Shown: positions 1-64,000 of the stretch, one piece after another
How positions within the stretch are numbered: the first letter of the stretch is position 1
Layout of the letters: every line of letters begins with the position of its first letter
Virus record (IMG/VR): IMGVR_UViG_3300016476_001169
Span: 32,001-96,000 of that record
Source: a virus
DNA: 64,000 bases
Strand: one strand, 5' to 3'
Translations under genes and position numbers: made by a program
Notes under the pieces: model-generated
Told to the model about the DNA's origin: nothing
Databases searched by the model: none
The model's input: only the letters and a program-made list of their open reading frames with translations

Positions 1-426
1 CTCATCTGCTGTCCAGTTAATGTCTCTTAAAGTCTTGTAAACTTGTCCACCCTCTTCTGCGATATTTAAGCCTGTGATAAGCATTACTCTTTCAACAGCC
101 TGCTTAAAGCTTAGGCCTTCCATCTTTCTTACAAAAGTCAGAAGATCTCCAGAGGCTCCGCAGCCAAAACAATGGAAGGCCCCTGTATCTCTATTCACGC
201 CAAAACTTGGGCTGCTATCTTCATGTCCTGGCAATGGGCAGTTAGTATTGTACCAACCATTGGAAGTCTCTTGGAAAAATAAATCATATTCACCTTCAAG
301 TATTTCAACAATGTCAATTTGCTCCAACATCTCTCTAATTAATTTGATGTTAGAATCAGAAGCAACAAAAGTTTTTGTTTCACCTAAAAGATTATCTTTC
401 TCTTCATGAAGATTAACTCTAGCCAT
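1..426 (-). CDS. dnaG: DNA primase N-terminal CHC2 zinc-finger region (partial, runs off window start)
   Basis: Manual translation from ATG at 426 (overlaps helicase TAA): MARVNLHEE...CPLPGHEDSSPSFGVNRDTGAFHCFGCGASGDLLTFVRKMEGLSFKQAV, a classic CHC2 primase Zn finger; absent from the ORF track because it is truncated. Confidence 0.9.
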   Translation of the reverse strand, partial: MARVNLHEEKDNLLGETKTFVASDSNIKLIREMLEQIDIVEILEGEYDLFFQETSNGWYNTNCPLPGHEDSSPSFGVNRDTGAFHCFGCGASGDLLTFVRKMEGLSFKQAVERVMLITGLNIAEEGGQVYKTLRDINWTADE

Positions 427-1976
427 TACCAATCACTTCCTAAATCAAGGTCGTTAATAGTCAGATCATCAACATTGAAACTAAAATCTTCATCATTGAT
501 AGAAACATTTACATTGCCACTGCTGTCTTCAACAGTTGATGTTCTATTTACACTATCAGAATCATTTGATTTTTGCTTCTCTGCTGGGCTCAGGCCTTTC
601 ATTCTTCTCATGTCATCTTGTTCTTCTGGACTCAATTCTTGAATAGCATTGAATTGAGGCTCTACCCGAACACAGTATGGTGGAACCCAAGCGTCACGAC
701 CTTTAGCCATGTGAACTACAGCAATGTTTGTTTCCTTATCAGGCTCCAGAACAAATACATAGTGTGCCTGGTGCATGATGTGCTGGCCACCTGATGCTGC
801 CGACTGGTCATAGGTATGAGACTTTCCAGAATCCTTTGACTTGCGAGAGTCTTTAATAGTATCTCTATTAAGCTGCTGAGCTGTCAACACGGGCAGATTA
901 TGCCTACGGGCAATCCTTACCAAGCCATCAAAGGCTAGTTCGTGTAATTCCCAAGATTTTGCAGTCTTAGGAGCATTCCTGGTTCTCATTTCACCAATAT
1001 AGTCAGCAATAACAATGTCGGGCTTGCCCTTGGTGAGAGTAAGCTCTCTAATTCTCATGTCAACGTATTCTGGTGTTGGATCAGAGTCGGTAAAGTCATA
1101 CTCAAAATAGGGGCCACCCTGCATTCCTAGAAGCTTTGATGCAAGGCTTTGAACTTCAGAATCAGCAAGCCCAGTCCTCTTTAATTCTTGAAAAGGAACA
1201 GAGAAAGCCAAGCTCATGTGTCGCAGAAGACAATCCCAAAGTGAAAGTTCGAATGAAAAGTAAAGTACATTCTTACCCTGCTTATGAGCATTGTATGCCC
1301 AGTTTAATAACTGTAGAGACTTACCACCGCCCGATGGTCCAAGAACAACTGTTACTTGTGATCCACGAAATCCAGAAGTTCGTCTGTCCATTTCATCATA
1401 GCCAGAAAGAATTCCCGGCGGCTTATGTCTTTGCTTCTCATATTCTCGCATGAAGAAATCGTGAGATTCAGTAACATCAAGTGTTTTCTTTTCTCCCGGT
1501 TCAACAGAAAGTTCCATTTCAATGTCTTTGACACAATCGAGAACATGATTTACACCTTCTTGCAAGCCCTTCTCCACCATTAAAGCATGACCTGTGGTGT
1601 GCATGTCTTGCCAGATTGAAACTGCTCTGCGCTGCTTTAATTGCATCAATAAATCATGCAATTCATTTGGATTGTAATCTAAGTCTTGAATCTCAGCCCA
1701 CAGAGTCAGAAACTTTCCTTTATGGGCATCAGAAATACCCTTGGAAATCATTCTGTTCTCGAGAACAAGCTCAGTCAATAAAGAACCGTCAGATTCATCA
1801 AAATAATTGAAAACAGTCTTTGCGAGATTGAATGTATAGCTTACTTTAGAACCCTCTTCACTGTGTGAAAAGTGCTCTGGAACAATGTTCAAAGCCTTGG
1901 CTCGAATCAAAGCTTGTTGATCCGTTGTTAGGTGCTTCAGTACCTGTAATTCTAGTTCTTCTCTACTTAGTTTCAT
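426..1976 (-). CDS. dnaB: DnaB-like replicative helicase
   Basis: Walker A GPSGGGKS, YFSFEL, IVIADYI, LTAQQLNR motifs; adjacent to primase. Confidence 0.9.
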   Translation of the reverse strand: MKLSREELELQVLKHLTTDQQALIRAKALNIVPEHFSHSEEGSKVSYTFNLAKTVFNYFDESDGSLLTELVLENRMISKGISDAHKGKFLTLWAEIQDLDYNPNELHDLLMQLKQRRAVSIWQDMHTTGHALMVEKGLQEGVNHVLDCVKDIEMELSVEPGEKKTLDVTESHDFFMREYEKQRHKPPGILSGYDEMDRRTSGFRGSQVTVVLGPSGGGKSLQLLNWAYNAHKQGKNVLYFSFELSLWDCLLRHMSLAFSVPFQELKRTGLADSEVQSLASKLLGMQGGPYFEYDFTDSDPTPEYVDMRIRELTLTKGKPDIVIADYIGEMRTRNAPKTAKSWELHELAFDGLVRIARRHNLPVLTAQQLNRDTIKDSRKSKDSGKSHTYDQSAASGGQHIMHQAHYVFVLEPDKETNIAVVHMAKGRDAWVPPYCVRVEPQFNAIQELSPEEQDDMRRMKGLSPAEKQKSNDSDSVNRTSTVEDSSGNVNVSINDEDFSFNVDDLTINDLDLGSDW

Positions 1977-1988
1977 TCTCTATTTCTC

Positions 1989-2801
1989 TCATGACGCGTA
2001 AGGTTGTGGTGGCAAAGGAGTTGGCAAGCTAATTCTAAAACAGGAGGCTACAAGACTTGACCAGCCTGGGCCAGCATCTATTCTATCATAGCCATCATAA
2101 GCACTAATAATGATAGGCTTACCTGATTTTGTCCTTGCTCTCGCAATGCGATCCAATTGAATTGCTAAATTGGGATTTCTCATTTCATAATGAGTAACTC
2201 CATCAATTATTATGATGTCTTTTTGAGCAAAATCGTCTGCTAAATCTGACTGCTTTTCTCTATTTTCAAAACCAGATAAGTCTGCATAGAGATCAGCATA
2301 ATCATAATAAGAAACTGATAACTTCTTTTTGATCGCTTCTTGAGCCAAAACCGAACAAATTAAACTCTTGCCACTCCACTGACCACCAACCAACAATAAG
2401 CTTGTGAGATTAATAGTGGTTCCTTTGGTAGGTACAATTTTAATGGGGCGGCCAGCACAAACTGCTGGAAGCGCATTGATGTATTTGTCTAATACCGCCT
2501 TGATTTTAACCTTTTTAGCTAAGGCGTTTTGAGTTAGATTGTGGCCCCAAGGATCCTGTCTGAGATTCCAATTCTCAGACAGAGTTCGACCAAAATGCTT
2601 TTGGGGAATACCAGCTGCCATGAATTTTTCACGCCACATCTGATCCTTAAGACAATGACATAAGACAGCTTTATTGTCATCATTCAACCAAGATCCATGC
2701 CCGTTACAAGAAGGACATGCACCATTTGTGGAGATTTTGCTCTCCGATTGTAGAGATTTTATAAAATCAATTTCATTTTCAGTTAAATCAAAACTACTCA
2801 C
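1989..2801 (-). CDS. DnaC/IstB-like helicase loader ATPase
   Basis: N-terminal CPSCNGHG..CHC Zn module, AGIP motif, Walker A-like GGQWSGKS, Walker B-like IIIIDGV; directly upstream of the helicase. Confidence 0.7.
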   Translation of the reverse strand: MSSFDLTENEIDFIKSLQSESKISTNGACPSCNGHGSWLNDDNKAVLCHCLKDQMWREKFMAAGIPQKHFGRTLSENWNLRQDPWGHNLTQNALAKKVKIKAVLDKYINALPAVCAGRPIKIVPTKGTTINLTSLLLVGGQWSGKSLICSVLAQEAIKKKLSVSYYDYADLYADLSGFENREKQSDLADDFAQKDIIIIDGVTHYEMRNPNLAIQLDRIARARTKSGKPIIISAYDGYDRIDAGPGWSSLVASCFRISLPTPLPPQPYAS

Positions 2802-4468
2802 AAATCTTCATCCTCTTCAATCTCCATAGGCTCCATTAGAGATTTTTTCATCTCTATGATTTCTTGGTCGATTACTTTCTTTTTCTTGGTTTTGGAGGCG
2901 TTTCTAGCGCGCTTATAAGCCCAAGCCCTAAGAGCATCAATCTGCTCCTTCATAGTGACAGCCAAAGGTACTGTGTCTTCGATCGAGCTTAATATATCTT
3001 CGGTCGTAAATTCCCTTTTGTTGTCATCGAAAGCTTCATACATTGCAGAAATTATTGCGGCCTCAATTTCGGCCCCTGTAAATGTTGCTGTATTATCAAC
3101 CAACTTATCTATGTTAAAATTGTTAGGATCTCGTTTTCGTTTAGTTAAATGAATTTTAAAAATTTCAAATCTTTCTTCATCTGATGGCAGATCAACAAAA
3201 AAGATTTCATCAAATCTACCCTTTCTTAAAATCTCAGGTGGCAATTGTGAAACATCGTTTGCTGTAGCAATTACCAAAACCGGAGATTCTTTTTCTTGCA
3301 TCCAAGTTAAAAATGACCCCAAAACTCTGGCTGCAGTACCACCATCAGTCTGGTTAGAAGAAGCTGAGCCAGACATGCCTTTATCCAATTCATCCATCCA
3401 AAGCAATGATGGAGAAACAGATTCTGCAATTTTAATTGCAGTTCTAATGTTTTCTTCAGAAGAACCAACTACACCACTAAAAATTTTGCCCATGTCTAAT
3501 CTAATCAAGGGTAATTGCCAGAAAGATGCAACACAGCGGGCCATTAAAGATTTACCAGCTCCCTGAACACCAACAAATAAAATACCTTTAGGGTTACCAG
3601 GCAGACCATAGTCTTTTGCCTCAGTTGTAAAAGCATCTTTGCGTTGTTGCAACCAAGATTTAACACCTTTCAAGCCTCCAACTTGGCTAAAATCTTGTTC
3701 GACATCAATCCAATCTAAGAGGCCAGTTTTTCTAATAATGTCTCTTTTTACACTTGCAATTTTAATTGGATCAAGCTTATTGCTATCACTTATCATCATG
3801 TAAGTGCAGAGCAATTCAATCTCTTGAAGAGTTAGTCCCTGAAATGCTCTTACAATTTCTTGAACTTCAGTGTCAGAATAGATAGTTTTAAAACCTTTAT
3901 TCTTGAGCTCTTGATTTTTATCAGCATATTCCAAAACCTTTTTGACCTTTTCTTCAATGTGTTCATATTCTGGAAGGGGCCAGTCAATAACAGCACAAGA
4001 TTTAGAAAGATCCTCTGGTAATGTAAGTGCAGTATTTAAAAGAATGACAGCCTTTCGTTGGGATGTGAACTCTTGAGTCATGTTCCTGAACATTCTCACA
4101 GCTCGTTTATCATCGAGTGTAGTTTCATCTTGTATGATTTTGAGAAAGTCTTTTAATACTAACAAATAATAGCCATTAGTATTGTCTTTTAATTCTTTAA
4201 ACCAATCTAAGACCTGAATGTGATTAACAAATTTAGCCTTAGGAATTAAATGTTCAAAATCAGGTGTAGTTTGTAAACCTGTGGCAAGATCCCATTGAAA
4301 TACACCCCACTTTTCTTCTCCTCTATTGGCAATAAACTTGATAGCCTCTAAGACTCTCTTTTCTTCGTGGGTGCAAATTGCTATTAGAGGTCTATTGGAA
4401 CGGATTTGCCAATCTAATTCCCTCATTGATTTTTTGTGCTGGCTAATTTCAGGTGTATTCATTGTCAC
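2798..4468 (-). CDS. Ycf46-like AAA+ ATPase
   Basis: GILFVGVQGAGKSL, LLWMDELDK, ATANDVSQLPPEILRKGRFDEIFFVDLP; degenerate N-terminal AAA domain as in the Ycf46 family. Confidence 0.9.
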   Translation of the reverse strand: MTMNTPEISQHKKSMRELDWQIRSNRPLIAICTHEEKRVLEAIKFIANRGEEKWGVFQWDLATGLQTTPDFEHLIPKAKFVNHIQVLDWFKELKDNTNGYYLLVLKDFLKIIQDETTLDDKRAVRMFRNMTQEFTSQRKAVILLNTALTLPEDLSKSCAVIDWPLPEYEHIEEKVKKVLEYADKNQELKNKGFKTIYSDTEVQEIVRAFQGLTLQEIELLCTYMMISDSNKLDPIKIASVKRDIIRKTGLLDWIDVEQDFSQVGGLKGVKSWLQQRKDAFTTEAKDYGLPGNPKGILFVGVQGAGKSLMARCVASFWQLPLIRLDMGKIFSGVVGSSEENIRTAIKIAESVSPSLLWMDELDKGMSGSASSNQTDGGTAARVLGSFLTWMQEKESPVLVIATANDVSQLPPEILRKGRFDEIFFVDLPSDEERFEIFKIHLTKRKRDPNNFNIDKLVDNTATFTGAEIEAAIISAMYEAFDDNKREFTTEDILSSIEDTVPLAVTMKEQIDALRAWAYKRARNASKTKKKKVIDQEIIEMKKSLMEPMEIEEDEDL

Positions 4469-4491
4469 TCCATAAATAGTTTTGGGTGGAA

Positions 4492-5379
4492 TTAATTTCC
4501 ACCCAAAAGAGTATAGTACTTTTCTAGAGGTTGACCCTTATAGTCCTCATTTCTCCACCATGTTTCAGTATGGAAAAACTTAGCATACTTATCAAATTTC
4601 TTGCGCCAATTCAAACAAGAAAATTCTGCTGGATAAGGCGAATTGATAATTGAAGAATTAAAGATTCTTTCCATGGTAGTTGGGTCTGATGTTGGTCCAA
4701 CAGATAATGATTCAAGTCTATTTTCTAGAATAGACAAAATCTTGTCTTCTTCAATGTTTTGTATTTTGCAAAGATAAGTGATAGTAATAGGAATCCCAAA
4801 TCTAGCAAATACCTCTGTTGCTTTACCAGCGGCCTGAGCTTCTTTGATTTCTTGAAGTAAGCTTGTGTCATTAGATGTGCGAATTACTTCACCTTGCTCA
4901 ACACCAGGCAAAACTTCATCTTGATAGAAATAATTCACGGAATTAAACACGCTATTCAAAGTAAGATAACCAAATTTACGAACTATTTGTTCTTGGTTAG
5001 CAATAGCCCAATCAAAAAACTTCTTAGTCCATAAGTTTCTTGGCAAACCGTTTCTCTCAAAGAAATCACCAATCTGTTTAATCACAGGTAAATCTGAAGT
5101 AAATGTAATCTTATAATTGCCACCTGTTGCAGACTGGTATGATCTTGCGAAGTAGGTAGCAAAGTGCTTACTAGTCCATTCTTCAATGTCCTTTGGTAGT
5201 TCTATAGGTGCTTTGCGAGTAAGCATATCATCTAATGAAATTTGCTTACTAGATTTGCGCTTTGCCTTGAAAGGATTTACAAGCTGACCCTCTTGAGGTA
5301 TAGCTTCATTCATCACTGATACAACTATTTTGTGTACGGCATCATTTCTCGATTTCATGATTTTTAAGCTCTCTACCAT
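4492..5379 (-). CDS. hypothetical protein in replication operon
   Basis: 295-aa ORF coupled to neighbours; no family recognised. Confidence 0.6.
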   Translation of the reverse strand: MVESLKIMKSRNDAVHKIVVSVMNEAIPQEGQLVNPFKAKRKSSKQISLDDMLTRKAPIELPKDIEEWTSKHFATYFARSYQSATGGNYKITFTSDLPVIKQIGDFFERNGLPRNLWTKKFFDWAIANQEQIVRKFGYLTLNSVFNSVNYFYQDEVLPGVEQGEVIRTSNDTSLLQEIKEAQAAGKATEVFARFGIPITITYLCKIQNIEEDKILSILENRLESLSVGPTSDPTTMERIFNSSIINSPYPAEFSCLNWRKKFDKYAKFFHTETWWRNEDYKGQPLEKYYTLLGGN

Positions 5380-6080
5380 TCTTCCTCTGTGCTTTCTTTA
5401 TAAACAAATTTCTCAGCTTGGGCTATCCCGTTTTCTTTGGTAACCCTAATTATATTATCGGCTTCAGGACCAAACTTATCTAACATGTGAGTGACAAGAA
5501 TTACCTGTCTTTGTGTGGAATCTGTTACTTCTCTTAAGAAGTTTACGACTTCGGTAATCTTATGGTCTGTAGACATTGATTTCCAAGCCTCGTCCAGCAG
5601 GATTGGGCCATTGTAATTCATCCACTTTAAGGCAGCAATTCTCAATGAGAATGAAACTACTTCAATAAGACCACCACCACGCTCGCCAAGCAAGCCTGTT
5701 TCCATGTCTTGTCCATTGTGTGGGCTGACTATTTTAATCTCTATTTTAAAATAGTTGTCGCCATTGGCTCTTCGTTCTTCAAAGGTCTCAAACTTTAATG
5801 AATAATCTTCACCATAGATTTGGGACAGAGCTGTAGTTGCAATGTCTTGGATTGCTTGTAATTGTGACTGACGTCTTTCAACAATTTCACTCAACATAAA
5901 TAAAGAGGCCTGACTGTTTAGCCTTTGCTCTTCTTGTGCAGTAGCTAAATCATCAGACTCTTCTTTAATTTGCTTTTCCAGCTGTTCTTTAACGCCCTTA
6001 AGTTTAATAAGTTTGTTTTTATGTTCTGTGATTTCTTTAGTGAAAGAGCTCAGCTTATCAACTAGGCTGACTTTTTCCAT
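5373..6080 (-). CDS. Rad50/SbcC C-terminal ATPase half (split gene)
   Basis: N-terminal coiled coil, signature-like RGGG, Walker B ILLDE, H-loop ILVTH; no Walker A. Confidence 0.85.
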   Translation of the reverse strand: MEKVSLVDKLSSFTKEITEHKNKLIKLKGVKEQLEKQIKEESDDLATAQEEQRLNSQASLFMLSEIVERRQSQLQAIQDIATTALSQIYGEDYSLKFETFEERRANGDNYFKIEIKIVSPHNGQDMETGLLGERGGGLIEVVSFSLRIAALKWMNYNGPILLDEAWKSMSTDHKITEVVNFLREVTDSTQRQVILVTHMLDKFGPEADNIIRVTKENGIAQAEKFVYKESTEEEW

Positions 6081-6356
6081 TTATTCTTCTTGCCCCTCGT
6101 TGATCTTATCTCGCTCTGCTTCTAGCTTTCGAAGAGCTTGTAAAACCTTAGTCTCATTGTCTTTGATGAAGTTTGGCAATTCTTTAATTGTCATTTCCAA
6201 CTCTGTTTTACAATCAGCCTCGTTTTCTTGGACAGACCTTTTCAAATCCTCTAAGCGATTCTCATACATTTGAACACGAGTTTCGGCGCTCGAGATGTCT
6301 TTCTCGAGTTGCTTAATGCGTTCAGCTACGGTTTTTTCTTTATTCTCTTCACTCAT
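6081..6356 (-). CDS. small coiled-coil protein within the split SbcCD locus
   Basis: E/K/L heptad-rich 91 aa, between the nuclease and the SbcC C-half. Confidence 0.65.
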   Translation of the reverse strand: MSEENKEKTVAERIKQLEKDISSAETRVQMYENRLEDLKRSVQENEADCKTELEMTIKELPNFIKDNETKVLQALRKLEAERDKINEGQEE

Positions 6357-6358
6357 AA

Positions 6359-7318
6359 TTAATTATCGCTCACAGTTTTTAAAGTTTGTATAGCCAAGTC
6401 AATAACTTTTTCATCAATGTTCTTCAGTTTGCCAGATTGCTTTAAAGATTCATAAATGTCTTCATCATCACCAATAATGTTCATCATGGAAATTTGCTTG
6501 ATGTATTTTTCAGCATCTTGCTTGTTATCTTTTTTGATTTGGGCCTCTTCAATTTTAAAAATCTCATCTGCTGGCTTGCTGGCTTTAAGCTTGATGTATT
6601 CTTCCTGATAAATGTTACCTTCCAAATCATATTCCATAAATAAAACTTGGGGCTCTTTTAATTTATTTGCATCATTTAGTCTTTCGCGAGAAATCGAACC
6701 AGGATTAATAAATCTAACACCATCAGCCCTTTTCTTTTGCATAGCATCATGGATGTGGCCAGCCACTATTAATTTTGTAGCCTTATTGGTTGGTATCTCA
6801 TCAAATAATACGAATGAACCAAAATAGGGCCCCAAAGTTATTGAAATGTGAGCTGCCACTATTGGGTAAGCTTTATCTAATAGATAGCCTTCTTTAAATT
6901 CATCTGCCTTTGTTGCAGTGTGATGTACTAGATGAATGCCATACTTTTCAATGCTATCATCTGTCTTTAAAACTCCAGCTTCAACCAAAGTTCTAATAGA
7001 AGACTGTGGATAATATTGATCAAGATTGTGCTTCACATCATGGTTGCCAATTAATGTATACCAAGGAATTTTGGATTGAAGCAAAATTCTTAAGTAACCA
7101 TTTCTAATTAGGGGCCCTGGTTCAATTCTGTGAAATACATCACCAAGGTGCAAAACCAAATCGCATTCTTTCTGGTGTGCGATTTCTACAATCTCTTTCA
7201 TTTCAGCCAAGCAAGCATCTACATAACTGTCTTTGCGCTTTTCTGGAGTATTATCATCTCCGTGGGTATCGCCCACAAAAAGAATCTTTATTTTATTTAA
7301 ATTAGAGGCCGATTGCAT
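6359..7318 (-). CDS. Mre11/SbcD-like metallophosphoesterase nuclease
   Basis: GDTH, GDVFH, GNHD, AH, GHIH and NPGS motifs. Confidence 0.9.
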   Translation of the reverse strand: MQSASNLNKIKILFVGDTHGDDNTPEKRKDSYVDACLAEMKEIVEIAHQKECDLVLHLGDVFHRIEPGPLIRNGYLRILLQSKIPWYTLIGNHDVKHNLDQYYPQSSIRTLVEAGVLKTDDSIEKYGIHLVHHTATKADEFKEGYLLDKAYPIVAAHISITLGPYFGSFVLFDEIPTNKATKLIVAGHIHDAMQKKRADGVRFINPGSISRERLNDANKLKEPQVLFMEYDLEGNIYQEEYIKLKASKPADEIFKIEEAQIKKDNKQDAEKYIKQISMMNIIGDDEDIYESLKQSGKLKNIDEKVIDLAIQTLKTVSDN

Positions 7319-8433
7319 GATTCACACCAATTTCCATTCAATTTCAGTTCATCAATCAAGATGTTTAGCTCTTCTTTCAAAGCCTTGACATTTTGCTCTT
7401 CAAGTTCTTTAGCTGCTGCTTCATCATTAATTGAAGTATTTAAATCTTTATCGTTTTTAATAAAAGACTTGGCTCTTGTATTCACATCAATAAACGATCT
7501 AACAGATTCCATTAAATTTTTATTTTCTTCTGTCAAGAATTGTTCACAAGATAATAAATCTGCTTTTGTCTTTTTATATTCTTTTGCAATCTTTTGATAT
7601 TCTGACAAATAAAAATTAGATCTAGATACTTGGTTACTTAATTTTGATAAATTATCAAATTGGTCTTTTAATTCTGCGAAAGCTTTTTCTTTAGCTAATT
7701 TAGTTTTGATTTGTTTTGCTTCTAAAAAGATTTTATTATTTTGTTCAATAAAAAAGCGGGCCCTATTTGATTTTTCAATTTGCTTATTAACATCTTTTAA
7801 TTTTTCTTCAATGTCTTCAATTCTTTCCAAATCTTTATCGACATAAGAATAATTATCAAGTTCTGTTTCTAGCTTTTCAATCTTTTCTTTTTTGTCTTTA
7901 ATAGAGCGATCGTAAGATCTGGCTGTTTTAGATAGCAGTTCGGCAGAAGTTTGTAAATGTTGAATGCCTGTCAACTCAGATAAGGTCCTTGGCAAATCAC
8001 TAGAGCTGAGGTCTACTAAGAACAAGCTTGACATTTGGTCAGCGTAAGAGATTGGCCTCTTTTTATCATCTAGAGGAGGATTGCCAAGATTCTTTTTAAC
8101 TTCATCTGGTATACCTGTGCCAACCTTTGGGAAGGAGTGAATGTTGCCTTCTGCGTCAGTTATTAAGTATGAGTTAACATCTTCGCCTTTGATTCTAGTA
8201 ACTTCTACACCATCTGAGAATTTAACAGATACAGAGCATTCTTTTTCACCGTGACGAATGTAAGTATCTCTCTTGTAGTTATTGTGAAATACAAGATTAA
8301 TCGCTCGCAAGATAGCTGATTTTCCAGCATCAGAAGATCCTACTATAAGATTGATCCCATTGGTGAAATCTATCGTTGTATCTGCATGATCTTGAAAGTT
8401 TTTAAGCTTTACTTGTGTAATGTATCTGTTCAT
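7297..8433 (-). CDS. Rad50/SbcC N-terminal ATPase half with coiled coil and terminal zinc hook
   Basis: LKNFQDH, Walker A GSSDAGKS, Q-loop-like YADQ, long coiled coil ending CESCNRP. Confidence 0.88.
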   Translation of the reverse strand: MNRYITQVKLKNFQDHADTTIDFTNGINLIVGSSDAGKSAILRAINLVFHNNYKRDTYIRHGEKECSVSVKFSDGVEVTRIKGEDVNSYLITDAEGNIHSFPKVGTGIPDEVKKNLGNPPLDDKKRPISYADQMSSLFLVDLSSSDLPRTLSELTGIQHLQTSAELLSKTARSYDRSIKDKKEKIEKLETELDNYSYVDKDLERIEDIEEKLKDVNKQIEKSNRARFFIEQNNKIFLEAKQIKTKLAKEKAFAELKDQFDNLSKLSNQVSRSNFYLSEYQKIAKEYKKTKADLLSCEQFLTEENKNLMESVRSFIDVNTRAKSFIKNDKDLNTSINDEAAAKELEEQNVKALKEELNILIDELKLNGNWCESCNRPLI

Positions 8434-8945
8434 TAAATTGGTTCCAAAATTTTAAGATTGTGCAAAGACCCACCAAAGAATTTAGAATAAATCTTTTCTC
8501 TACAATCATAGCTATCTATATAGTCTGTTCTTAAGTTAAATAAATGAACAGACTCTAAGGTAAATTTTGGAACAATGTAAAATGGGGCCCCTTTAATACA
8601 CTTGCAAGGCTGATCATTCTGGGAAAAATAAGTTTTACAAGAAGGGCACTGTATTTGAGAGCAATCTAACTCCATGCCAGTCCAATAATTCTCAAACTTT
8701 ACAGTTGGACTAAGATTCTTGAAGTATAAGAAAATACTTTTTTGATCGGCATGGTATAGATCAATCATTGATTCACCAACTTTAGCACCCTTGAAATAAA
8801 GATTCACTCTGGGTCGGCGATCAAAGCTTTCTTTTAGCTTGATAGGTAAAAAGTAGCCTGGATGAATAATAGATTCTTGAAAGCCATGAACTATAATTTG
8901 ATTTTTAGTATAAACTATCTTAGATAATTCGGGCCTCTTAAACAT
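8433..8945 (-). CDS. hypothetical protein with Cys cluster
   Basis: 170-aa ORF with CPSC..C.C, coupled to the SbcC N-half. Confidence 0.55.
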   Translation of the reverse strand: MFKRPELSKIVYTKNQIIVHGFQESIIHPGYFLPIKLKESFDRRPRVNLYFKGAKVGESMIDLYHADQKSIFLYFKNLSPTVKFENYWTGMELDCSQIQCPSCKTYFSQNDQPCKCIKGAPFYIVPKFTLESVHLFNLRTDYIDSYDCREKIYSKFFGGSLHNLKILEPI

Positions 8946-8994
8946 AATTATATTATAGGCATTTTTATTCTATTTGGAGAAAAGTATATTTGAA

Positions 8995-9177
8995 ATGGTA
9001 ATAGTTAGAATTGACAGAGACATGCTAATTGAGGACATCCTAGCCATTAGAGCCCTTGTGCCTGTTGAAAATGATGCAGCCAGAGACAGAATAGACAAGC
9101 TTATAGCTTTAGTTAGCAGTTTGCCAAGTGATGAAAACAAGGCGCAATTTCCAAGAGCGAGTGTAAGAAGGTTATGA
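8995..9177 (+). CDS. hypothetical protein
   Basis: ATG at 8995 within the track ORF 8974..9177; stop overlaps next start (ATGA). Confidence 0.5.
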   Translation: MVIVRIDRDMLIEDILAIRALVPVENDAARDRIDKLIALVSSLPSDENKAQFPRASVRRL

Positions 9178-9668
9178 ACATTTATTCCAAATTAAAAGAT
9201 GCATTAATAGAATCTGAAAATGTAAATAATTTCAAAGCTGCAGACCAGATTGCTGCTGCTACTATAAGATTAGCTGCTGCCGCGAGCGATAATGAAGTGG
9301 GCGTAGATGCTCAAATAAGAGAATACATTGCACAATTGGAAAATCAAGTTGCAAATTTAAGTTTGCAAAATAGATACCAAGCTTTGCAAAATCAAAATCT
9401 TACATCACAATTAATGGGGGCCATGGGGAATCAAGTGCCAGACGGAGTGACTGTACAACAAAGCGCAAGATTGCCAGGCGCCATAGAAGCCATTTTGGAT
9501 AATCCTGTCATTCCACTCACCGTTAAGAATCTTAACAACCAAGATGTCAATGGTGTTGCAATCAATAGTGAAACTAACAGAGCAACATGGAACATGCCTG
9601 GTAATATGCCAAAGGGTAATATTAGCGAAGGTGGAATTCACGGCCATGAATTGGCTGTTAAACAATAG
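9174..9668 (+). CDS. hypothetical protein with shared helical leader (putative virion-internal)
   Basis: N-terminus MNIYSKL...AADQIAAATIRLAA resembles 32239, 45869, 46486 and 51698. Confidence 0.6.
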   Translation: MNIYSKLKDALIESENVNNFKAADQIAAATIRLAAAASDNEVGVDAQIREYIAQLENQVANLSLQNRYQALQNQNLTSQLMGAMGNQVPDGVTVQQSARLPGAIEAILDNPVIPLTVKNLNNQDVNGVAINSETNRATWNMPGNMPKGNISEGGIHGHELAVKQ

Positions 9669-9682
9669 AAGGAATTCAAATC

Positions 9683-9961
9683 TTGAAAAAACAAAGACTG
9701 ATTGAATTACAGAGCAAAGCTGAAGAAGGAAACTCAGAACTCAAAGATAGCATTGAAATCTTAGCAGAATTTTTTGTTTCACAAAGTCAGCATAATAAAG
9801 AATTGAAGAATGAAATTTTAGAATTAAATTCTAAGATAACAAGCTTAAACAGAAAGATTGATCAAATTTTAAAATTTACAACAACTGAACCCTTGGCTCA
9901 GATCTTGATTGAAAATTTAGAAGAGTTTGAAAAAAATCAAATTGAAGAAGATGATGAATAA
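9683..9961 (+). CDS. hypothetical coiled-coil protein
   Basis: 92-aa ORF with TTG start after AAGGA, followed by a terminator. Confidence 0.55.
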   Translation: MKKQRLIELQSKAEEGNSELKDSIEILAEFFVSQSQHNKELKNEILELNSKITSLNRKIDQILKFTTTEPLAQILIENLEEFEKNQIEEDDE

Positions 9962-9962
9962 T

Positions 9963-9994
9963 AATAAAAAGCTCCCTTTCGGGAGCTTTTTATT
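9963..9994. terminator. bidirectional intrinsic terminator
   Basis: AATAAAAAGCTCCC-TTTC-GGGAGCTTTTTATT between convergent genes. Confidence 0.9.
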
Positions 9995-10686
9995 TAGCTG
10001 AGATTATCTCCAAATTCCATTGGAGTATCAAACTCATTATCACAAACAAAGCATCCAAATCTTTCATGTGAAATCTGGTATGCATCAGACTTATTGCACC
10101 ATGGGCACTCTACTTTTTCAATAGAGCCAGAATCACTAAACCAAACTTTGCCAAGAACTTTAGTATTCTTAAGTTCGGGAACTTTATCTGTATCACTATT
10201 GAAATCAGAAGGAACCAAGATTTTCTTTCTCATACCTTCAACCGAAAGCTCGGCGTTTTCAACATCTTCGATAAGATCAATTTCTAATTCTTCTGCATTT
10301 AATCTTAACTGCTTTTCAAACTCATCTTCTTGAGCTTCTGCAAATTTGCCATAATTGCCTAAAATCTTCTCGACATCTGATTCTGGCACAAAGTGTGCTT
10401 TGCTAATACCTGCTCCAGGAACAGATTCATTATATTTGGCCAGCACCTTTCCAGATGTAGTATCAATAATACCCTCTGAAGTAATTGGGCCCACTTCTAA
10501 AATTGCAGTAGCAAGCCTTTTAGCCGCATAAATTGCCAAGTCTTCGTTTGGCATGACTCCCACATTGTCTTCAAAACCTTTAGCAATTTCTCTCAGACAA
10601 TCTTGTTCTTCTGGTGAAAAATGCTCAAAACTTTTAGTTAATGTGTCCCAAAAGATAACCTTACCGCGAGTTAAATTATAATCCAT
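9994..10686 (-). CDS. hypothetical protein with C-terminal zinc ribbon
   Basis: CPWC...CFVC; AGGAG SD upstream. Confidence 0.65.
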   Translation of the reverse strand: MDYNLTRGKVIFWDTLTKSFEHFSPEEQDCLREIAKGFEDNVGVMPNEDLAIYAAKRLATAILEVGPITSEGIIDTTSGKVLAKYNESVPGAGISKAHFVPESDVEKILGNYGKFAEAQEDEFEKQLRLNAEELEIDLIEDVENAELSVEGMRKKILVPSDFNSDTDKVPELKNTKVLGKVWFSDSGSIEKVECPWCNKSDAYQISHERFGCFVCDNEFDTPMEFGDNLS

Positions 10687-10721
10687 GTTTTTCTCCTACA
10701 AAGATTATACTCGATTTGGCC

Positions 10722-11564
10722 CTAATAATCAATCGTTTTAAACTTCAATTCTATTGGATAACTATAGCCTCCAGTGGGTAAATATTGAATGTTTAATGTT
10801 TCGTTTGGTCTTATTAATTGATTGTGAAATTTGACATCTTTCTTAGGCTGTATCTCTCCTGTGGAAATAACATCATCGTCTCCAACCTTAAATACAGCTG
10901 TCATCTTTCCAGCTCTTGAATTAATAAAACATAATAACATTTTATCTTTATCACTGGTGTTTTTAATTGAAAAATTATAGTTATAACCATAATGGCCAGG
11001 TATAATATCTTTTCGATTGTCGCCTAGGCGAAATTCGAATGGTTTGTTATCTTTTAGTTCGGCCTGAATATCTCTGTCAAAATCATCTACATTGATAATT
11101 TTGATGCCGTCAACTTCCTCGCCTGCACCAAGTCTGCAAAACCAGCTATTGCCCTTGTCCATCTTTGCTTCAATTATGCCAGATACTGTGTCTCCATGTG
11201 CAACCTCTTTAATAAGTTGTGGATTTGACACAGATTTAGCTTTGGCATTTAAAAAGCTTTTAATTGCCTTGGAACCTGCTATACCCGGCTCTTCATTAGT
11301 TTCTACTGCAGATCTGAAATCTTTAAAATTTCCTTTTAACTTAAAGTTAAAAACCTGTTCACGCCCCGTTGCATTTAGGTAATGGAAAAATATTCTTGTA
11401 TTTGATGGTTCATTTATTATTTGTTTGCCTAACTTGCCAGATTCTTCAACCTTTTCTGGAAAGTTTAAAAACACAAGACGCTTGGCCAACACACTGTCAT
11501 AAGCAGTAGAGCCACTTATGACAAGAATACCAAAAAGCAATAGGGCTACGAAGATTTTCTTCAT
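10722..11564 (-). CDS. secreted or membrane-anchored hypothetical protein
   Basis: MKK + hydrophobic stretch + STA signal-peptide-like N-terminus; AAGGAG upstream. Confidence 0.65.
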   Translation of the reverse strand: MKKIFVALLLFGILVISGSTAYDSVLAKRLVFLNFPEKVEESGKLGKQIINEPSNTRIFFHYLNATGREQVFNFKLKGNFKDFRSAVETNEEPGIAGSKAIKSFLNAKAKSVSNPQLIKEVAHGDTVSGIIEAKMDKGNSWFCRLGAGEEVDGIKIINVDDFDRDIQAELKDNKPFEFRLGDNRKDIIPGHYGYNYNFSIKNTSDKDKMLLCFINSRAGKMTAVFKVGDDDVISTGEIQPKKDVKFHNQLIRPNETLNIQYLPTGGYSYPIELKFKTIDY

Positions 11565-11661
11565 AGCTCAACACTCCTTGCGTTTGTTTAGGTATGATTA
11601 TTATTAGATTAAAAGGGGGCTTTTGCCTTTATAATAGACGATAATATTATGAGGTATTATA

Positions 11662-12213
11662 ATGTCTAGAAATTTATTATATGACAAATTTATTGCCGAA
11701 AGCAAAGATTATTTTAACAATTTTGATTTTAAATCTATTGGCTTTACGGACAATTCCAATTCTGAAAAAGCCTGTGCTTTATTAGACCGAATGCAAGCAG
11801 TCTATGAGGCAAAAGACTCAGACTATAGTGAAAATGATTTACCAATGGGGAATTTGCGAGAATCAATAGAATTAGGCATAGACCCATGGAAGGGTGTTCT
11901 TCTTAGGATTGGTGATAAGAAAAGAAGAATTGGCTCCTTTATTAAAAAAGAATCCTTTCTAGTAAAGGATGAAGCTGTGGATGATACATTGGTGGACATG
12001 GCAAATTATTCTTTTTTAGGTTGTGCATTAATGGGTGATCTTGGAGATGAAACTATCACTGAAACATGGAAAACCATGGCCAAAGATTGTGTTTTAGCTA
12101 AGATTGTTTTTGAAAACAAGCACAATGATGGCGTTCCTAGATGGTCTATAATTATGTGGCCAAGAATTCTTGCTTCATACAATATTTTAGCAAAATTCGC
12201 TAGAGAAAACTAA
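11662..12213 (+). CDS. DUF1599 / nucleotide-modification-associated domain protein
   Basis: KDSDYS...GVLLRIGDKKRRI...DEAVDDTLVDMANY pattern. Confidence 0.7.
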   Translation: MSRNLLYDKFIAESKDYFNNFDFKSIGFTDNSNSEKACALLDRMQAVYEAKDSDYSENDLPMGNLRESIELGIDPWKGVLLRIGDKKRRIGSFIKKESFLVKDEAVDDTLVDMANYSFLGCALMGDLGDETITETWKTMAKDCVLAKIVFENKHNDGVPRWSIIMWPRILASYNILAKFAREN

Positions 12214-12270
12214 AATTCAAGGAAAACTCGGGGCAAAACTGTAAAATTCTCAATAGGAGAGATACAGATA

Positions 12271-14805
12271 ATGCCCCGAGTTTTTAATTTATCCGAATTT
12301 GATATTAGGTTAGCAGCCAAAACTTATACTTTAGAAAATCTTCCACCAGCCTCTATTGATGAAATCGTCAATGAAATAACAGGGGGGCAGGCTGCTAATT
12401 TAAGTGATCAAGACAAAATTGCCATAGTACAAGAATACTTGGCAGGTAGCATTACTGATCCTTCACAAATTCCTCACGCTCTCCGAGAAGTTAAAGATCC
12501 AAGCCTTGTAGGCTCAGGTGTGGATGTAGCAAACCAAAAGATCAGACAAATCAAAGACGCCATTGCCAGACTCAAAAAAGAAGACTCTGATAGATACAAG
12601 GCTATTCTTGAATCATTAGGTGGAAATGAAGATCAGCTTTTAAAAGCTGCTTTTGAAAAGTTTCAACAGCAATATATTCCACAGATTATAGATCTCTGGA
12701 GTGCAAGAATGAATCCAGCTAGAATTAAATCATTCTTAACTTTACCAGAAGAACTTAGAGGCCAGCAAGAAACCGCAACACAATCTCTCCGTTCTGAATA
12801 TTTTAACCAAACTACTGAACAATTTACAAAAGTCAGTTCTGATTTGAATGAAGAATTTGGCTTATCTGTTGAACAGATAGCATGGATCTTTAGGGGTACA
12901 AGAACATCAAATGTAGAGTCTATGCCTGATTACCAAAATACAGCCACTAGACTCGGTGAAGGTAATTTAGAAGCTGGTAAAAAGCTCCTAACCAAAATTT
13001 TGGCTAATTCAGAAAAAGATACTACCACCTGGCTTTCTAACCTTCAAAAAGATTATGCCGCAGGACTTTACACAGGCGGCAAAGACTGGGACACAGCAGT
13101 TGATAAAGAGGGTAATCCATTATTCGCTCCAGAAGAGCTTGTTGTGGCAAAATCGCTCGCTGAAAAAACTGCTGGTGCAATTACCAAGCATGAAGTACTA
13201 AGAGAAATTGGCCTTAGTACATTGCAATTCCCACAACAGCCTTCTGATTTATTTGATACAGGCGATCCAGCAAAAATCCAAACAGTTGAAGGCGAAGATA
13301 GATATTTTGAGGCCAGAAACAATCCTTACAACTGGGTCATTCTTTCACAATTGCTTGAGAAGGGTGGCTATGGCTATAACAGCAAAGCTCTTCCAGATTT
13401 CTTTGGTAAAGATTTTACTCAAAAAGAATTAGAAACTTCTGACTGGAATGAAATAAGAAAACAAATTCATGATGCAACAGAAGAAGGTTTGCCAACTGGA
13501 AGTTATATTGATCATGCTTTGTTTTATGTAGCACATACACTTTGTGGCAAGAGCGAAGCTAAGTTCAAAGACATGCTTGCAAAGATGGAAGAAACTGTTG
13601 ACAGCGATGTTAGCGTTGATGCACTATTTGATCCAGATCAGAAAGTCATTCCTGACCCAAGATACGTTGACATGCTTCTTAATTTTAGATCAAAGGCTGA
13701 AAAGCGCTGTGTAGATAAATTAAGAGGCACCTTTGGTTTAGAAGTTGTACCTTATGAATTGGGCTTGCCTGTCTTAGATGGTTGTAACATTAACAAAGAT
13801 GGATTCCAAGTTGACTTTTTAATCCCTTGTGATGTTTTAGAACAATGGAACCAAGGCCAGGATGGTTTGTATCATCCTACAATCCGCCAAAAAATGATCT
13901 TTGTAGGCGAATATTATGGCTTTGATAGAAGCAACCTTATCGAAGTCAATGCCAAGGGCGCTGAAGGCTTTTATGGCATAGATGGAGACATCGCAAAGGT
14001 TACCGATAAGAAAACTGGTCAAGTAGTTGAAGCCAAAAACGGAGCATTGCTTACAGCTGGTCAAAAGTATGACATTAGAACTGGCTGGAAGAAAATGACC
14101 GAAGATTTCTTCGCATCTTCTACAGGCAATGCTGCGATTCACATTGATAAAGACCTCAGTGATGATTCTATTATTTCAGAGCTTGATAGATGTAAGATTA
14201 TTTACACCTATAAGATGCCTATTAATAATAGTTTAAATGCTATCAAACAACACGCTGCTGTTTGCCAAGACCCAAACTGTGATTCAAAAAGAATGTTTGA
14301 TACATCTTCTGGGGCCCCTATTTTTAAGAAAACCCAAATAACAACTGGCGAAGCCTATGTTAGATGCTGCATTGCTGACTTAGAAATACAAAAGGGCATG
14401 ATGCCTGTTATCTTAGAAGCAAGGCTTGATAAGAGCTTTGGCAGAAAAGAAATTCATGATTATTACATGAAGAAAAAAGAAATCGAAAAAAGATTTGTTG
14501 AAAATAGAAAGAGCCCAAGCTTTTCTATGGATTTAGAAGTAAAACTATCAAATGATTTACAAGCTGTTAATAATCAAATTAGTTTTGTAACAGAAAAATT
14601 CAATGAGAGAAAACAATCACCTGAATACCAAGCTAGTTTAACAGCTTTGCAGCAACTCTTAAACGAAGCCTCTGCTGGTACAAAAACAGACAGAGAGATT
14701 TATGCACAAGCTAACAACATAATCAAACCTTGGATCCCATACATTCAAAGTAGAAGAAGAGCAAATTTAGCAGACTTGTTATTTAGAATAGCAATCTCAA
14801 GTTAA
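12271..14805 (+). CDS. large putative virion-internal protein with PD-(D/E)xK nuclease-like segment
   Basis: 844 aa; FRSKAE...VDFLIP...VGEYYG resembles DUF559-type nuclease motifs; RLAA and RIA motifs at the termini. Confidence 0.5.
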   Translation: MPRVFNLSEFDIRLAAKTYTLENLPPASIDEIVNEITGGQAANLSDQDKIAIVQEYLAGSITDPSQIPHALREVKDPSLVGSGVDVANQKIRQIKDAIARLKKEDSDRYKAILESLGGNEDQLLKAAFEKFQQQYIPQIIDLWSARMNPARIKSFLTLPEELRGQQETATQSLRSEYFNQTTEQFTKVSSDLNEEFGLSVEQIAWIFRGTRTSNVESMPDYQNTATRLGEGNLEAGKKLLTKILANSEKDTTTWLSNLQKDYAAGLYTGGKDWDTAVDKEGNPLFAPEELVVAKSLAEKTAGAITKHEVLREIGLSTLQFPQQPSDLFDTGDPAKIQTVEGEDRYFEARNNPYNWVILSQLLEKGGYGYNSKALPDFFGKDFTQKELETSDWNEIRKQIHDATEEGLPTGSYIDHALFYVAHTLCGKSEAKFKDMLAKMEETVDSDVSVDALFDPDQKVIPDPRYVDMLLNFRSKAEKRCVDKLRGTFGLEVVPYELGLPVLDGCNINKDGFQVDFLIPCDVLEQWNQGQDGLYHPTIRQKMIFVGEYYGFDRSNLIEVNAKGAEGFYGIDGDIAKVTDKKTGQVVEAKNGALLTAGQKYDIRTGWKKMTEDFFASSTGNAAIHIDKDLSDDSIISELDRCKIIYTYKMPINNSLNAIKQHAAVCQDPNCDSKRMFDTSSGAPIFKKTQITTGEAYVRCCIADLEIQKGMMPVILEARLDKSFGRKEIHDYYMKKKEIEKRFVENRKSPSFSMDLEVKLSNDLQAVNNQISFVTEKFNERKQSPEYQASLTALQQLLNEASAGTKTDREIYAQANNIIKPWIPYIQSRRRANLADLLFRIAISS

Positions 14806-14815
14806 GGAAATAAAA

Positions 14816-15691
14816 ATGCCAGTATTAGACCCTACAGTAATCAGTAATTGGTATAGAATCAAAGACGAATATAATAATTTTTATGTCGTACAAGATTTTT
14901 CAATGAACCAAAATAGTTCTGTCCAAAATAAACCTCTTGTACAGGGTGACATTGGGACCAGAATCATGGACGTGGGTGGTATCTCCTATACTTGGAGTGT
15001 TAGCTCGCCAGCTCTTGTAACTGATGGCACAGTTGTTGGAAATGTATTGACATTGATAAAAAATGGCTGGGCAAACATCAAAACTGGTGGCATTGGGGCT
15101 GCTTATCTTTTGGAGAGAGGCGCTATTAGAATCAATAAAGAAGGCGTTGATTGTTCTGCATCATTTAAAAGTGATAACCCATCATCTTTCGTTGCTACTT
15201 ATGGCACTAATGGCAGCAATTATATTGCAAGAGTGGCAAAGTGGTATGATTCTTATTTCACATTCACATTTAGAGGTATACAATCTGCTAATTTATCTAT
15301 TGAAAATGCTGAAATAAACTTTGATCCAGAAATTGGTGAAAGATACTTTGTAGGTGGTACACAGGCCCCTTATTTTAGTGTTAATAGCTATAAATTAAGT
15401 GGGACCATTACTTTCTTAGTGCCACCTGCTGAATTTTATAAATTTAGAAGCATCTATCAAACAGGTAATGATGTTCCTGGAAACTTAGCTGGTACTAGAT
15501 CTTTTTATGTAACTGGTATTGAAAATGCAAATCTTGTTATTGGCCTTCCTGGAACAGGTGGATTTAATTTACAATTAGGTACTGCCAGTATGACAACTGA
15601 GATAACAGCCGCTATAAAAGCGGGAGATATAACCAAGGTTACATTGAAGTTTGTTTCTTACGCAAACTCTTCTACAAACGAATCTTCCTAA
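14816..15691 (+). CDS. putative virion structural protein (tail-tube-like)
   Basis: 291 aa, G/S/T/N- and beta-rich, no enzyme motifs; function inferred from composition. Confidence 0.4.
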   Translation: MPVLDPTVISNWYRIKDEYNNFYVVQDFSMNQNSSVQNKPLVQGDIGTRIMDVGGISYTWSVSSPALVTDGTVVGNVLTLIKNGWANIKTGGIGAAYLLERGAIRINKEGVDCSASFKSDNPSSFVATYGTNGSNYIARVAKWYDSYFTFTFRGIQSANLSIENAEINFDPEIGERYFVGGTQAPYFSVNSYKLSGTITFLVPPAEFYKFRSIYQTGNDVPGNLAGTRSFYVTGIENANLVIGLPGTGGFNLQLGTASMTTEITAAIKAGDITKVTLKFVSYANSSTNESS

Positions 15692-15755
15692 TTGTTTTAT
15701 AATAGATATATTATATCTATAATATACCTCTATATGGGGTGTCAAAAAACTGAAA

Positions 15756-16343
15756 ATGGCTTATAAAAAAACAACCTCAAAGACCGTTCGGGAAACAAAA
15801 GCAGAAGAGAAACCTTTATATCATGAAGTCTTCCCTGAAGAATTATTAGATGATGGCGAGTTTATCTTGTCTTTTACCATACCTGGTCAGCCAGCTACTA
15901 AAAAGACATCACAAAGGGTTTTCAGAAAGCGAATTTTGCCATCTAAGGCTTATTGTGAGTATGAGAAGTACTGTGAGCCTTTTTGCAAGCAAGCTTGGGC
16001 TGATAAAGGCAAGGCCCCTATGGATTATGGGGTTGTTATCAATATGCGAATCTTTCTTAAAAACTGGATTGTTGGTGACTGTACAGGTTATCAACAATCC
16101 ATTGCTGATATACTACAAAAATTTGAAGTATTGTCAAACGACAGCTGGATTCACTGGGATTGGGAAAACTCTCACTGGCTAGGCGGGATAGATAAAGAAA
16201 ATCCAAGAGTTGAAATTACCATCAAAAGATTTAGGCATCCAAAAGAAGCTTATAGAAATGAACAAGAACTTTTTAACAAACAAAAAGAAGAAAGGAAAGT
16301 GGCTCGTTTATTAAAAGAGGCACAAAAACAAAACAATGGATGA
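15756..16343 (+). CDS. rusA: RusA-like Holliday junction resolvase
   Basis: FTIPGQPATKK, IADIL...LSNDSWI, IDKENPRVEITI. Confidence 0.7.
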   Translation: MAYKKTTSKTVRETKAEEKPLYHEVFPEELLDDGEFILSFTIPGQPATKKTSQRVFRKRILPSKAYCEYEKYCEPFCKQAWADKGKAPMDYGVVINMRIFLKNWIVGDCTGYQQSIADILQKFEVLSNDSWIHWDWENSHWLGGIDKENPRVEITIKRFRHPKEAYRNEQELFNKQKEERKVARLLKEAQKQNNG

Positions 16344-16812
16344 AGAATTACCAAAAGTAACAGGCGTACACATTATTCATGTTTCTCAAGATCTCCCAGC
16401 AGAAGACATTCAAGGCTTTATGGAAGATTGGATTGCAGAGAATAGTGACATTTCAACAGATCCAGGCGAGGTTGTTATTTTTTCACCTTATCAAATGGAT
16501 TACACCCTTACCGACACAGAAGATGGTGGACAAACACTTTTCTTGGTAGGTTACATGGCTAGAGAAAAATGGGCCACATTATCTGATGCAGATGATCTTC
16601 GCAAGTTTGCATTCCAACTTGAAGAAAGCCACAAGAATTTAAAAGTTGGAGTTGAATTGGCCTTGAGTGTAAAAGAGCCTGAAGAAGCTGATCAAAATTA
16701 TAACTTTGTAACTTCTTATTTTGAGAAAAATGAAGAAGTTAGAGACATGCTCATGAAGATGCAGGAAAATTCAGATTTAGAAGATGACGAAAATTTATTC
16801 GGCGGTCAATAA
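16336..16812 (+). CDS. hypothetical acidic protein
   Basis: 158-aa ORF overlapping the upstream stop. Confidence 0.6.
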   Translation: MDEELPKVTGVHIIHVSQDLPAEDIQGFMEDWIAENSDISTDPGEVVIFSPYQMDYTLTDTEDGGQTLFLVGYMAREKWATLSDADDLRKFAFQLEESHKNLKVGVELALSVKEPEEADQNYNFVTSYFEKNEEVRDMLMKMQENSDLEDDENLFGGQ

Positions 16813-16845
16813 AATCTGGTACAATTATAAAATAAATCTTCCTGG

Positions 16846-17571
16846 GTGATAAAAATGGATAAAAGCTACTTTTTGCACAAAGTTAAACACGAATTGTGCC
16901 TTGTTAATAATATTGTTCACTTGAATAATGAAGTTTATTCAATTTCTATGCCAGTAGTCATACCTAAACTGAAGTTAAATGCTACAGATGGAAGAACTTT
17001 GATGCAAAGAATTATTTTCCAGCATCTAAATAGCAATGCTTCTAAAGCTATAGGTTTTCTAAGAGGTATGTTCAATCTGTGTTCAGAGCCTGATAATTTT
17101 GAAACACACCTGATGCTCACATGCCCCGTAGGACAGCTTTCAGAGCCGACAGAGACAGAATGGATCAGGGCCATGGAAAACGGCCTGGATTCGGGCCAAA
17201 TTGAGCCCCCTGTGGCATCTATGGGTAAGGATGTATACATCAATGCCTGGGGTATACAAGATTACATCTATGACATGAAAGTTGAGTTCTGGCCACACAC
17301 AGAAAAACCTAATGCATTTCAGTGCCACTGTGCAATTAAATTTATTAAACCAGAAGGCATTGAAGAAACTAATCATTTAGATTTTGAATCTGGTTTTAAT
17401 TTTTTAATCTATTCTGAAAAGTCCAATTGTTTTGTTCCTTTTTTAATTAAAAATGAAAACAATCCAGTATTCTTCTTGCAAGAGGCAACAATTGTCAAAC
17501 ATGAATTAATAGAAGATGAAGATGGAATTGGAAGAGAATTGTTTGTTGAATGTGAAATCTACGCTAGATAA
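16846..17571 (+). CDS. hypothetical protein
   Basis: 241-aa ORF followed by a terminator. Confidence 0.6.
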   Translation: MIKMDKSYFLHKVKHELCLVNNIVHLNNEVYSISMPVVIPKLKLNATDGRTLMQRIIFQHLNSNASKAIGFLRGMFNLCSEPDNFETHLMLTCPVGQLSEPTETEWIRAMENGLDSGQIEPPVASMGKDVYINAWGIQDYIYDMKVEFWPHTEKPNAFQCHCAIKFIKPEGIEETNHLDFESGFNFLIYSEKSNCFVPFLIKNENNPVFFLQEATIVKHELIEDEDGIGRELFVECEIYAR

Positions 17572-17573
17572 AA

Positions 17574-17600
17574 AAAAGCCCCTCAAAATGAGGGGCTTTT
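17574..17600. terminator. bidirectional intrinsic terminator
   Basis: AAAAGCCCCTCA-AAA-TGAGGGGCTTTT. Confidence 0.85.
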
Positions 17601-17616
17601 AGTTTATTCGAATAAA

Positions 17617-18024
17617 TTAAAGAGCTGGCTCTTCTTCTGATTCGATGATTTCTGGAGCCTCGATAGGAGTTGAAGAACCTACAACACTAACATAGTGTGG
17701 CTCTGTCTCTTCAATATTAAGGCTGGTTGCGCCATCAAATCCATACTGTGCAACAATCTCCTTGAAGCGATCTTGGAAATTAGTATTGGAATTTGCCAAT
17801 TCTGTTTCAATAGCATCAAGCTGCTCTTGTGCTTGAGCCTTCTGGCTATTGTAGTTTCTTGTGATCTCTTCATACTGGGCTTCGAGATTCTTAATAAAAT
17901 TATAAGCCTGATAACCCTGTGACTGTAAGAAAGTCTGTTGTGCTTGCATGTTGCGAAGTTCGCCATACTCCTCTGGAGTAATGGCTGGTCTTTCGACCTC
18001 AGTGGTACCTAATGATTCGTCCAT
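17617..18024 (-). CDS. hypothetical coiled-coil protein
   Basis: 135 aa, Q/E-rich; AAGGA SD. Confidence 0.6.
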   Translation of the reverse strand: MDESLGTTEVERPAITPEEYGELRNMQAQQTFLQSQGYQAYNFIKNLEAQYEEITRNYNSQKAQAQEQLDAIETELANSNTNFQDRFKEIVAQYGFDGATSLNIEETEPHYVSVVGSSTPIEAPEIIESEEEPAL

Positions 18025-18126
18025 GTTTTTTCCTTTTGTGATACTTAAGTAATTACTAGTGCTCTACAGCACACACAATTAATTATACACAAAATTATGG
18101 TTCTTGGCAACCAAAATAGATATTGT

Positions 18127-18366
18127 CTAAAGCTGATTTTTCTTTCCAGTTTGATATTCCATTACACTCACAAAGTAATTAATAAAAACAAGACAAAAAA
18201 GTATGCAGATAATGAATAATTTAAAAAGAGTGATGGCTGCATAAATCCAATTTAGATTCAATAAAAAATAGACAATCTCTCCCAATAAGAACAACATAAA
18301 GCCTAAAAAAGCGAAAAATAAAAGAGAGAATAAAAAATTAAGTAATTTAACCATGATTAATCCCAT
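18127..18366 (-). CDS. small two-TM membrane protein
   Basis: two long hydrophobic stretches and a basic C-terminus. Confidence 0.45.
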   Translation of the reverse strand: MGLIMVKLLNFLFSLLFFAFLGFMLFLLGEIVYFLLNLNWIYAAITLFKLFIICILFCLVFINYFVSVMEYQTGKKNQL

Positions 18367-18401
18367 AAAAGGCCCCTTGAAAATAAATTCAAGAGGCCTT
18401 T
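18367..18401 (-). terminator. intrinsic terminator
   Basis: minus strand AAAGGCCTCTTGAA..TTCAAGGGGCCTTTT. Confidence 0.7.
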
Positions 18402-18408
18402 CTTATAA

Positions 18409-18503
18409 CACTTGCTTCGTTGCAGTGAGTATTTGAGCCACAGCCTCATTGCTATAGCTGATAATCCGCTGTTCGACCTTCGCCCACTAAACTTAAGCAA
18501 GTG
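18409..18503 (-). ncRNA. candidate rod-shaped structured RNA
   Basis: nested stems CACTTGCTT/AAGCAAGTG, TAGTGGG/CTCACTG, ACAGC/GCTGT in a GC-richer non-coding patch between two terminators. Confidence 0.35.
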
Positions 18504-18617
18504 AAATCGCGCAGAACATTAAATTTATCTACTTTAAAAGCGGGAACATTACTACATTATGCTATACTTATAGTAGAAACAATAATTTTATTATAGAAAT
18601 AAAATAAAAATCCTTCA

Positions 18618-18643
18618 TTTTAGGGGGCCGAAGCCCCCTAAAA
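18618..18643 (-). terminator. terminator hairpin after nrdA
   Basis: TTTTAGGGGGC-CGAA-GCCCCCTAAAA (TTCG loop on the minus strand). Confidence 0.75.
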
Positions 18644-18644
18644 A

Positions 18645-21095
18645 CTATGAACCGCAAGCCTCGCAGTCAGGATTATCAAGTGAACAGACTGCACTATTGA
18701 ACTCATCTGGATTAAATTCCTTGATAGGCTCTGGCTTCTCAACTCTTTCAACCTTGTCAAGTGATTGCATACCAGAAGTATCAATTCCGAGGCCCTTAAT
18801 TGCAGCAGCCTTTGGCTTGGTTCTGAGGTAATACATACCTGTCTTCAATCCAATCTTCCATCCATAAAAGTGTGCAGAAGAAAGCTTAGACATAGTTGGT
18901 TCTGCCATAAACATATTCAATGATTGAGATTGATCAATGAAATAGTTTCTATCTCTAGCCATGTCAAGGATGTTTTTACCCTTCATCTCCCATACAGTCT
19001 TGTAAACTTCACGAATGTCTGCTGGAATCTCTTCAATGTTTTGAACTGAGCCATTGTCAATGATAAGTTTCATTCTGATGTTATCAGTCCAAAGACCATT
19101 ATTGACCAAGTCTTCTACAAGATGCTTATTGACAATAGCATATTCACCACTAAGGGTATTTCTCTTGTAAAGATTTGCAGTGAATGGTTCAAAACATTCA
19201 TTGTTACCAAGGATTTGTGCAGTAGAAGCAGTTGGCATTGGTGCAACTAACAAAGAGTTTCTTAAACCAACACTCTTGATTTCTTCCTTAAGGGCGTTAA
19301 AGTCCCAAAGGCCTGACAAATCATTTTCATTCAATCCCCAAAGATCATACTGTAATAGACCCTGCGATGCAGGAGATCCAGTGAATGTTTCATAGGGGCC
19401 ATGAATCTTAGCTAAATCCTTAGAAGCAGTAAGTGCTGCAAAGTAAATAGTTTCAAAGATATCCTTGTTCAACTTCTTTGCTTCATCTGATTCAAATGGA
19501 AGACCCATAAGCGCAAATGTATCAGCAAGTCCTTGAACCCCAAGTCCAATTGGGCGATGTCGGAAATTAGACTTCTTTGTTTCAGGAGTAGGATAGAAGT
19601 TAATATCAATCACCTGATTAAGATTTACAGTTGCTTGGTATGTTACTTCATACAATCTCTGGAAATCAAACTTGCGGAGCTTTTTATCTTTCTCTCTAAC
19701 TTTGCCTGATGGAATTACAACATACTTTGGAAGAGCAATCGAGGCCAAGTTACAAACAGCTGTTTCATCCTTGTCTGTATACTCCAAAATTTCTGTACAG
19801 AGGTTTGAAGACTTAATTGTACCAAGGTTCTTCTGATTGCTCTTATAATTTGCAGCATCCTTGTAAAGCATGTAGGGGGTACCAGTTTCTACTTGACTGT
19901 CAAGTACCTTCTCCCAAAGTTCACGAGCCTTAATAGTCTTGAGAGCCTTGCCCTCTGCTTCATACTTTTCAAATAGTTCTGTGAAAGCTTTGCTCTCAGG
20001 ACTATCATAAGCATCTATAAGGCCAGGAACTTCATTTGGAGAGAATAAGCTCCAGTTTCCGTCTTCTTCTACTCTCTTCATGAAAAGGTCTGGAATCCAA
20101 AGGGCTAAGAATAAGTCTCTAGCACGAAGTTCTTCCTTGCCATGATTCTTGCGAAGATCAAGAAAATCAAATACATCTGCATGCCATGGTTCGAGATAAA
20201 CAGCGATGGAGCCCTTGCGCTTTCCACCACCCTGATCAACGTATCTTGCAGTCTCATTGAATACACGCAACATAGGAACGATGCCATTAGATGTACCATT
20301 GGTCCCCTTAATGTATGAACCCTTCGCGCGAATTTTATGAATGTTGATGCCAATACCACCAGCATTTTGTGAAATAGCTGCACAGTCTGCAAGAGACTTA
20401 TAGATTCCTGGGATAGAATCATCATCTACATCAATCAAGAAACAAGAAGAAAGCTGTGGGCGCTTTGTACCTGCATTAAACAATGTAGGAGTCGCATGAG
20501 TAAACAAACCTTGCGAAAGCATGTCATAGGTCTTTTGGACCATTTCAAGGTTGTCTCCCCAAATACCAACAGATACTCTCATGTACATGTGCTGAGGTGT
20601 TTCAGATGGCTTACCCTTCATTTTTAAAAGATAAGATTTCTCCAGAGTCTTGTATCCAAAGTAATCAAAATTAAAGTCACGATCATGAACAATCATAGCA
20701 TTTAATTCTGCACTGTGCTTTTCAATTGATGCATAGGTAGAATCAGAAATCAAACCAGCCTTTTCACCAGTCTTAGGATTAATGTATTCATACAAACTCT
20801 TAGCAACAACTGAAAATTCTTTAGGCACATCCTTATAAAGAGATGTAATTGCAATTCTTGCAGCAAGCTTCGCATAATCTGGATGTGTAGTAATCATAGA
20901 TGCTGCTGTTTCGGCACTTAACTGATCCAATTCAGCACTGGAAACACCATCATACAAACCTGAAATTACCTTCTTGGCAACTTCAAAATAGTCAACATAA
21001 TCTTCATTCAAGCCATAAGTCTGCTTTCTAATTCTAGAAGAAATCTTATCAAACTTAACTTGCTCTACTGTGCCATTTCTCTTTACTACATTCAT
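18645..21095 (-). CDS. nrdA: ribonucleotide reductase class Ia alpha subunit with ATP cone
   Basis: VVKRNG ATP cone, [39 protein letters not shown]-terminal CEAC. Confidence 0.97.
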
Positions 21096-22055
21096 TTAAA
21101 AATCCTCATCTGTCGCAAATGACTTTTCTTCCTTAACGCCTACACCACTCTTGGAGTATTCACTTACACGCTTCTCAAAGAAGTTTGTCTTGTTTTCCAT
21201 GGCAATATTCTTCATGAAATCGAATGGATTCTCAGAATTATAAATCTTGCCAACACCCAAATCAACAAGCAAGCGATCGGAAACATACTCTAAGTATTGC
21301 TTCATCAAATCAGAGTTCATACCAATCAAAGATACTGGCAATGATTCTGAAATAAATTCTTTCTCAATCTCAAGTGCCGAACCAATGATCTCAATTAGGC
21401 GATCTTTAGAAAGCTTGTTTTCAATGTGATTGTTATAAAGATGGACAGCAAAGTCTGTGTGCAAGCCTTCATCACGAGAAATAAGCTCATTGGAGAATGA
21501 AAGACCTGGCATCAAACCACGCTTCTTAAGCCAGAAGATAGAACAGAAAGAACCTGAAAAGAAGATACCTTCAACAGCTGCAAAAGCGATCAATCGCTCA
21601 ACGAAAGATTCAGAACCAATCCACTTAAGGGCCCATTCAGCCTTCTTCTGTACAGCAGGGACTGTATCAATTGCGTTGAATAGGTGATTTTGCTCAGCCT
21701 TATCCTTGATGTATGTATCAATTAGAAGAGAATAAGTTTCAGAATGGATATTCTCCATCATGATCTGAAAACCATAGAAGAACTTAGCTTCTGTATATTG
21801 AACCTCAGATACAAAGTTTTCTGCAAGGTTCTCATTTACAATTCCATCGCTTGCAGCGAAGAATGCCAATACATGCTTTACAAAGTGCTTTTCGCCTTCA
21901 TTTAGCTTTTCCCAGTCAGCCAAGTCTGCAGAAAGGTCAATCTCTTCTGCTGTCCAGAAGGAAGCTTCAGCCTTCTTGTAATAATTCCAAATGTCATGAT
22001 GCTGAAGTGGGAACAATACAAAACGGTTCTTATTCTCAACTAAAATCTTTTCCAT
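21096..22055 (-). CDS. nrdB: ribonucleotide reductase class Ia beta subunit
   Basis: [42 protein letters not shown]. Confidence 0.97.
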
Positions 22056-22395
22056 TTACGTTTCTTTCTTAGGTATTTTGAATCTTATAATTTTTACGGT
22101 AAGTTGAATAATACAACTAAAACAACACAATGCTTAACATGATTCAAAAATTTACATAATTTTATTTTATAAATTCTGGCAGCAATAGATGCCGCGTTTC
22201 TCAATAGAATTATGGTGCCAGAAAGAACTTTAAGGCACTTTTAGGCGATAAAAAAAGCCACCACCTAAAATAGCTTAGGTGTGACTAATTAAGGTACTTT
22301 GTAGTACCCTTTGCGCTTTAGAATCAGGTTAACAACAGACTTTATTTTACTAGTTTTGACACCATAGAACCTGTCTAAATTGTATTAAATTTTAA

Positions 22396-23286
22396 TTAAT
22401 TTGAACCTTTGAGAGGCACTTCTGCATAAAAAATTTTTTGCCTACCCCAGTCAATTGATTCTGCTAAAATTTCTCCATTTGGCCCCACAATTTGTGTATG
22501 TCCTTGGAAATACAAACCTGGTTTTAACCAGCCGCAGCAGTATGGCCTAACTATGGCTATTTGATTTTCTATACTTCTTTGAATTTGTGGGCTTTCTTTT
22601 TCTTTATCAAATGGATAATTAGGATAAGGCCTCCAACCGCCTGAAGGAGCAACTAAAAATTGGGCCCCTTTGTCACACATGGATTTAATGAAATTTGGAT
22701 CATCTAAATCATAACAAATTACTACACCTATTTTAAATTCTTTAGTTTCAATAGGCTCATCTGAATTACCTGGTTTAACACCCCATGAAGTTTCAATAGG
22801 TACGAGTTTATTCTTGCAATAACTGCCTGCTACAAAGCCATTATCGTCAAACACATAGCAAACATTGTAAATGCCATTAAATTTTTTTTCATAAATACTA
22901 CCAGATACAATTACAACATTGTTTTCAAAAGCTATTTGTGAGAATACTCGTTTGACAATGTCTGTTATTCTAGATTGCGCCAGCCATTCACCCATACCAT
23001 TCAATTTTATTATTGAAAATAACCAATCTGAAAATCGCTCTAGCCAGTTTTTTAAACCGAGGGGCTGAAAGGTTAATTCGTTCCCGTTTCTTATTTGCTG
23101 TATTCGATAGCTTTCTTTAGCCCAGGCTAGACAAAAACCAAGATCTTCTGGGAAAACAACAACTTGAGCCCCATTTTTAACAGCTTCTTTGGTAAGATTA
23201 TTAATCAGATTGAAAAACTGTTTTTCATTCTTGCATTGAACCAAATCTAATTGAACCGCAGCAACTTTGATTTTCATTTTATTCAC
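22396..23286 (-). CDS. carbon-nitrogen hydrolase (nitrilase superfamily)
   Basis: KVAAVQ, VVFPE (Glu), YCKNKL (Lys), ICYD (Cys): complete catalytic triad. Confidence 0.9.
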   Translation of the reverse strand: MNKMKIKVAAVQLDLVQCKNEKQFFNLINNLTKEAVKNGAQVVVFPEDLGFCLAWAKESYRIQQIRNGNELTFQPLGLKNWLERFSDWLFSIIKLNGMGEWLAQSRITDIVKRVFSQIAFENNVVIVSGSIYEKKFNGIYNVCYVFDDNGFVAGSYCKNKLVPIETSWGVKPGNSDEPIETKEFKIGVVICYDLDDPNFIKSMCDKGAQFLVAPSGGWRPYPNYPFDKEKESPQIQRSIENQIAIVRPYCCGWLKPGLYFQGHTQIVGPNGEILAESIDWGRQKIFYAEVPLKGSN

Positions 23287-25638
23287 CTAAAAAAATGTAA
23301 TTGTAGGATGTCTTCTTGGCGTTGGCTGATTGCCATAGGTTTGAACTGCACCAATGTCGAGTTTCTGGCTTGAGGTAGTGCCTGGAAAATTAGTAGGATA
23401 TGCTATACCAACCAAAGCAGAACCACTGCCAGTTGTTGTATTTAAAGTAAAATCTACATAATCAACGCCTAAATGAACATAAGGGGATGATGTTAATAAA
23501 ATTTCATCTGTTTGATATAAATAGGGTGGGTTTGACTCAAAAGTATTACCAGCGTTGTTATAGTATGCATTTCTTATAACTTTGGCCATTGAAAACGAAA
23601 GTGGAAAATCACCATCGGCAAGAATCCCATGGTCGCCGCCATTTGTAAATAAACTATTACTAATAATAAAACGCCCGGATGGATAAACTTTAACCCCGGA
23701 TTTTGAACATTGATTGGCAGTTATAAAATTAATTCTTAAGTCAGTGCATTCTTGGGCGATAATCCCATTGCCATGGCTGGTCAAAGAACCGCTAACATCA
23801 TGAATGATAGTATGATCGACTCTCAAGCTCAATTGGTAGCCATAAATTCCAACACCAACTATATTATCAAAAACACATCCGCTAATAGTTACATGATTTG
23901 CAGAATCTGCATAGAAGCCAGCGGATGTAGTGTTTGCACCTACGATGTGGCTTATACGGCTGTTCTCAATCCAAATTGCTTGCTGGTTTCCCGATCCTAA
24001 TACTATGCCGCTATCTAAAGAATTGTGAAGCCAACAGTGTGAAATTAAAAAACTTTTATCTGTTGTTGATACTAATTTTTCAGCAAAATAATTTCCATCT
24101 ATTTCTATATTTAAAACTTGCAAATCATGCTCTCTAATAAACAAAGCGCCAAGACCAGCCATGGAAAATTGAAGGGGATCTACAGTGTCATCAACTAATA
24201 AAATGGGTTTCTCGCCCAAATCATAGTGAAATACTTCATAACCAGAGAGAGACAAATCCCAAAGCTCAAGCGGTGACGTCAATACATACGTTCCAGATTG
24301 TACATGAGCTATGCCTCCAATGTTATAGAGCTCTGCGCCCTCAGATAATGCATAAAGATTGTTAACAGCACCACCAATTACACCATAGCCACCAGTAGCA
24401 CCATCTTCTGCAACGTATAAATCTGAAGCTATGACTGCGGCTTGACCATTCGTTACATTTAAAATCTCGAAACGATGGTCCCCTTTATTAACTATAAAAC
24501 TAGAATAATCGCCATCGCCCCAAGCTGAAGCTGAATTCCAAGCAGCATCTATTGCGACTGCGATGCCAGTATCTACATTTGACCATGAAGAGAGGCCTGA
24601 GTTGTACACAAACAAATGGTGATCATTTAAATTCTGAAAACCAGTAGATACTTTTCTGCCGATTTTAATATAATCGGTTAAGCTTGGAGTACCATCTAAA
24701 TAAAATACAATCCAATATCTTCCTGGGGCCAAAGTTGAATTGATACTTACACTAACCCAATCAGGACTTGCTGATAATGTAGCTGCGCCAACAACGCCAA
24801 AATCTATAACTGTGCCAGATGGAACTCCTGCATTATCATCTCTAAGTTCAATGTAAATGTCACCCACTGGAGAACCCTGAGCCCACATGACTATCGACAA
24901 TTGCTTGAAAGTTTTAGTTGAATCAATGTCAAACCAAGCGGCCATTGGCTCAGTTGAAGTCTTTGCCATTTCAGTGATTGTGGTGTTGCTAACCAAGCTT
25001 GCGGAGCGGCTTTTGAAACCTATGTGATTATTTTGAACATAAATAAAATTACCTATGTCGTCTGAAATAAAATCTCTTGTTGGGCTTGAAAGAAACTTCA
25101 TAGTTCCTTTGTAAGGTAAATTTGTTATTTGCTGGAAAGATGTACTAAAAGTATTTAAAGTTAAATCTACACCAAGATTTGTTGCAACTGCACCACCACC
25201 ATAATTTTGGAATTGTCCAAAAGCAATTGAACTTGCGAGGGGCCTCAAAAATACTTGATAATGTTCATAAGGGTAGCCTGGCCCTACTGGCGAGGTAATA
25301 ATAAGCCTAGCATTATTTGGTATAAAGTCAGCTGTTTCAACCATTTCGCTTGACGCAACAACTTCACCATCGCCACCAATAACAACAAAACGGATGCCTA
25401 TCCAATAAGTGTCTCCTGCAAAAGACCCCATGCCTGGCATAATGGTATAAGAAGCGTAATCTGGCTTGTAAGGCGATACTGGTTGGTTTAATTCTAAATC
25501 ATTGATGACAACTGTTTGGTAAGTGGTACCATAAGAATAATTGGGGCCAGCATTTGGGTTAAAAGGATTAAACGCAGAACCAGCCTCTTGGCTGCCTGTC
25601 GTTTTCACTTCCCATTCTATGCTGTGATTAATAGCCAT
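23287..25638 (-). CDS. virion/tail protein with C-terminal right-handed beta-helix
   Basis: pectate-lyase-like repeats (ISGCVFDN, VDHTIIHD, ISNSLFTN), terminal DIGAVQ, internal beta-sandwich (LAPGRYWIV). Confidence 0.7.
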   Translation of the reverse strand: MAINHSIEWEVKTTGSQEAGSAFNPFNPNAGPNYSYGTTYQTVVINDLELNQPVSPYKPDYASYTIMPGMGSFAGDTYWIGIRFVVIGGDGEVVASSEMVETADFIPNNARLIITSPVGPGYPYEHYQVFLRPLASSIAFGQFQNYGGGAVATNLGVDLTLNTFSTSFQQITNLPYKGTMKFLSSPTRDFISDDIGNFIYVQNNHIGFKSRSASLVSNTTITEMAKTSTEPMAAWFDIDSTKTFKQLSIVMWAQGSPVGDIYIELRDDNAGVPSGTVIDFGVVGAATLSASPDWVSVSINSTLAPGRYWIVFYLDGTPSLTDYIKIGRKVSTGFQNLNDHHLFVYNSGLSSWSNVDTGIAVAIDAAWNSASAWGDGDYSSFIVNKGDHRFEILNVTNGQAAVIASDLYVAEDGATGGYGVIGGAVNNLYALSEGAELYNIGGIAHVQSGTYVLTSPLELWDLSLSGYEVFHYDLGEKPILLVDDTVDPLQFSMAGLGALFIREHDLQVLNIEIDGNYFAEKLVSTTDKSFLISHCWLHNSLDSGIVLGSGNQQAIWIENSRISHIVGANTTSAGFYADSANHVTISGCVFDNIVGVGIYGYQLSLRVDHTIIHDVSGSLTSHGNGIIAQECTDLRINFITANQCSKSGVKVYPSGRFIISNSLFTNGGDHGILADGDFPLSFSMAKVIRNAYYNNAGNTFESNPPYLYQTDEILLTSSPYVHLGVDYVDFTLNTTTGSGSALVGIAYPTNFPGTTSSQKLDIGAVQTYGNQPTPRRHPTITFF

Positions 25639-25723
25639 TATCTACCAATTTCCGCAATCTTGATTGCTGCTGTTATGTCTTTAACTTGTAAATCAATATT
25701 TATCATAATGTTATACCTTAAAG

Positions 25724-28700
25724 CTAAAATTCAGTATCACAACTGACTTTCCATTGCCCGTAAGCATCACCAGCGGTGGTCACTGATGTTATGAATCTAA
25801 AACTATCACCTCTAAAATTGGAAGAGTCTACAGTTAAAGATCCCAAATTTACACTTTCATCAGTACTCAACACTGTTAGAACAGGTGAGCTAATGGGTCT
25901 GGCAGCAGTATTTAAATAAGCACTTCCTCTAAGGCCGCCTCCAGTAGTATTGTATCCACCTGTCCTTACTTCAGTGATTTGATAATATCTTTGACATAAA
26001 GAAAATTCATGACCATAATTTCTTCTTTCATAAGGTGTAGCTACTGAGCCTATTTCTACTTGGATACCTGTTAAATATAAAGTAGCGTTTAATGTACCAA
26101 TTAAATTAACTAATGAACCACTTGGCCCATGATAATTTGCTGATGCCCAAGTAGATGCTGTTCCTTGAAATGTACTTCCATTAGCAATTACAAAAATAAA
26201 TTCGATACCATTTAAGTGATCATTAGTCCACGTTCCTGATGTGTCTCCTGGAATAACTATTGTTTTCTTTTCCCAAGTGTTAGAAGCACTTATTGTGTAA
26301 GTAAAAGGATAACTTCTATTAAATGTACCATGGTTGCGAACTGAACCACCAAATGTACCTGTTAAGCTGCTATAAGCCCAAAAAGACAATGTGACAGTTT
26401 TGGCGTTAGCTGTACCCCATTGAAAATCAATAGTATTAGTTCCTTCGATAACATGTGATAAGAAATTATAATCACCAGCACCCGGAGAAGTTGTAGTAGT
26501 AGTTTTCATGCCTATGTAAGAAATGAATCCATCAGGAGAAGCAACTCCACCATAATTTTTACCAACAGTTAATCTTCCAGACCCATTAATGTTCATCTTC
26601 CATCGGTCAATAAAATTGGAAGTACTTGATGGAGTTGTGGATGCCGCACTATTTCTTTGATCTATGTTTCCATCACCATTAATAATTCTATTTCTAAACC
26701 CTGTATTGTAAGCAGTGATTGCATTTGAATTTTGATAAAGATTACCACCTACATACAGAGATTGCCCAATACCAGCACCACCCGAAACCACCAAAGCGCC
26801 TGTCGTTGATGAAGTAGAAGCTGTTGTAGCTGCAATTGTAGTTTTACCACTGTAATCTACTTTAAAAATACTAGAGCCAAAGTTTTGTAAATCAATTTGA
26901 TTACCAACAAAACTAGTCGCTGTATTAACAGCGATAATTGTTCCACTTGTAGATCCAGTAAAGTCGCCCAAGGCTGGAGTTTCTGCAGTAAAGGCTGAAC
27001 CAATTTGCAAAACAGCACTTATTGATGTTGCAGTAGGCGTTGCAGACAAATTAAATGAATTATTTGTGGTATTCCAAGATGCATAAGTAGCTCCCCCGAA
27101 AGAACTAGCATTATTAAATTGAATTTGCCCATTGCTGCCTGCCGGAGAGCCTCCCGATACTGTCGCCCAAGTTTGGTCGCCTCTTAAAAAAGTTGTTGTT
27201 GTGGCTGTGCCTGTGGCAAGTCGGGCTGTTGCAATTGTTCCTGATGTAATCTTGGATGCATCTAAACTTGGTATGTCAGCTGCAACCAATGCCCTAAATG
27301 CGGGCGTAGTCGCTGAACCTGTTGTGGGGCCCGCTAATACATAATTAGCAGAAGTTGCTGCCAGGGTGGCTGTCAATGTCCCAGTTGTAGTGACTGTAGA
27401 AGTTGAAACAGTGAATATATTTGGCAAGCTTAATCCAACGCTTGTTACACCTGTATTCGAAAGAGTGCCACCAGAAAAACTTAAACCTGTAGAAACTGTA
27501 GCATTACTAAAACCCCCAGCATTGTTTCCATATAATAAAGAAGAACCAGTAGTTTGCGGGGCGTAATTCAATGAAGGTATGTCAGCCGCAACTAAAGCTC
27601 TGAAAGCAGGCGTTGTAGCCGACCCAGTCGTTGGTCCTGCGAATACATAATTGGCAGAAGTTGTAGACAAAGTGGCTGTTAATGTTCCAGTTGTCGTAAC
27701 TGTAGAAGTTGAAATTGTAAAGATGTTTGGCAAACTTAAACCAACACTTGTCACACCTGTGTTAGATAAAGTTCCCCCAGAAAAACTTAAACCTGTAGAA
27801 ACTGTAACATTGCTAAAACCACCAGCATTGTTGCCGTATAAAATAGATGTTCCTGTTGTTTGTGGAGCGTAATTCAATGAAGGTATGTCTGCTGCGACCA
27901 AGGCTCTAAATGCAGGAGTCGTAGCCGAACCTGTTGTGGGGCCTGCAAATACATAGTTAGCAGAAGTTGTTGAAAGAGTTGCTGTTAATGTTCCAGTTGT
28001 AGTAACTGTTGAAGTTGAAAGAGTGAAAATATTTGGCAAACTTAAGCCTACACTGGTTACACCAGTATTAGATAAAGTTCCACCTGAAAAACTCAAACCT
28101 GTAGAAACTGTAACATTACTAAAGCCACCAGCATTGTTGCCATATAATAAAGAGGCCCCTGATGTTGGAGGTGCATAATCCACGCCAGAAGAAGCTGCTG
28201 TAAAGGCAGATGTTCCAGAGCCTTTTACCAGACCCGTGATAGAAGAAGTACCTGTACCACCACGAGATACAGAAAGCTCTCCAGACCATGTTATTGTATG
28301 AGTATTCGCGACACTACTACTAACAACAGTAACATTAGTGTCATTGACAAATGTTTGTGTACTACCAGTAACAGTGTTTAATGATGTAATACCAGAAGAT
28401 CCTGGACTTGCAGCTGAAATGGTGATTGAGTTTGTGCCATGAGTAATGGTTACATTTGAACCAGCAGTTAAAGTTTTATATTCTAAACCAGAAGCGCCAT
28501 TGTTTACACCCAATAAGGAATTTGAAGTGCCTAATGTCCCTAAACCTGTTCCGCCACGGGATGTGCCTAACTCTCCAGACCATGTTATTGTATGAGTATT
28601 CGCGACACTACTACTAACAACAGTAACATTAGTGTCATTGACAAATGTTTGTGTGCTTCCAGTAACAGTGTTTAACGATGTGATGCCAGAAGACCCAGGG

Positions 28701-31459
28701 CTTGCAGCCGAAATGGTTATTGCATTTGTCCCATGAGTAATAGTTACATTTGAACCAGCAGTTAAAGTTTTATATTCTAAACCAGAGGCCCCATTATTTA
28801 CACCAAGCAAAGAATTCGAAGTGCCTATTGTTCCTAAACCTGTACCACCCCGAGAAGTGCCCAATTGTCCAGACCATGTTATGGTGTGAGTATTTGCAAC
28901 ACTGCTGCTCACAACAGTAACATTAGTATCATTAACAAATGTTTGCGTACTGCCAGTAACAGTATTGAGCGATGTAATGCCTGAAGAGCCAGGACTTGCA
29001 GCTGAAATGGTTATTGAACTTGTACTATGAGTAATGGTTACATTTGAGCCAGCAGTTAAAGTTTTATATTCTAAACCAGAGGCCCCATTATTTACACCTA
29101 ATAAGGAATTCGAAGTACCTAATGTTGATAAGCCTGTACCGCCATAAGATGTTGCCAGTGGGTGATTTGTTAATGACAGTGTACCTTCTATGGTAACATC
29201 TTTTTTGGCTGTAATCAGTCCTGCCCCATCAATACGCAAACGCTCGGTTGATAATTCTTCGCCTTCAGCATCGGTATAGAAAACGATGTCACCATAAAGG
29301 TATCCGCTACCAAGCGTAGGACTCGTTTTTTCAATTATTTTAATGCCAGCAAAATGTGTAATGTCATCAGATTTTTTAATACCAAATTGAATGGAGCCTG
29401 TGGTACCCGTGTAAGTAAATACACTTGGATCGCCGCCAAAATAACCATCTGAGCCAGTGTAGAATTTTTGACTTACAGCACTGCTTGAGAATGTCTTTTG
29501 GCCTGCAAAAGACTGTGAGCTAGTTGACACAACACCTCTAGCTGAAGTGCCAGCATCTGGTAAATTAAATGTGTGTGTGGTAGATGTCGATGTAATTCCA
29601 AAATCAGAACCTGAAGTACCAACGGCAAATGTCTGAGAAGTGCCTGTTAAAGAATTTAAACTTGCTAAACCTGTTGCTGCTACAGTGATTGAACCATTGC
29701 CATTAGTGACACTAATTCCAGAACCAGCCGTAATAGTTGATAGTGTAAATGTGCCAGAAGTGTTACCTATTAGTAATTGTCCACTAGTTGCAGATGTAAC
29801 TCCTGTACCGCCATTTGGAACTGATAATTGTGTGCCTAAATTAAGGGCCCCTCCAATACCAACCCCACCTGTTACAACTAATGCACCAGAGGTTGTTCCT
29901 GTTGAAGCCGTATTAGACCCCAAATTTAATTTTTGTGTAGTAACTTCGCCTGCTGAAGACACCGCAAACTTACTAACATTGTTTAATTTGTAATCTGCAA
30001 AGTTGCCACCAAAACCAGATGAAATATTCGCACCATACACAGTGCCGTTCGCATCGCCATTGGAGAAATCATTCCCAACCAAAACGCTAACTGTTGTAGT
30101 ACTCCATGTTGGTGGTCCACTGGAAATTTTTAATCTATTACTAGTATCATCCCACTGTAAATGTGTTGCACTATCTATTGTGCTAGAGCTTGCAGAATAA
30201 TAAGCAACTCTATTGGCGGTACCAGAATTAACAGTACCTCCACCACCACTACCGCCAGTTGCAGCTATGGTAATAGTACCTGTAACTTCAACTCCGTCTA
30301 CATAAGCTGGCGTTTGTGTAATTGTGACATTTGAACCAGGCTGCAATGTTTTATAAACTAATTTACTGCCAGTGCTATCAACGGCAAGAATTTGATTACT
30401 TTCACCTAAAGTTCCTCTTCCTGTGCCACCACTGGAAATTGGCAAGATACCACCAAATCCAATAGTTGTGTTTACAGAAACAGTTGAACACTCTATTTGA
30501 ACAGTCCAGCCTGAAGCCCCCGTCCCAATGGCGTCTATAATAAGTCTTACTTCTTGGCCGCTATTTAAATTTTCATTAAATGTTGGTGTATTTGCCCTGT
30601 TGATAAATACTTCACGTTCCCCTGCAGGCAATGTGAGTGTAGCCAAGAAAACAGCTTCAGGAGCTGTTGGGTCAGGGAATGGCTGACCAGCTCCAGTAAT
30701 TTGAATACTAACAATAGAATCTTCTGTTGCTGAAAAATCTTCTACCTGGAAAATAATTCTAACAACTCTAAATACCAGAGCACTAACTCCATCAGAAGGA
30801 TCAAATGGGACTATCGCAACTTCTTGATCAGGCCCCAAAGATACAGGTGTCACACCATTTAAAAATCTAATAATAAGGGCCCTGTCAGGCAGTGGCAATA
30901 ATGAATTAACCCATTTATTCGATGTGCTATTAAATTTTAAAAATTGAGTATCTGAGGGGGATGATAGTGCCACATCATTTAAATCCCCTAGCCCAGAATT
31001 CCCACTAACAACACCTGACGAGGCTTTCAAAACACCATTTAAACTTCCAATGCTTAAAGAAGATGTTACAGTTGTAGAAACATTTAAAGATTTAGACCAA
31101 GACAAGTTACTACCTGTTGATTGCAACACCATGCCAGAAGTGCCACCAACTGCGAATCTAGTCCAGTCTGAGCCATTATAATAGAGAAGATCGCCTGTAG
31201 TTTGCCCCGGTACATTAAAAGCAGTGGAGTCAATAGATTGGCCATTGAATACTACATTGCCATTGAAATTTACAGTGTTGTTGAAATTATGTACGCCAGT
31301 CCACGTCGGCGAAAAAGAAGTATCTAAAAGTAATGAACCTGAGCTAGTTATGGGAGCATTATTAGGTAAATCAGTCTTGATTCCTAAGATACCACTAACG
31401 CTAAAACCAAACTCACCTAATTGTGTTTTTCTCGGTGGAACTATAAAGAATGTTGGCAT
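25724..31459 (-). CDS. long tail fiber protein
   Basis: 1911 aa S/T/G-rich; GGTG repeats, GALVVTGGVGIGG, C-terminal FRNRIINGD...CQRYYQ tail-fiber tip module. Confidence 0.88.
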   Translation of the reverse strand: MPTFFIVPPRKTQLGEFGFSVSGILGIKTDLPNNAPITSSGSLLLDTSFSPTWTGVHNFNNTVNFNGNVVFNGQSIDSTAFNVPGQTTGDLLYYNGSDWTRFAVGGTSGMVLQSTGSNLSWSKSLNVSTTVTSSLSIGSLNGVLKASSGVVSGNSGLGDLNDVALSSPSDTQFLKFNSTSNKWVNSLLPLPDRALIIRFLNGVTPVSLGPDQEVAIVPFDPSDGVSALVFRVVRIIFQVEDFSATEDSIVSIQITGAGQPFPDPTAPEAVFLATLTLPAGEREVFINRANTPTFNENLNSGQEVRLIIDAIGTGASGWTVQIECSTVSVNTTIGFGGILPISSGGTGRGTLGESNQILAVDSTGSKLVYKTLQPGSNVTITQTPAYVDGVEVTGTITIAATGGSGGGGTVNSGTANRVAYYSASSSTIDSATHLQWDDTSNRLKISSGPPTWSTTTVSVLVGNDFSNGDANGTVYGANISSGFGGNFADYKLNNVSKFAVSSAGEVTTQKLNLGSNTASTGTTSGALVVTGGVGIGGALNLGTQLSVPNGGTGVTSATSGQLLIGNTSGTFTLSTITAGSGISVTNGNGSITVAATGLASLNSLTGTSQTFAVGTSGSDFGITSTSTTHTFNLPDAGTSARGVVSTSSQSFAGQKTFSSSAVSQKFYTGSDGYFGGDPSVFTYTGTTGSIQFGIKKSDDITHFAGIKIIEKTSPTLGSGYLYGDIVFYTDAEGEELSTERLRIDGAGLITAKKDVTIEGTLSLTNHPLATSYGGTGLSTLGTSNSLLGVNNGASGLEYKTLTAGSNVTITHSTSSITISAASPGSSGITSLNTVTGSTQTFVNDTNVTVVSSSVANTHTITWSGQLGTSRGGTGLGTIGTSNSLLGVNNGASGLEYKTLTAGSNVTITHGTNAITISAASPGSSGITSLNTVTGSTQTFVNDTNVTVVSSSVANTHTITWSGELGTSRGGTGLGTLGTSNSLLGVNNGASGLEYKTLTAGSNVTITHGTNSITISAASPGSSGITSLNTVTGSTQTFVNDTNVTVVSSSVANTHTITWSGELSVSRGGTGTSSITGLVKGSGTSAFTAASSGVDYAPPTSGASLLYGNNAGGFSNVTVSTGLSFSGGTLSNTGVTSVGLSLPNIFTLSTSTVTTTGTLTATLSTTSANYVFAGPTTGSATTPAFRALVAADIPSLNYAPQTTGTSILYGNNAGGFSNVTVSTGLSFSGGTLSNTGVTSVGLSLPNIFTISTSTVTTTGTLTATLSTTSANYVFAGPTTGSATTPAFRALVAADIPSLNYAPQTTGSSLLYGNNAGGFSNATVSTGLSFSGGTLSNTGVTSVGLSLPNIFTVSTSTVTTTGTLTATLAATSANYVLAGPTTGSATTPAFRALVAADIPSLDASKITSGTIATARLATGTATTTTFLRGDQTWATVSGGSPAGSNGQIQFNNASSFGGATYASWNTTNNSFNLSATPTATSISAVLQIGSAFTAETPALGDFTGSTSGTIIAVNTATSFVGNQIDLQNFGSSIFKVDYSGKTTIAATTASTSSTTGALVVSGGAGIGQSLYVGGNLYQNSNAITAYNTGFRNRIINGDGNIDQRNSAASTTPSSTSNFIDRWKMNINGSGRLTVGKNYGGVASPDGFISYIGMKTTTTTSPGAGDYNFLSHVIEGTNTIDFQWGTANAKTVTLSFWAYSSLTGTFGGSVRNHGTFNRSYPFTYTISASNTWEKKTIVIPGDTSGTWTNDHLNGIEFIFVIANGSTFQGTASTWASANYHGPSGSLVNLIGTLNATLYLTGIQVEIGSVATPYERRNYGHEFSLCQRYYQITEVRTGGYNTTGGGLRGSAYLNTAARPISSPVLTVLSTDESVNLGSLTVDSSNFRGDSFRFITSVTTAGDAYGQWKVSCDTEF
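27240..29150 (-). repeat. two families of intragenic tandem repeats in the tail fiber (3 x ~100 aa and 3 x ~98 aa); bounds approximate
   Basis: three copies of LYGNNAGGFSN...PAFRALVAADIPSL and three of GGTGL..GTSNSLLGVNNGASG...THTITWSG. Confidence 0.9.
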
Positions 31460-31615
31460 AATCTTTTATTATTTTTCTTTTGAAATTAGTTTCAATTATT
31501 TTAATTTTACTGCAAATAAGAGGCAAAACCTACGAAGAGCATTAGTTTTTATTAAAGAGGCAACAAAGGTAAAATTCAACCAAAACTTTTAATATTAAAA
31601 TAAGGGAGTAAAAAA

Positions 31616-32242
31616 ATGCCTATTTCATTTGATGAAGCTTTAAAGTTTGTTTTGAAACAAGAGGGTGGTTATAGCAATCATCCAGCTGACAAAGGCGGTG
31701 CCACAAATAAAGGCATCATACAGTCAGTATACAATAGATATAGAAGAGATAAAAATTTAAGTATTAGGTCTGTTAAAGACATAGAAGATAAAGAAGTTAA
31801 AGAAATTTATGAAACCCAATATTGGGATAGAATAAGAGCACAATACATTAAAGCGCCATTGGGTCTTGTTTTGTTTGACACAGCTGTTAATTTTGGCGTT
31901 GGTGGGTGCATTAGACGATTGCAAAAAGCTTTAAATGTGCCTGTGACAGGCGCTTGGACACAAAACATAAGTGATGTAATTCACACATGCGATGCAGGTA
32001 AAGTTGCACTTGCTATTTGCAAAATGAGGATGGAGTGGCGAAATTATATTTCACAGCACGATCCTTCACAAAAAGTATTTCTTAGAGGATGGTTAAACAG
32101 AGACAATGCACTTGCCTCTGAAGTTAAAAGAATGATAGGTGCTGGGATTTTAGAAGTTGAAGATGAAGAATTCGAAGATGATGATTCTAGAGAATTTGAT
32201 GATACAACTCTAATTGATGTGGCGCAAGAGGATTTACGATGA
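31616..32242 (+). CDS. glycoside hydrolase family 108 lysozyme (endolysin)
   Basis: EGGYSNHPADKGGATNKGI, FDTAVNFG, FLRGWLNR. Confidence 0.92.
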   Translation: MPISFDEALKFVLKQEGGYSNHPADKGGATNKGIIQSVYNRYRRDKNLSIRSVKDIEDKEVKEIYETQYWDRIRAQYIKAPLGLVLFDTAVNFGVGGCIRRLQKALNVPVTGAWTQNISDVIHTCDAGKVALAICKMRMEWRNYISQHDPSQKVFLRGWLNRDNALASEVKRMIGAGILEVEDEEFEDDDSREFDDTTLIDVAQEDLR

Positions 32243-32826
32243 ATATTTACAAACGTATAGCAAGGACTTTGAGATTAGCATCTGATTTAGATCGTGCTCA
32301 AAAACACCAAGCAGCTGATAAGATTGTCGAACATGCAATTAGAATTGCCCAGGACGCTCCAGAGTTTACTCCTGGTACAGAATTACAATCTGGACAGCAA
32401 TACAAAGTCCCAGCTGACGAATCAAATATGAATGTAATAAATCAAGTTGCAGAAACAGGCAAGCCTAACTATGCAACCGTTGGTGGAGAAAAAGTATTAA
32501 TTACACATGGCGACCCGTCAGGATTCTGGCTTTTACCAGATTCAGCAGCAGCCACATTCTTTAACAACAATCCAGATTTTAAAACCAACAATGTGCTATC
32601 CGATGTTGATCAAAATGCTGGAATTCAAGCAAATTTTGAACAAGGCAAAAATCGTCTATGGATAAATGCGCCTGGCATGCAAAAGTATGCTGGAGCCAAA
32701 TGGTTAGGATGTCATGATCTTATTAATGGCAAAGGCGCAGGTCAATATGGCGGAGCAAAAGGCGCCATCGAAGTAACAACTCAAACGGGGCCTGATGGCC
32801 AACAAATGTTCGTTAAATCTAAATAA
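32239..32826 (+). CDS. hypothetical protein with shared helical leader
   Basis: MNIYKRIARTLRLASDLDRAQKHQAADKIVEHAIRIAQ. Confidence 0.6.
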   Translation: MNIYKRIARTLRLASDLDRAQKHQAADKIVEHAIRIAQDAPEFTPGTELQSGQQYKVPADESNMNVINQVAETGKPNYATVGGEKVLITHGDPSGFWLLPDSAAATFFNNNPDFKTNNVLSDVDQNAGIQANFEQGKNRLWINAPGMQKYAGAKWLGCHDLINGKGAGQYGGAKGAIEVTTQTGPDGQQMFVKSK

Positions 32827-32916
32827 GTTTGTATTTTTAATGTAAATAATTATTAAAAAAATAAAAATGGTTGATTATTTCCGTTTTGCGTAATAAAATT
32901 CGTAAGGAAATTCGTA

Positions 32917-33384
32917 ATGAAACACCATTTTAAGTCAATATTAAAGTATTTTGTTGTAATTTCAATTATTTTATTTGTATTTTTCTCACCTTTTAAAATC
33001 ATTAAAGTCCAAGGTTCATCAATGTATCCTACTTATGTGAATAATCAACTATTATTGGCTATGAAAACTAAAAACTTCCATAAAAATGATGTTGTTGTCT
33101 GCAATGATGAGGGATACAACATTTTAAAGAGAATAAAATTTATAGAAGGCGAAACAGTTTATAGTTTTTACCAAGATACAGATTCTAATGTGAAAATTAT
33201 AAGCCCTGACGAATATAAAAATCTATTTAATCATCACTCTACAACAACTTTAGTTTCAAAAACAAAAGTTTTAAAAAACCAAGTTTATTTATTGGGTGAT
33301 AACTTAAATAACTCAGATGACTCCAGAAGATTTGGATGTGTAAACGTCACTAGCCTTAGATATAAAATTATTTATCCACTTTAA
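32917..33384 (+). CDS. lepB: signal peptidase I (S26)
   Basis: TM anchor, VQGSSMYPT (Ser), LKRI (Lys), GDNLNNSDDSR. Confidence 0.9.
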   Translation: MKHHFKSILKYFVVISIILFVFFSPFKIIKVQGSSMYPTYVNNQLLLAMKTKNFHKNDVVVCNDEGYNILKRIKFIEGETVYSFYQDTDSNVKIISPDEYKNLFNHHSTTTLVSKTKVLKNQVYLLGDNLNNSDDSRRFGCVNVTSLRYKIIYPL

Positions 33385-33385
33385 G

Positions 33386-34660
33386 GTGAGGAAAATCATA
33401 ATGGAAAAAAGAGAAAAAGAACAAAAAGATTTTGAAGCTTTACAACTTCCAGATGCTGGTATTTTTAATCCGGCTTTGCCCTTCGCAGAATTGGTTTACC
33501 ATGATGCTTTCGGACGTTTAAGAATTTCTGAAAACTTTACACTATTTGAAAGCCAATTTAGGTATAAAGATAATGGCAAATTTGATACTAGTACTGTTGG
33601 TGCAGGTTCTACATCACACGTAGTAAATGAAAGTTGCATCAATATGTCTGTAAATACAGCAGAAAATGACGAAGTGATAAGAGAATCTAAAAGAGTCTTT
33701 ACATATCAACCTGGGAAATCTCTTTTAATTATGCTGTCATTTGTTTTTTCAACTTTGCAGAACAATTTAAGACAAAGGGTTGGATATTTTAGTTCAACAA
33801 ATGGTATTTATTTTGAAGCTGATGGCACTACGCTATATTTAGTATTAAGAAGCTCAAATTTTTCTGAAAGAAGAATACCACAATCTCAATGGAATGGCCA
33901 TAAATTTGATGGCAGTACATTTTTCCCCAGATTATTAGATCCATCTAAGGGTAATATCTTTTGGGCAGACATTGAATGGCTTGGCGTTGGCGACGTCAGG
34001 TGTGGATTTGTTTTAGATGGCACGACAATTACAGCACATACTTTTCATAATGAAAATTTATTTTCAACAACATACATGACAACTGCTTGTTTGCCAATCA
34101 GATATGAAATAAAAAATACAGGAATAACAACATCTTCTAGTACCATGAAACAAATTTGTTCAACTGTAATTTCTGAGGCTGGCTATCAAAGTAGAGCAAT
34201 AACAAACTTTGATACAACAAGTATCCTAACTGCAAATTTAAAAGACACAGGTAGCCCTGGCACATTAACTCCAATTATTTCTATGAAATTAAGAAGTGAC
34301 AGGCTAGACGCTATTGTTTTACCAATGCAAATAGATCTTTTTTGCACTAGTAATGACATTTTAAAGTGGGTATTATTGTTAAATCCTACTTCTCTGTCTA
34401 CTACTAGCTTTTATAACTATAGCACTACCACAAGCAATGTAATGATTGATACTTCTGCTACTACTGTGTCTGGCGGCACTATAATAAATGGTGGATTCTT
34501 GCAACAAAAAGGAGCGGTATCACTTGATGGCGTAGAAGCTTTTAATCTTCAACTTGGCAGAACTATTGCAGGCACTAGTGATATAGTGACTCTCGCTGTT
34601 ATTTCTAACGGCACAAACTCCAAAGTTGGCGGCGGAATTGGATGGTATGAAATAATTTAA
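33386..34660 (+). CDS. putative virion structural protein (DAFGRLR family)
   Basis: DAFGRLRIS, YQPGKS, DIEWLGVG, LPIRYEI motifs familiar from aquatic-phage virion proteins; start may be ATG 33401. Confidence 0.6.
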   Translation: MRKIIMEKREKEQKDFEALQLPDAGIFNPALPFAELVYHDAFGRLRISENFTLFESQFRYKDNGKFDTSTVGAGSTSHVVNESCINMSVNTAENDEVIRESKRVFTYQPGKSLLIMLSFVFSTLQNNLRQRVGYFSSTNGIYFEADGTTLYLVLRSSNFSERRIPQSQWNGHKFDGSTFFPRLLDPSKGNIFWADIEWLGVGDVRCGFVLDGTTITAHTFHNENLFSTTYMTTACLPIRYEIKNTGITTSSSTMKQICSTVISEAGYQSRAITNFDTTSILTANLKDTGSPGTLTPIISMKLRSDRLDAIVLPMQIDLFCTSNDILKWVLLLNPTSLSTTSFYNYSTTTSNVMIDTSATTVSGGTIINGGFLQQKGAVSLDGVEAFNLQLGRTIAGTSDIVTLAVISNGTNSKVGGGIGWYEII

Positions 34661-34679
34661 AAACAGTATAATCTAAAAT

Positions 34680-35354
34680 ATGAATATTTTAGTAAAATTC
34701 CCAACAAGAGGTAGGCCTGATTTATTTTTTAATACACTTGATATTTATTATAAACAGGCCTCTAATTTTGGTAAAATGCATTTCTTGGTGAGCATTGATA
34801 ACAATGACCCACACATGAATACCGATAAGGTAATAGCAAAATTAACAACTTATGTGAATTTATCATTTCATTTAGGGGACAGTAAAAATAAAATAGATGC
34901 TGTAAATCGAGATATGAATTTCGCCCCCGATTATGATATCATTTTACTAGCCTCTGATGATATGATCCCGCAAGTTCATGGTTATGATGAAATAATCAGA
35001 AAAAACATGCAAGAATATTATCCTGATACAGATGGTATTCTTTTCTTTAATGATGGCTATCGAGGAAAAGATTTAAACACCTTGTGTATTTTAGGTAAGA
35101 AATATTACCAAAGATTTAATTACATTTACAATCCAGAATATCTATCTTTATTCGCAGACAATGAGTTTATGGATCTTGGATGGATGTTGAATAAACAAAC
35201 CTATTTTGATGATGTTATTATTAGACATGAACATCCAGAGCATGGATTCCACATGCAAAAAGATCGAATACATGAATTAAATGAAATCAATTTTGTAACT
35301 GATCTTGCAGTTTATCGCAAACGCAAAGCTAATAACTTTTATTATTACATTTAA
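34680..35354 (+). CDS. GT-A fold glycosyltransferase
   Basis: KFPTRGRP, ASDDMIP (DxD-like), FADNEF, IIRHEH. Confidence 0.75.
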   Translation: MNILVKFPTRGRPDLFFNTLDIYYKQASNFGKMHFLVSIDNNDPHMNTDKVIAKLTTYVNLSFHLGDSKNKIDAVNRDMNFAPDYDIILLASDDMIPQVHGYDEIIRKNMQEYYPDTDGILFFNDGYRGKDLNTLCILGKKYYQRFNYIYNPEYLSLFADNEFMDLGWMLNKQTYFDDVIIRHEHPEHGFHMQKDRIHELNEINFVTDLAVYRKRKANNFYYYI

Positions 35355-35355
35355 A

Positions 35356-35991
35356 ATGAAAAAGATTATCTCATTCTCAGTTTGGGGAGACAACCCTAAA
35401 TATACATTAGGCGCTGTTAGAAACGCAGAATTAACACCTGAAATTTATCCTGGATGGATTTCCAGATTTTATTTGGGAACTTCAGTGGATGCTGGCATTG
35501 TTAAAATACTGCAAAACTTGCCCAGTACAGAAATTGTTATCATGCCAGAAGCAGGTAACTGGACAGGAATGTTTTGGCGATTTTATCCAGCTTCAGAAGA
35601 TGATGTAGAGGTTATGGTTTCCAGAGACTCTGATTCAAGAATAGATGAAAGAGAAAAATTAGCTGTTGATCAATGGCTTGAATCTGGAAAATCATTACAC
35701 ATTATGAGAGACCACCCTGAGCATACAAGTTTGATTATGGGCGGTATGTGGGGAGTGAGAGGCGGAGTAATTAAAAATATTAGGGGCCTCATTGATGAAT
35801 ATCAAAAAGGAAATTTCTGGCAGGTTGACCAAAACTTTTTAAATGCTGTAATTTATCCACAATTAAAAGATGACGCTTTTGTTCATGATGAATACCAAAA
35901 TTACGAACAAATTAAACATAATTTCCCCAGCCAAAGGCATGGTAGAGATTTTGTCGGCCAAAGAGTCAGTGAATTCGAAGAAAGAGAATAA
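35356..35991 (+). CDS. putative glycosyltransferase
   Basis: MKKIISFSVWG, MFWRF, SRDSDSR (DxD), IMGGMWG, DQNFL; start placed at ATG 35356. Confidence 0.65.
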   Translation: MKKIISFSVWGDNPKYTLGAVRNAELTPEIYPGWISRFYLGTSVDAGIVKILQNLPSTEIVIMPEAGNWTGMFWRFYPASEDDVEVMVSRDSDSRIDEREKLAVDQWLESGKSLHIMRDHPEHTSLIMGGMWGVRGGVIKNIRGLIDEYQKGNFWQVDQNFLNAVIYPQLKDDAFVHDEYQNYEQIKHNFPSQRHGRDFVGQRVSEFEERE

Positions 35992-36605
35992 TGAAAATTT
36001 TAGCCTTGATTTTGCATGGTCAAAAATCCTCTCAAAGATTTGAAAATATCTCCAAAACATGGGGCCAAGAAATTGATTTTTTATTCTATTCTGACCACAA
36101 TTCATTTAAAACAATCAAAGTTACAGATAGAAACGATTACGCTTCAGCAGAACTAAAACAGATCAACATCATAAATGATTTACCAAAAGAATATTTAGAT
36201 TATGATTGGTATTTATTCTGCGATGATGATACTTTTATAAATACAAAACTCTTATTATCTACAATAGATTCATTTAGCCCAGAAGAGGTTACAGGACAAC
36301 TCATTCAATGCTGGCAACCAGATCCAACATTATGTTATTTATCTGGCGGAGCTGGCTTTTTAATGAGTAATAAAATACTAAAATCTATAAAGGGAAGAAT
36401 ACCAAATTATAATTCAGGTTACAGCGATGTAACAATGGGATTATTTTATAGAGAAAATAACATAAAAATTAAACATTCTGAATTGTTTATGTCGCAAAAT
36501 CCCGAATTCTATAATGTTAGTGATAATAACATTCCTAAATTCATAAGTTTTCATTACATAAAAGATTATGAAACTATGAGAAAAATGCATGAGATTTGCA
36601 AATGA
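35991..36605 (+). CDS. Fringe/GT31-like glycosyltransferase
   Basis: WYLFCDDDTF, LSGGAG, SDVTMG, ISFHY. Confidence 0.8.
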   Translation: MKILALILHGQKSSQRFENISKTWGQEIDFLFYSDHNSFKTIKVTDRNDYASAELKQINIINDLPKEYLDYDWYLFCDDDTFINTKLLLSTIDSFSPEEVTGQLIQCWQPDPTLCYLSGGAGFLMSNKILKSIKGRIPNYNSGYSDVTMGLFYRENNIKIKHSELFMSQNPEFYNVSDNNIPKFISFHYIKDYETMRKMHEICK

Positions 36606-37276
36606 AAATAATATTACATCATCTAGGCCTAGGTGATCACATTGTCTGCAATGGTTTGATTAGAAATTATTTAAAAGATAAAGAGAAACACTTACTTGTT
36701 GTTAAAAACAGAAACATTGAAAGTGTAAAATTTATGTTTTCTGATTTAAATAATTTAAACTATTTACAAGTAGATGACAATGTTAATATAAGACAATTTA
36801 TAAATAATACATTTTCAACCGACATTGTTAAAATTGGATTTCAAGAAAATGAAAGATTAACCAATCTTGGATACACCTGGGATGAAGCATTCTATCTGCA
36901 ATTGAATGTAGATTTTAATAAAAGATGGGATGATTTTTACATATCAAGAAAAATCAATGAAGAAAAAAGATTATTCAATAAATTAGTTAAAAAGGGCCCC
37001 TATGTTTTAATACACAATAGCGGCTCAGATCAAATAGACAGAATTGATTACACAAAAGTTGATCCAACATTGAATAAGGTTTTTGTAGTTAAATCGCACA
37101 CAATTTTTGACTACTGTACAATTATTGAACAAGCTGCAGAAATACATTGTATAGATTCTGCCTTTAAACACTTAGTTGACTCTTTAGATACAAAAGCAAA
37201 ATTATTTTATCATAAAAATTATAATTACCGCGATTCTTTGGAGCATAAATCTAAATTAGATTGGACCGTCGTATGA
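36596..37276 (+). CDS. putative glycosyltransferase (GT-B-like)
   Basis: HHLGLGDHIVCNG, EIHCIDSAF; lies in the glycosylation island. Confidence 0.55.
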   Translation: MQMKIILHHLGLGDHIVCNGLIRNYLKDKEKHLLVVKNRNIESVKFMFSDLNNLNYLQVDDNVNIRQFINNTFSTDIVKIGFQENERLTNLGYTWDEAFYLQLNVDFNKRWDDFYISRKINEEKRLFNKLVKKGPYVLIHNSGSDQIDRIDYTKVDPTLNKVFVVKSHTIFDYCTIIEQAAEIHCIDSAFKHLVDSLDTKAKLFYHKNYNYRDSLEHKSKLDWTVV

Positions 37277-37902
37277 AACTTGATCAAATATACATTTCAC
37301 ATTATGAGAAATTGACTGATAGAAAGGTGTATTTTGATAAAGTAATTTCTACAAATACTATTTTTAAAGGGGCCCAAGTTGTTGCTTCCAATGACGAAAT
37401 TGACAAGCAAGTTCTTTTAAACAATAGTTATGTAGATGATAGAACAGTTTGGCACGGTCTTAAAAACTCAGAAATTTGCATAGCTGAACAAATGTTCAAG
37501 ATTTATCGTTTGATTGCAAAATCTAATAACGATTTATGCTTAATCTTAGAAGACGATTTTGTATTAACTGAAAATTTTAATCATTATTTAAATGAATTTC
37601 TCAATAATTTGCCTAATGATTTTGATTGTATCTTTATGTCTTCTTGTTGCGATTTAAAACCAAAGCATAATAATGTTGTGAATAAGTATTTTTATGAAGA
37701 AGAAACATCCAGATGCACAACAGCTTATTTAATTAAAAAAGAAACTTGTGAAAAGATTTTATCAATAGCTAATTACACTGCGCCCATAGATTGGCACCTT
37801 AATTTTATTAAAGAAAAATTAGGTTTAAAATTTTATTGGACAGACCCCATCATTGTTCTTCAAGGCTCAGAAAAAGACATTTATAAATCCAACTTAAGAT
37901 AG
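37273..37902 (+). CDS. GT25-family glycosyltransferase
   Basis: LILEDD, TTAYLI, PIDW; start at ATG 37273. Confidence 0.8.
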   Translation: MKLDQIYISHYEKLTDRKVYFDKVISTNTIFKGAQVVASNDEIDKQVLLNNSYVDDRTVWHGLKNSEICIAEQMFKIYRLIAKSNNDLCLILEDDFVLTENFNHYLNEFLNNLPNDFDCIFMSSCCDLKPKHNNVVNKYFYEEETSRCTTAYLIKKETCEKILSIANYTAPIDWHLNFIKEKLGLKFYWTDPIIVLQGSEKDIYKSNLR

Positions 37903-37909
37903 GCAAAAA

Positions 37910-38704
37910 ATGAGAAATGTTCTAATAACTTTCATCCACGGGGATGATTATGTAAGACTTCCAGATTTAGAAGTTACTTTGAAATCATTACAAAAACTTA
38001 AGGGCTTTAAGAAGATTGTTCTGACCAGTGGTGTTAAAGAGGCTAATTCAGCCTATCTTGCACAATTTTTTGATGAAGTAACACCAGTAAAAAATCCCAA
38101 CATCACTCATTGTGTATCTGATAGATTTTTATCTTATTATTTATGGATTTGTGATAATCATGATAAGTATGACAATCTATTTCACATAGACTGCAGAGAT
38201 GTTTATTTTCAAAAAGATCCATTTGAATGGATGGCACAATTTCCAGAAAAGAACATTTTTATAACTACAGAAGGTTTTGTGCAAAGTTATTCATCCTGGA
38301 ACAGAAATGAACAAACAGTTTTGCAATCAACAATGAGAATAACTTATGACTTTATGAATAATTGGGTTTTAAATAGTGGTACCATTGGTGGAAAAACAGC
38401 AGTATTGTCTCAATTGTTTTTAAGCATTTGGAGTAATACAAATAGAAAAGATGCAAAAAATACAGATCAAGCTATTGTTAATTATTTTTATCCACAATTT
38501 GTCTCAGATCCCACAGTCATGATTACAGATGCTACTAAAGACAATTTCTGCTTAATCGGTGAAAGTGTGAACTGGGCAGATGTGAAATGTGAATGGAAAA
38601 ATGAAATGGCTCATGATTTAAATGGTAATCCTTACTGCATTTTTCATCAGTGGGATAGAACCTATTTAAAAGATACAATTATGCAGCTGATGAGTGGTAA
38701 ATAA
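37910..38704 (+). CDS. GT-A fold glycosyltransferase
   Basis: IDCRDVYFQKDPF, LNSGTIGG, DQAIVNY, HQWDR. Confidence 0.7.
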   Translation: MRNVLITFIHGDDYVRLPDLEVTLKSLQKLKGFKKIVLTSGVKEANSAYLAQFFDEVTPVKNPNITHCVSDRFLSYYLWICDNHDKYDNLFHIDCRDVYFQKDPFEWMAQFPEKNIFITTEGFVQSYSSWNRNEQTVLQSTMRITYDFMNNWVLNSGTIGGKTAVLSQLFLSIWSNTNRKDAKNTDQAIVNYFYPQFVSDPTVMITDATKDNFCLIGESVNWADVKCEWKNEMAHDLNGNPYCIFHQWDRTYLKDTIMQLMSGK

Positions 38705-38705
38705 A

Positions 38706-39374
38706 ATGAATAAAATAATCAACAATTTCTCTATCCAATATAATGATAATTTATCTTTCAATTTCAATGAAGGATGGGAGCCCCTTTTAGCTTTTTATCA
38801 AACATGTGAATTAGAAACCAAAAGATACTTTGCTTCCATTATTAAAGAAGACTGGAATGTAATTGATGTTGGTGCAAACATTGGTATGTTTTCAGCCTTG
38901 TTTGCACAGGTTACCAAAGGTGACATTTTCTTAATCGAAGCTGCAGAGATCAATATGAATATGTTAAAGAATAATCTTAAAGACTTTGGCAGCAACATTC
39001 ATTATTTAAAAGAATATCTTTCATCTCAAGTAGAAGAAAAAGAAGGTACAGTGCATTATTTGTGGACTGGGCATGGTTCACAACTGCGCGAAGAAGGCCT
39101 CTTTAATACTAATACTATTGATAATCTTTTCTTGGACTACGAAAGCAAAATCAATCTTATTAAAATTGATATTGATGGTTGGGATTTTCCTTGTTTAGTA
39201 GGGGCAAGAGAAACAATTAACAATCACAGGCCCATTGTTATGGTAGAAGTGATGGATGAAACATTGCAACTCACAGGAAATAAAACACAGGATGTATTTG
39301 ATTTCTTTGAATCTTTAAATTATAAAAATGTAGCTATCTTAGATAAAACCAATTACATTTTTGAAAGTAAATAA
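38706..39374 (+). CDS. FkbM-family methyltransferase
   Basis: IDVGANIG, TIDN, IKIDIDG, RPIVMVE. Confidence 0.85.
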   Translation: MNKIINNFSIQYNDNLSFNFNEGWEPLLAFYQTCELETKRYFASIIKEDWNVIDVGANIGMFSALFAQVTKGDIFLIEAAEINMNMLKNNLKDFGSNIHYLKEYLSSQVEEKEGTVHYLWTGHGSQLREEGLFNTNTIDNLFLDYESKINLIKIDIDGWDFPCLVGARETINNHRPIVMVEVMDETLQLTGNKTQDVFDFFESLNYKNVAILDKTNYIFESK

Positions 39375-39376
39375 TT

Positions 39377-39949
39377 ATGTTTGTAGTAACACCTTCATTA
39401 ACAGATAAATTCTTATTAGAAGAAATCCTATTGCTAAGAGATCAATACAATGTAAAGATTTTTGTAGAAACAGGAACACATGTTGGCGCCTCTGCTCTAA
39501 TTGCAGCAAAGCATTTTGAAAAAGTTATTACTTGCGAAAATCACCCCTGGTATTATGAAAAAGCAAAAGAAAACATTGAAAAAGAAGGGGCCCAAAATAT
39601 TGAATGTCACTTCGAATCCAGTGTTAGTCTTTTTGAGAAAATTTTCCCGCTCGAAGATAGAGCAATTGTATTCCTTGATGCACACGCAGACCACGACTTC
39701 CCACTATTAAGAGAATTAGAAAAAATCGCTGTTAGCAAAATTAAACCTGTTATTATTATTCATGATTTTTATGTACCCGATGAAAATAACAATCCTAAAT
39801 TCCAATACGATACATGGGAAGGCCATAGAATAGATCTTGATTTTATTCATGATAAATTAATTGAAATTTATGGTGAAGAAAAATTTGTTCATTATTATTT
39901 ACCAGAACAAGAAATCTCAGGCGTAATTTACATCACACCTTATGAATGA
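39377..39949 (+). CDS. class I SAM-dependent methyltransferase
   Basis: FVETGTHVG, FLDAH, IIIHD. Confidence 0.75.
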   Translation: MFVVTPSLTDKFLLEEILLLRDQYNVKIFVETGTHVGASALIAAKHFEKVITCENHPWYYEKAKENIEKEGAQNIECHFESSVSLFEKIFPLEDRAIVFLDAHADHDFPLLRELEKIAVSKIKPVIIIHDFYVPDENNNPKFQYDTWEGHRIDLDFIHDKLIEIYGEEKFVHYYLPEQEISGVIYITPYE

Positions 39950-40793
39950 TTTTATTCAGATTAATAAATTTGCAGAACTCAACGATGACAAATTTATTAT
40001 TTTTTGTAAAACAGATTATTTGAATGAAGCTTTTGAAAAAATTAAAAAGCTAGATAATGATGTTATTTTAATAACTGGAAATAGTGATTATGGGATTTAT
40101 AATAATGGCCCCTTTTTAACTATTAAAGATTTAAATAATAACTTATTATTAAAAACTCATTTAAATGATTTACCAAGAAATATCAAATTCTGGTTCGCAC
40201 AAAACAATCTGACAAATATAGATTTTATAATCGCACTGCCCATGGGCCTCGAGAATCATAAAGAATGCATAATACCTAACCACGGGAAAGGATGGAATCA
40301 TGCTATCGAGAAAATAAACATTCTTGAAAATAACATTGACAGGGGCCCATTTAAAAACATTTATCTTAATTGCAACATAGAAACTAATTACAACTATAGG
40401 AAACAAATAAAAGACTTCTGCAATCTTAATAACATAGATGTAGAAGAAAATCAATTAAATTACAAAGACTTCATAGAAAAAGCTCAACAATACAAGGCTA
40501 TAATTTGCCCCTCAGGCAACGGACTAGACACACACAGAATGTATGAAGTTTTAGCAATTAAAAGAATACCAATCCTTATTAAATGTGGTGAATACCCTAT
40601 TTATGAAAATTTATTTTCAAAACTACCTTGTGTAATTTTAGATAACATAAATGAGATTAATAATGATAAAATCTCAAATCTTATAGAAGATAAAATAAAG
40701 AATTTTGATGAGAGTATTTGTAGTTTTTCTTATTGGAGAAATTTTATTCTAGAAAAAAAGAATAGAATTGTACATAAAATACAAGAGGTGTAA
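39942..40793 (+). CDS. exostosin (GT47)-like glycosyltransferase
   Basis: ITGNSD, LPMGLEN, ICPSGNGLDTHRMYE. Confidence 0.7.
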   Translation: MNDFIQINKFAELNDDKFIIFCKTDYLNEAFEKIKKLDNDVILITGNSDYGIYNNGPFLTIKDLNNNLLLKTHLNDLPRNIKFWFAQNNLTNIDFIIALPMGLENHKECIIPNHGKGWNHAIEKINILENNIDRGPFKNIYLNCNIETNYNYRKQIKDFCNLNNIDVEENQLNYKDFIEKAQQYKAIICPSGNGLDTHRMYEVLAIKRIPILIKCGEYPIYENLFSKLPCVILDNINEINNDKISNLIEDKIKNFDESICSFSYWRNFILEKKNRIVHKIQEV

Positions 40794-40794
40794 A

Positions 40795-41820
40795 ATGAAA
40801 AAAGTACTTGTATTAGGTGGTGGCGGCTTTATTGGAGGCCATTTAGCTAAGAGATTAAAGAACGAAGGCAATTTTGTCAGAGTTGTTGATATCAAACCAC
40901 ATGAATACTTTAAACATGAAGACATTTGTGATGAATTTATAGTTGGAGATTTGAGAGACCCCAAATTAGTTAGTACAATTATGTGGGCCCCTAATCAACA
41001 TTCAGAAAATGATAAAGAATGCAGCTTTGATGAAGTTTATCAATTAGCAGCAGACATGGGTGGAGCTGGCTACATTTTTACAGGCAATAATGATGCTAAT
41101 GTTATGCACAACTCAGCTCTTATCAATTTAAATGTAGCATACGAAGCAACCAAAAAGAATGTAAAGAAGATCTTTTATTCCTCTTCTGCTTGTATGTATC
41201 CAGAACATAATCAACTTGACCCAGAAAACCCAAATTGCGAAGAATCTTCTGCTTACCCAGCCAATCCAGATTCTGAGTATGGATGGGAAAAACTATTCTC
41301 TGAGCGATTATTCTTGGCTTTTAATAGAAACTATCATCTTGATGTAAAAATCGCCAGATTCCATAACATTTTTGGACCTCAAGGCACTTACAAAGGTGGC
41401 AAAGAAAAAGCACCAGCTGCTATGCTTAGAAAAGCAATTGAAACACCTGAAGGTTCAGAAATTGAAGTTTGGGGCGATGGAAGTCAAACAAGATCATTCT
41501 TACATGTAGATGAATGTGTAGAAGCTGTTCTTAGACTAATGGATTCAGATTTTAAGGGGCCCGTTAATATTGGTTCAGAAGAAATGGTGACCATTAATCA
41601 ATTGGCTCAAATGGCTATCCAGTTATCAGGTAAAAACATTACAATCAAAAACATCTACGGGCAAGAATTTATTGACAAGTATGGATTCAAATGTCCAACA
41701 GGAGTCAAAGGTAGAAACTCTGATAATAGACTCTATAAAGAAAAGATTGGTTGGGAAGTATCTCAACCACTTATAGATGGGCTCAAAAATACATACGACT
41801 GGATGATTACACTTTATTAA
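40795..41820 (+). CDS. NAD-dependent epimerase, GDP-mannose 3,5-epimerase-like
   Basis: GGGGFIG, LAADMGGAG, SSSACMYP, YGWEK, EKAPAAM, GVKGRNSDN; ATG 40795 after GAGG. Confidence 0.88.
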   Translation: MKKVLVLGGGGFIGGHLAKRLKNEGNFVRVVDIKPHEYFKHEDICDEFIVGDLRDPKLVSTIMWAPNQHSENDKECSFDEVYQLAADMGGAGYIFTGNNDANVMHNSALINLNVAYEATKKNVKKIFYSSSACMYPEHNQLDPENPNCEESSAYPANPDSEYGWEKLFSERLFLAFNRNYHLDVKIARFHNIFGPQGTYKGGKEKAPAAMLRKAIETPEGSEIEVWGDGSQTRSFLHVDECVEAVLRLMDSDFKGPVNIGSEEMVTINQLAQMAIQLSGKNITIKNIYGQEFIDKYGFKCPTGVKGRNSDNRLYKEKIGWEVSQPLIDGLKNTYDWMITLY

Positions 41821-41944
41821 TCACCAATTAATCGAAGAAAATCGCTCTAAATAAATAGATAAAGAGCGATTTTCTTTTTTCAAAAACTCAATAGAATTAT
41901 TTAATTTTTTAAATTTATAAAATAAAAATAAATTGACCAATAAA

Positions 41945-42505
41945 CTAGCCACTAGCAGACTTTGTACGCAAATCATTTAACTTCCTCTTAGCAAGAGCAT
42001 CATCAGGGAATTTATTTAAGCATTTTTCTAAAGTTTCAATAGCACTCTTAAAATCACTTTTAGCAACGTAAGCTTCTGCCAAAGAATGATAAGTTGGGCT
42101 AGTGCAGTCAGGGCGCTTGATAGCTTCTGCTAAAAATGGCAAAGCAGAAATGTAATCTTTGTGACTGTAAATAAAAAAGCGGCCAACCTCATCCCACATA
42201 AAAAAGGTTTCTTCATTCGCCCGTAAACCTTGCATTAAAAGCCTAAATGCCTTATCTTTAAACTCTGCGCCCCTCTTTTTATCATCTACACCTAAAGACC
42301 AATAATAATAACCTAAATCTGACCAAGTATTTACATCTTTTGGATTGTACTTAACCTTTTGCTGGAGATGATACAACATCTCTGGATAATTACCCTTATG
42401 AAAATAGTAATCAGATTTAACATGATGATACTGATAGGCTTTATCCTCATCTTTAACTTGATGTAAACTCATTATTGATAAAATAAAAAGGGGCAAAACA
42501 TTCAT
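41945..42505 (-). CDS. TPR-repeat protein with hydrophobic N-terminus
   Basis: NPKDVNTWSDLG, YHSLAEAY...A...LEKCL..FPDD TPR patterns. Confidence 0.75.
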   Translation of the reverse strand: MNVLPLFILSIMSLHQVKDEDKAYQYHHVKSDYYFHKGNYPEMLYHLQQKVKYNPKDVNTWSDLGYYYWSLGVDDKKRGAEFKDKAFRLLMQGLRANEETFFMWDEVGRFFIYSHKDYISALPFLAEAIKRPDCTSPTYHSLAEAYVAKSDFKSAIETLEKCLNKFPDDALAKRKLNDLRTKSASG

Positions 42506-42575
42506 AATCTAAATTCCTTAACAACTGCGTTTATTAAGTGGTATAATTACATTATAAAGTTGATGAGATAAAACT

Positions 42576-43322
42576 ATGAAAAAATTGATTTATTTTACAT
42601 TTGGCAACAATCCTAAGTTCTTAAGATTATTAGACCTCTGTGTAAAGAGTTTAAACAAGACAAATTATAATGGTGATTTATTAATCATCACTGACCAGGC
42701 TGATGCTGTTAAAAAAGAAATTAAATTTCAGCATAATGTGCACTACTTAGAAGTGCCGCCAGCAGACTTAGAGCAATCTAGTGCAAATAAGTTTAAAATT
42801 TATCAATTTGAATATATTAATGATTATGATAAAATAATTTATTGTGATTTAGACTTCTTGTGGTGTACATCACCAGACATTTTATTTGATCTTATAACAG
42901 AAGATAAAATTTACATTGCACAAGAACCTGGATTGCTTTCATTAGGATACTATAATGCCGGGCTTACACAAGAAGAAGTAGATTTTGTAGCAGAAAATCA
43001 AGTGCTGGGATTTAGTGCTGGATTCTTTGGATTTAAATCTTCTATGATTTATGTATTCCAAGAACTCGATGAACTGTTTAAGAAAAACACAGTTAAAGCA
43101 CACTGCTTAGAACAACCTACTTTTGTAACTTATCTATTTAGAAAAAATTTATTTGATGCAGCTTTCAATAACTTGGTAATACATACAGGCTATTACTATG
43201 TAAGAAACAAAGTAAGACCACAGAATGCAGTAGCTTTACATTTCTCTGGCAAGGTTGGAGACTTCTATCATAAACACACACTAATGTTTGAATACTACTT
43301 AAAGGCTATACTAGCACCATGA
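42576..43322 (+). CDS. GT8-like glycosyltransferase
   Basis: IIYCDLD (DxD), FSAGFF, LEQP, LHFSG. Confidence 0.7.
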   Translation: MKKLIYFTFGNNPKFLRLLDLCVKSLNKTNYNGDLLIITDQADAVKKEIKFQHNVHYLEVPPADLEQSSANKFKIYQFEYINDYDKIIYCDLDFLWCTSPDILFDLITEDKIYIAQEPGLLSLGYYNAGLTQEEVDFVAENQVLGFSAGFFGFKSSMIYVFQELDELFKKNTVKAHCLEQPTFVTYLFRKNLFDAAFNNLVIHTGYYYVRNKVRPQNAVALHFSGKVGDFYHKHTLMFEYYLKAILAP

Positions 43323-43855
43323 TAAGATACCAAAATAGAAATTTACTTATAGATAGCTTCCAAAAGAACTTAATTGTAGCTGAAATTGGTGTTTTTAAGG
43401 GCGATTTTTCAAAAATGATGCTCGATCTAATGCAACCAAAAGAACTACACCTTATTGACATCTTTGAAGGCATGATGTGCTCAGGAGATAAAGACGGAAA
43501 TAATATTGTTTGGACAAATCTTAATCATGAATTAGAAATCTTGAAAAAGCATTTTTCAGAAAATGAAAACGTGTTTATTCACAAAGGGAAAAGTGAAAAG
43601 ATAATGTCTGAATTTTCTGATGATTATTTTGATGTTGTTTACATTGATGGTGATCATTCTTATGAGGGTGTCAAAAGAGATCTAGAAGTAGCTTACAAAA
43701 AAGTTAAAACTGGCGGCTTTATTTGCGGCCATGATTATGGCCTCAAATTTATTAGTGTAATGAATGCTGTAAATGAATTTTGTGCTGCAAAAAAATTAAA
43801 AATTGATTTTCTGACAAATGATGGTTGTCCATCTTTTGGTATTAAAAAAATTTAA
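43319..43855 (+). CDS. class I SAM-dependent methyltransferase (Methyltransf_24-like)
   Basis: EIGVFKG, YIDGDHSYE, GGFICGHDY. Confidence 0.85.
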   Translation: MIRYQNRNLLIDSFQKNLIVAEIGVFKGDFSKMMLDLMQPKELHLIDIFEGMMCSGDKDGNNIVWTNLNHELEILKKHFSENENVFIHKGKSEKIMSEFSDDYFDVVYIDGDHSYEGVKRDLEVAYKKVKTGGFICGHDYGLKFISVMNAVNEFCAAKKLKIDFLTNDGCPSFGIKKI

Positions 43856-43932
43856 AAAATTGTTACTGATGCTAATTCCTAATTTCGGGGCGCCAAGCCA
43901 TTTTTGTTTTTTGTTTCGCCCGAAGTTAGGAA

Positions 43933-44385
43933 TTACACATCGTGGAATGCACCATTAGAAACGTTAAAACAAAAGAGGCCCCTATTTATAAACATTTCAA
44001 CGCAATCTAAACGATCCTCTACAACAAAACTAATCTTATAACCACCGCGCTCAATGCTATCACACATAGCACTCTTGTAATCGGGCGATTTTCTAAAATC
44101 ACGATCACTACGCATAATCAACTGATTATAACTAATCTTATGATGTTCTAACCAACGCTCAGTAAGTTCACGGTTCCTCTCAGGACGACCCGTAAGAATG
44201 TAAATTAAATTATTCTTGCTGAATAGCTTCAACATCTGGGCAACTGGCAAAATAACCTGATCATCCATGCACCCATTATAAAAAGCCTCCCAATTCTTGG
44301 GCTTGTTCTGAACATGGTGCAAACGATGATCACAATTTGCCAAAGTGCCATCAATGTCAAAAATACAAACACTATTTAAACTCAT
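43933..44385 (-). CDS. HAD phosphatase, T4 PNK 3'-phosphatase-like
   Basis: FDIDGTLA, LTGRPE, MR...D.RK...K, VEDR; start at MSLNSV. Confidence 0.85.
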   Translation of the reverse strand: MSLNSVCIFDIDGTLANCDHRLHHVQNKPKNWEAFYNGCMDDQVILPVAQMLKLFSKNNLIYILTGRPERNRELTERWLEHHKISYNQLIMRSDRDFRKSPDYKSAMCDSIERGGYKISFVVEDRLDCVEMFINRGLFCFNVSNGAFHDV

Positions 44386-44439
44386 AGTAATATTATCACC
44401 CAAAAAGGTCGCAAACAACATTTATAATAAAACATAACT

Positions 44440-45756
44440 ATGTTTAAAACTTATAACTATCAAAATAGCCTTGTTAAACTTGCAGCTGTGGAAGACAAAA
44501 CAGCAATGGATTTAACACCTGAAATGATACAGGCAGTTAAAGAAGATTCTTCCATAACACACCCACTTGTAGAAGAAGCTAAAAAAGACTATATTGGTAA
44601 AGTTAAAGGCCTCGTACCCTCGCAAGATAAAGAAGCTATAGACCAAATCTGGAATGATTATTTAAGAACACTTAAATCACTCCCAAGAACTATCAACGAA
44701 GAATTCCCAGATTATCAAACATGGTTGCAAAATAATGAGGCCAACATAGTTAATTGGTACAATGAACACTTTATAACACCAAAAAATCAAAATCCGTTTC
44801 AAAAATCATTAGAAGAATCTGGATTAGATGTTAAAACCTATGTAGAAGAACACATCGCACCTGGAATCTACCAAAGAGAATTAACATTAGATAAATTCCA
44901 AAAATTCGGAATTAATCCACAAGTAGAAACAAATAATCCACTTATCAAATTCAATGCACTCATGGATAACTACTCAAGAGGAGTAGCTGAACACTTTACA
45001 CAACAATTAGATGAAATTGAACCAAGTAGTGGTAAAACTATTACATTTGTAACAGGGCATCCTGGTGCTGGTAAATCAACTATCCTAGAATTAGACAATT
45101 CTGATAAAGATGATCCGTTAAGAAAAACAAAATTTGGGACCCTTATTGATCCTGATGAATTTCAACCTTATTTGCCAGGCTTCAGTGGTGGAGCTAGATC
45201 AGGTGATGTTCTTATCTATGCAAAACAATTAATAGCAAAGAAATTACAAAATGAAGCTATGAATAGAGGACTAGACATAGCAATCCCATTAGTAGGTGGA
45301 CAAGCAAACATTCTTGCTAAAGACATAGCTGATGCACTATTGCAAGGCTATAATGTAAATGTAATACATAAAGAATTATCACAAGATGAAAGCCAACAAA
45401 GATCTACAAGTAGAGCAGAAGCTGGTGGTAGATTAATTGCACCTAATACAGGAACAACAAACCCGGCTGCAGCATACCAAGATTTACAAGAAGGCCCCGA
45501 AATTAAAAATAAAATCACCAGTATTCTTAAAGATAGAATTAAAGAAGAAAAGAAACTAGGTGAAATAAAAACAAGACTATTAACAGATGAAGAAATAGAG
45601 GCCCTGCTCAACAGAGTACATTTCTTTAATAGTGACCAAATTGTTACCTCGTCGGTAACTTTCGCGCGAAAAGCAATCAGAGTAGCAAAAACCCTCGAAT
45701 CCATAAGAGAATTCAAAGCAGTAGATACCATAATTAATTTACTAATAAAATTATAG
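44440..45756 (+). CDS. zeta-toxin-like P-loop kinase domain protein
   Basis: FVTGHPGAGKST, LIDPDEFQPYLP, GYNVNV, R...RAEAGGRLI. Confidence 0.7.
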   Translation: MFKTYNYQNSLVKLAAVEDKTAMDLTPEMIQAVKEDSSITHPLVEEAKKDYIGKVKGLVPSQDKEAIDQIWNDYLRTLKSLPRTINEEFPDYQTWLQNNEANIVNWYNEHFITPKNQNPFQKSLEESGLDVKTYVEEHIAPGIYQRELTLDKFQKFGINPQVETNNPLIKFNALMDNYSRGVAEHFTQQLDEIEPSSGKTITFVTGHPGAGKSTILELDNSDKDDPLRKTKFGTLIDPDEFQPYLPGFSGGARSGDVLIYAKQLIAKKLQNEAMNRGLDIAIPLVGGQANILAKDIADALLQGYNVNVIHKELSQDESQQRSTSRAEAGGRLIAPNTGTTNPAAAYQDLQEGPEIKNKITSILKDRIKEEKKLGEIKTRLLTDEEIEALLNRVHFFNSDQIVTSSVTFARKAIRVAKTLESIREFKAVDTIINLLIKL

Positions 45757-45868
45757 AAAACTAAAGACATAGGAAATTAAACACTTTTTTTATAATCTAA
45801 TCTATAATGTTGTGTGCTAAGCACACATTTATAAAAATAATCTGTGCAAAGCACATTGAGGAATTAAA

Positions 45869-46375
45869 ATGAGACAAGTATTAGCAGAATTACATTCCTT
45901 GATCAGCGAACTCGAAGATCAAGGTTTAGTAGCAGAAGCATCAACATTACAAGATGTTTTTGTAAAGATCGCAGCAGAAGATGATGATTCAGCTTTCCAA
46001 GCTGATTTCGACGCAATGATGGACAAGTATGGCGCAGCCAAGATCCTCTCAGCACTCGCAGACGCTATGGGTGATGATGACATGGGTGGCGATGATGAAG
46101 ACGAAACAGCAGCTTTCGCATTCGGCGATAAGCCAGGTGTTGATGGCCCATCAAGAAATGAAATCGTTGGCAAATACTCAGCTATGTACATGAGAAGCAA
46201 TGGCACAATGAATCCTAATGAATTGGCAGCACAAGCTTCTGAAGCTACTGGAACCGAAGTAAGACCTGAAGAAATTACTAGAGGCCCAGGCTACAATGCT
46301 CAAGCAGATATGGCAAAAGAGCTCGGTAAAGACTTTAGCAAAATGCCATACGGCAGAATGTCCCCAACTGAATAA
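45869..46375 (+). CDS. acidic protein with shared helical leader
   Basis: MRQVLAEL...LEDQGLVAEA...FVKIAA; GAGGA SD. Confidence 0.65.
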   Translation: MRQVLAELHSLISELEDQGLVAEASTLQDVFVKIAAEDDDSAFQADFDAMMDKYGAAKILSALADAMGDDDMGGDDEDETAAFAFGDKPGVDGPSRNEIVGKYSAMYMRSNGTMNPNELAAQASEATGTEVRPEEITRGPGYNAQADMAKELGKDFSKMPYGRMSPTE

Positions 46376-46394
46376 TTTTTAATTTTAATTAATT

Positions 46395-46426
46395 TAAATC
46401 CCCTCATTGAGGGGATTTATTTTTTT
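46395..46426 (+). terminator. intrinsic terminator
   Basis: TAAATCCCCTC-ATT-GAGGGGATTTA followed by a T run. Confidence 0.85.
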
Positions 46427-46485
46427 ATAGGTTACTAAAGAATCTTTTTATAAATAAAAAGTAATAAACCAATTAGGGATTTACT

Positions 46486-47214
46486 ATGAAAAACATTTTG
46501 GCTCAACTGAATAATGTAGCAACATCATTAGAAGATAAAAATAAAATAGCAGAAGCTAATGCTGTTAATGAAATATTTCTTAAATTAGCTAAAAAGAAAA
46601 AGAAAACAAAAAAGAATGTTCCAACAAACCCAGAACTTTGGGCACAATGCAAAGCTTGGGCAAAGAGAACATTTGATGTATACCCATCAGCTTACGCCAA
46701 TGGCGCAGCCGCTAAAAGATATAAATCAAAAGGCGGAGACTGGAAAACAGCATCCAATGACAGTAGCTTTACTAAACTTGCAAAGAAAACACCTGAACAA
46801 CTTCTCGCAGAGATTTATGAAACAGCCGAAAAAGTCAACAAATTAGACGATTCTAAGGGTGATGATAAGCTCGAGGCTCTTATTGAAGAAATGATGGGCC
46901 ACAATAAAGATTTACCAACAATGGAACTTAATCCAGTAAACCATGAAGACATGGCCATTGAAGCAGAATCAAATCTTGAAGATGCTATCAATAACTTTGA
47001 TTCAAACCTCTATAAAGTAGATCCACATGGCGACTGGGTAGGCAGCGAATGGATGAAAATCGATGAGTACATTGAAATGCTCATTGATAAATATGGCGAT
47101 AACATTTTGGATGCACCAGCTGCAATAGATGCTAATCACATAGCATTTGATTCACCAGAAGGATTCCAAGTGATTAACATGGTTCACAAATCAAACTGGA
47201 ATCATGGAAAATAA
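46486..47214 (+). CDS. protein with shared helical leader and PTNPELW..YPSAYA basic module
   Basis: MKNILAQL...LEDKNKIAEANAVNEIFLKLA; PTNPELWAQCKAWAKRTFDVYPSAYANG..YKSKGGDW module recurrent in phage proteins. Confidence 0.65.
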   Translation: MKNILAQLNNVATSLEDKNKIAEANAVNEIFLKLAKKKKKTKKNVPTNPELWAQCKAWAKRTFDVYPSAYANGAAAKRYKSKGGDWKTASNDSSFTKLAKKTPEQLLAEIYETAEKVNKLDDSKGDDKLEALIEEMMGHNKDLPTMELNPVNHEDMAIEAESNLEDAINNFDSNLYKVDPHGDWVGSEWMKIDEYIEMLIDKYGDNILDAPAAIDANHIAFDSPEGFQVINMVHKSNWNHGK

Positions 47215-47228
47215 AATTTAAATAATTA

Positions 47229-47258
47229 AAAAGGGGGCTGATTCAGCCCCCTTTTTTT
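47229..47258. terminator. bidirectional intrinsic terminator
   Basis: AAAAGGGGGCTG-ATT-CAGCCCCCTTTTTTT. Confidence 0.9.
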
Positions 47259-47757
47259 ACCACCATAATTCAAACCATAATTTAGAAAGATAGTCTACTG
47301 CTTGCCTGACATCTTTAGCCAAACGCTCTCTTTCTTTAAAGTCCACTGAATTATAATACTTATTAGTAGAATAATAATTTTCAAATGCAGAAATAATGAA
47401 TCTTAATTTCTCATCATAAGATTCTGCTGTTTCACCATTGGCAATGCCATTATTAACCTGTAAGAATCTTCTTAATCTAGGAATTAAAAAGAGGGCCATT
47501 GTACGATCTAAATGCCAAGTTTCAGTATCATCAAAGCCAAATTTTTCTCTTTGCTTACGATACATCTTTTTAGTTTTATTATTCTTTTTGTAAACTTCAT
47601 TCGCTACACTAAAACATGTATTTGATTTGGGATCTACTTTAGTTCTTTTTTTATTAACAGTTTGCGTTCCACAAACTGCATTCAAGAAATCATCTACAGA
47701 CCCTACCTGAAATCCCTTAGCTTCTAATCTTTTTTTCTTTTCTTCAGTCATTGTCAT
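47257..47757 (-). CDS. hypothetical phage protein
   Basis: GFDDTETWHLD...IPRLRRF...LWW pattern familiar from phage hypotheticals. Confidence 0.6.
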   Translation of the reverse strand: MTMTEEKKKRLEAKGFQVGSVDDFLNAVCGTQTVNKKRTKVDPKSNTCFSVANEVYKKNNKTKKMYRKQREKFGFDDTETWHLDRTMALFLIPRLRRFLQVNNGIANGETAESYDEKLRFIISAFENYYSTNKYYNSVDFKERERLAKDVRQAVDYLSKLWFELWW

Positions 47758-48268
47758 TTACTTCTTTTTCTATCAATTTAAGGAATGCTTCATCTTTCTC
47801 AATGTCAATAATAATTTGATCAAGTCTATATTGCATTAAATGATCTTTTCTTTTTTGAATTTCTTCTGACGTTGGATGTTTTGGCCTTAAGTTATTGCTA
47901 TACACTTCATCTCTTGCTTTGCGCCATTCAGGCACATCACATTCACAATCACTAACACAAATAGCACAATTACAAGATGGGCAAACAGCTTCATTGCATT
48001 TACATTGCCAACAGAATTGCCACTTAAGATTATTTACTAATTCAGCAAGCCTAGTTTCTTCATCCCATTCATGAATTTCCCAATCATCAGCAGCTAAATC
48101 TGCTAATCCAAAAGGTGCATCTTGAGATTCATAAAAATTGCCACTAACAAACATATCAATAAACATATATTTGTCAAAATCGTAATAAGTGTAAGTGCCC
48201 TCATCCCAAGCATTGCGGCGAATAGGCAAGCCGTTTTTTAAGGCGTCAATTACTTCACCAAATTTCAT
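47744..48268 (-). CDS. DUF2829/Tad2-like domain fused to a Cys-rich domain
   Basis: MKFGEVIDALKNGLPIRRNAW...DLAADDWEI, then a CxxC/CxxC cluster. Confidence 0.6.
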   Translation of the reverse strand: MKFGEVIDALKNGLPIRRNAWDEGTYTYYDFDKYMFIDMFVSGNFYESQDAPFGLADLAADDWEIHEWDEETRLAELVNNLKWQFCWQCKCNEAVCPSCNCAICVSDCECDVPEWRKARDEVYSNNLRPKHPTSEEIQKRKDHLMQYRLDQIIIDIEKDEAFLKLIEKEVNDND

Positions 48269-48597
48269 TCCACTATCTCCCAATCAACCTCAAGAAGCTC
48301 TGCAGCCTCCAATGACCTACCTTGAGAAGATTCTGCTTTAACAAAAAAGCCGCCATTCTCATAAACACAATAGGTAAAATTATTCCAAATTTTTCTTTTC
48401 AGCTTTTTACCATCTAATAAAAATTGAATTATCTGACCTGGCAAAAGATGACCCACATGAGGGTCCTTGATAATTAAACTATCCTGATAAATACGATTTA
48501 TGTCAATCAATTTATCTTTGTAAATTTTATTATAATCTATAAAATTATCTTGATAAATATTAATGAAATCAACAGGCTGTGATGTGCTGGTATACAT
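48265..48597 (-). CDS. DUF2829/Tad2-like protein
   Basis: LLDGKKLKRKIW...ELLEVDWEIVE. Confidence 0.5.
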   Translation of the reverse strand: MYTSTSQPVDFINIYQDNFIDYNKIYKDKLIDINRIYQDSLIIKDPHVGHLLPGQIIQFLLDGKKLKRKIWNNFTYCVYENGGFFVKAESSQGRSLEAAELLEVDWEIVE

Positions 48598-48646
48598 AAA
48601 TTTAAAATCCTTAATCTATTATGGGCCCCCTAATTAAAATTAAATA

Positions 48647-49030
48647 CTAATAAGTAGCTAAAATCTCATCAGGATACTCATAACTAATTCTAACAGAGGC
48701 CTCACCAGGACAATACAACACCCTGGCCTTTACACTCTCTACATAACGATTTGTATCATCAGGCAAAATGCCACAACTTACTAACAAATCCATGATAGGC
48801 TTTAAACAATTGTCAGGGTCATGCTTGGCAGTCCATTGATAATTTGCAAGAATCAAAATGTCCACCTTTACAGGGAAGGTTGTAGCAGGAGACAAATCTT
48901 CCTTAACCTTAATGGAATTTAATTCTATCCATTTCCTGTATTTTGCACTCTTTACAAGCTTTCCACGAGCTATTGGGACGTACATCCTGTTAGCACTAAA
49001 AGGAGGCCCCAAAATTACACTATTACCCAT
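48647..49030 (-). CDS. rusA: RusA-like Holliday junction resolvase (second copy)
   Basis: PPFSANRMY, DPDNCLKPIMDLLV..GILPDD. Confidence 0.85.
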   Translation of the reverse strand: MGNSVILGPPFSANRMYVPIARGKLVKSAKYRKWIELNSIKVKEDLSPATTFPVKVDILILANYQWTAKHDPDNCLKPIMDLLVSCGILPDDTNRYVESVKARVLYCPGEASVRISYEYPDEILATY

Positions 49031-49196
49031 GATATAAAATCCTTTAAAATAATATTATCGCACAAAAATCGCCCAACCACCACCGGAGGTAACAATTAAA
49101 GGCAGAATGCAATAACAACACTATAATTAAAAAGGGGCAAACTAATTTAAACAATAAACTTATTATCAAAGGGTTAAATAAAAAAGGAAAAATTTT

Positions 49197-50573
49197 ATGG
49201 CAGATAATGTAGCAATTACAGCAGGTAGTGGAACTAACATAGCCACTGACGACGTAGCAGGAACACACTACCAAAGAGTAAAACTAGTAGACGGTACATT
49301 AGACTCTACAACAGCTATAGCATCCGGTGGAGGAGTAGAAGCAGGAGCACTAAGAGTTACAATAGCTTCAGACTCAACAGGAGTATTGTCAGTAGATGAC
49401 AATGGTGGAACACTAACTGTTGACGGAACAGTCACAGCAAATGCAGGCACTGGCTTTGTATCAGTACAGACAGAAGATGCAGCATCCTCTGGTGGTGAAA
49501 CAGGAACAATGATTCTTGGAGTTAGAAACGATGCAGCAGCTTCTAAAACATCAGCTGATGGAGACTTTTCTGCTATAGCCACCGACTCAGCAGGCAGAGT
49601 AGGGATTGCAGACCTTGGAGGATCAATAACAGTTGATGGAACTGTTGCTGCAACTCAATCTGGAACATGGTCCATTAGAAATCAAGATGGATCTGGAAAT
49701 AATTTAACATCAGCATTGAGAGGTTCTGAAAGAGCACTATCTGTTCAATTGGTAGATGCATCTGGTAACCAAGTTACTTCTTTTGGCGGAGGAACACAAT
49801 ACACAGAAGACGCAGCATCTGCTGGCGGTGAAACAGGAACAGTTTTTCTTGGTGTAAGAAATGATGCAGCAACATCAAAGACATCAGCTGATGGAGATTT
49901 TTCAGCAATAGCAACAGATGCCGCAGGAAGAGTTGGCATAGCTGACCTTGGAGGAGCCATTAGTGTAGATGACAATGGATCTTCTTTAACAGTGGATGGA
50001 TTCTCAACAACTGGAGCGGCTGCTTTTGTTAAAATTACAGACGGCACCAATACAGCAACAGTTAATGCTAACGGCGGACTAGAAGTTACTGGTGGAGTAG
50101 CTCATGGAGCAACAGATGCAGGTAACCCATTAAAATTAGGGGCTAAAGCAGAAGCTTCAGTTACAGGATCCACAAACGTATCTGATGGACAAAGAACAGA
50201 TCTTTATGCAGATCTTGATGGCGTTTTATTAACTAAACCGTTTATACCTTATGGAGATATTAAAGTAGAAAGAGTAACAGACACAGGTGGTACTGCAACA
50301 GCATTTACAACCTTTGGGGCTACAGCATCTCAAAGAAACTACATAACAACTATCACAGTTTATAACTCATCAACAACACAAGGTTTTATAGACCTAAGAG
50401 ACGGTACAGCTGGATCAGTACTATACACTATACCACTACCAGCACTTGGTGGTGCTACTATCAATTTCCCTGTACCACTTAGACAGCCAACAGTGAATAC
50501 AGCATTAGCTTATGACGTTAGTGCAGCAATTACAACTGCATACATTTCAGTAGTCGGATTTAAAGCTTACTAA
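49197..50573 (+). CDS. putative tail/virion protein with internal duplication
   Basis: MADNVAIT..HYQRVKL start; two copies of TEDAAS.GGETGT..LGVRNDAA.SKTSADGDFSAIATD. Confidence 0.65.
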   Translation: MADNVAITAGSGTNIATDDVAGTHYQRVKLVDGTLDSTTAIASGGGVEAGALRVTIASDSTGVLSVDDNGGTLTVDGTVTANAGTGFVSVQTEDAASSGGETGTMILGVRNDAAASKTSADGDFSAIATDSAGRVGIADLGGSITVDGTVAATQSGTWSIRNQDGSGNNLTSALRGSERALSVQLVDASGNQVTSFGGGTQYTEDAASAGGETGTVFLGVRNDAATSKTSADGDFSAIATDAAGRVGIADLGGAISVDDNGSSLTVDGFSTTGAAAFVKITDGTNTATVNANGGLEVTGGVAHGATDAGNPLKLGAKAEASVTGSTNVSDGQRTDLYADLDGVLLTKPFIPYGDIKVERVTDTGGTATAFTTFGATASQRNYITTITVYNSSTTQGFIDLRDGTAGSVLYTIPLPALGGATINFPVPLRQPTVNTALAYDVSAAITTAYISVVGFKAY

Positions 50574-50586
50574 AGGAGAACTACAC

Positions 50587-51303
50587 ATGCCTGTTTATAC
50601 TTTTACAGCATCCACTGGTACAAGAACCCTAAGATCTACATGGGTTATTGCAGAACTATGGGGCGGAGGCGCGTCAGGTGGCGGAGCCACAGGTGGAACA
50701 GCAGGCACACCAACCTATGGAGGTGGAGGAGCAGGCGGCCAATATGTTAATACATACCTAGGAGGCTTTGGTGTTAATAACGTACTTACAATAGCTGTAG
50801 GACAAACCAGAACAGGAGCAGCAACAGCAGGAGCAGCTGGAAACGACTCAACTGTATCCAACCCATCATTAACAGTGGTCGCAAGAGCAAAAGGCGGAGC
50901 CAACGGCGGCGGACTTAACGTAGCCGACGGCGCAGGCGGCGGAGCCGGATCAACAGCCTCAGGACTAGGAGATATTATCTATGCCGGAGGCGACGGAGGT
51001 AATAGAGCTACAACATCCTCGGGAGGAGGCGGAGGAGCTGCTGGAACAACAGGCACAGGCGGCAACGCCTCCGGTGGTACAGCAGGCACAGGTACCGTAG
51101 AGAACCCCTCACCCTCAGGAGGTACCGGAGGAGCCGGTAGAACAACGGCAGGAGCAGGTAATACAGGCCTAGTGTACGGAGGAGGCGGCGCAGGAGCAAT
51201 AGATGACGCCGGAATCAACAGAGCAGGAGGCAGCGGAGCCGCAGGCTACGTTAGACTCTACGAATCACCACCAGTATTCTTACTCTGCCTAGGATGTGGC
51301 TAA
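50587..51303 (+). CDS. glycine-rich tail-fiber-associated protein
   Basis: ELWGGGASGG...GGGGAGG...GGSGAAGYVRL glycine-rich domain; AAGGAG SD. Confidence 0.75.
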   Translation: MPVYTFTASTGTRTLRSTWVIAELWGGGASGGGATGGTAGTPTYGGGGAGGQYVNTYLGGFGVNNVLTIAVGQTRTGAATAGAAGNDSTVSNPSLTVVARAKGGANGGGLNVADGAGGGAGSTASGLGDIIYAGGDGGNRATTSSGGGGGAAGTTGTGGNASGGTAGTGTVENPSPSGGTGGAGRTTAGAGNTGLVYGGGGAGAIDDAGINRAGGSGAAGYVRLYESPPVFLLCLGCG

Positions 51304-51542
51304 TGACACTTATTCTATTACTGAAATCATCACAAGAAGCACCAGTTATAACAGATACTAACTCCTTCTACTCAAATAAAGCAATCCTTAGAGACAACTT
51401 CACAGGAGTTAGCGTAGACACAAGCCTGGCAACAAGAACAACCAGAAAAGCTGACCTAAGAGACACATTCTCAGGAACACTTGACCAAACTATAACAAAA
51501 GTAGGCAGCGAAAGAGGATACGCAACAAGAAGAAGCCTATAA
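51303..51542 (+). CDS. hypothetical protein
   Basis: ATG overlapping upstream TAA; MTLILLLK start. Confidence 0.5.
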   Translation: MTLILLLKSSQEAPVITDTNSFYSNKAILRDNFTGVSVDTSLATRTTRKADLRDTFSGTLDQTITKVGSERGYATRRSL

Positions 51543-51697
51543 ACCAAAATTTTGAAACAACTTTTTCAAAATAATTAATTAAATGGGGCCCAAATTAAAT
51601 TTTATATATAAATATATTTTAGGATATAACCCAAAAACCAGAAATGGTACCTTAAATTTTACCCACCCCCCCTATTCCTAAATAAAAGGCGAGTAAC

Positions 51698-51931
51698 ATG
51701 GACGAAATCATACTTAAAGCATGCGATCTATTAGACGAATTAGGTAAAGAAAATTTATCAGACCAAATCTTTCATAGATTTGCTGAAAAATATAATGCTC
51801 CAAGAGGCAAAATGAAATCCAGATGGACAGTGAAACATAAACGCGGAATTGATTGTAATAACCCAAAAGGATTTAGCCAGAAACAATACTGCAAGAGAAA
51901 AAAGAGGGGCGGGCAATACAAGTCAGATTAA
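51698..51931 (+). CDS. small basic protein with shared leader and IDCNNPKGFSQ motif
   Basis: MDEIILKACDLLDELG...DQIFHRFA followed by WTVKHKRGIDCNNPKGFSQKQYC. Confidence 0.65.
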   Translation: MDEIILKACDLLDELGKENLSDQIFHRFAEKYNAPRGKMKSRWTVKHKRGIDCNNPKGFSQKQYCKRKKRGGQYKSD

Positions 51932-52012
51932 AAAATAAGGGCCCCTTCTTTTGTTAAGGTACTAATCCAAAGAATAGGGTACCTTAAATTTTACCCTCCC
52001 CCCCCCTGTTTT

Positions 52013-52068
52013 TGCGGTAAATTTTGCGGTAATTGCTGCGGTAAGTATTGCGGTAAATGTTGCGGTAA
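52013..52068 (+). repeat. five TGCGGTAA direct repeats at exact 12-bp period (iteron-like)
   Basis: copies start at 52013, 52025, 52037, 52049 and 52061. Confidence 0.9.
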
Positions 52069-52389
52069 ATTTAAAATAAATTGGGGCCCAAATTGTGATT
52101 TAAAATGGGAGTTTAAAAAATAAAAATAAGGGGCCACCGCGTTCGATGGGAGTCACAAAAAAATGGGGGTGAGGAAACCCCCTTCCTTATGGTACCTAAA
52201 TTAAGACATACCCCCCCCTGTTTTTCTATACAAAACGCTATAGTATGTAGTATGTATGCTTATACTTATAGTATTGTAATGTATTGTATGTATTAATGCT
52301 TTATGATGTATGATGTATTGATCTAATAGCGCATAGATCTATCTGCTGGGATTTTTATCTTAAAAGATTATAGTTTATTCTATAATAGT

Positions 52390-52638
52390 ATGAACTTCGA
52401 TTACCAAACCCTGACGACGATTCTGCTCACCGCTGTGCTTTGCTCCATCACTTTCTATGTGTTGATAGCGGGTTTCGATTGGAAACCAAAACACGCAGTA
52501 TTCGCTTCGCTCTTTGCACCAGCTGTCGTGCCAGTTTTCATGACCTGCCTTGCAATCTACATCATTGGCGACACGCTTCGTTCATTCTGCAACTATGCAA
52601 TCAATCTGGGTTCACCAAAGCAGGTTCGTCGGGCGTAG
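52390..52638 (+). CDS. array gene: two-TM membrane protein
   Basis: ATG fused to module; two hydrophobic helices. Confidence 0.7.
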   Translation: MNFDYQTLTTILLTAVLCSITFYVLIAGFDWKPKHAVFASLFAPAVVPVFMTCLAIYIIGDTLRSFCNYAINLGSPKQVRRA

Positions 52639-52724
52639 GGATTATACCATAATTTACACTTTGTAGATTATGGGCTAGGCCCCCTTTTTTATATTAAATT
52701 CTGCTTATTGGGTTCTATAATAGT

Positions 52725-52820
52725 ATGCAAAAACACTTTACCACCATCATTGATTCTGCTTTCCTTTTTGTTATGGTTTGTTGGATAGGTGCATTTATGG
52801 AGTGGGTATTATCATTATAA
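52725..52820 (+). CDS. array gene: 31-aa single-TM peptide
   Basis: MQKHFTTIIDSAFLFVMVCWIGAFMEWVLSL exactly fills the space between two modules. Confidence 0.6.
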   Translation: MQKHFTTIIDSAFLFVMVCWIGAFMEWVLSL

Positions 52821-52886
52821 CCCTTTGTGGGTTCTGGCTCATCGGGGGATTTTATCTTAAAACTTATTAATGGGTTCTATAATAGT

Positions 52887-53015
52887 ATGAGAATCAGCAA
52901 TCGTACAATCAACAATGGTCGCCAACTTGTTCTGCAGACTCGCCGGAACTGCTGGGTAGTCACTTTGCGTCCACATCGTCTGCTCTTTGCACATCGTTCC
53001 CAATCATCGTTCTAG
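52887..53015 (+). CDS. array gene: 42-aa basic peptide (family A)
   Basis: MRISNRTINNGRQLVLQTRRNCWVVTLRPHRLLFAHR; paralog at 53827. Confidence 0.7.
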   Translation: MRISNRTINNGRQLVLQTRRNCWVVTLRPHRLLFAHRSQSSF

Positions 53016-53053
53016 TTTTATCTTAAAAGATTATTGTAGGAGTCTATAATAGT

Positions 53054-53128
53054 ATGGAAATCATCATCGCAGACACTCTCGCCGTTGTTGTTCTTGTTTT
53101 CGGTCTTATCTTCGGTAAGTCCAAGTAA
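53054..53128 (+). CDS. array gene: 24-aa TM peptide (family B)
   Basis: MEIIIADTLAVVVLVFGLIFGKSK; paralog at 53753. Confidence 0.65.
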   Translation: MEIIIADTLAVVVLVFGLIFGKSK

Positions 53129-53164
53129 ACATCTTAAAAACTGAATATAGGATTCTATAATAGT

Positions 53165-53287
53165 ATGATTACAATCAATAAAGCATCTCATGGTGGTTAC
53201 AACGTTTCGCTCGATGGAACTTTTCTAGCATGGTTCCCAAAAATCAAAACCGCTCGCGACTTTGCGAAGGGTAGGCTTTTTCACTAA
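53165..53287 (+). CDS. array gene: 40-aa protein (family C)
   Basis: MITINKASHGGYNVSLDGTFLAWF; paralogs at 57231 and 58342. Confidence 0.7.
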   Translation: MITINKASHGGYNVSLDGTFLAWFPKIKTARDFAKGRLFH

Positions 53288-53289
53288 GC

Positions 53290-53352
53290 CTTTGTAGGCT
53301 TTGGGGCGTTGCTGGTTTTATCTTAAAAAGTGTTATTGGGTTCTATAATAGT
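53290..53352 (+). promoter_or_regulatory. representative full module (upstream arm + GC core + promoter-like element for a leaderless gene)
   Basis: CTTTGTAGGCTTTGG-GGCGTTGCTGG-TTTTATCTTAA-17 nt-TATAAT-AGT-ATG. Confidence 0.75.
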
Positions 53353-53682
53353 ATGAAAAACTTTGAAACTGTTGTGGTTCGTGGCATTGCCACTTTCAAC
53401 TTTGAACTGATGCTTGATTCTGATACTTTTGAGAATGTGTGCAATGAACTTGATTTGAATGCGGAAGATTATCGCACATTCACTGAAGAGCAATGGCTCA
53501 AGGTTCGTAAGAATCTCAAAGATACTACTTTTGACAACGAAGAACACATTGAAGTTGTAGATTTGTATGATGCTTCACGTATTTCAGTTGATGAAGTGAC
53601 TCTACAAACTGACTTTAATGACATTTCAGTTATCACTTATGAGATTGGTGATAAAGTTCATTCAATCGAACTAGATGTATAA
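53353..53682 (+). CDS. array gene: acidic hypothetical protein
   Basis: ATG fused to module. Confidence 0.75.
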   Translation: MKNFETVVVRGIATFNFELMLDSDTFENVCNELDLNAEDYRTFTEEQWLKVRKNLKDTTFDNEEHIEVVDLYDASRISVDEVTLQTDFNDISVITYEIGDKVHSIELDV

Positions 53683-53752
53683 AGTAACACTTTGTACATC
53701 TTGGGGCGGCCCCATTTTTATCTTAAAAGAAGAAAGTTTATTCTATAATAGT

Positions 53753-53827
53753 ATGGAAATCATTCTCTCAACCTTAGTTGTCGCCGCTGTTGTTGTTATC
53801 GTTCTTGGACTCATTGCGAGCAAGTAA
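53753..53827 (+). CDS. array gene: 24-aa TM peptide (family B)
   Basis: MEIILSTLVVAAVVVIVLGLIASK. Confidence 0.65.
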   Translation: MEIILSTLVVAAVVVIVLGLIASK

Positions 53828-53967
53828 TGAAACTGAGTCACCGCTTAATCAATAATGGGCGTCAGTTTATCTTTCAGAATCATACTGATTGCTGGGTTTT
53901 GACAATCAAGCCACACAGACTTTTAATAGCACATAGATTCCAGCCGCTTTGGACTTGGAATCATTAA
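53827..53967 (+). CDS. array gene: 46-aa basic peptide (family A), translationally coupled
   Basis: TAATG overlap; MKLSHRLINNGRQFIFQNHTDCWVLTIKPHRLLIAHR. Confidence 0.7.
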   Translation: MKLSHRLINNGRQFIFQNHTDCWVLTIKPHRLLIAHRFQPLWTWNH

Positions 53968-54033
53968 GTCTTTGTAGGCTTTGGGCTTAGGGGCGAAAAT
54001 ATCTTAAAAACAAAAGGGGGCTTCTATAATAGT

Positions 54034-54285
54034 ATGAACGAATATCCTGGTTACAAGAATCGCGCCACTTGGGTTGCAAGCGTCTGCCTCGGTGAATCAA
54101 TCAATCAACTTCGTGCTGATTATCCTGAGATGACAATCTTGGATGTAAAGACAGAATGTCTTGAGTTTCTACTCAATCATTCTAATCACAAGTTTGTCAA
54201 TCAGTTTCTCCATGTGGTTGCTGATGAGATTGATTGGGAGTTTCTCTACAATGACAATCTTAAAAGCCAACTTGCAAAGGTTTAA
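54034..54285 (+). CDS. array gene: YxGYxNxATW-family protein (family D)
   Basis: YPGYKNRATW; paralog at 58558. Confidence 0.75.
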   Translation: MNEYPGYKNRATWVASVCLGESINQLRADYPEMTILDVKTECLEFLLNHSNHKFVNQFLHVVADEIDWEFLYNDNLKSQLAKV

Positions 54286-54371
54286 GCCTTTGTAAGTTTT
54301 GGGGCAATGGGGGCCAGATCTTTGGCCCCCTTATTTTTATATTAAAAAATCATAATAAGTTCTATAATAGT

Positions 54372-54503
54372 ATGCAAGACACATTTAATGACAACTTCGA
54401 CATCGCCGCGCTCACCGTTGCTTTTGCCAACCAGGACACAGATTATGACGCACAACCTTTTCATCTTGATGTAGTTGATTACAACCATGCTTGCCGCTTT
54501 TAG
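54372..54503 (+). CDS. array gene: 43-aa acidic peptide
   Basis: MQDTFNDNFDIAALTVAF...; followed by hairpin CAACCATGC..GCATGGTTG. Confidence 0.55.
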   Translation: MQDTFNDNFDIAALTVAFANQDTDYDAQPFHLDVVDYNHACRF

Positions 54504-54585
54504 CGCGGCATGGTTGCAGGTTTAATTATGTTTTGATGTTAATAAATTTTTATCCTTAAAAATAAAAATGGGGCTCTATAGTATT

Positions 54586-54771
54586 ATGAACTTCGCAGAC
54601 TTTCTTTTGTCATCTGGCGTCAGTATTATTGACGGTGCATTCTCAGCTAATGGTATGAAGTATTTTTTCATCAACAATGATGTATTTAGAGTTAGTCAAA
54701 TCGGTTCTATTATTCGTGAGTTTAAAGTATCCCAATCAGAGATTAATGCAATCATTTTGTCTTTGAGATAA
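54586..54771 (+). CDS. array gene: hypothetical protein
   Basis: start reassigned to the ATG after a degenerate module (CTATAGTATT-ATG). Confidence 0.6.
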   Translation: MNFADFLLSSGVSIIDGAFSANGMKYFFINNDVFRVSQIGSIIREFKVSQSEINAIILSLR

Positions 54772-54836
54772 GTCTTTGTAGACTTTGGGGGCCTGGTGAT
54801 TTTATCTTAAAAACTATTATTGGATTCTATAATAGT

Positions 54837-55193
54837 ATGAATACTATTGGAAACTACAACCTAGAACACACCATTTACCGCTTCTTGCCAGTGACTCATG
54901 TCAAGTCCTTGGAGCGATTCCTTGAGCAGGGTATTCATCCCGGTGATTTCATGGCTCGTGTGCTTGAGAATAATCTTGTTGGTGCTGTTGCCAACGGAGA
55001 TGAAAACTCCAAGCAACATCTTTGCGACTTGGTTATGTTTATCCATAACCACTTGCCAGGTCGGTTCCTCAAGCCGGGTTGTGTCGATGATTTTATCAAT
55101 GGCACTGTCCGATACACTGTAACCGAGGGTGGTTACTGTGACTGGATTGAAACTGACCCTATCAAACAAAAGTATATTTCTGCAGAGAATTAA
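54837..55193 (+). CDS. array gene: hypothetical phage protein
   Basis: ATG fused to module; GIHPGDFM..VLENNL motif. Confidence 0.75.
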   Translation: MNTIGNYNLEHTIYRFLPVTHVKSLERFLEQGIHPGDFMARVLENNLVGAVANGDENSKQHLCDLVMFIHNHLPGRFLKPGCVDDFINGTVRYTVTEGGYCDWIETDPIKQKYISAEN

Positions 55194-55258
55194 ACCTTTG
55201 TAGATTTTGGGGTACCCCCGCTTTTGTCTTAAAAAGTGCTTTTGGATTCTATAGTAGT

Positions 55259-55540
55259 ATGGAAACTTCTGAAGACTTCAATGGCAACCCCGTATCTGGT
55301 TTGTATGCGAACATGAGCGATGCGCTTCATTTGGAGATATCAGCGATGTGCAAGCAGCATGGCTGGCGCTTATCAGTGACTCACGGTGACGAACACGCCG
55401 AGTATGGCTTCTGGACAGTTTGGAGTGATGAGTTTGGGCTGATATGCAACGAAGTCAGCAGGTCGCATTGTTATTACATCCTCAAGGGTGTCACCATAGG
55501 TTTGATGATGCACAAGGCAAAAGAAAACCAATTTGTGTAA
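55259..55540 (+). CDS. array gene: hypothetical protein
   Basis: ATG fused to module. Confidence 0.7.
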   Translation: METSEDFNGNPVSGLYANMSDALHLEISAMCKQHGWRLSVTHGDEHAEYGFWTVWSDEFGLICNEVSRSHCYYILKGVTIGLMMHKAKENQFV

Positions 55541-55612
55541 ACCTTTGTAGGTTTTGGGGTGTCGGGCCCCAAAAATTTTATCTTAAAATATCCTGCATGG
55601 TTCTATAATAGT

Positions 55613-55891
55613 ATGAAAACATTCATTATCAAAAACGTGCTGGTTGAGTCGAAGTTGCCCGGTCTGGGTTCTGTCAAGAGTAAGACTGTCAATACGATGG
55701 TTCCACCCTGTGATTGGGAGCAGTTGAATACTCACCTTTTTGAGATGTTCAAGGGGTTCCTTGAAAACTTTACTGATGTAAAGTTTGATTCTCTGGTGAT
55801 GTCTTTTGAGTATTCTGACTCTGAGACACCTGACTTGATTCATCAAGTCGACCATGGTTTTGATTCTGAAGGTGATATCTACTGTTGCTAG
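55613..55891 (+). CDS. array gene: hypothetical protein
   Basis: start reassigned to MKTFII directly after module. Confidence 0.7.
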   Translation: MKTFIIKNVLVESKLPGLGSVKSKTVNTMVPPCDWEQLNTHLFEMFKGFLENFTDVKFDSLVMSFEYSDSETPDLIHQVDHGFDSEGDIYCC

Positions 55892-55970
55892 GTATCACCT
55901 TTTAACCTTTTGTAGGTTTTGGGCCGCCCCCGCTTTTGTCTTAAAAAGTGCTATTGGATTCTATAGTAGT

Positions 55971-56207
55971 ATGAAAGACCTCATTTTCCAAGACGACATC
56001 TACTTCACCCTCACTGCCGAGCAAGCCGAATGGGCTGTCGCTTCGTGGACTAAGGTTCTCCTCCATCGGGGTATGATACCCGGTCGCATTCCTTCTGAGA
56101 GTGAAATCTCCCGATTCAAAACGGCGATTCCGGGAGTTCTCAACGGCTCCCCGCAGGAAGACCTCGGTTACATCCTGCATTCGGCTTCTAAGGTGCATTG
56201 GGATTAA
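55971..56207 (+). CDS. array gene: hypothetical protein
   Basis: start reassigned to MKDLIF. Confidence 0.7.
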   Translation: MKDLIFQDDIYFTLTAEQAEWAVASWTKVLLHRGMIPGRIPSESEISRFKTAIPGVLNGSPQEDLGYILHSASKVHWD

Positions 56208-56274
56208 CCCTTTGTAGACTTTGGCCTGTCGGGCGGGATCCATCTTAAAAAGGGGCATAGGATTCTATAATAGT

Positions 56275-56469
56275 ATGAAAAACTTTCCACTTATCACCAA
56301 GTACATTGATGAAATCGGCATTGACGTAAACCAGTCAGAACGCCTGTTTCTCAGCATTCTTGAAGACCGCCTTTCAGATGTTGAGAATGGCAGATGCACT
56401 GTTGATGATGCAGTGGGAGAAGCCTACGACTTCTACGCTGAGGCAATGAATAGTTGTGACGACTATTAG
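56275..56469 (+). CDS. array gene: acidic hypothetical protein
   Basis: start reassigned to MKNFPL. Confidence 0.7.
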   Translation: MKNFPLITKYIDEIGIDVNQSERLFLSILEDRLSDVENGRCTVDDAVGEAYDFYAEAMNSCDDY

Positions 56470-56535
56470 TCCTTTGTAGGCTTTGGGGGACTCCCGGGAT
56501 TTATCTTAAAAACTATTATTGGATTCTATAGTAGT

Positions 56536-56769
56536 ATGGAAACCTCTTCATTCACCTTCATCAACATCTGCGACCTCTCCCGCCAACTCATGCCGGAACA
56601 AAAAACCATTGCGGATTTTTACACCGCATACAACCTTGTGCAGGAGTGGGTCAAAAACAATGATGCCGTGATGTACGAGCATGAGAAGTACCACTTCTCA
56701 CGTTACGAGGCGATGGAACTCGCCACTGCGGCGGGTGTCAAAACAATCGTGGTACACGATTGTTCCTAA
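56536..56769 (+). CDS. array gene: hypothetical protein
   Basis: ATG fused to module. Confidence 0.7.
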   Translation: METSSFTFINICDLSRQLMPEQKTIADFYTAYNLVQEWVKNNDAVMYEHEKYHFSRYEAMELATAAGVKTIVVHDCS

Positions 56770-56904
56770 GACTTTGTAGGTTTTGGGGCGTCGCCTTTAC
56801 TAAATAAGCTAAAGAAAACATAATTTAGCAAAGGATTTAGTAAAGGATTTAGTAAAGGGCCCCCTATTTTTATCTTAAAACTTATTAAACTGTTCTATAA
56901 TAGT

Positions 56905-57159
56905 ATGAACTTTCACTCAATCAAATCAATCGTCGCCGCATCGGACATCGCCTTTTCGCTTGATACCTCGCTGGATGATTTTCTGAACGAATCTGACAAG
57001 TGGACTTTTGGAGACGCTCCTCATGTGCTTGTCAAGCCTTTTGTTTTTGAGCGGGCGTTTTATGACTACTTTGGCGACCAGGATGATGTTGTCGCAAAGT
57101 TCAAGCCGCTTTTCAATGAGATTTTGGAAGCCGAAGCCATGATTGATGTTGCACAATAG
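56905..57159 (+). CDS. array gene: acidic hypothetical protein
   Basis: ATG fused to module. Confidence 0.7.
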   Translation: MNFHSIKSIVAASDIAFSLDTSLDDFLNESDKWTFGDAPHVLVKPFVFERAFYDYFGDQDDVVAKFKPLFNEILEAEAMIDVAQ

Positions 57160-57230
57160 GCTTAAGCCTTTGTGCATTCTGGCCAGTCCCCGGTTTTATC
57201 TTAAAAAGTGTCATTGGGTTCTATAATAGT

Positions 57231-57368
57231 ATGAGTTATACAATCCAACAATGCAATACAGGTGGTTTCAACGTTCTTTGTGACGGTCAAGTTATCGGAT
57301 GGTGTCTCGCACCATGGCAATCACGAACTGTGATTAAAAAGCACATTGATGCTAATCCACTCCCTTAG
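57231..57368 (+). CDS. array gene: 45-aa protein (family C)
   Basis: MSYTIQQCNTGGFNVLCDGQVIGW. Confidence 0.7.
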   Translation: MSYTIQQCNTGGFNVLCDGQVIGWCLAPWQSRTVIKKHIDANPLP

Positions 57369-57409
57369 TTAGTTTTCTCTTAAATAACTTTATTGGAATC
57401 TATAATAGT

Positions 57410-57547
57410 ATGAACATTCAAGACATTATTGCCATCATCTTTTTTATACCTGTTGGTTTTGTGGCTATTACGTCAGCAGTATGTTTGCTTTGTATGCCTT
57501 TTCATTATCTTTCAGATTATATTCATTTAAGAAGTAAGACTTTGTAA
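57410..57547 (+). CDS. array gene: 45-aa TM peptide
   Basis: MNIQDIIAIIFFIPVGFVAITSAVCLLCMPF. Confidence 0.6.
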   Translation: MNIQDIIAIIFFIPVGFVAITSAVCLLCMPFHYLSDYIHLRSKTL

Positions 57548-57620
57548 ATTTTGGGGGCATGGGCGGTTTTATCTTAAATCATTGTTGTTAGGTTCTATAG
57601 TAGTATAAGAGGTGAAGCAA

Positions 57621-57851
57621 ATGACAGGACTTGAAGCACTGGATTTATTGAGAAAAGGTAATGTCAAAGTTAAGCGTTCTGAATGGCACAAGGATGAATA
57701 CTTGGAGACTTTTGATGGTAAAGATGTATATCCTTCCACAGAGTATGACCGCGAGCGTGGTGACAAATGCCATTATCCAAGTGATGCTCAAAGCTTAACA
57801 ATGAACATATTAGATGATTTTCTTAAAGATGACTGGGAGGTAGTAAAATGA
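57621..57851 (+). CDS. array gene: DUF2829/Tad2-like protein (leadered, has SD)
   Basis: MTGLEALDLLRKG..KVKRSEW...DFLKDDWEVV; module ends AGT-ATAAGAGGTG (SD) before the ATG. Confidence 0.65.
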   Translation: MTGLEALDLLRKGNVKVKRSEWHKDEYLETFDGKDVYPSTEYDRERGDKCHYPSDAQSLTMNILDDFLKDDWEVVK

Positions 57852-57932
57852 GAGGTACAAGGTTAACCCTTTGTACCTTTTGGCGTATCCCCGGTTTCTT
57901 CTTAAAAATCTGCCATTATGTTCTATAGTAGT

Positions 57933-58091
57933 ATGAAATCAATGACAATCACGAGGCGCGACATCGAGAAGGCGCGCAAAAACAACCCTTCTACCATTCC
58001 TGCATCTGAGCGTCCTTGGGCGCGCCCAACTGTATACAAGTCGGGGCGTGAATATCAACGCAACGCAAAGCATCGGAACCGAGAAGAATAA
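57933..58091 (+). CDS. array gene: 52-aa basic peptide with ArfA-like C-terminal motif
   Basis: ...RPTVYKSGREYQRNAKHR. Confidence 0.6.
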   Translation: MKSMTITRRDIEKARKNNPSTIPASERPWARPTVYKSGREYQRNAKHRNREE

Positions 58092-58156
58092 TACTTTGTA
58101 GGTTTTGAGGGGCCCCATTTTTTATCTTAAAAACTATTATTAGATTCTATAGTAGT

Positions 58157-58339
58157 ATGGAAAACAAAGTTGTCACGGACTGGAACGCAGTCGCCCCTTC
58201 TGCTCATGGTACTCTTGTTGGTCTCAAGTTGATTCTTACGGGACTTGAGAATCATGATTATCCTGTGAATGTTCTCAAAAAAGTGCTGGAAGGTTATGAA
58301 AAGCAGATTGCAGAATACCTTGCAGAAAAGAAAGATTAA
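58157..58339 (+). CDS. array gene: hypothetical protein
   Basis: ATG fused to module. Confidence 0.7.
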   Translation: MENKVVTDWNAVAPSAHGTLVGLKLILTGLENHDYPVNVLKKVLEGYEKQIAEYLAEKKD

Positions 58340-58341
58340 TC

Positions 58342-58491
58342 ATGGAAGATTTTAATGTAGAAATCCGACCTTCCGCCCGTGGTGGTTGGAATCTTTATAT
58401 CGATGGTGATTTTTGTGGCTATGACAAGTCCAAGAAAGTTCTAAAAGAACTTGCACAAGAAATGATTAAGAATGAGCATGGACTTTATTAA
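58342..58491 (+). CDS. array gene: 49-aa protein (family C), second gene of its cassette
   Basis: MEDFNVEIRPSARGGWNLYIDGDFCGY. Confidence 0.65.
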   Translation: MEDFNVEIRPSARGGWNLYIDGDFCGYDKSKKVLKELAQEMIKNEHGLY

Positions 58492-58557
58492 GTCTTTGTA
58501 AATTCTGGCCCGCAGGGCGGTTTTATCTTAAAACCTATTATTGGATTCTATAATAGT

Positions 58558-58788
58558 ATGAATAATGCAACCTATAACGGCTATGCCAACTACGCTACTT
58601 GGAACGTCTCAGCATACATTACCAATGACGAAGGTTTGTATAACTTGGTAAAGCGTTATGACACTTGGGATAAGTGTAAAGAAGCGTTGATTATGTGTGG
58701 TGTAACCCAAACCTGTGATGACATCTCTTTTGATGACCCAGATTTGGACACAAACGAACTTGATGAGATGCTGGCAGAACTTTCATAA
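58558..58788 (+). CDS. array gene: YNGYxNYATW-family protein (family D)
   Basis: YNGYANYATWNV...NDEGLY. Confidence 0.75.
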   Translation: MNNATYNGYANYATWNVSAYITNDEGLYNLVKRYDTWDKCKEALIMCGVTQTCDDISFDDPDLDTNELDEMLAELS

Positions 58789-58871
58789 GTTGCCAGCATT
58801 TTTTAGGCTTTGTAAATTCTGACCCACTGGGCGGTTTTATCTTAAAAAAGATTATTATTCCCTATAATAGT

Positions 58872-59243
58872 ATGAATACTGCAATGAAAATCCAAATCCA
58901 TCCAAACGCTTGTGCTAACTACATCGCCCGTTGCTACCGTCACAATCGTCATTCGCAGAATATGCTTCACAATGCGGCTTTTGCTGATAAACTTCGCAAG
59001 GTTCAGGGTCAATGGTTGGAAGTTGACACCGAGCATCTTTTCGCAGACCAGTTTAATACTGTGCCTATTGAAGGTGTAACAGAGAATGGATTGCGTGTAA
59101 TGCAGTCAGATGTTGTTTCAATCGTTAATGATGTGCGTAATAATGTCGTAAAGTGTCAATGGTGCTACGGTTACGACAAAGATAATGATGGAAAGTGCGA
59201 TAAATGCGGAAAAGATGACTATTTATCGCCTTTAATGCCATAA
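58872..59243 (+). CDS. array gene: protein with C-terminal zinc ribbon
   Basis: CQWC...CDKC. Confidence 0.75.
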   Translation: MNTAMKIQIHPNACANYIARCYRHNRHSQNMLHNAAFADKLRKVQGQWLEVDTEHLFADQFNTVPIEGVTENGLRVMQSDVVSIVNDVRNNVVKCQWCYGYDKDNDGKCDKCGKDDYLSPLMP

Positions 59244-59315
59244 ATTAACACTTTGTGGCTTCTGACCCGCTGGGCGATTTTATCTTAAAAAGATTCTACT
59301 GCATTCTATAATAGT

Positions 59316-59555
59316 ATGAAAAGAATGACCATTGCCGAAGCGAAGCGTATCTGTTTGGAGCGAGATGGCTCCCTGCCGAGAATCGGCTACTCCCGTGACG
59401 TTGTGACTCGCGAAGAGCAGGTCGAAGTCACCAACTATTGTGAAGGTCCAAAGTTTTATCGGACTACCACAAAAGTCAACTATACACTCGTCAACGCAGG
59501 TGGTACTTTCAAAGTGCAAAAGTACACTCACCCTTCAGTTCCTCCACGGTATTAA
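59316..59555 (+). CDS. array gene: hypothetical protein
   Basis: ATG fused to module. Confidence 0.7.
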   Translation: MKRMTIAEAKRICLERDGSLPRIGYSRDVVTREEQVEVTNYCEGPKFYRTTTKVNYTLVNAGGTFKVQKYTHPSVPPRY

Positions 59556-59621
59556 TACTTTGTGGATTCTGGGACATCCCCCGGTTTTATCTTAAAAAGT
59601 ATTATTGGGTTCTATAATAGT

Positions 59622-60023
59622 ATGAACGAAATCTTTATTCTCCAGTCCTCCGAAGTCGATTCCCTTGGTGCTTGCTCCTACGGCACCCTCCGCTCTGTTG
59701 ACCTGTTGCCACGCTTGGCTAACTATCTCAGCATTGCCCTTGACACAATCGAGGTTCGCTTTGAGAATGCTGGTCAGGCTCTCAAAGACTTTGAGCAAGG
59801 TTTTGTTGCAGAATACCGCCACATTGTGGCAGATGCCGTTGAGTTTCACGAACTCAATGCAGATGAATACGGTAGTGCATACCCTGAATCTGCCGAGATG
59901 GATGCACAAGAGATTATTGTGTCATTGTTTGACGCTTTAGACCAACTTTCGCCTGATGGTCAATACTTTGGCTCACATCCCGGCGATGGTAGCGACTTTG
60001 GCTACTGGGAGAATGAGTTTTAA
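59622..60023 (+). CDS. array gene: acidic protein (GTLR..DL / YFGSHPGDGSDFGYW motif)
   Basis: start reassigned to MNEIFI. Confidence 0.75.
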   Translation: MNEIFILQSSEVDSLGACSYGTLRSVDLLPRLANYLSIALDTIEVRFENAGQALKDFEQGFVAEYRHIVADAVEFHELNADEYGSAYPESAEMDAQEIIVSLFDALDQLSPDGQYFGSHPGDGSDFGYWENEF

Positions 60024-60171
60024 TGTTAAATAACATAATAATGTGCACTATTATGTTATTATTCATCGCTTTTTACATCTATCTAGGTTTTATTATTAAA
60101 TATAAGACTTTGTAGATGTTGGCCAGGCCCCAATTTTTATCTTAAATATTATTATCGCATTCTATAATAGT

Positions 60172-60354
60172 ATGAATAATCCTAACATTCCTAAGTGTCC
60201 TGACCGTGTACCATTTAAGTCTCAAGGCGATTACGCCAATGTTCGTCCTACTAGGTTCAAGCCTGCTCCAGATGGTGATTGGGATGACGACCTCGACCCT
60301 GAAGATAGGGCTCGCATGATGGGTCGTGATTTCATGGGTCCAAGATGGCGATAA
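60172..60354 (+). CDS. array gene: hypothetical protein
   Basis: ATG fused to module. Confidence 0.65.
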   Translation: MNNPNIPKCPDRVPFKSQGDYANVRPTRFKPAPDGDWDDDLDPEDRARMMGRDFMGPRWR

Positions 60355-60402
60355 ACATCTTAAAATAACTTATTTATTTCTATACTAGTAAGGAAGAAAA
60401 CT

Positions 60403-60681
60403 ATGTACATTACCAACATCTTTGCAGACATCGACGACTTATCAACTGGTTATTCCGCTTTTGTATCTTATGGATTAGAAGAAGATGATGATTTGGACTT
60501 TATTGGTATCTATCCTCTTAATAGACTGATTGGAAATAATAGTTTTGACAGCGAAGAATCGCTTAAAAGTGCGATTAAGAATGCTTTAGTTAGCACTTAT
60601 CCAAATAAAAAGATTACTTTTGATTATTATTTCCAATATGAAAGTAATGAAGTAATTAAGCGATACAATGAATCTGCATAA
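60403..60681 (+). CDS. array gene: hypothetical protein (leadered, has SD)
   Basis: module ends TATACTAGT-AAGGAAG (SD) before the ATG. Confidence 0.7.
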   Translation: MYITNIFADIDDLSTGYSAFVSYGLEEDDDLDFIGIYPLNRLIGNNSFDSEESLKSAIKNALVSTYPNKKITFDYYFQYESNEVIKRYNESA

Positions 60682-60730
60682 GTTATGCAGATTTTTGGCG
60701 ATGGGCCAAAAACTACAAAGGTTTATTTTG

Positions 60731-60812
60731 TGGTAGTAGCAAGAGGAGGCCTCGAACCTGCCGTCTCCCGTTCCGGAACGCTTGTTTTATCCAAATAAAC
60801 TATCTTGCTACT
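60731..60812 (-). ncRNA. tRNA-like element with extended acceptor stem, encoded CCA and aberrant anticodon arm
   Basis: AGTAGCAAGA/TCTTGCTACT + A-CCA; D arm GTTT-ATTTGGATA-AAAC; T arm GCAGG-TTCGAGG-CCTCC (one mismatch); anticodon region CGTTCCGGAACG cannot form a 5-bp stem with a 7-nt loop. Confidence 0.65.
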
Positions 60813-60819
60813 ACTACTT

Positions 60820-60977
60820 ATATGCCTTGACATAACTGTTTGCGTCAGTCCCTGCCAAGGACAGTAAGAACTTGTGGCTTTTTGACCACCCCAAGGTTGC
60901 TACCCTTATTTGAATCTCGCAATAGATTCTAGCCGTTCTGGATTCTTACTGGCTGAGGTTGTTCGAATCAACCTCAT
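60820..60977 (-). ncRNA. candidate structured RNA transcribed from an array module, contiguous with the tRNA-like element
   Basis: stems TGAGGTTG/CAACCTCA, CAGTAAGAA/TTCTTACTG enclosing three hairpins, CCTTGGCA/TGTCAAGG; only a 23-codon ORF (60906-60977). Confidence 0.5.
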
Positions 60978-61047
60978 ACTATTATAGAGCATTATTGTGG
61001 TTTTTAAGATAAATTTTTGGGGGACTGGAGCCAAAAGTTACAAAGGA

Positions 61048-61374
61048 TTAAATCCTTTGTTTTACATTGGCATCTTTATCTTCCCAATTAAAGAAAAGAA
61101 AAGCAAAGAATGCAAGTGCATATAAAACCAATGCAGAGCCGAATGAAAAGTTCAAAAGATTCATTGCTATTGGTGCTTTATCATTACCAGTAATAATCCA
61201 CTCAATCCAACCGCCAATAATTCCAATTACTGGAGTGGCAATCAAAGCAATCGTGCCAAGTTTAACAAGATACTTGCCTAAAAATTTCATTACACCAATA
61301 GCAACAGCAACAATAAGAGTAAACAAGCCGATGTAAACAAGTGACTGAAGCAGTCGGGCAGTAATTTCGTTCAT
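61048..61374 (-). CDS. array gene: three-TM membrane protein
   Basis: start reassigned to MNEITA. Confidence 0.7.
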   Translation of the reverse strand: MNEITARLLQSLVYIGLFTLIVAVAIGVMKFLGKYLVKLGTIALIATPVIGIIGGWIEWIITGNDKAPIAMNLLNFSFGSALVLYALAFFAFLFFNWEDKDANVKQRI

Positions 61375-61486
61375 ACTATTATAGAATCCAATCAATCAAT
61401 TTAAGATAAAAATGGGGGCTACTCCCCAAAGGCTACAAAGGACTAATAATCGTCACCACCATAGTAACCATTCACGATTTTGCATT

Positions 61487-61810
61487 TTAAAATTCCCCAT
61501 ACTCAGATAGGATTTTGTTTTTGATTCTAGATGGTAGTTCAACATTTTTGGCTAAACCCATCAAGATTTGTTTTGGTTGCAATAGAGATTTACGTTTTTC
61601 TTGGTTGACTTTCCATTCATAAACAACCAAACACCATTCCCCATCCCATCCATGTTCGTGCTTAATAAAATATGTTTCTCCATCAACAGAAGGAAAAACA
61701 CCATCAACAAAAATCTCCGTATCCATAGGTTTAAAGAAATCTGTGTTATAAAAAATTTCTCTACCTGAATTGGTTTTCAGATTATAAATCCAATACTTTG
61801 GTTTTTGCAT
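61487..61810 (-). CDS. array gene: hypothetical protein
   Basis: start reassigned to MQKPKY. Confidence 0.7.
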   Translation of the reverse strand: MQKPKYWIYNLKTNSGREIFYNTDFFKPMDTEIFVDGVFPSVDGETYFIKHEHGWDGEWCLVVYEWKVNQEKRKSLLQPKQILMGLAKNVELPSRIKNKILSEYGEF

Positions 61811-61879
61811 ACTATTATAGAATCCAATCAATCAGTTTAAGATAAATTTTTGGCCAGAGGCCCCAAAATCTACAAAGGA

Positions 61880-62188
61880 CTAATAATCGTCACCGCCATA
61901 GTAACCGTAGTCCTCGTCACAGCCATATCCAGCTGAAGCAAGAGCATCTGCATCATCGCTCATGTCGTGGCAATTATAAGGAAAACAGTACTCTTCAGGG
62001 TCAGGCTCTGCAAGCACATCATAAGTGGCTATGCACTCGCCGTCGTGGTCAACGGTGTATATTTCACCCGGACCAAATCTACCCTCGCTGTCGTTTACAG
62101 CGATGTCTATCATCACACGAGAAAGAATCGTGCAAATGTCCGAAGCGGAAGCACTGGAAGGGACGCTGAAGTTGATGTTGATTTCCAT
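61880..62188 (-). CDS. array gene: acidic protein ending DADALASAGYGCDEDYGYYGGDDY
   Basis: start reassigned to MEININ. Confidence 0.75.
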   Translation of the reverse strand: MEININFSVPSSASASDICTILSRVMIDIAVNDSEGRFGPGEIYTVDHDGECIATYDVLAEPDPEEYCFPYNCHDMSDDADALASAGYGCDEDYGYYGGDDY

Positions 62189-62254
62189 ACTAGTATAGAA
62201 CATTATGGTATTTTTTAAGATAAAACCGGGGACAGGGCCAAAACCTACAAAGTG

Positions 62255-62596
62255 CTAATCTTCGAGGTCTGGATTGACTTGAATCCTAGTTTTACTAAGG
62301 ACTTCTGCCATTTTGTAGCATTCTACAAGATATTCATGCACAGTTCGTGCAATGTAAAGCGGGTGAATCGACGCACCTATGTTTTTGGCTGGCATTGAAA
62401 AAACTATTTCTGTTTTGCCATCTGCAAATGACACAATGTCAGCAAGTAGGTCAATGTCTTTGTAGTCACGATAAATAATATCAATGACACCAAAGTCATG
62501 GGTAGCACGATAGATGATTTCTTTTGATTTCTCAAGAAGAATGTTTTGGATAAAATCATCAACGGATACTGCGAAGATTGCTCTAGATGTTGTCAT
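62255..62596 (-). CDS. array gene: hypothetical protein
   Basis: ATG fused to module. Confidence 0.7.
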   Translation of the reverse strand: MTTSRAIFAVSVDDFIQNILLEKSKEIIYRATHDFGVIDIIYRDYKDIDLLADIVSFADGKTEIVFSMPAKNIGASIHPLYIARTVHEYLVECYKMAEVLSKTRIQVNPDLED

Positions 62597-62679
62597 ACTA
62601 CTATAGAATCCAATAATACTTTTTAAGATAAAAGCGGGGGTGCCCCAAAATTTACAAAGGATTAAATTCCTTTGTAAAT

Positions 62680-62967
62680 TTAATAATCATCATCCCAACG
62701 CTCGCCAGCATCTGATTCATCAAACCAATCAGGGGCAACGCTGGACAGATTTACAGGGTGATAACTGCTCCCGCAGTCATTGAACGACGCTTGGGGGTAA
62801 GCGGCTTTTGCTTCCTCAAGAGTATCAAACTCATCGAGCCAAATCCTGCAAGTCTGACCTGCAAGAACTGACGATTCGGAATAAACACCGTACTCATACA
62901 CGCCATACGTTTCATTGCAATAGGTTGCGCCAGCAGATGGATACTCTATTCTAAACTCTGTTTTCAT
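62680..62967 (-). CDS. array gene: acidic hypothetical protein
   Basis: ATG fused to module; SSVLAGQ...PDWFDESDAGERWDDDY. Confidence 0.75.
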   Translation of the reverse strand: MKTEFRIEYPSAGATYCNETYGVYEYGVYSESSVLAGQTCRIWLDEFDTLEEAKAAYPQASFNDCGSSYHPVNLSSVAPDWFDESDAGERWDDDY

Positions 62968-63034
62968 ACTACTATAGAATCTTGTATCTACTTTTTAAGA
63001 TAAACCCGGGCAGTGCACCAAAGTTTACAAAGCC

Positions 63035-63472
63035 TTAAGTCGGTACACTATTGTAAACCTTAAGTGTAAAAATACCTAAACTATTAAACATATCAATACA
63101 GTCATCTCTATCTTCAATAGCATACACAGGAATGTAGTCATGGCATTTCATTTCTTCTATTAAATCGCTTTTAACCATAGGTGATTTACGGTAATCATTC
63201 TTATTTCGCATAAATAGAGCATCATAATCAATGTTATTATCTTCTAACCATTTAGTTGTGAGTTCTCTATTAGATTCTGGGCGGGCTGTTAGAATAATAA
63301 TCATGTACTTTTCTTTAAGCATGTTAATAAGTTCTCTAACAGGTTCAACAACTAAATCTTCATTGCAGTTATTAAAAAATGATTGCCAATCTTTTTTCTT
63401 TGATTCTATGAAATGTAATCGGTGATTACAATCAGCTAAGGTTCCATCTAAATCTACGATTACACTATCCAT
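63035..63472 (-). CDS. array gene: HAD phosphatase, PNK 3'-phosphatase-like (paralog of 43933..44385)
   Basis: MDSVIVDLDGTLADCNHRLH, LTARPE, IEDR; start reassigned. Confidence 0.85.
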   Translation of the reverse strand: MDSVIVDLDGTLADCNHRLHFIESKKKDWQSFFNNCNEDLVVEPVRELINMLKEKYMIIILTARPESNRELTTKWLEDNNIDYDALFMRNKNDYRKSPMVKSDLIEEMKCHDYIPVYAIEDRDDCIDMFNSLGIFTLKVYNSVPT

Positions 63473-63546
63473 ACTAATATAGAGCCCCTTTTTTATTTTT
63501 ATGATATTTATTGACACGAGCCAGAACCTACAAAGAGTAAATCTTT

Positions 63547-63879
63547 CTAGGGAACCTTGCTGGTGTGGCATAGGAGAACATTACCAACAATCGGGCGACC
63601 TGCCAACTCGGTTGCCTCAATGTTGAGGGTTGGATTATTCCAAAGACCCTCTTCGTCACATACAAGAATGTATTCTGTATCTGGAACATCAACCAACTCA
63701 ATGGAATCACAGCCGATTGCATTGTAGAGTCCTGAGAGACCAAACACCATGTCGCCATCATGCTCGACAGCAGGTGGAACAACATTGACTACATCGTAGC
63801 CACCTGTAGGGGTGATAAGTACACCGACACCGCTATCGACGATTTTCTTGACTGAAGGTTGAAGAGTGATTGTATTCAT
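63547..63879 (-). CDS. array gene: DUF3846-like protein
   Basis: LYNAIGCDSIELV...CDEEG...NIEAT...IVGNVLL. Confidence 0.7.
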   Translation of the reverse strand: MNTITLQPSVKKIVDSGVGVLITPTGGYDVVNVVPPAVEHDGDMVFGLSGLYNAIGCDSIELVDVPDTEYILVCDEEGLWNNPTLNIEATELAGRPIVGNVLLCHTSKVP

Positions 63880-64000
63880 ACTATTATAGAAGCCCCCTTT
63901 TATTTTTAAGATGTTTCGACCAGATCACCCACCTTCTACAAACCCTTATTTGTTGGGATTGAGAAGATGACAAAAGGTGTTACTATAAAAATGCCAAGTC

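Follow-up and report, generated by a model that had tools for sequence, protein, structure and literature searches.

The window analysed here comprises 64,000 nucleotides (positions 32,001 to 96,000 of IMG/VR record IMGVR_UViG_3300016476_001169) of a large uncultured freshwater phage, whose contig has about 50 small genes standing in a row, each fused to one copy of a stop-to-start module of about 65 bases. Module copies were located by their 14-nt core, TCTATARTAGTATG, with up to two mismatches allowed. The core matched 38 times in the window, with 36 of these matches at 52379-63890, whereas shuffled sequence gave 1.0 matches on average and 4 at most. Thus, the array of 36 modules at 52.4-63.9 kb proposed in an earlier note was confirmed against about one match by chance. 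On the whole contig, 47-50 copies were found, all at genome positions 84.3-104.0 kb, i.e., within the final 20 kb of a contig of 104 kb; the array is absent from genome 1-84 kb. The proposed span held for its start within the window; its end did not lie at 63.9 kb, since the array reaches the contig end (genome 104.0 kb). Likewise, the module repeats were real, but do not all run in one direction: copies 1-28 (52379-60392) lie on the plus strand and copies 29-36 (60975-63890) on the minus strand. The array therefore consists of two converging arms, which meet at about 60.7-61.0 kb of the window. The following features are referred to below.

52010..52318, no strand: left border, with a 12-nt repeat in five tandem copies and short repeats of 5-9 nt
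52352..60695, plus strand: plus-strand arm of 28 modules with an ORF of 24-133 aa behind each
53285..53355, plus strand: example of a canonical module, stop codon TAA at 53285-53287, 5' box from 53290, ATG at 53353
57535..57623, plus strand: variant module with ATA in place of the fused ATG, Shine-Dalgarno sequence directly after it, gene start at 57621
60360..60405, plus strand: variant module of the last plus-arm unit, no 5' box, AAG for ATG
60731..60977, minus strand: last unit of the minus arm, at the convergence point, 98% identical in relatives
60975..63945, minus strand: minus-strand arm, 8 modules in the window, running on to the contig end (genome 104036)
61424..61469, minus strand: orphan copy of the 5' box, 93% over 46 nt to 61861-61906
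63035..63472, minus strand: protein of 145 aa with a HAD/PNKP-type phosphatase domain (PF25109, 1.2e-23)
63547..63879, minus strand: DUF3846 protein of 110 aa (Pfam match, 4.1e-10)

The left-border repeats lie directly upstream of the first module, which has no 5' box. A few second ORFs without a module of their own were observed in the plus arm. ARAGORN found no tRNAs within the window.

Cargo genes and carrier phage

The cargo ORFs have a median length of 73 aa and are mostly orphan genes. Their differences from relatives fell on codon positions 1, 2 and 3 in the numbers 1682, 1017 and 4361, a pattern indicating that the array ORFs are real genes under purifying selection. No Pfam family scored over the threshold for 18 of 20 cargo proteins. 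The description of the cargo as anti-defence-like effectors found no support, the only Pfam matches among the 20 being the HAD/PNKP phosphatase and the DUF3846 protein.

The phage encodes a DnaE-type polymerase, and its nearest terminases (44-54% identity) belong to phages of 441-479 kb. A search for near-identical DNA among GenBank phages gave no match, the exact module pattern was found in no other IMG/VR contig, and distant relatives lack this module sequence, their matches being at control level. The stretch, or most of it, recurs in 17 runs that belong to 11 studies. When bacterial genomes were scanned, nine single module matches appeared, of which only three look real: a 3.6-kb Flavobacteriaceae-binned contig with six diverged modules, a contig of 866 bp and a 22-kb Armatimonadota-binned contig. 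For contigs of this kind, binning is not reliable enough to identify the host. A literature search on the motif strings returned unrelated papers only.

One distant relative, a complete 441-kb genome, carries 114 units of the same design but of different sequence, in an array of 100 kb. Its unit reads TCCCCAA, 12 nt, AGGTATACT, with ATG exactly 6 nt later in 82, and the distance from the upstream box to ATG is 34 nt, compared with 33 nt here. Judged by its sequence, the 6-nt spacing to ATG in this relative is the canonical leaderless geometry.

Anatomy of the module and its promoter-like half

The profile scan suggested by the earlier note was run on metagenomes and yielded 120 further stretches; altogether, 879 modules were collected, 596 of them with a 5' box. 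Their logo has three fixed parts: the stop codon of the upstream gene; a conserved 15-nt box, after which come a GC-rich core and a T-run; and an element resembling a two-part promoter, whose halves stand a fixed 14-15 nt apart and which ends in ATG. The canonical module at 53285..53355 has the GC core, T-run and promoter-like boxes between its 5' box and ATG. The proposed CTTTGT-to-ATG distance of 63-64 bp was borne out, with 64 nt in 320 modules and 63 nt in 92, and so was the statement that the module begins a few bases past the preceding stop, which is fixed at -5 to -3 from CTTTGT (T 0.99, A 0.92, A/G 1.0). The two promoter-like boxes are 15 nt apart in 718 of the 879 modules and 14 nt apart in 152. 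ATG directly follows the promoter box in 722, the other 157 being variants, and the first base of the start position is a purine in 876. The logo of the 879 modules contained no Shine-Dalgarno sequence; none was found at the array genes, compared with about half of the contig's other genes.

The 5' half comprises the conserved box, CCTTTGTAGGTTYTGG, with the fixed stop codon before it and the GC-rich core and T-run behind it. It would close the preceding gene and is probably a terminator or insulator of weak, leaky action, or else a site at which a factor binds. A terminator scan of 52-64 kb found 23 candidates, compared with 9.0 ± 3.1 expected. The fold z-score of the modules averaged -1.3, with 42% reaching -5 kcal/mol, and the module alignment showed no covariation in a fixed register; a fixed hairpin in the GC core was discarded for want of covariation. 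Thus, as regards the proposed role of the module as a 3' boundary, the stop codon is indeed fixed in the unit, but the fold and covariation results give little weight to a terminator function. The terminator reading does not account for the invariant 5' box.

The proposed promoter role gained support, because the same module also precedes Shine-Dalgarno-led genes and tRNA genes. Both occur among the 157 variants, and in the former the Shine-Dalgarno sequence begins exactly at the would-be ATG position. The variant at 60360..60405 is followed by a Shine-Dalgarno-led gene at 60403-60681. At the convergence point, the module of unit 60731..60977 probably drives a structured RNA with a tRNA-like end, with no convincing protein.

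The 3' half is proposed to be a two-part promoter, consisting of TCTTAAAAA, the fixed 14-15-nt gap and TTCTATARTAGT fused to ATG. It would be recognised by the multisubunit RNA polymerase of the host, using a sigma factor of either host or phage. Transcription would begin on the A of ATG or no more than about 5 nt before it, so that most mRNAs would be leaderless. From CTTAAA to the TATART hexamer there are 17 nt, three of the six positions of the -35-like hexamer agree with TTGACA, and the TATAAT-like hexamer ends just 3 nt before ATG. A canonical sigma-70 reading would place the transcription start just past ATG, which counts against the leaderless explanation. In RNA data, contigs from one run (X20) and two doubtful runs span several cassettes and in places cross a module, although such contigs cannot show starts, ends or expression.

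A search of the contig for a sigma factor, as the earlier note had advised, found two sigma-70-family ORFs (genome about 9854-10447 and about 12936-13650), and ORFs of this family also occur in complete relatives. A zinc-finger ORF considered as a sigma factor (genome 20005-20991) gave no Pfam or PHROG match and was set aside; the sigma domains lie in other ORFs. Two further readings were discarded: a Bacteroidota-type promoter in the 5' box (TTTG / TAnnTTTG), whose spacing does not fit, and an archaeal TATA box, which is at odds with the phage's bacterial-type sigma factors, DnaE and RecA. Less probable than the reading above, but a serious competitor, is a promoter that is not of the host sigma-70 early type and is instead read by a phage sigma factor or an unseen phage polymerase, which would place it in a middle or virion-factor-dependent class. 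The two sigma-family ORFs, the very high information content, the non-canonical -35 and hexamer-to-ATG distance and the separate consensus of each lineage speak for it, and so does the likeness of CTATAG plus purine to the region around the start site in promoters of single-subunit polymerases. Against it stands the spacing of 17 nt from CTTAAA to TATART, which is optimal for sigma-70. No RNA polymerase beta-like subunit was matched in the contig or the complete relatives, and a PF00940 search for a T7-like polymerase gave no match, although its positive control gave none either. Such a reader would leave the cassette architecture unchanged.

Gene order and exchange between modules

Gene order was compared with relatives at 70-90% DNA identity over 299 consecutive neighbouring matches. 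The earlier note had held that identical order and content in relatives, with breakpoints not enriched in the module, would leave an ordinary set of early promoters. The comparison gave the opposite result: 224 of the 299 were rearranged and 75 colinear. Breakpoint ends fell inside the module in 48% of cases (16% expected) and within 20 nt of it in 78% (25% expected). As nearly all intergenic space is module, this enrichment partly reflects the survival of intact genes. In 86% of the novel junctions, the module length of 62-65 nt was retained. In near-identical strains from other samples, the joints run from module to module; some joints in contigs from these samples go back, a pattern in which circles and rearranged genomes look alike. 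Single cassettes switch arm and orientation with module-to-gene polarity kept.

The modules themselves are mosaics. Crossover intervals are spread over all conserved blocks, conversions are patchy, and there are modules whose cores have been swapped although both flanks are identical, which shows exchange between modules. A single crossover site was rejected, because the result on which module part travels with which gene was mixed. The orphan copy at 61424..61469 consists of the 5' box and the last 27 nt of the coding end of a neighbouring gene (61861-61906) and reads as the scar of a cassette insertion or exchange. Taken from sequence comparison, the scrambled order, module breakpoints, kept length and mosaicism fit homologous exchange, and the proposal that the module provides recombination homology for cassette reordering was thereby supported.

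These observations bear on an improbable alternative, in which the modules are strong promoters kept alike by selection, recombination is generic, only intergenic breakpoints survive and the module plays no special part. Breakpoint enrichment cannot separate the two readings where intergenic space and module nearly coincide, and purifying selection on the cargo would suit this alternative. Illegitimate joins would not give the exact module length in 86% of novel junctions, and the swapped cores between identical flanks show exchange between modules. In one relative (L109), moreover, the non-array flank is colinear over 6.5 kb and the order scrambles where the array starts.

The contig encodes a RecA-like protein (3.9e-29) as well as RecJ-like and SbcC-like proteins. 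Dedicated machinery for the plug-in cassettes of the earlier note was not found: a search for tyrosine recombinases (PF00589) matched neither the contig nor the complete 441-kb relative, and the control matched 14 of 14 genomes. The contig represents about 29% of the genome, so genes absent from it prove little. An integron-like system, in which 5' box and stop codon form the site of a site-specific recombinase and cassettes move as circles through one crossover point, is very unlikely. It would explain the invariance of the 5' box and its fixed distance to stop codon and promoter, which folding does not, as well as the polarity-keeping swaps of single cassettes between arms and the inverted box pairs at 61040-61060 and near 62650-62680. 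Besides the missing recombinase, the spread of crossover intervals and the patchy conversions speak against it, and so does the 441-kb relative, whose units share the architecture but lack a 5' box of this kind.

The reading preferred here, to which a probability of about 0.7 is assigned, is that of self-contained expression cassettes with a leaderless promoter and a gene-closing 5' half, shuffled through RecA-type homology. Since about 50 near-identical modules stand in tandem in two opposed arms, they would serve as short homology for phage RecA-type recombination. In-register crossovers and gene-conversion patches in the conserved boxes could then delete, insert, replace, reorder or move single genes, always preserving module-to-gene polarity, and movement between arms may use excised circles or inversions.

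Comparison with known systems

On this reading, promoter/terminator-mediated modular shuffling would not be peculiar to T4-like phages. It would occur in an unrelated lineage of very large freshwater phages at a much larger scale (about 50 units here, 114 in the relative) and in a stripped-down design, with stop codon, module and start codon fused and no ribosome-binding site. A natural population with more than 100 distinct junctions offers a data set on how short homologies drive accessory gene turnover. The module may also be a compact natural part of the kind "one promoter, one leaderless gene", whose 3-nt hexamer-ATG geometry raises the question of how the transcription start is selected.

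The kind of system is already known from the promoter-early stem-loop (PeSL) elements of T4-like phages (Arbiol et al. 2010, PMC2839356; Comeau et al. 2014, PMC4122927), for which several crossover sites and mini-circles are described; inverse PCR with primers pointing outward from single cassettes has been used on them. By its sequence, the array is best regarded as an extreme, leaderless variant of them. Both are short composite units between genes, placed before small ORFans in hyperplastic regions; the terminator-like part and the early-type promoter of PeSLs have putative counterparts here, the early timing being presumed. In both, close relatives differ by indels, replacements and displacements whose breakpoints lie in the element, and crossovers fall at several places in it. 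They also share a separate consensus per phage lineage and clustering in an ORFan-rich variable region, here with all copies at genome 84.3-104.0 kb. Whereas PeSLs have a Shine-Dalgarno sequence, the array joins ATG directly to the promoter box, the upstream stop codon lies inside the unit at a fixed distance, and an invariant 15-nt box replaces a clear stem-loop. Density is far higher, with about 50 consecutive units and 114 in the relative, two opposed arms exchange cassettes, and the carrier is not T4-like (DnaE-type polymerase, relatives of 441-479 kb). A bolder reading, more speculative than the phage-read promoter, would go beyond PeSLs: the 5' box with the stop codon would be the site of a phage factor for termination, processing or recombination, transcription would start about 4 nt after the hexamer under a phage sigma factor, and jumbo phages would use a lineage-wide leaderless cassette system for building and exchanging accessory gene banks of 20-100 kb.

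Tandem single-gene cassettes of one polarity, with a repeated boundary element and contents varying among relatives, are also found in integrons (attC, IntI, Pc). Integron cassettes are promoterless, whereas a promoter-like element is present in every cassette here; no integrase was found in the contig (about 29% of the genome) or the complete 441-kb relative, the boundary is conserved in sequence and not in folded structure (no pairing covariation), and crossovers are not at one point.

Among host-takeover and early regions of phages, the SPO1 terminal-redundancy module, the T5 pre-early region and the T4 early promoters represent small early-gene clusters with strong consensus promoters, often with a terminator. 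They resemble the array as clusters of small genes of unassigned function, (nearly) each with a strong consensus promoter, but there the genes carry ordinary leaders and ribosome-binding sites, units are far fewer, and a fixed stop-to-start module is lacking. Programmes of leaderless transcription exist in phages such as those of Thermus and are described as common in PMC5312081, which draws on earlier work. A -10 or -10-like element directly upstream of the start codon and the lack of a ribosome-binding site are common to those genes and the array, and the 441-kb relative has the canonical 6 nt; here, by contrast, the hexamer ends 3 nt from ATG, and the whole unit would be a repeated recombination substrate.

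Extent and anatomy of the module array

Allowing two mismatches at most, the 14-nt core TCTATARTAGTATG was matched 38 times in the window, with 36 matches at 52379–63890 and a mean of 1.0 expected by chance. The tandem module array described in the earlier note was thus confirmed, except that copies 29–36 lie on the minus strand, which had been missed. The plus and minus arms converge at about 60.7–61.0 kb, where the final minus-arm module precedes a probable RNA, not a protein. In the whole contig, 47–50 core copies were counted, every one at genome positions 84.3–104.0 kb and reaching the contig end; elsewhere on the contig, outside the array, full 5' and middle boxes were not found. One cassette family is represented in each of the two arms, by 52- and 53-aa paralogues at 57933–58091 (+) of the window and genome 98980–99140 (-).

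Left of the first module, five tandem copies of the 12-nt unit TTTTGCGGTAAA and several 5–9-nt tandem repeats occupy 52010–52072 and 52241–52318; they may bind a protein or mark the border of the array. A two-way terminator-like hairpin (52165–52182) lies before tandem repeats near the array's left edge.

A metagenome scan with the promoter part as query yielded 120 stretches (L017–L136), many with 5–29 copies, which together with the contig gave a set of 879 modules. The gap between the promoter-like boxes was 15 nt in 718 and 14 nt in 152 of these. Among 596 box-bearing modules, the ATG lay 64 nt from the 5' box in 320 cases and 63 nt from it in 92. A logo was built from 212 distinct canonical modules.

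Parts of the module logo, in order
1: stop codon (TAA or TAG in 92%) of the preceding gene, position fixed
2: one free base
3: CCTTTGTAGGTTYTGG
4: core of about 12 nt, GC-rich, TC at its centre
5: T-run
6: TCTTAAAAA
7: six free bases, A, five semi-conserved bases
8: ATTCTATARTAGT
9: ATG

The R position is G in 75% of the population modules and mostly A in the source contig, where it gives TATAAT.

Cassette order and junctions among relatives

The array was matched by 78 loci at 68–100% DNA identity. In long loci, the order of shared genes was scrambled and genes of both arms were interleaved in one orientation; L024 carries 29 of 29 modules on one strand, and the plus-arm gene 54034–54285 was found among minus-arm genes in L079, L112 and L047. 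Within the array, 224 of 299 consecutive match pairs were rearranged, corresponding to about 112 distinct junctions. Breakpoint ends fell inside a module in 48% of cases (16% expected) and at most 20 nt from one in 78% (25% expected). With gene order not identical among relatives and breakpoints enriched in modules, the earlier proposal of a cassette system whose genes can be added, lost or reordered is supported in its core. Among gene families seen at least three times, 27 of 60 upstream families had more than one downstream partner; 40 of 57 downstream families had more than one upstream partner. At L109, the left flank of the array follows the contig colinearly for 6.5 kb, unlike the array itself.

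Since nearly all intergenic DNA is module, the breakpoint enrichment taken alone could reflect the survival of intact genes. Exchange within the module is indicated by three further observations. Junctions joining families that are not adjacent in the source contig kept the 62–65-nt length in 86% of cases. Cores were swapped: L133 and L132 have identical genes on both sides of a module with different cores. Inheritance of the three variable segments is mixed, partly following the upstream gene and partly the downstream one, with mean identities of 0.62–0.78 versus a background of 0.5 and 0.83 for the same junction. Such patterns imply that crossovers took place in every conserved block, along with patchy conversions.

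Contigs from freshwater, drinking water and plastic biofilm (17 runs, 11 studies) hold about two thirds of the sequence words of the stretch, and joints on contigs from other samples run from module to module.

Joints
59264 to 54800: new core, two studies
63912 to 62234: contigs from other samples
62667 to 58145: contigs from other samples
60023 to 62228: contigs from other samples

A 46-nt direct repeat (93%; 61424–61469 and 61861–61906), comprising the 5' box and the last 27 nt of the neighbouring gene, looks like the scar of a cassette exchange event. At two minus-arm gene ends (61040–61060 and about 62650–62680), the 5' box occurs in inverted pairs that form hairpins with 9-bp stems; these may be relics of exchange between oppositely oriented modules. 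A search for a tyrosine recombinase found none in the source contig or in the complete 441-kb relative, so the most economical mechanism for the shuffling would be the phage's own RecA-type system acting through homologous recombination and gene conversion. Circles or inversions would carry cassettes between the arms.

The two halves of the module

The 3' half has the form of a promoter, with two conserved boxes at fixed spacing, the second TATAAT-like (17 nt from CTTAAA to TATART). It is more than a translation signal, since it also stands ahead of Shine-Dalgarno (SD)-led genes, of tRNA genes in relatives (5–12 nt upstream; L053, L067, L074, L105, L115, L027 and L049) and of the RNA at 60977. 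The promoter-like part would thus also drive tRNAs. Where modules precede SD-led genes, the SD (AGGAG, GAGGT, GGGAG or AAGGA) starts exactly at the ATG position, the first base of which is a purine in 876 of 879 modules. Since the SD must be in the RNA, transcription has to start at or before this base, and the 722 fused-ATG units would most likely yield leaderless mRNAs or leaders of at most 5 nt. SDs are absent from the array genes, against a share of about one half among the remaining genes of the contig. If TATART were read as a canonical sigma-70 element, transcription would begin 6–7 nt downstream, just past the ATG, in conflict with this start point. Sigma-family ORFs were present in the complete relatives and no polymerase beta-like match was found there, so we infer that the host core polymerase would read the element, paired with a sigma factor from either host or phage. 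In L053, L074 and L105, a small GC hairpin lies no more than about 30 nt past some modules, and the middle box of another module comes straight after it; these runs are either tandem promoters or transcription units of very limited length.

A parallel design was found in G003, a distant, complete phage relative of 441,498 bp. It carries 114 units of TCCCCAA, 12 nt, AGGTATACT, 6 nt and ATG, 107 of them on one strand and 105 in the last 100 kb (about 342–441.5 kb), ahead of ORFs with a median of 97 aa. The previous gene's stop codon often abuts the first box, and in some copies the interval separating the two boxes forms a CCCC...GGGG hairpin. The hexamer lies exactly 6 nt from the ATG in 82 of 114 units, by sequence a textbook leaderless geometry. 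The motif was not found in the other relatives tested. Since the first box lies 34 nt from the ATG in G003 and 33 nt in the source module, it is the position of the start point with respect to the upstream box, not the sequence, that is conserved. Aligned from upstream box and ATG, the G003 hexamer falls on TTCTAT/TCTATA of the source module; TATAAT may therefore be 2–3 nt out of register with the element actually recognised.

The 5' half might serve as a weak terminator or insulator and may also hold a factor-binding site, although we consider this somewhat doubtful. About half of the modules could form a short GC hairpin ahead of the T-run from TTYTGG, the core and the next bases; the mean z-score was -1.3, and 42% reached -5 kcal/mol. 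A simple terminator scan of 52–64 kb gave 23 sites versus 9.0 ± 3.1 expected, about eight of them within modules. Covariation in a fixed register was not detected across modules, and a hairpin accounts neither for the invariant 15-nt box nor for the stop codon at its fixed position. The G003 units have no counterpart of this half.

Cargo, carrier and known systems

ORFs starting at the module ATG have a median of 73 aa. Their differences from relatives at codon positions 1/2/3 (1682/1017/4361; 311/147/596 for ORFs of at most 50 aa) concentrate at position 3, which marks them as real genes. No Pfam family passed the threshold for 18 of the 20 cargo proteins tested in the window.

Pfam domains in the cargo
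63035–63472 (-): HAD/PNKP phosphatase domain
63547–63879 (-): DUF3846

PHROGs added only families of unknown function. The suggested anti-defence-like cargo found no support; several 24-aa products are hydrophobic, in line with the earlier note. Larger module-driven genes at the contig end and in relatives encode ATP-dependent DNA ligase, UvdE, an Ogg-like glycosylase, an RNase T-like exonuclease, DUF7227/GP88 and DUF2786. The element ending the minus arm, 60731–60977 (-), is probably a structured RNA, not a protein. It has a weak Rfam tRNA match (60737–60809; 28.5 bits versus a threshold of 29), and ARAGORN called no tRNA there. This piece is 98–99% identical in relatives, with neighbouring cassettes at 75–90%, and had the highest summed contig depth in four of four runs.

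The window spans bases 32001–96000 of the source contig from IMG/VR (104,191 bp, about 29% complete by CheckV), which encodes a terminase, a tail fibre, a DnaE-type polymerase, a ribonucleotide reductase, a RecJ-like exonuclease, a RecA-like protein (PF00154, 3.9e-29) and an SbcC/Rad50-like ATPase. Two small ORFs outside the window are candidate phage sigma factors.

Candidate sigma factor ORFs
G000:C1:9887–10036 (-): sigma-70 region 4 domain, 43 bits
G000:C1:13392–13547 (-): sigma-70 region 2 domain, 38 bits

A zinc-finger 'sigma-like' ORF (genome 20005–20991) had no HMM match. In the non-array part, a 438-aa protein (44440–45756, +) carries a zeta-toxin-type kinase domain (PF06414, 2.6e-11). 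No close relative was found among cultured phages; the closest terminases (44–54% identity) lie on contigs of 177, 441 and 479 kb, which places the lineage among very large phages. Real or diverged modules also occur on MAG-binned contigs, namely L138 (3.6 kb, Flavobacteriaceae; six modules), L144 (22 kb, Armatimonadota) and L139, which are probably mis-binned phage contigs; the host hint from the binning of L138 and L144 is at best weak.

The cassette array is not an integron. It operates in the manner of the promoter-early stem-loop elements (PeSLs) of T4-like phages, composite units of a stem-loop and a sigma-70-like early promoter whose 3' end supplies a Shine-Dalgarno sequence and start codon. 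PeSLs cluster before ORFans in hyperplastic regions and are linked to indels and replacements that distinguish closely related phages; their recombination, at several sites inside the element, yields mini-circles (PMC2839356, PMC4122927). In contrast to PeSLs, the module lacks a ribosome-binding site and has a built-in stop codon and an invariant box; the units are much denser, the array has two opposed arms, and the lineage is unrelated to T4. Thus, while the principle of module-based shuffling has already been published, the apparently leaderless, hard-wired design, its scale, its spread across a jumbo-phage lineage and the rich natural record of junctions are new.
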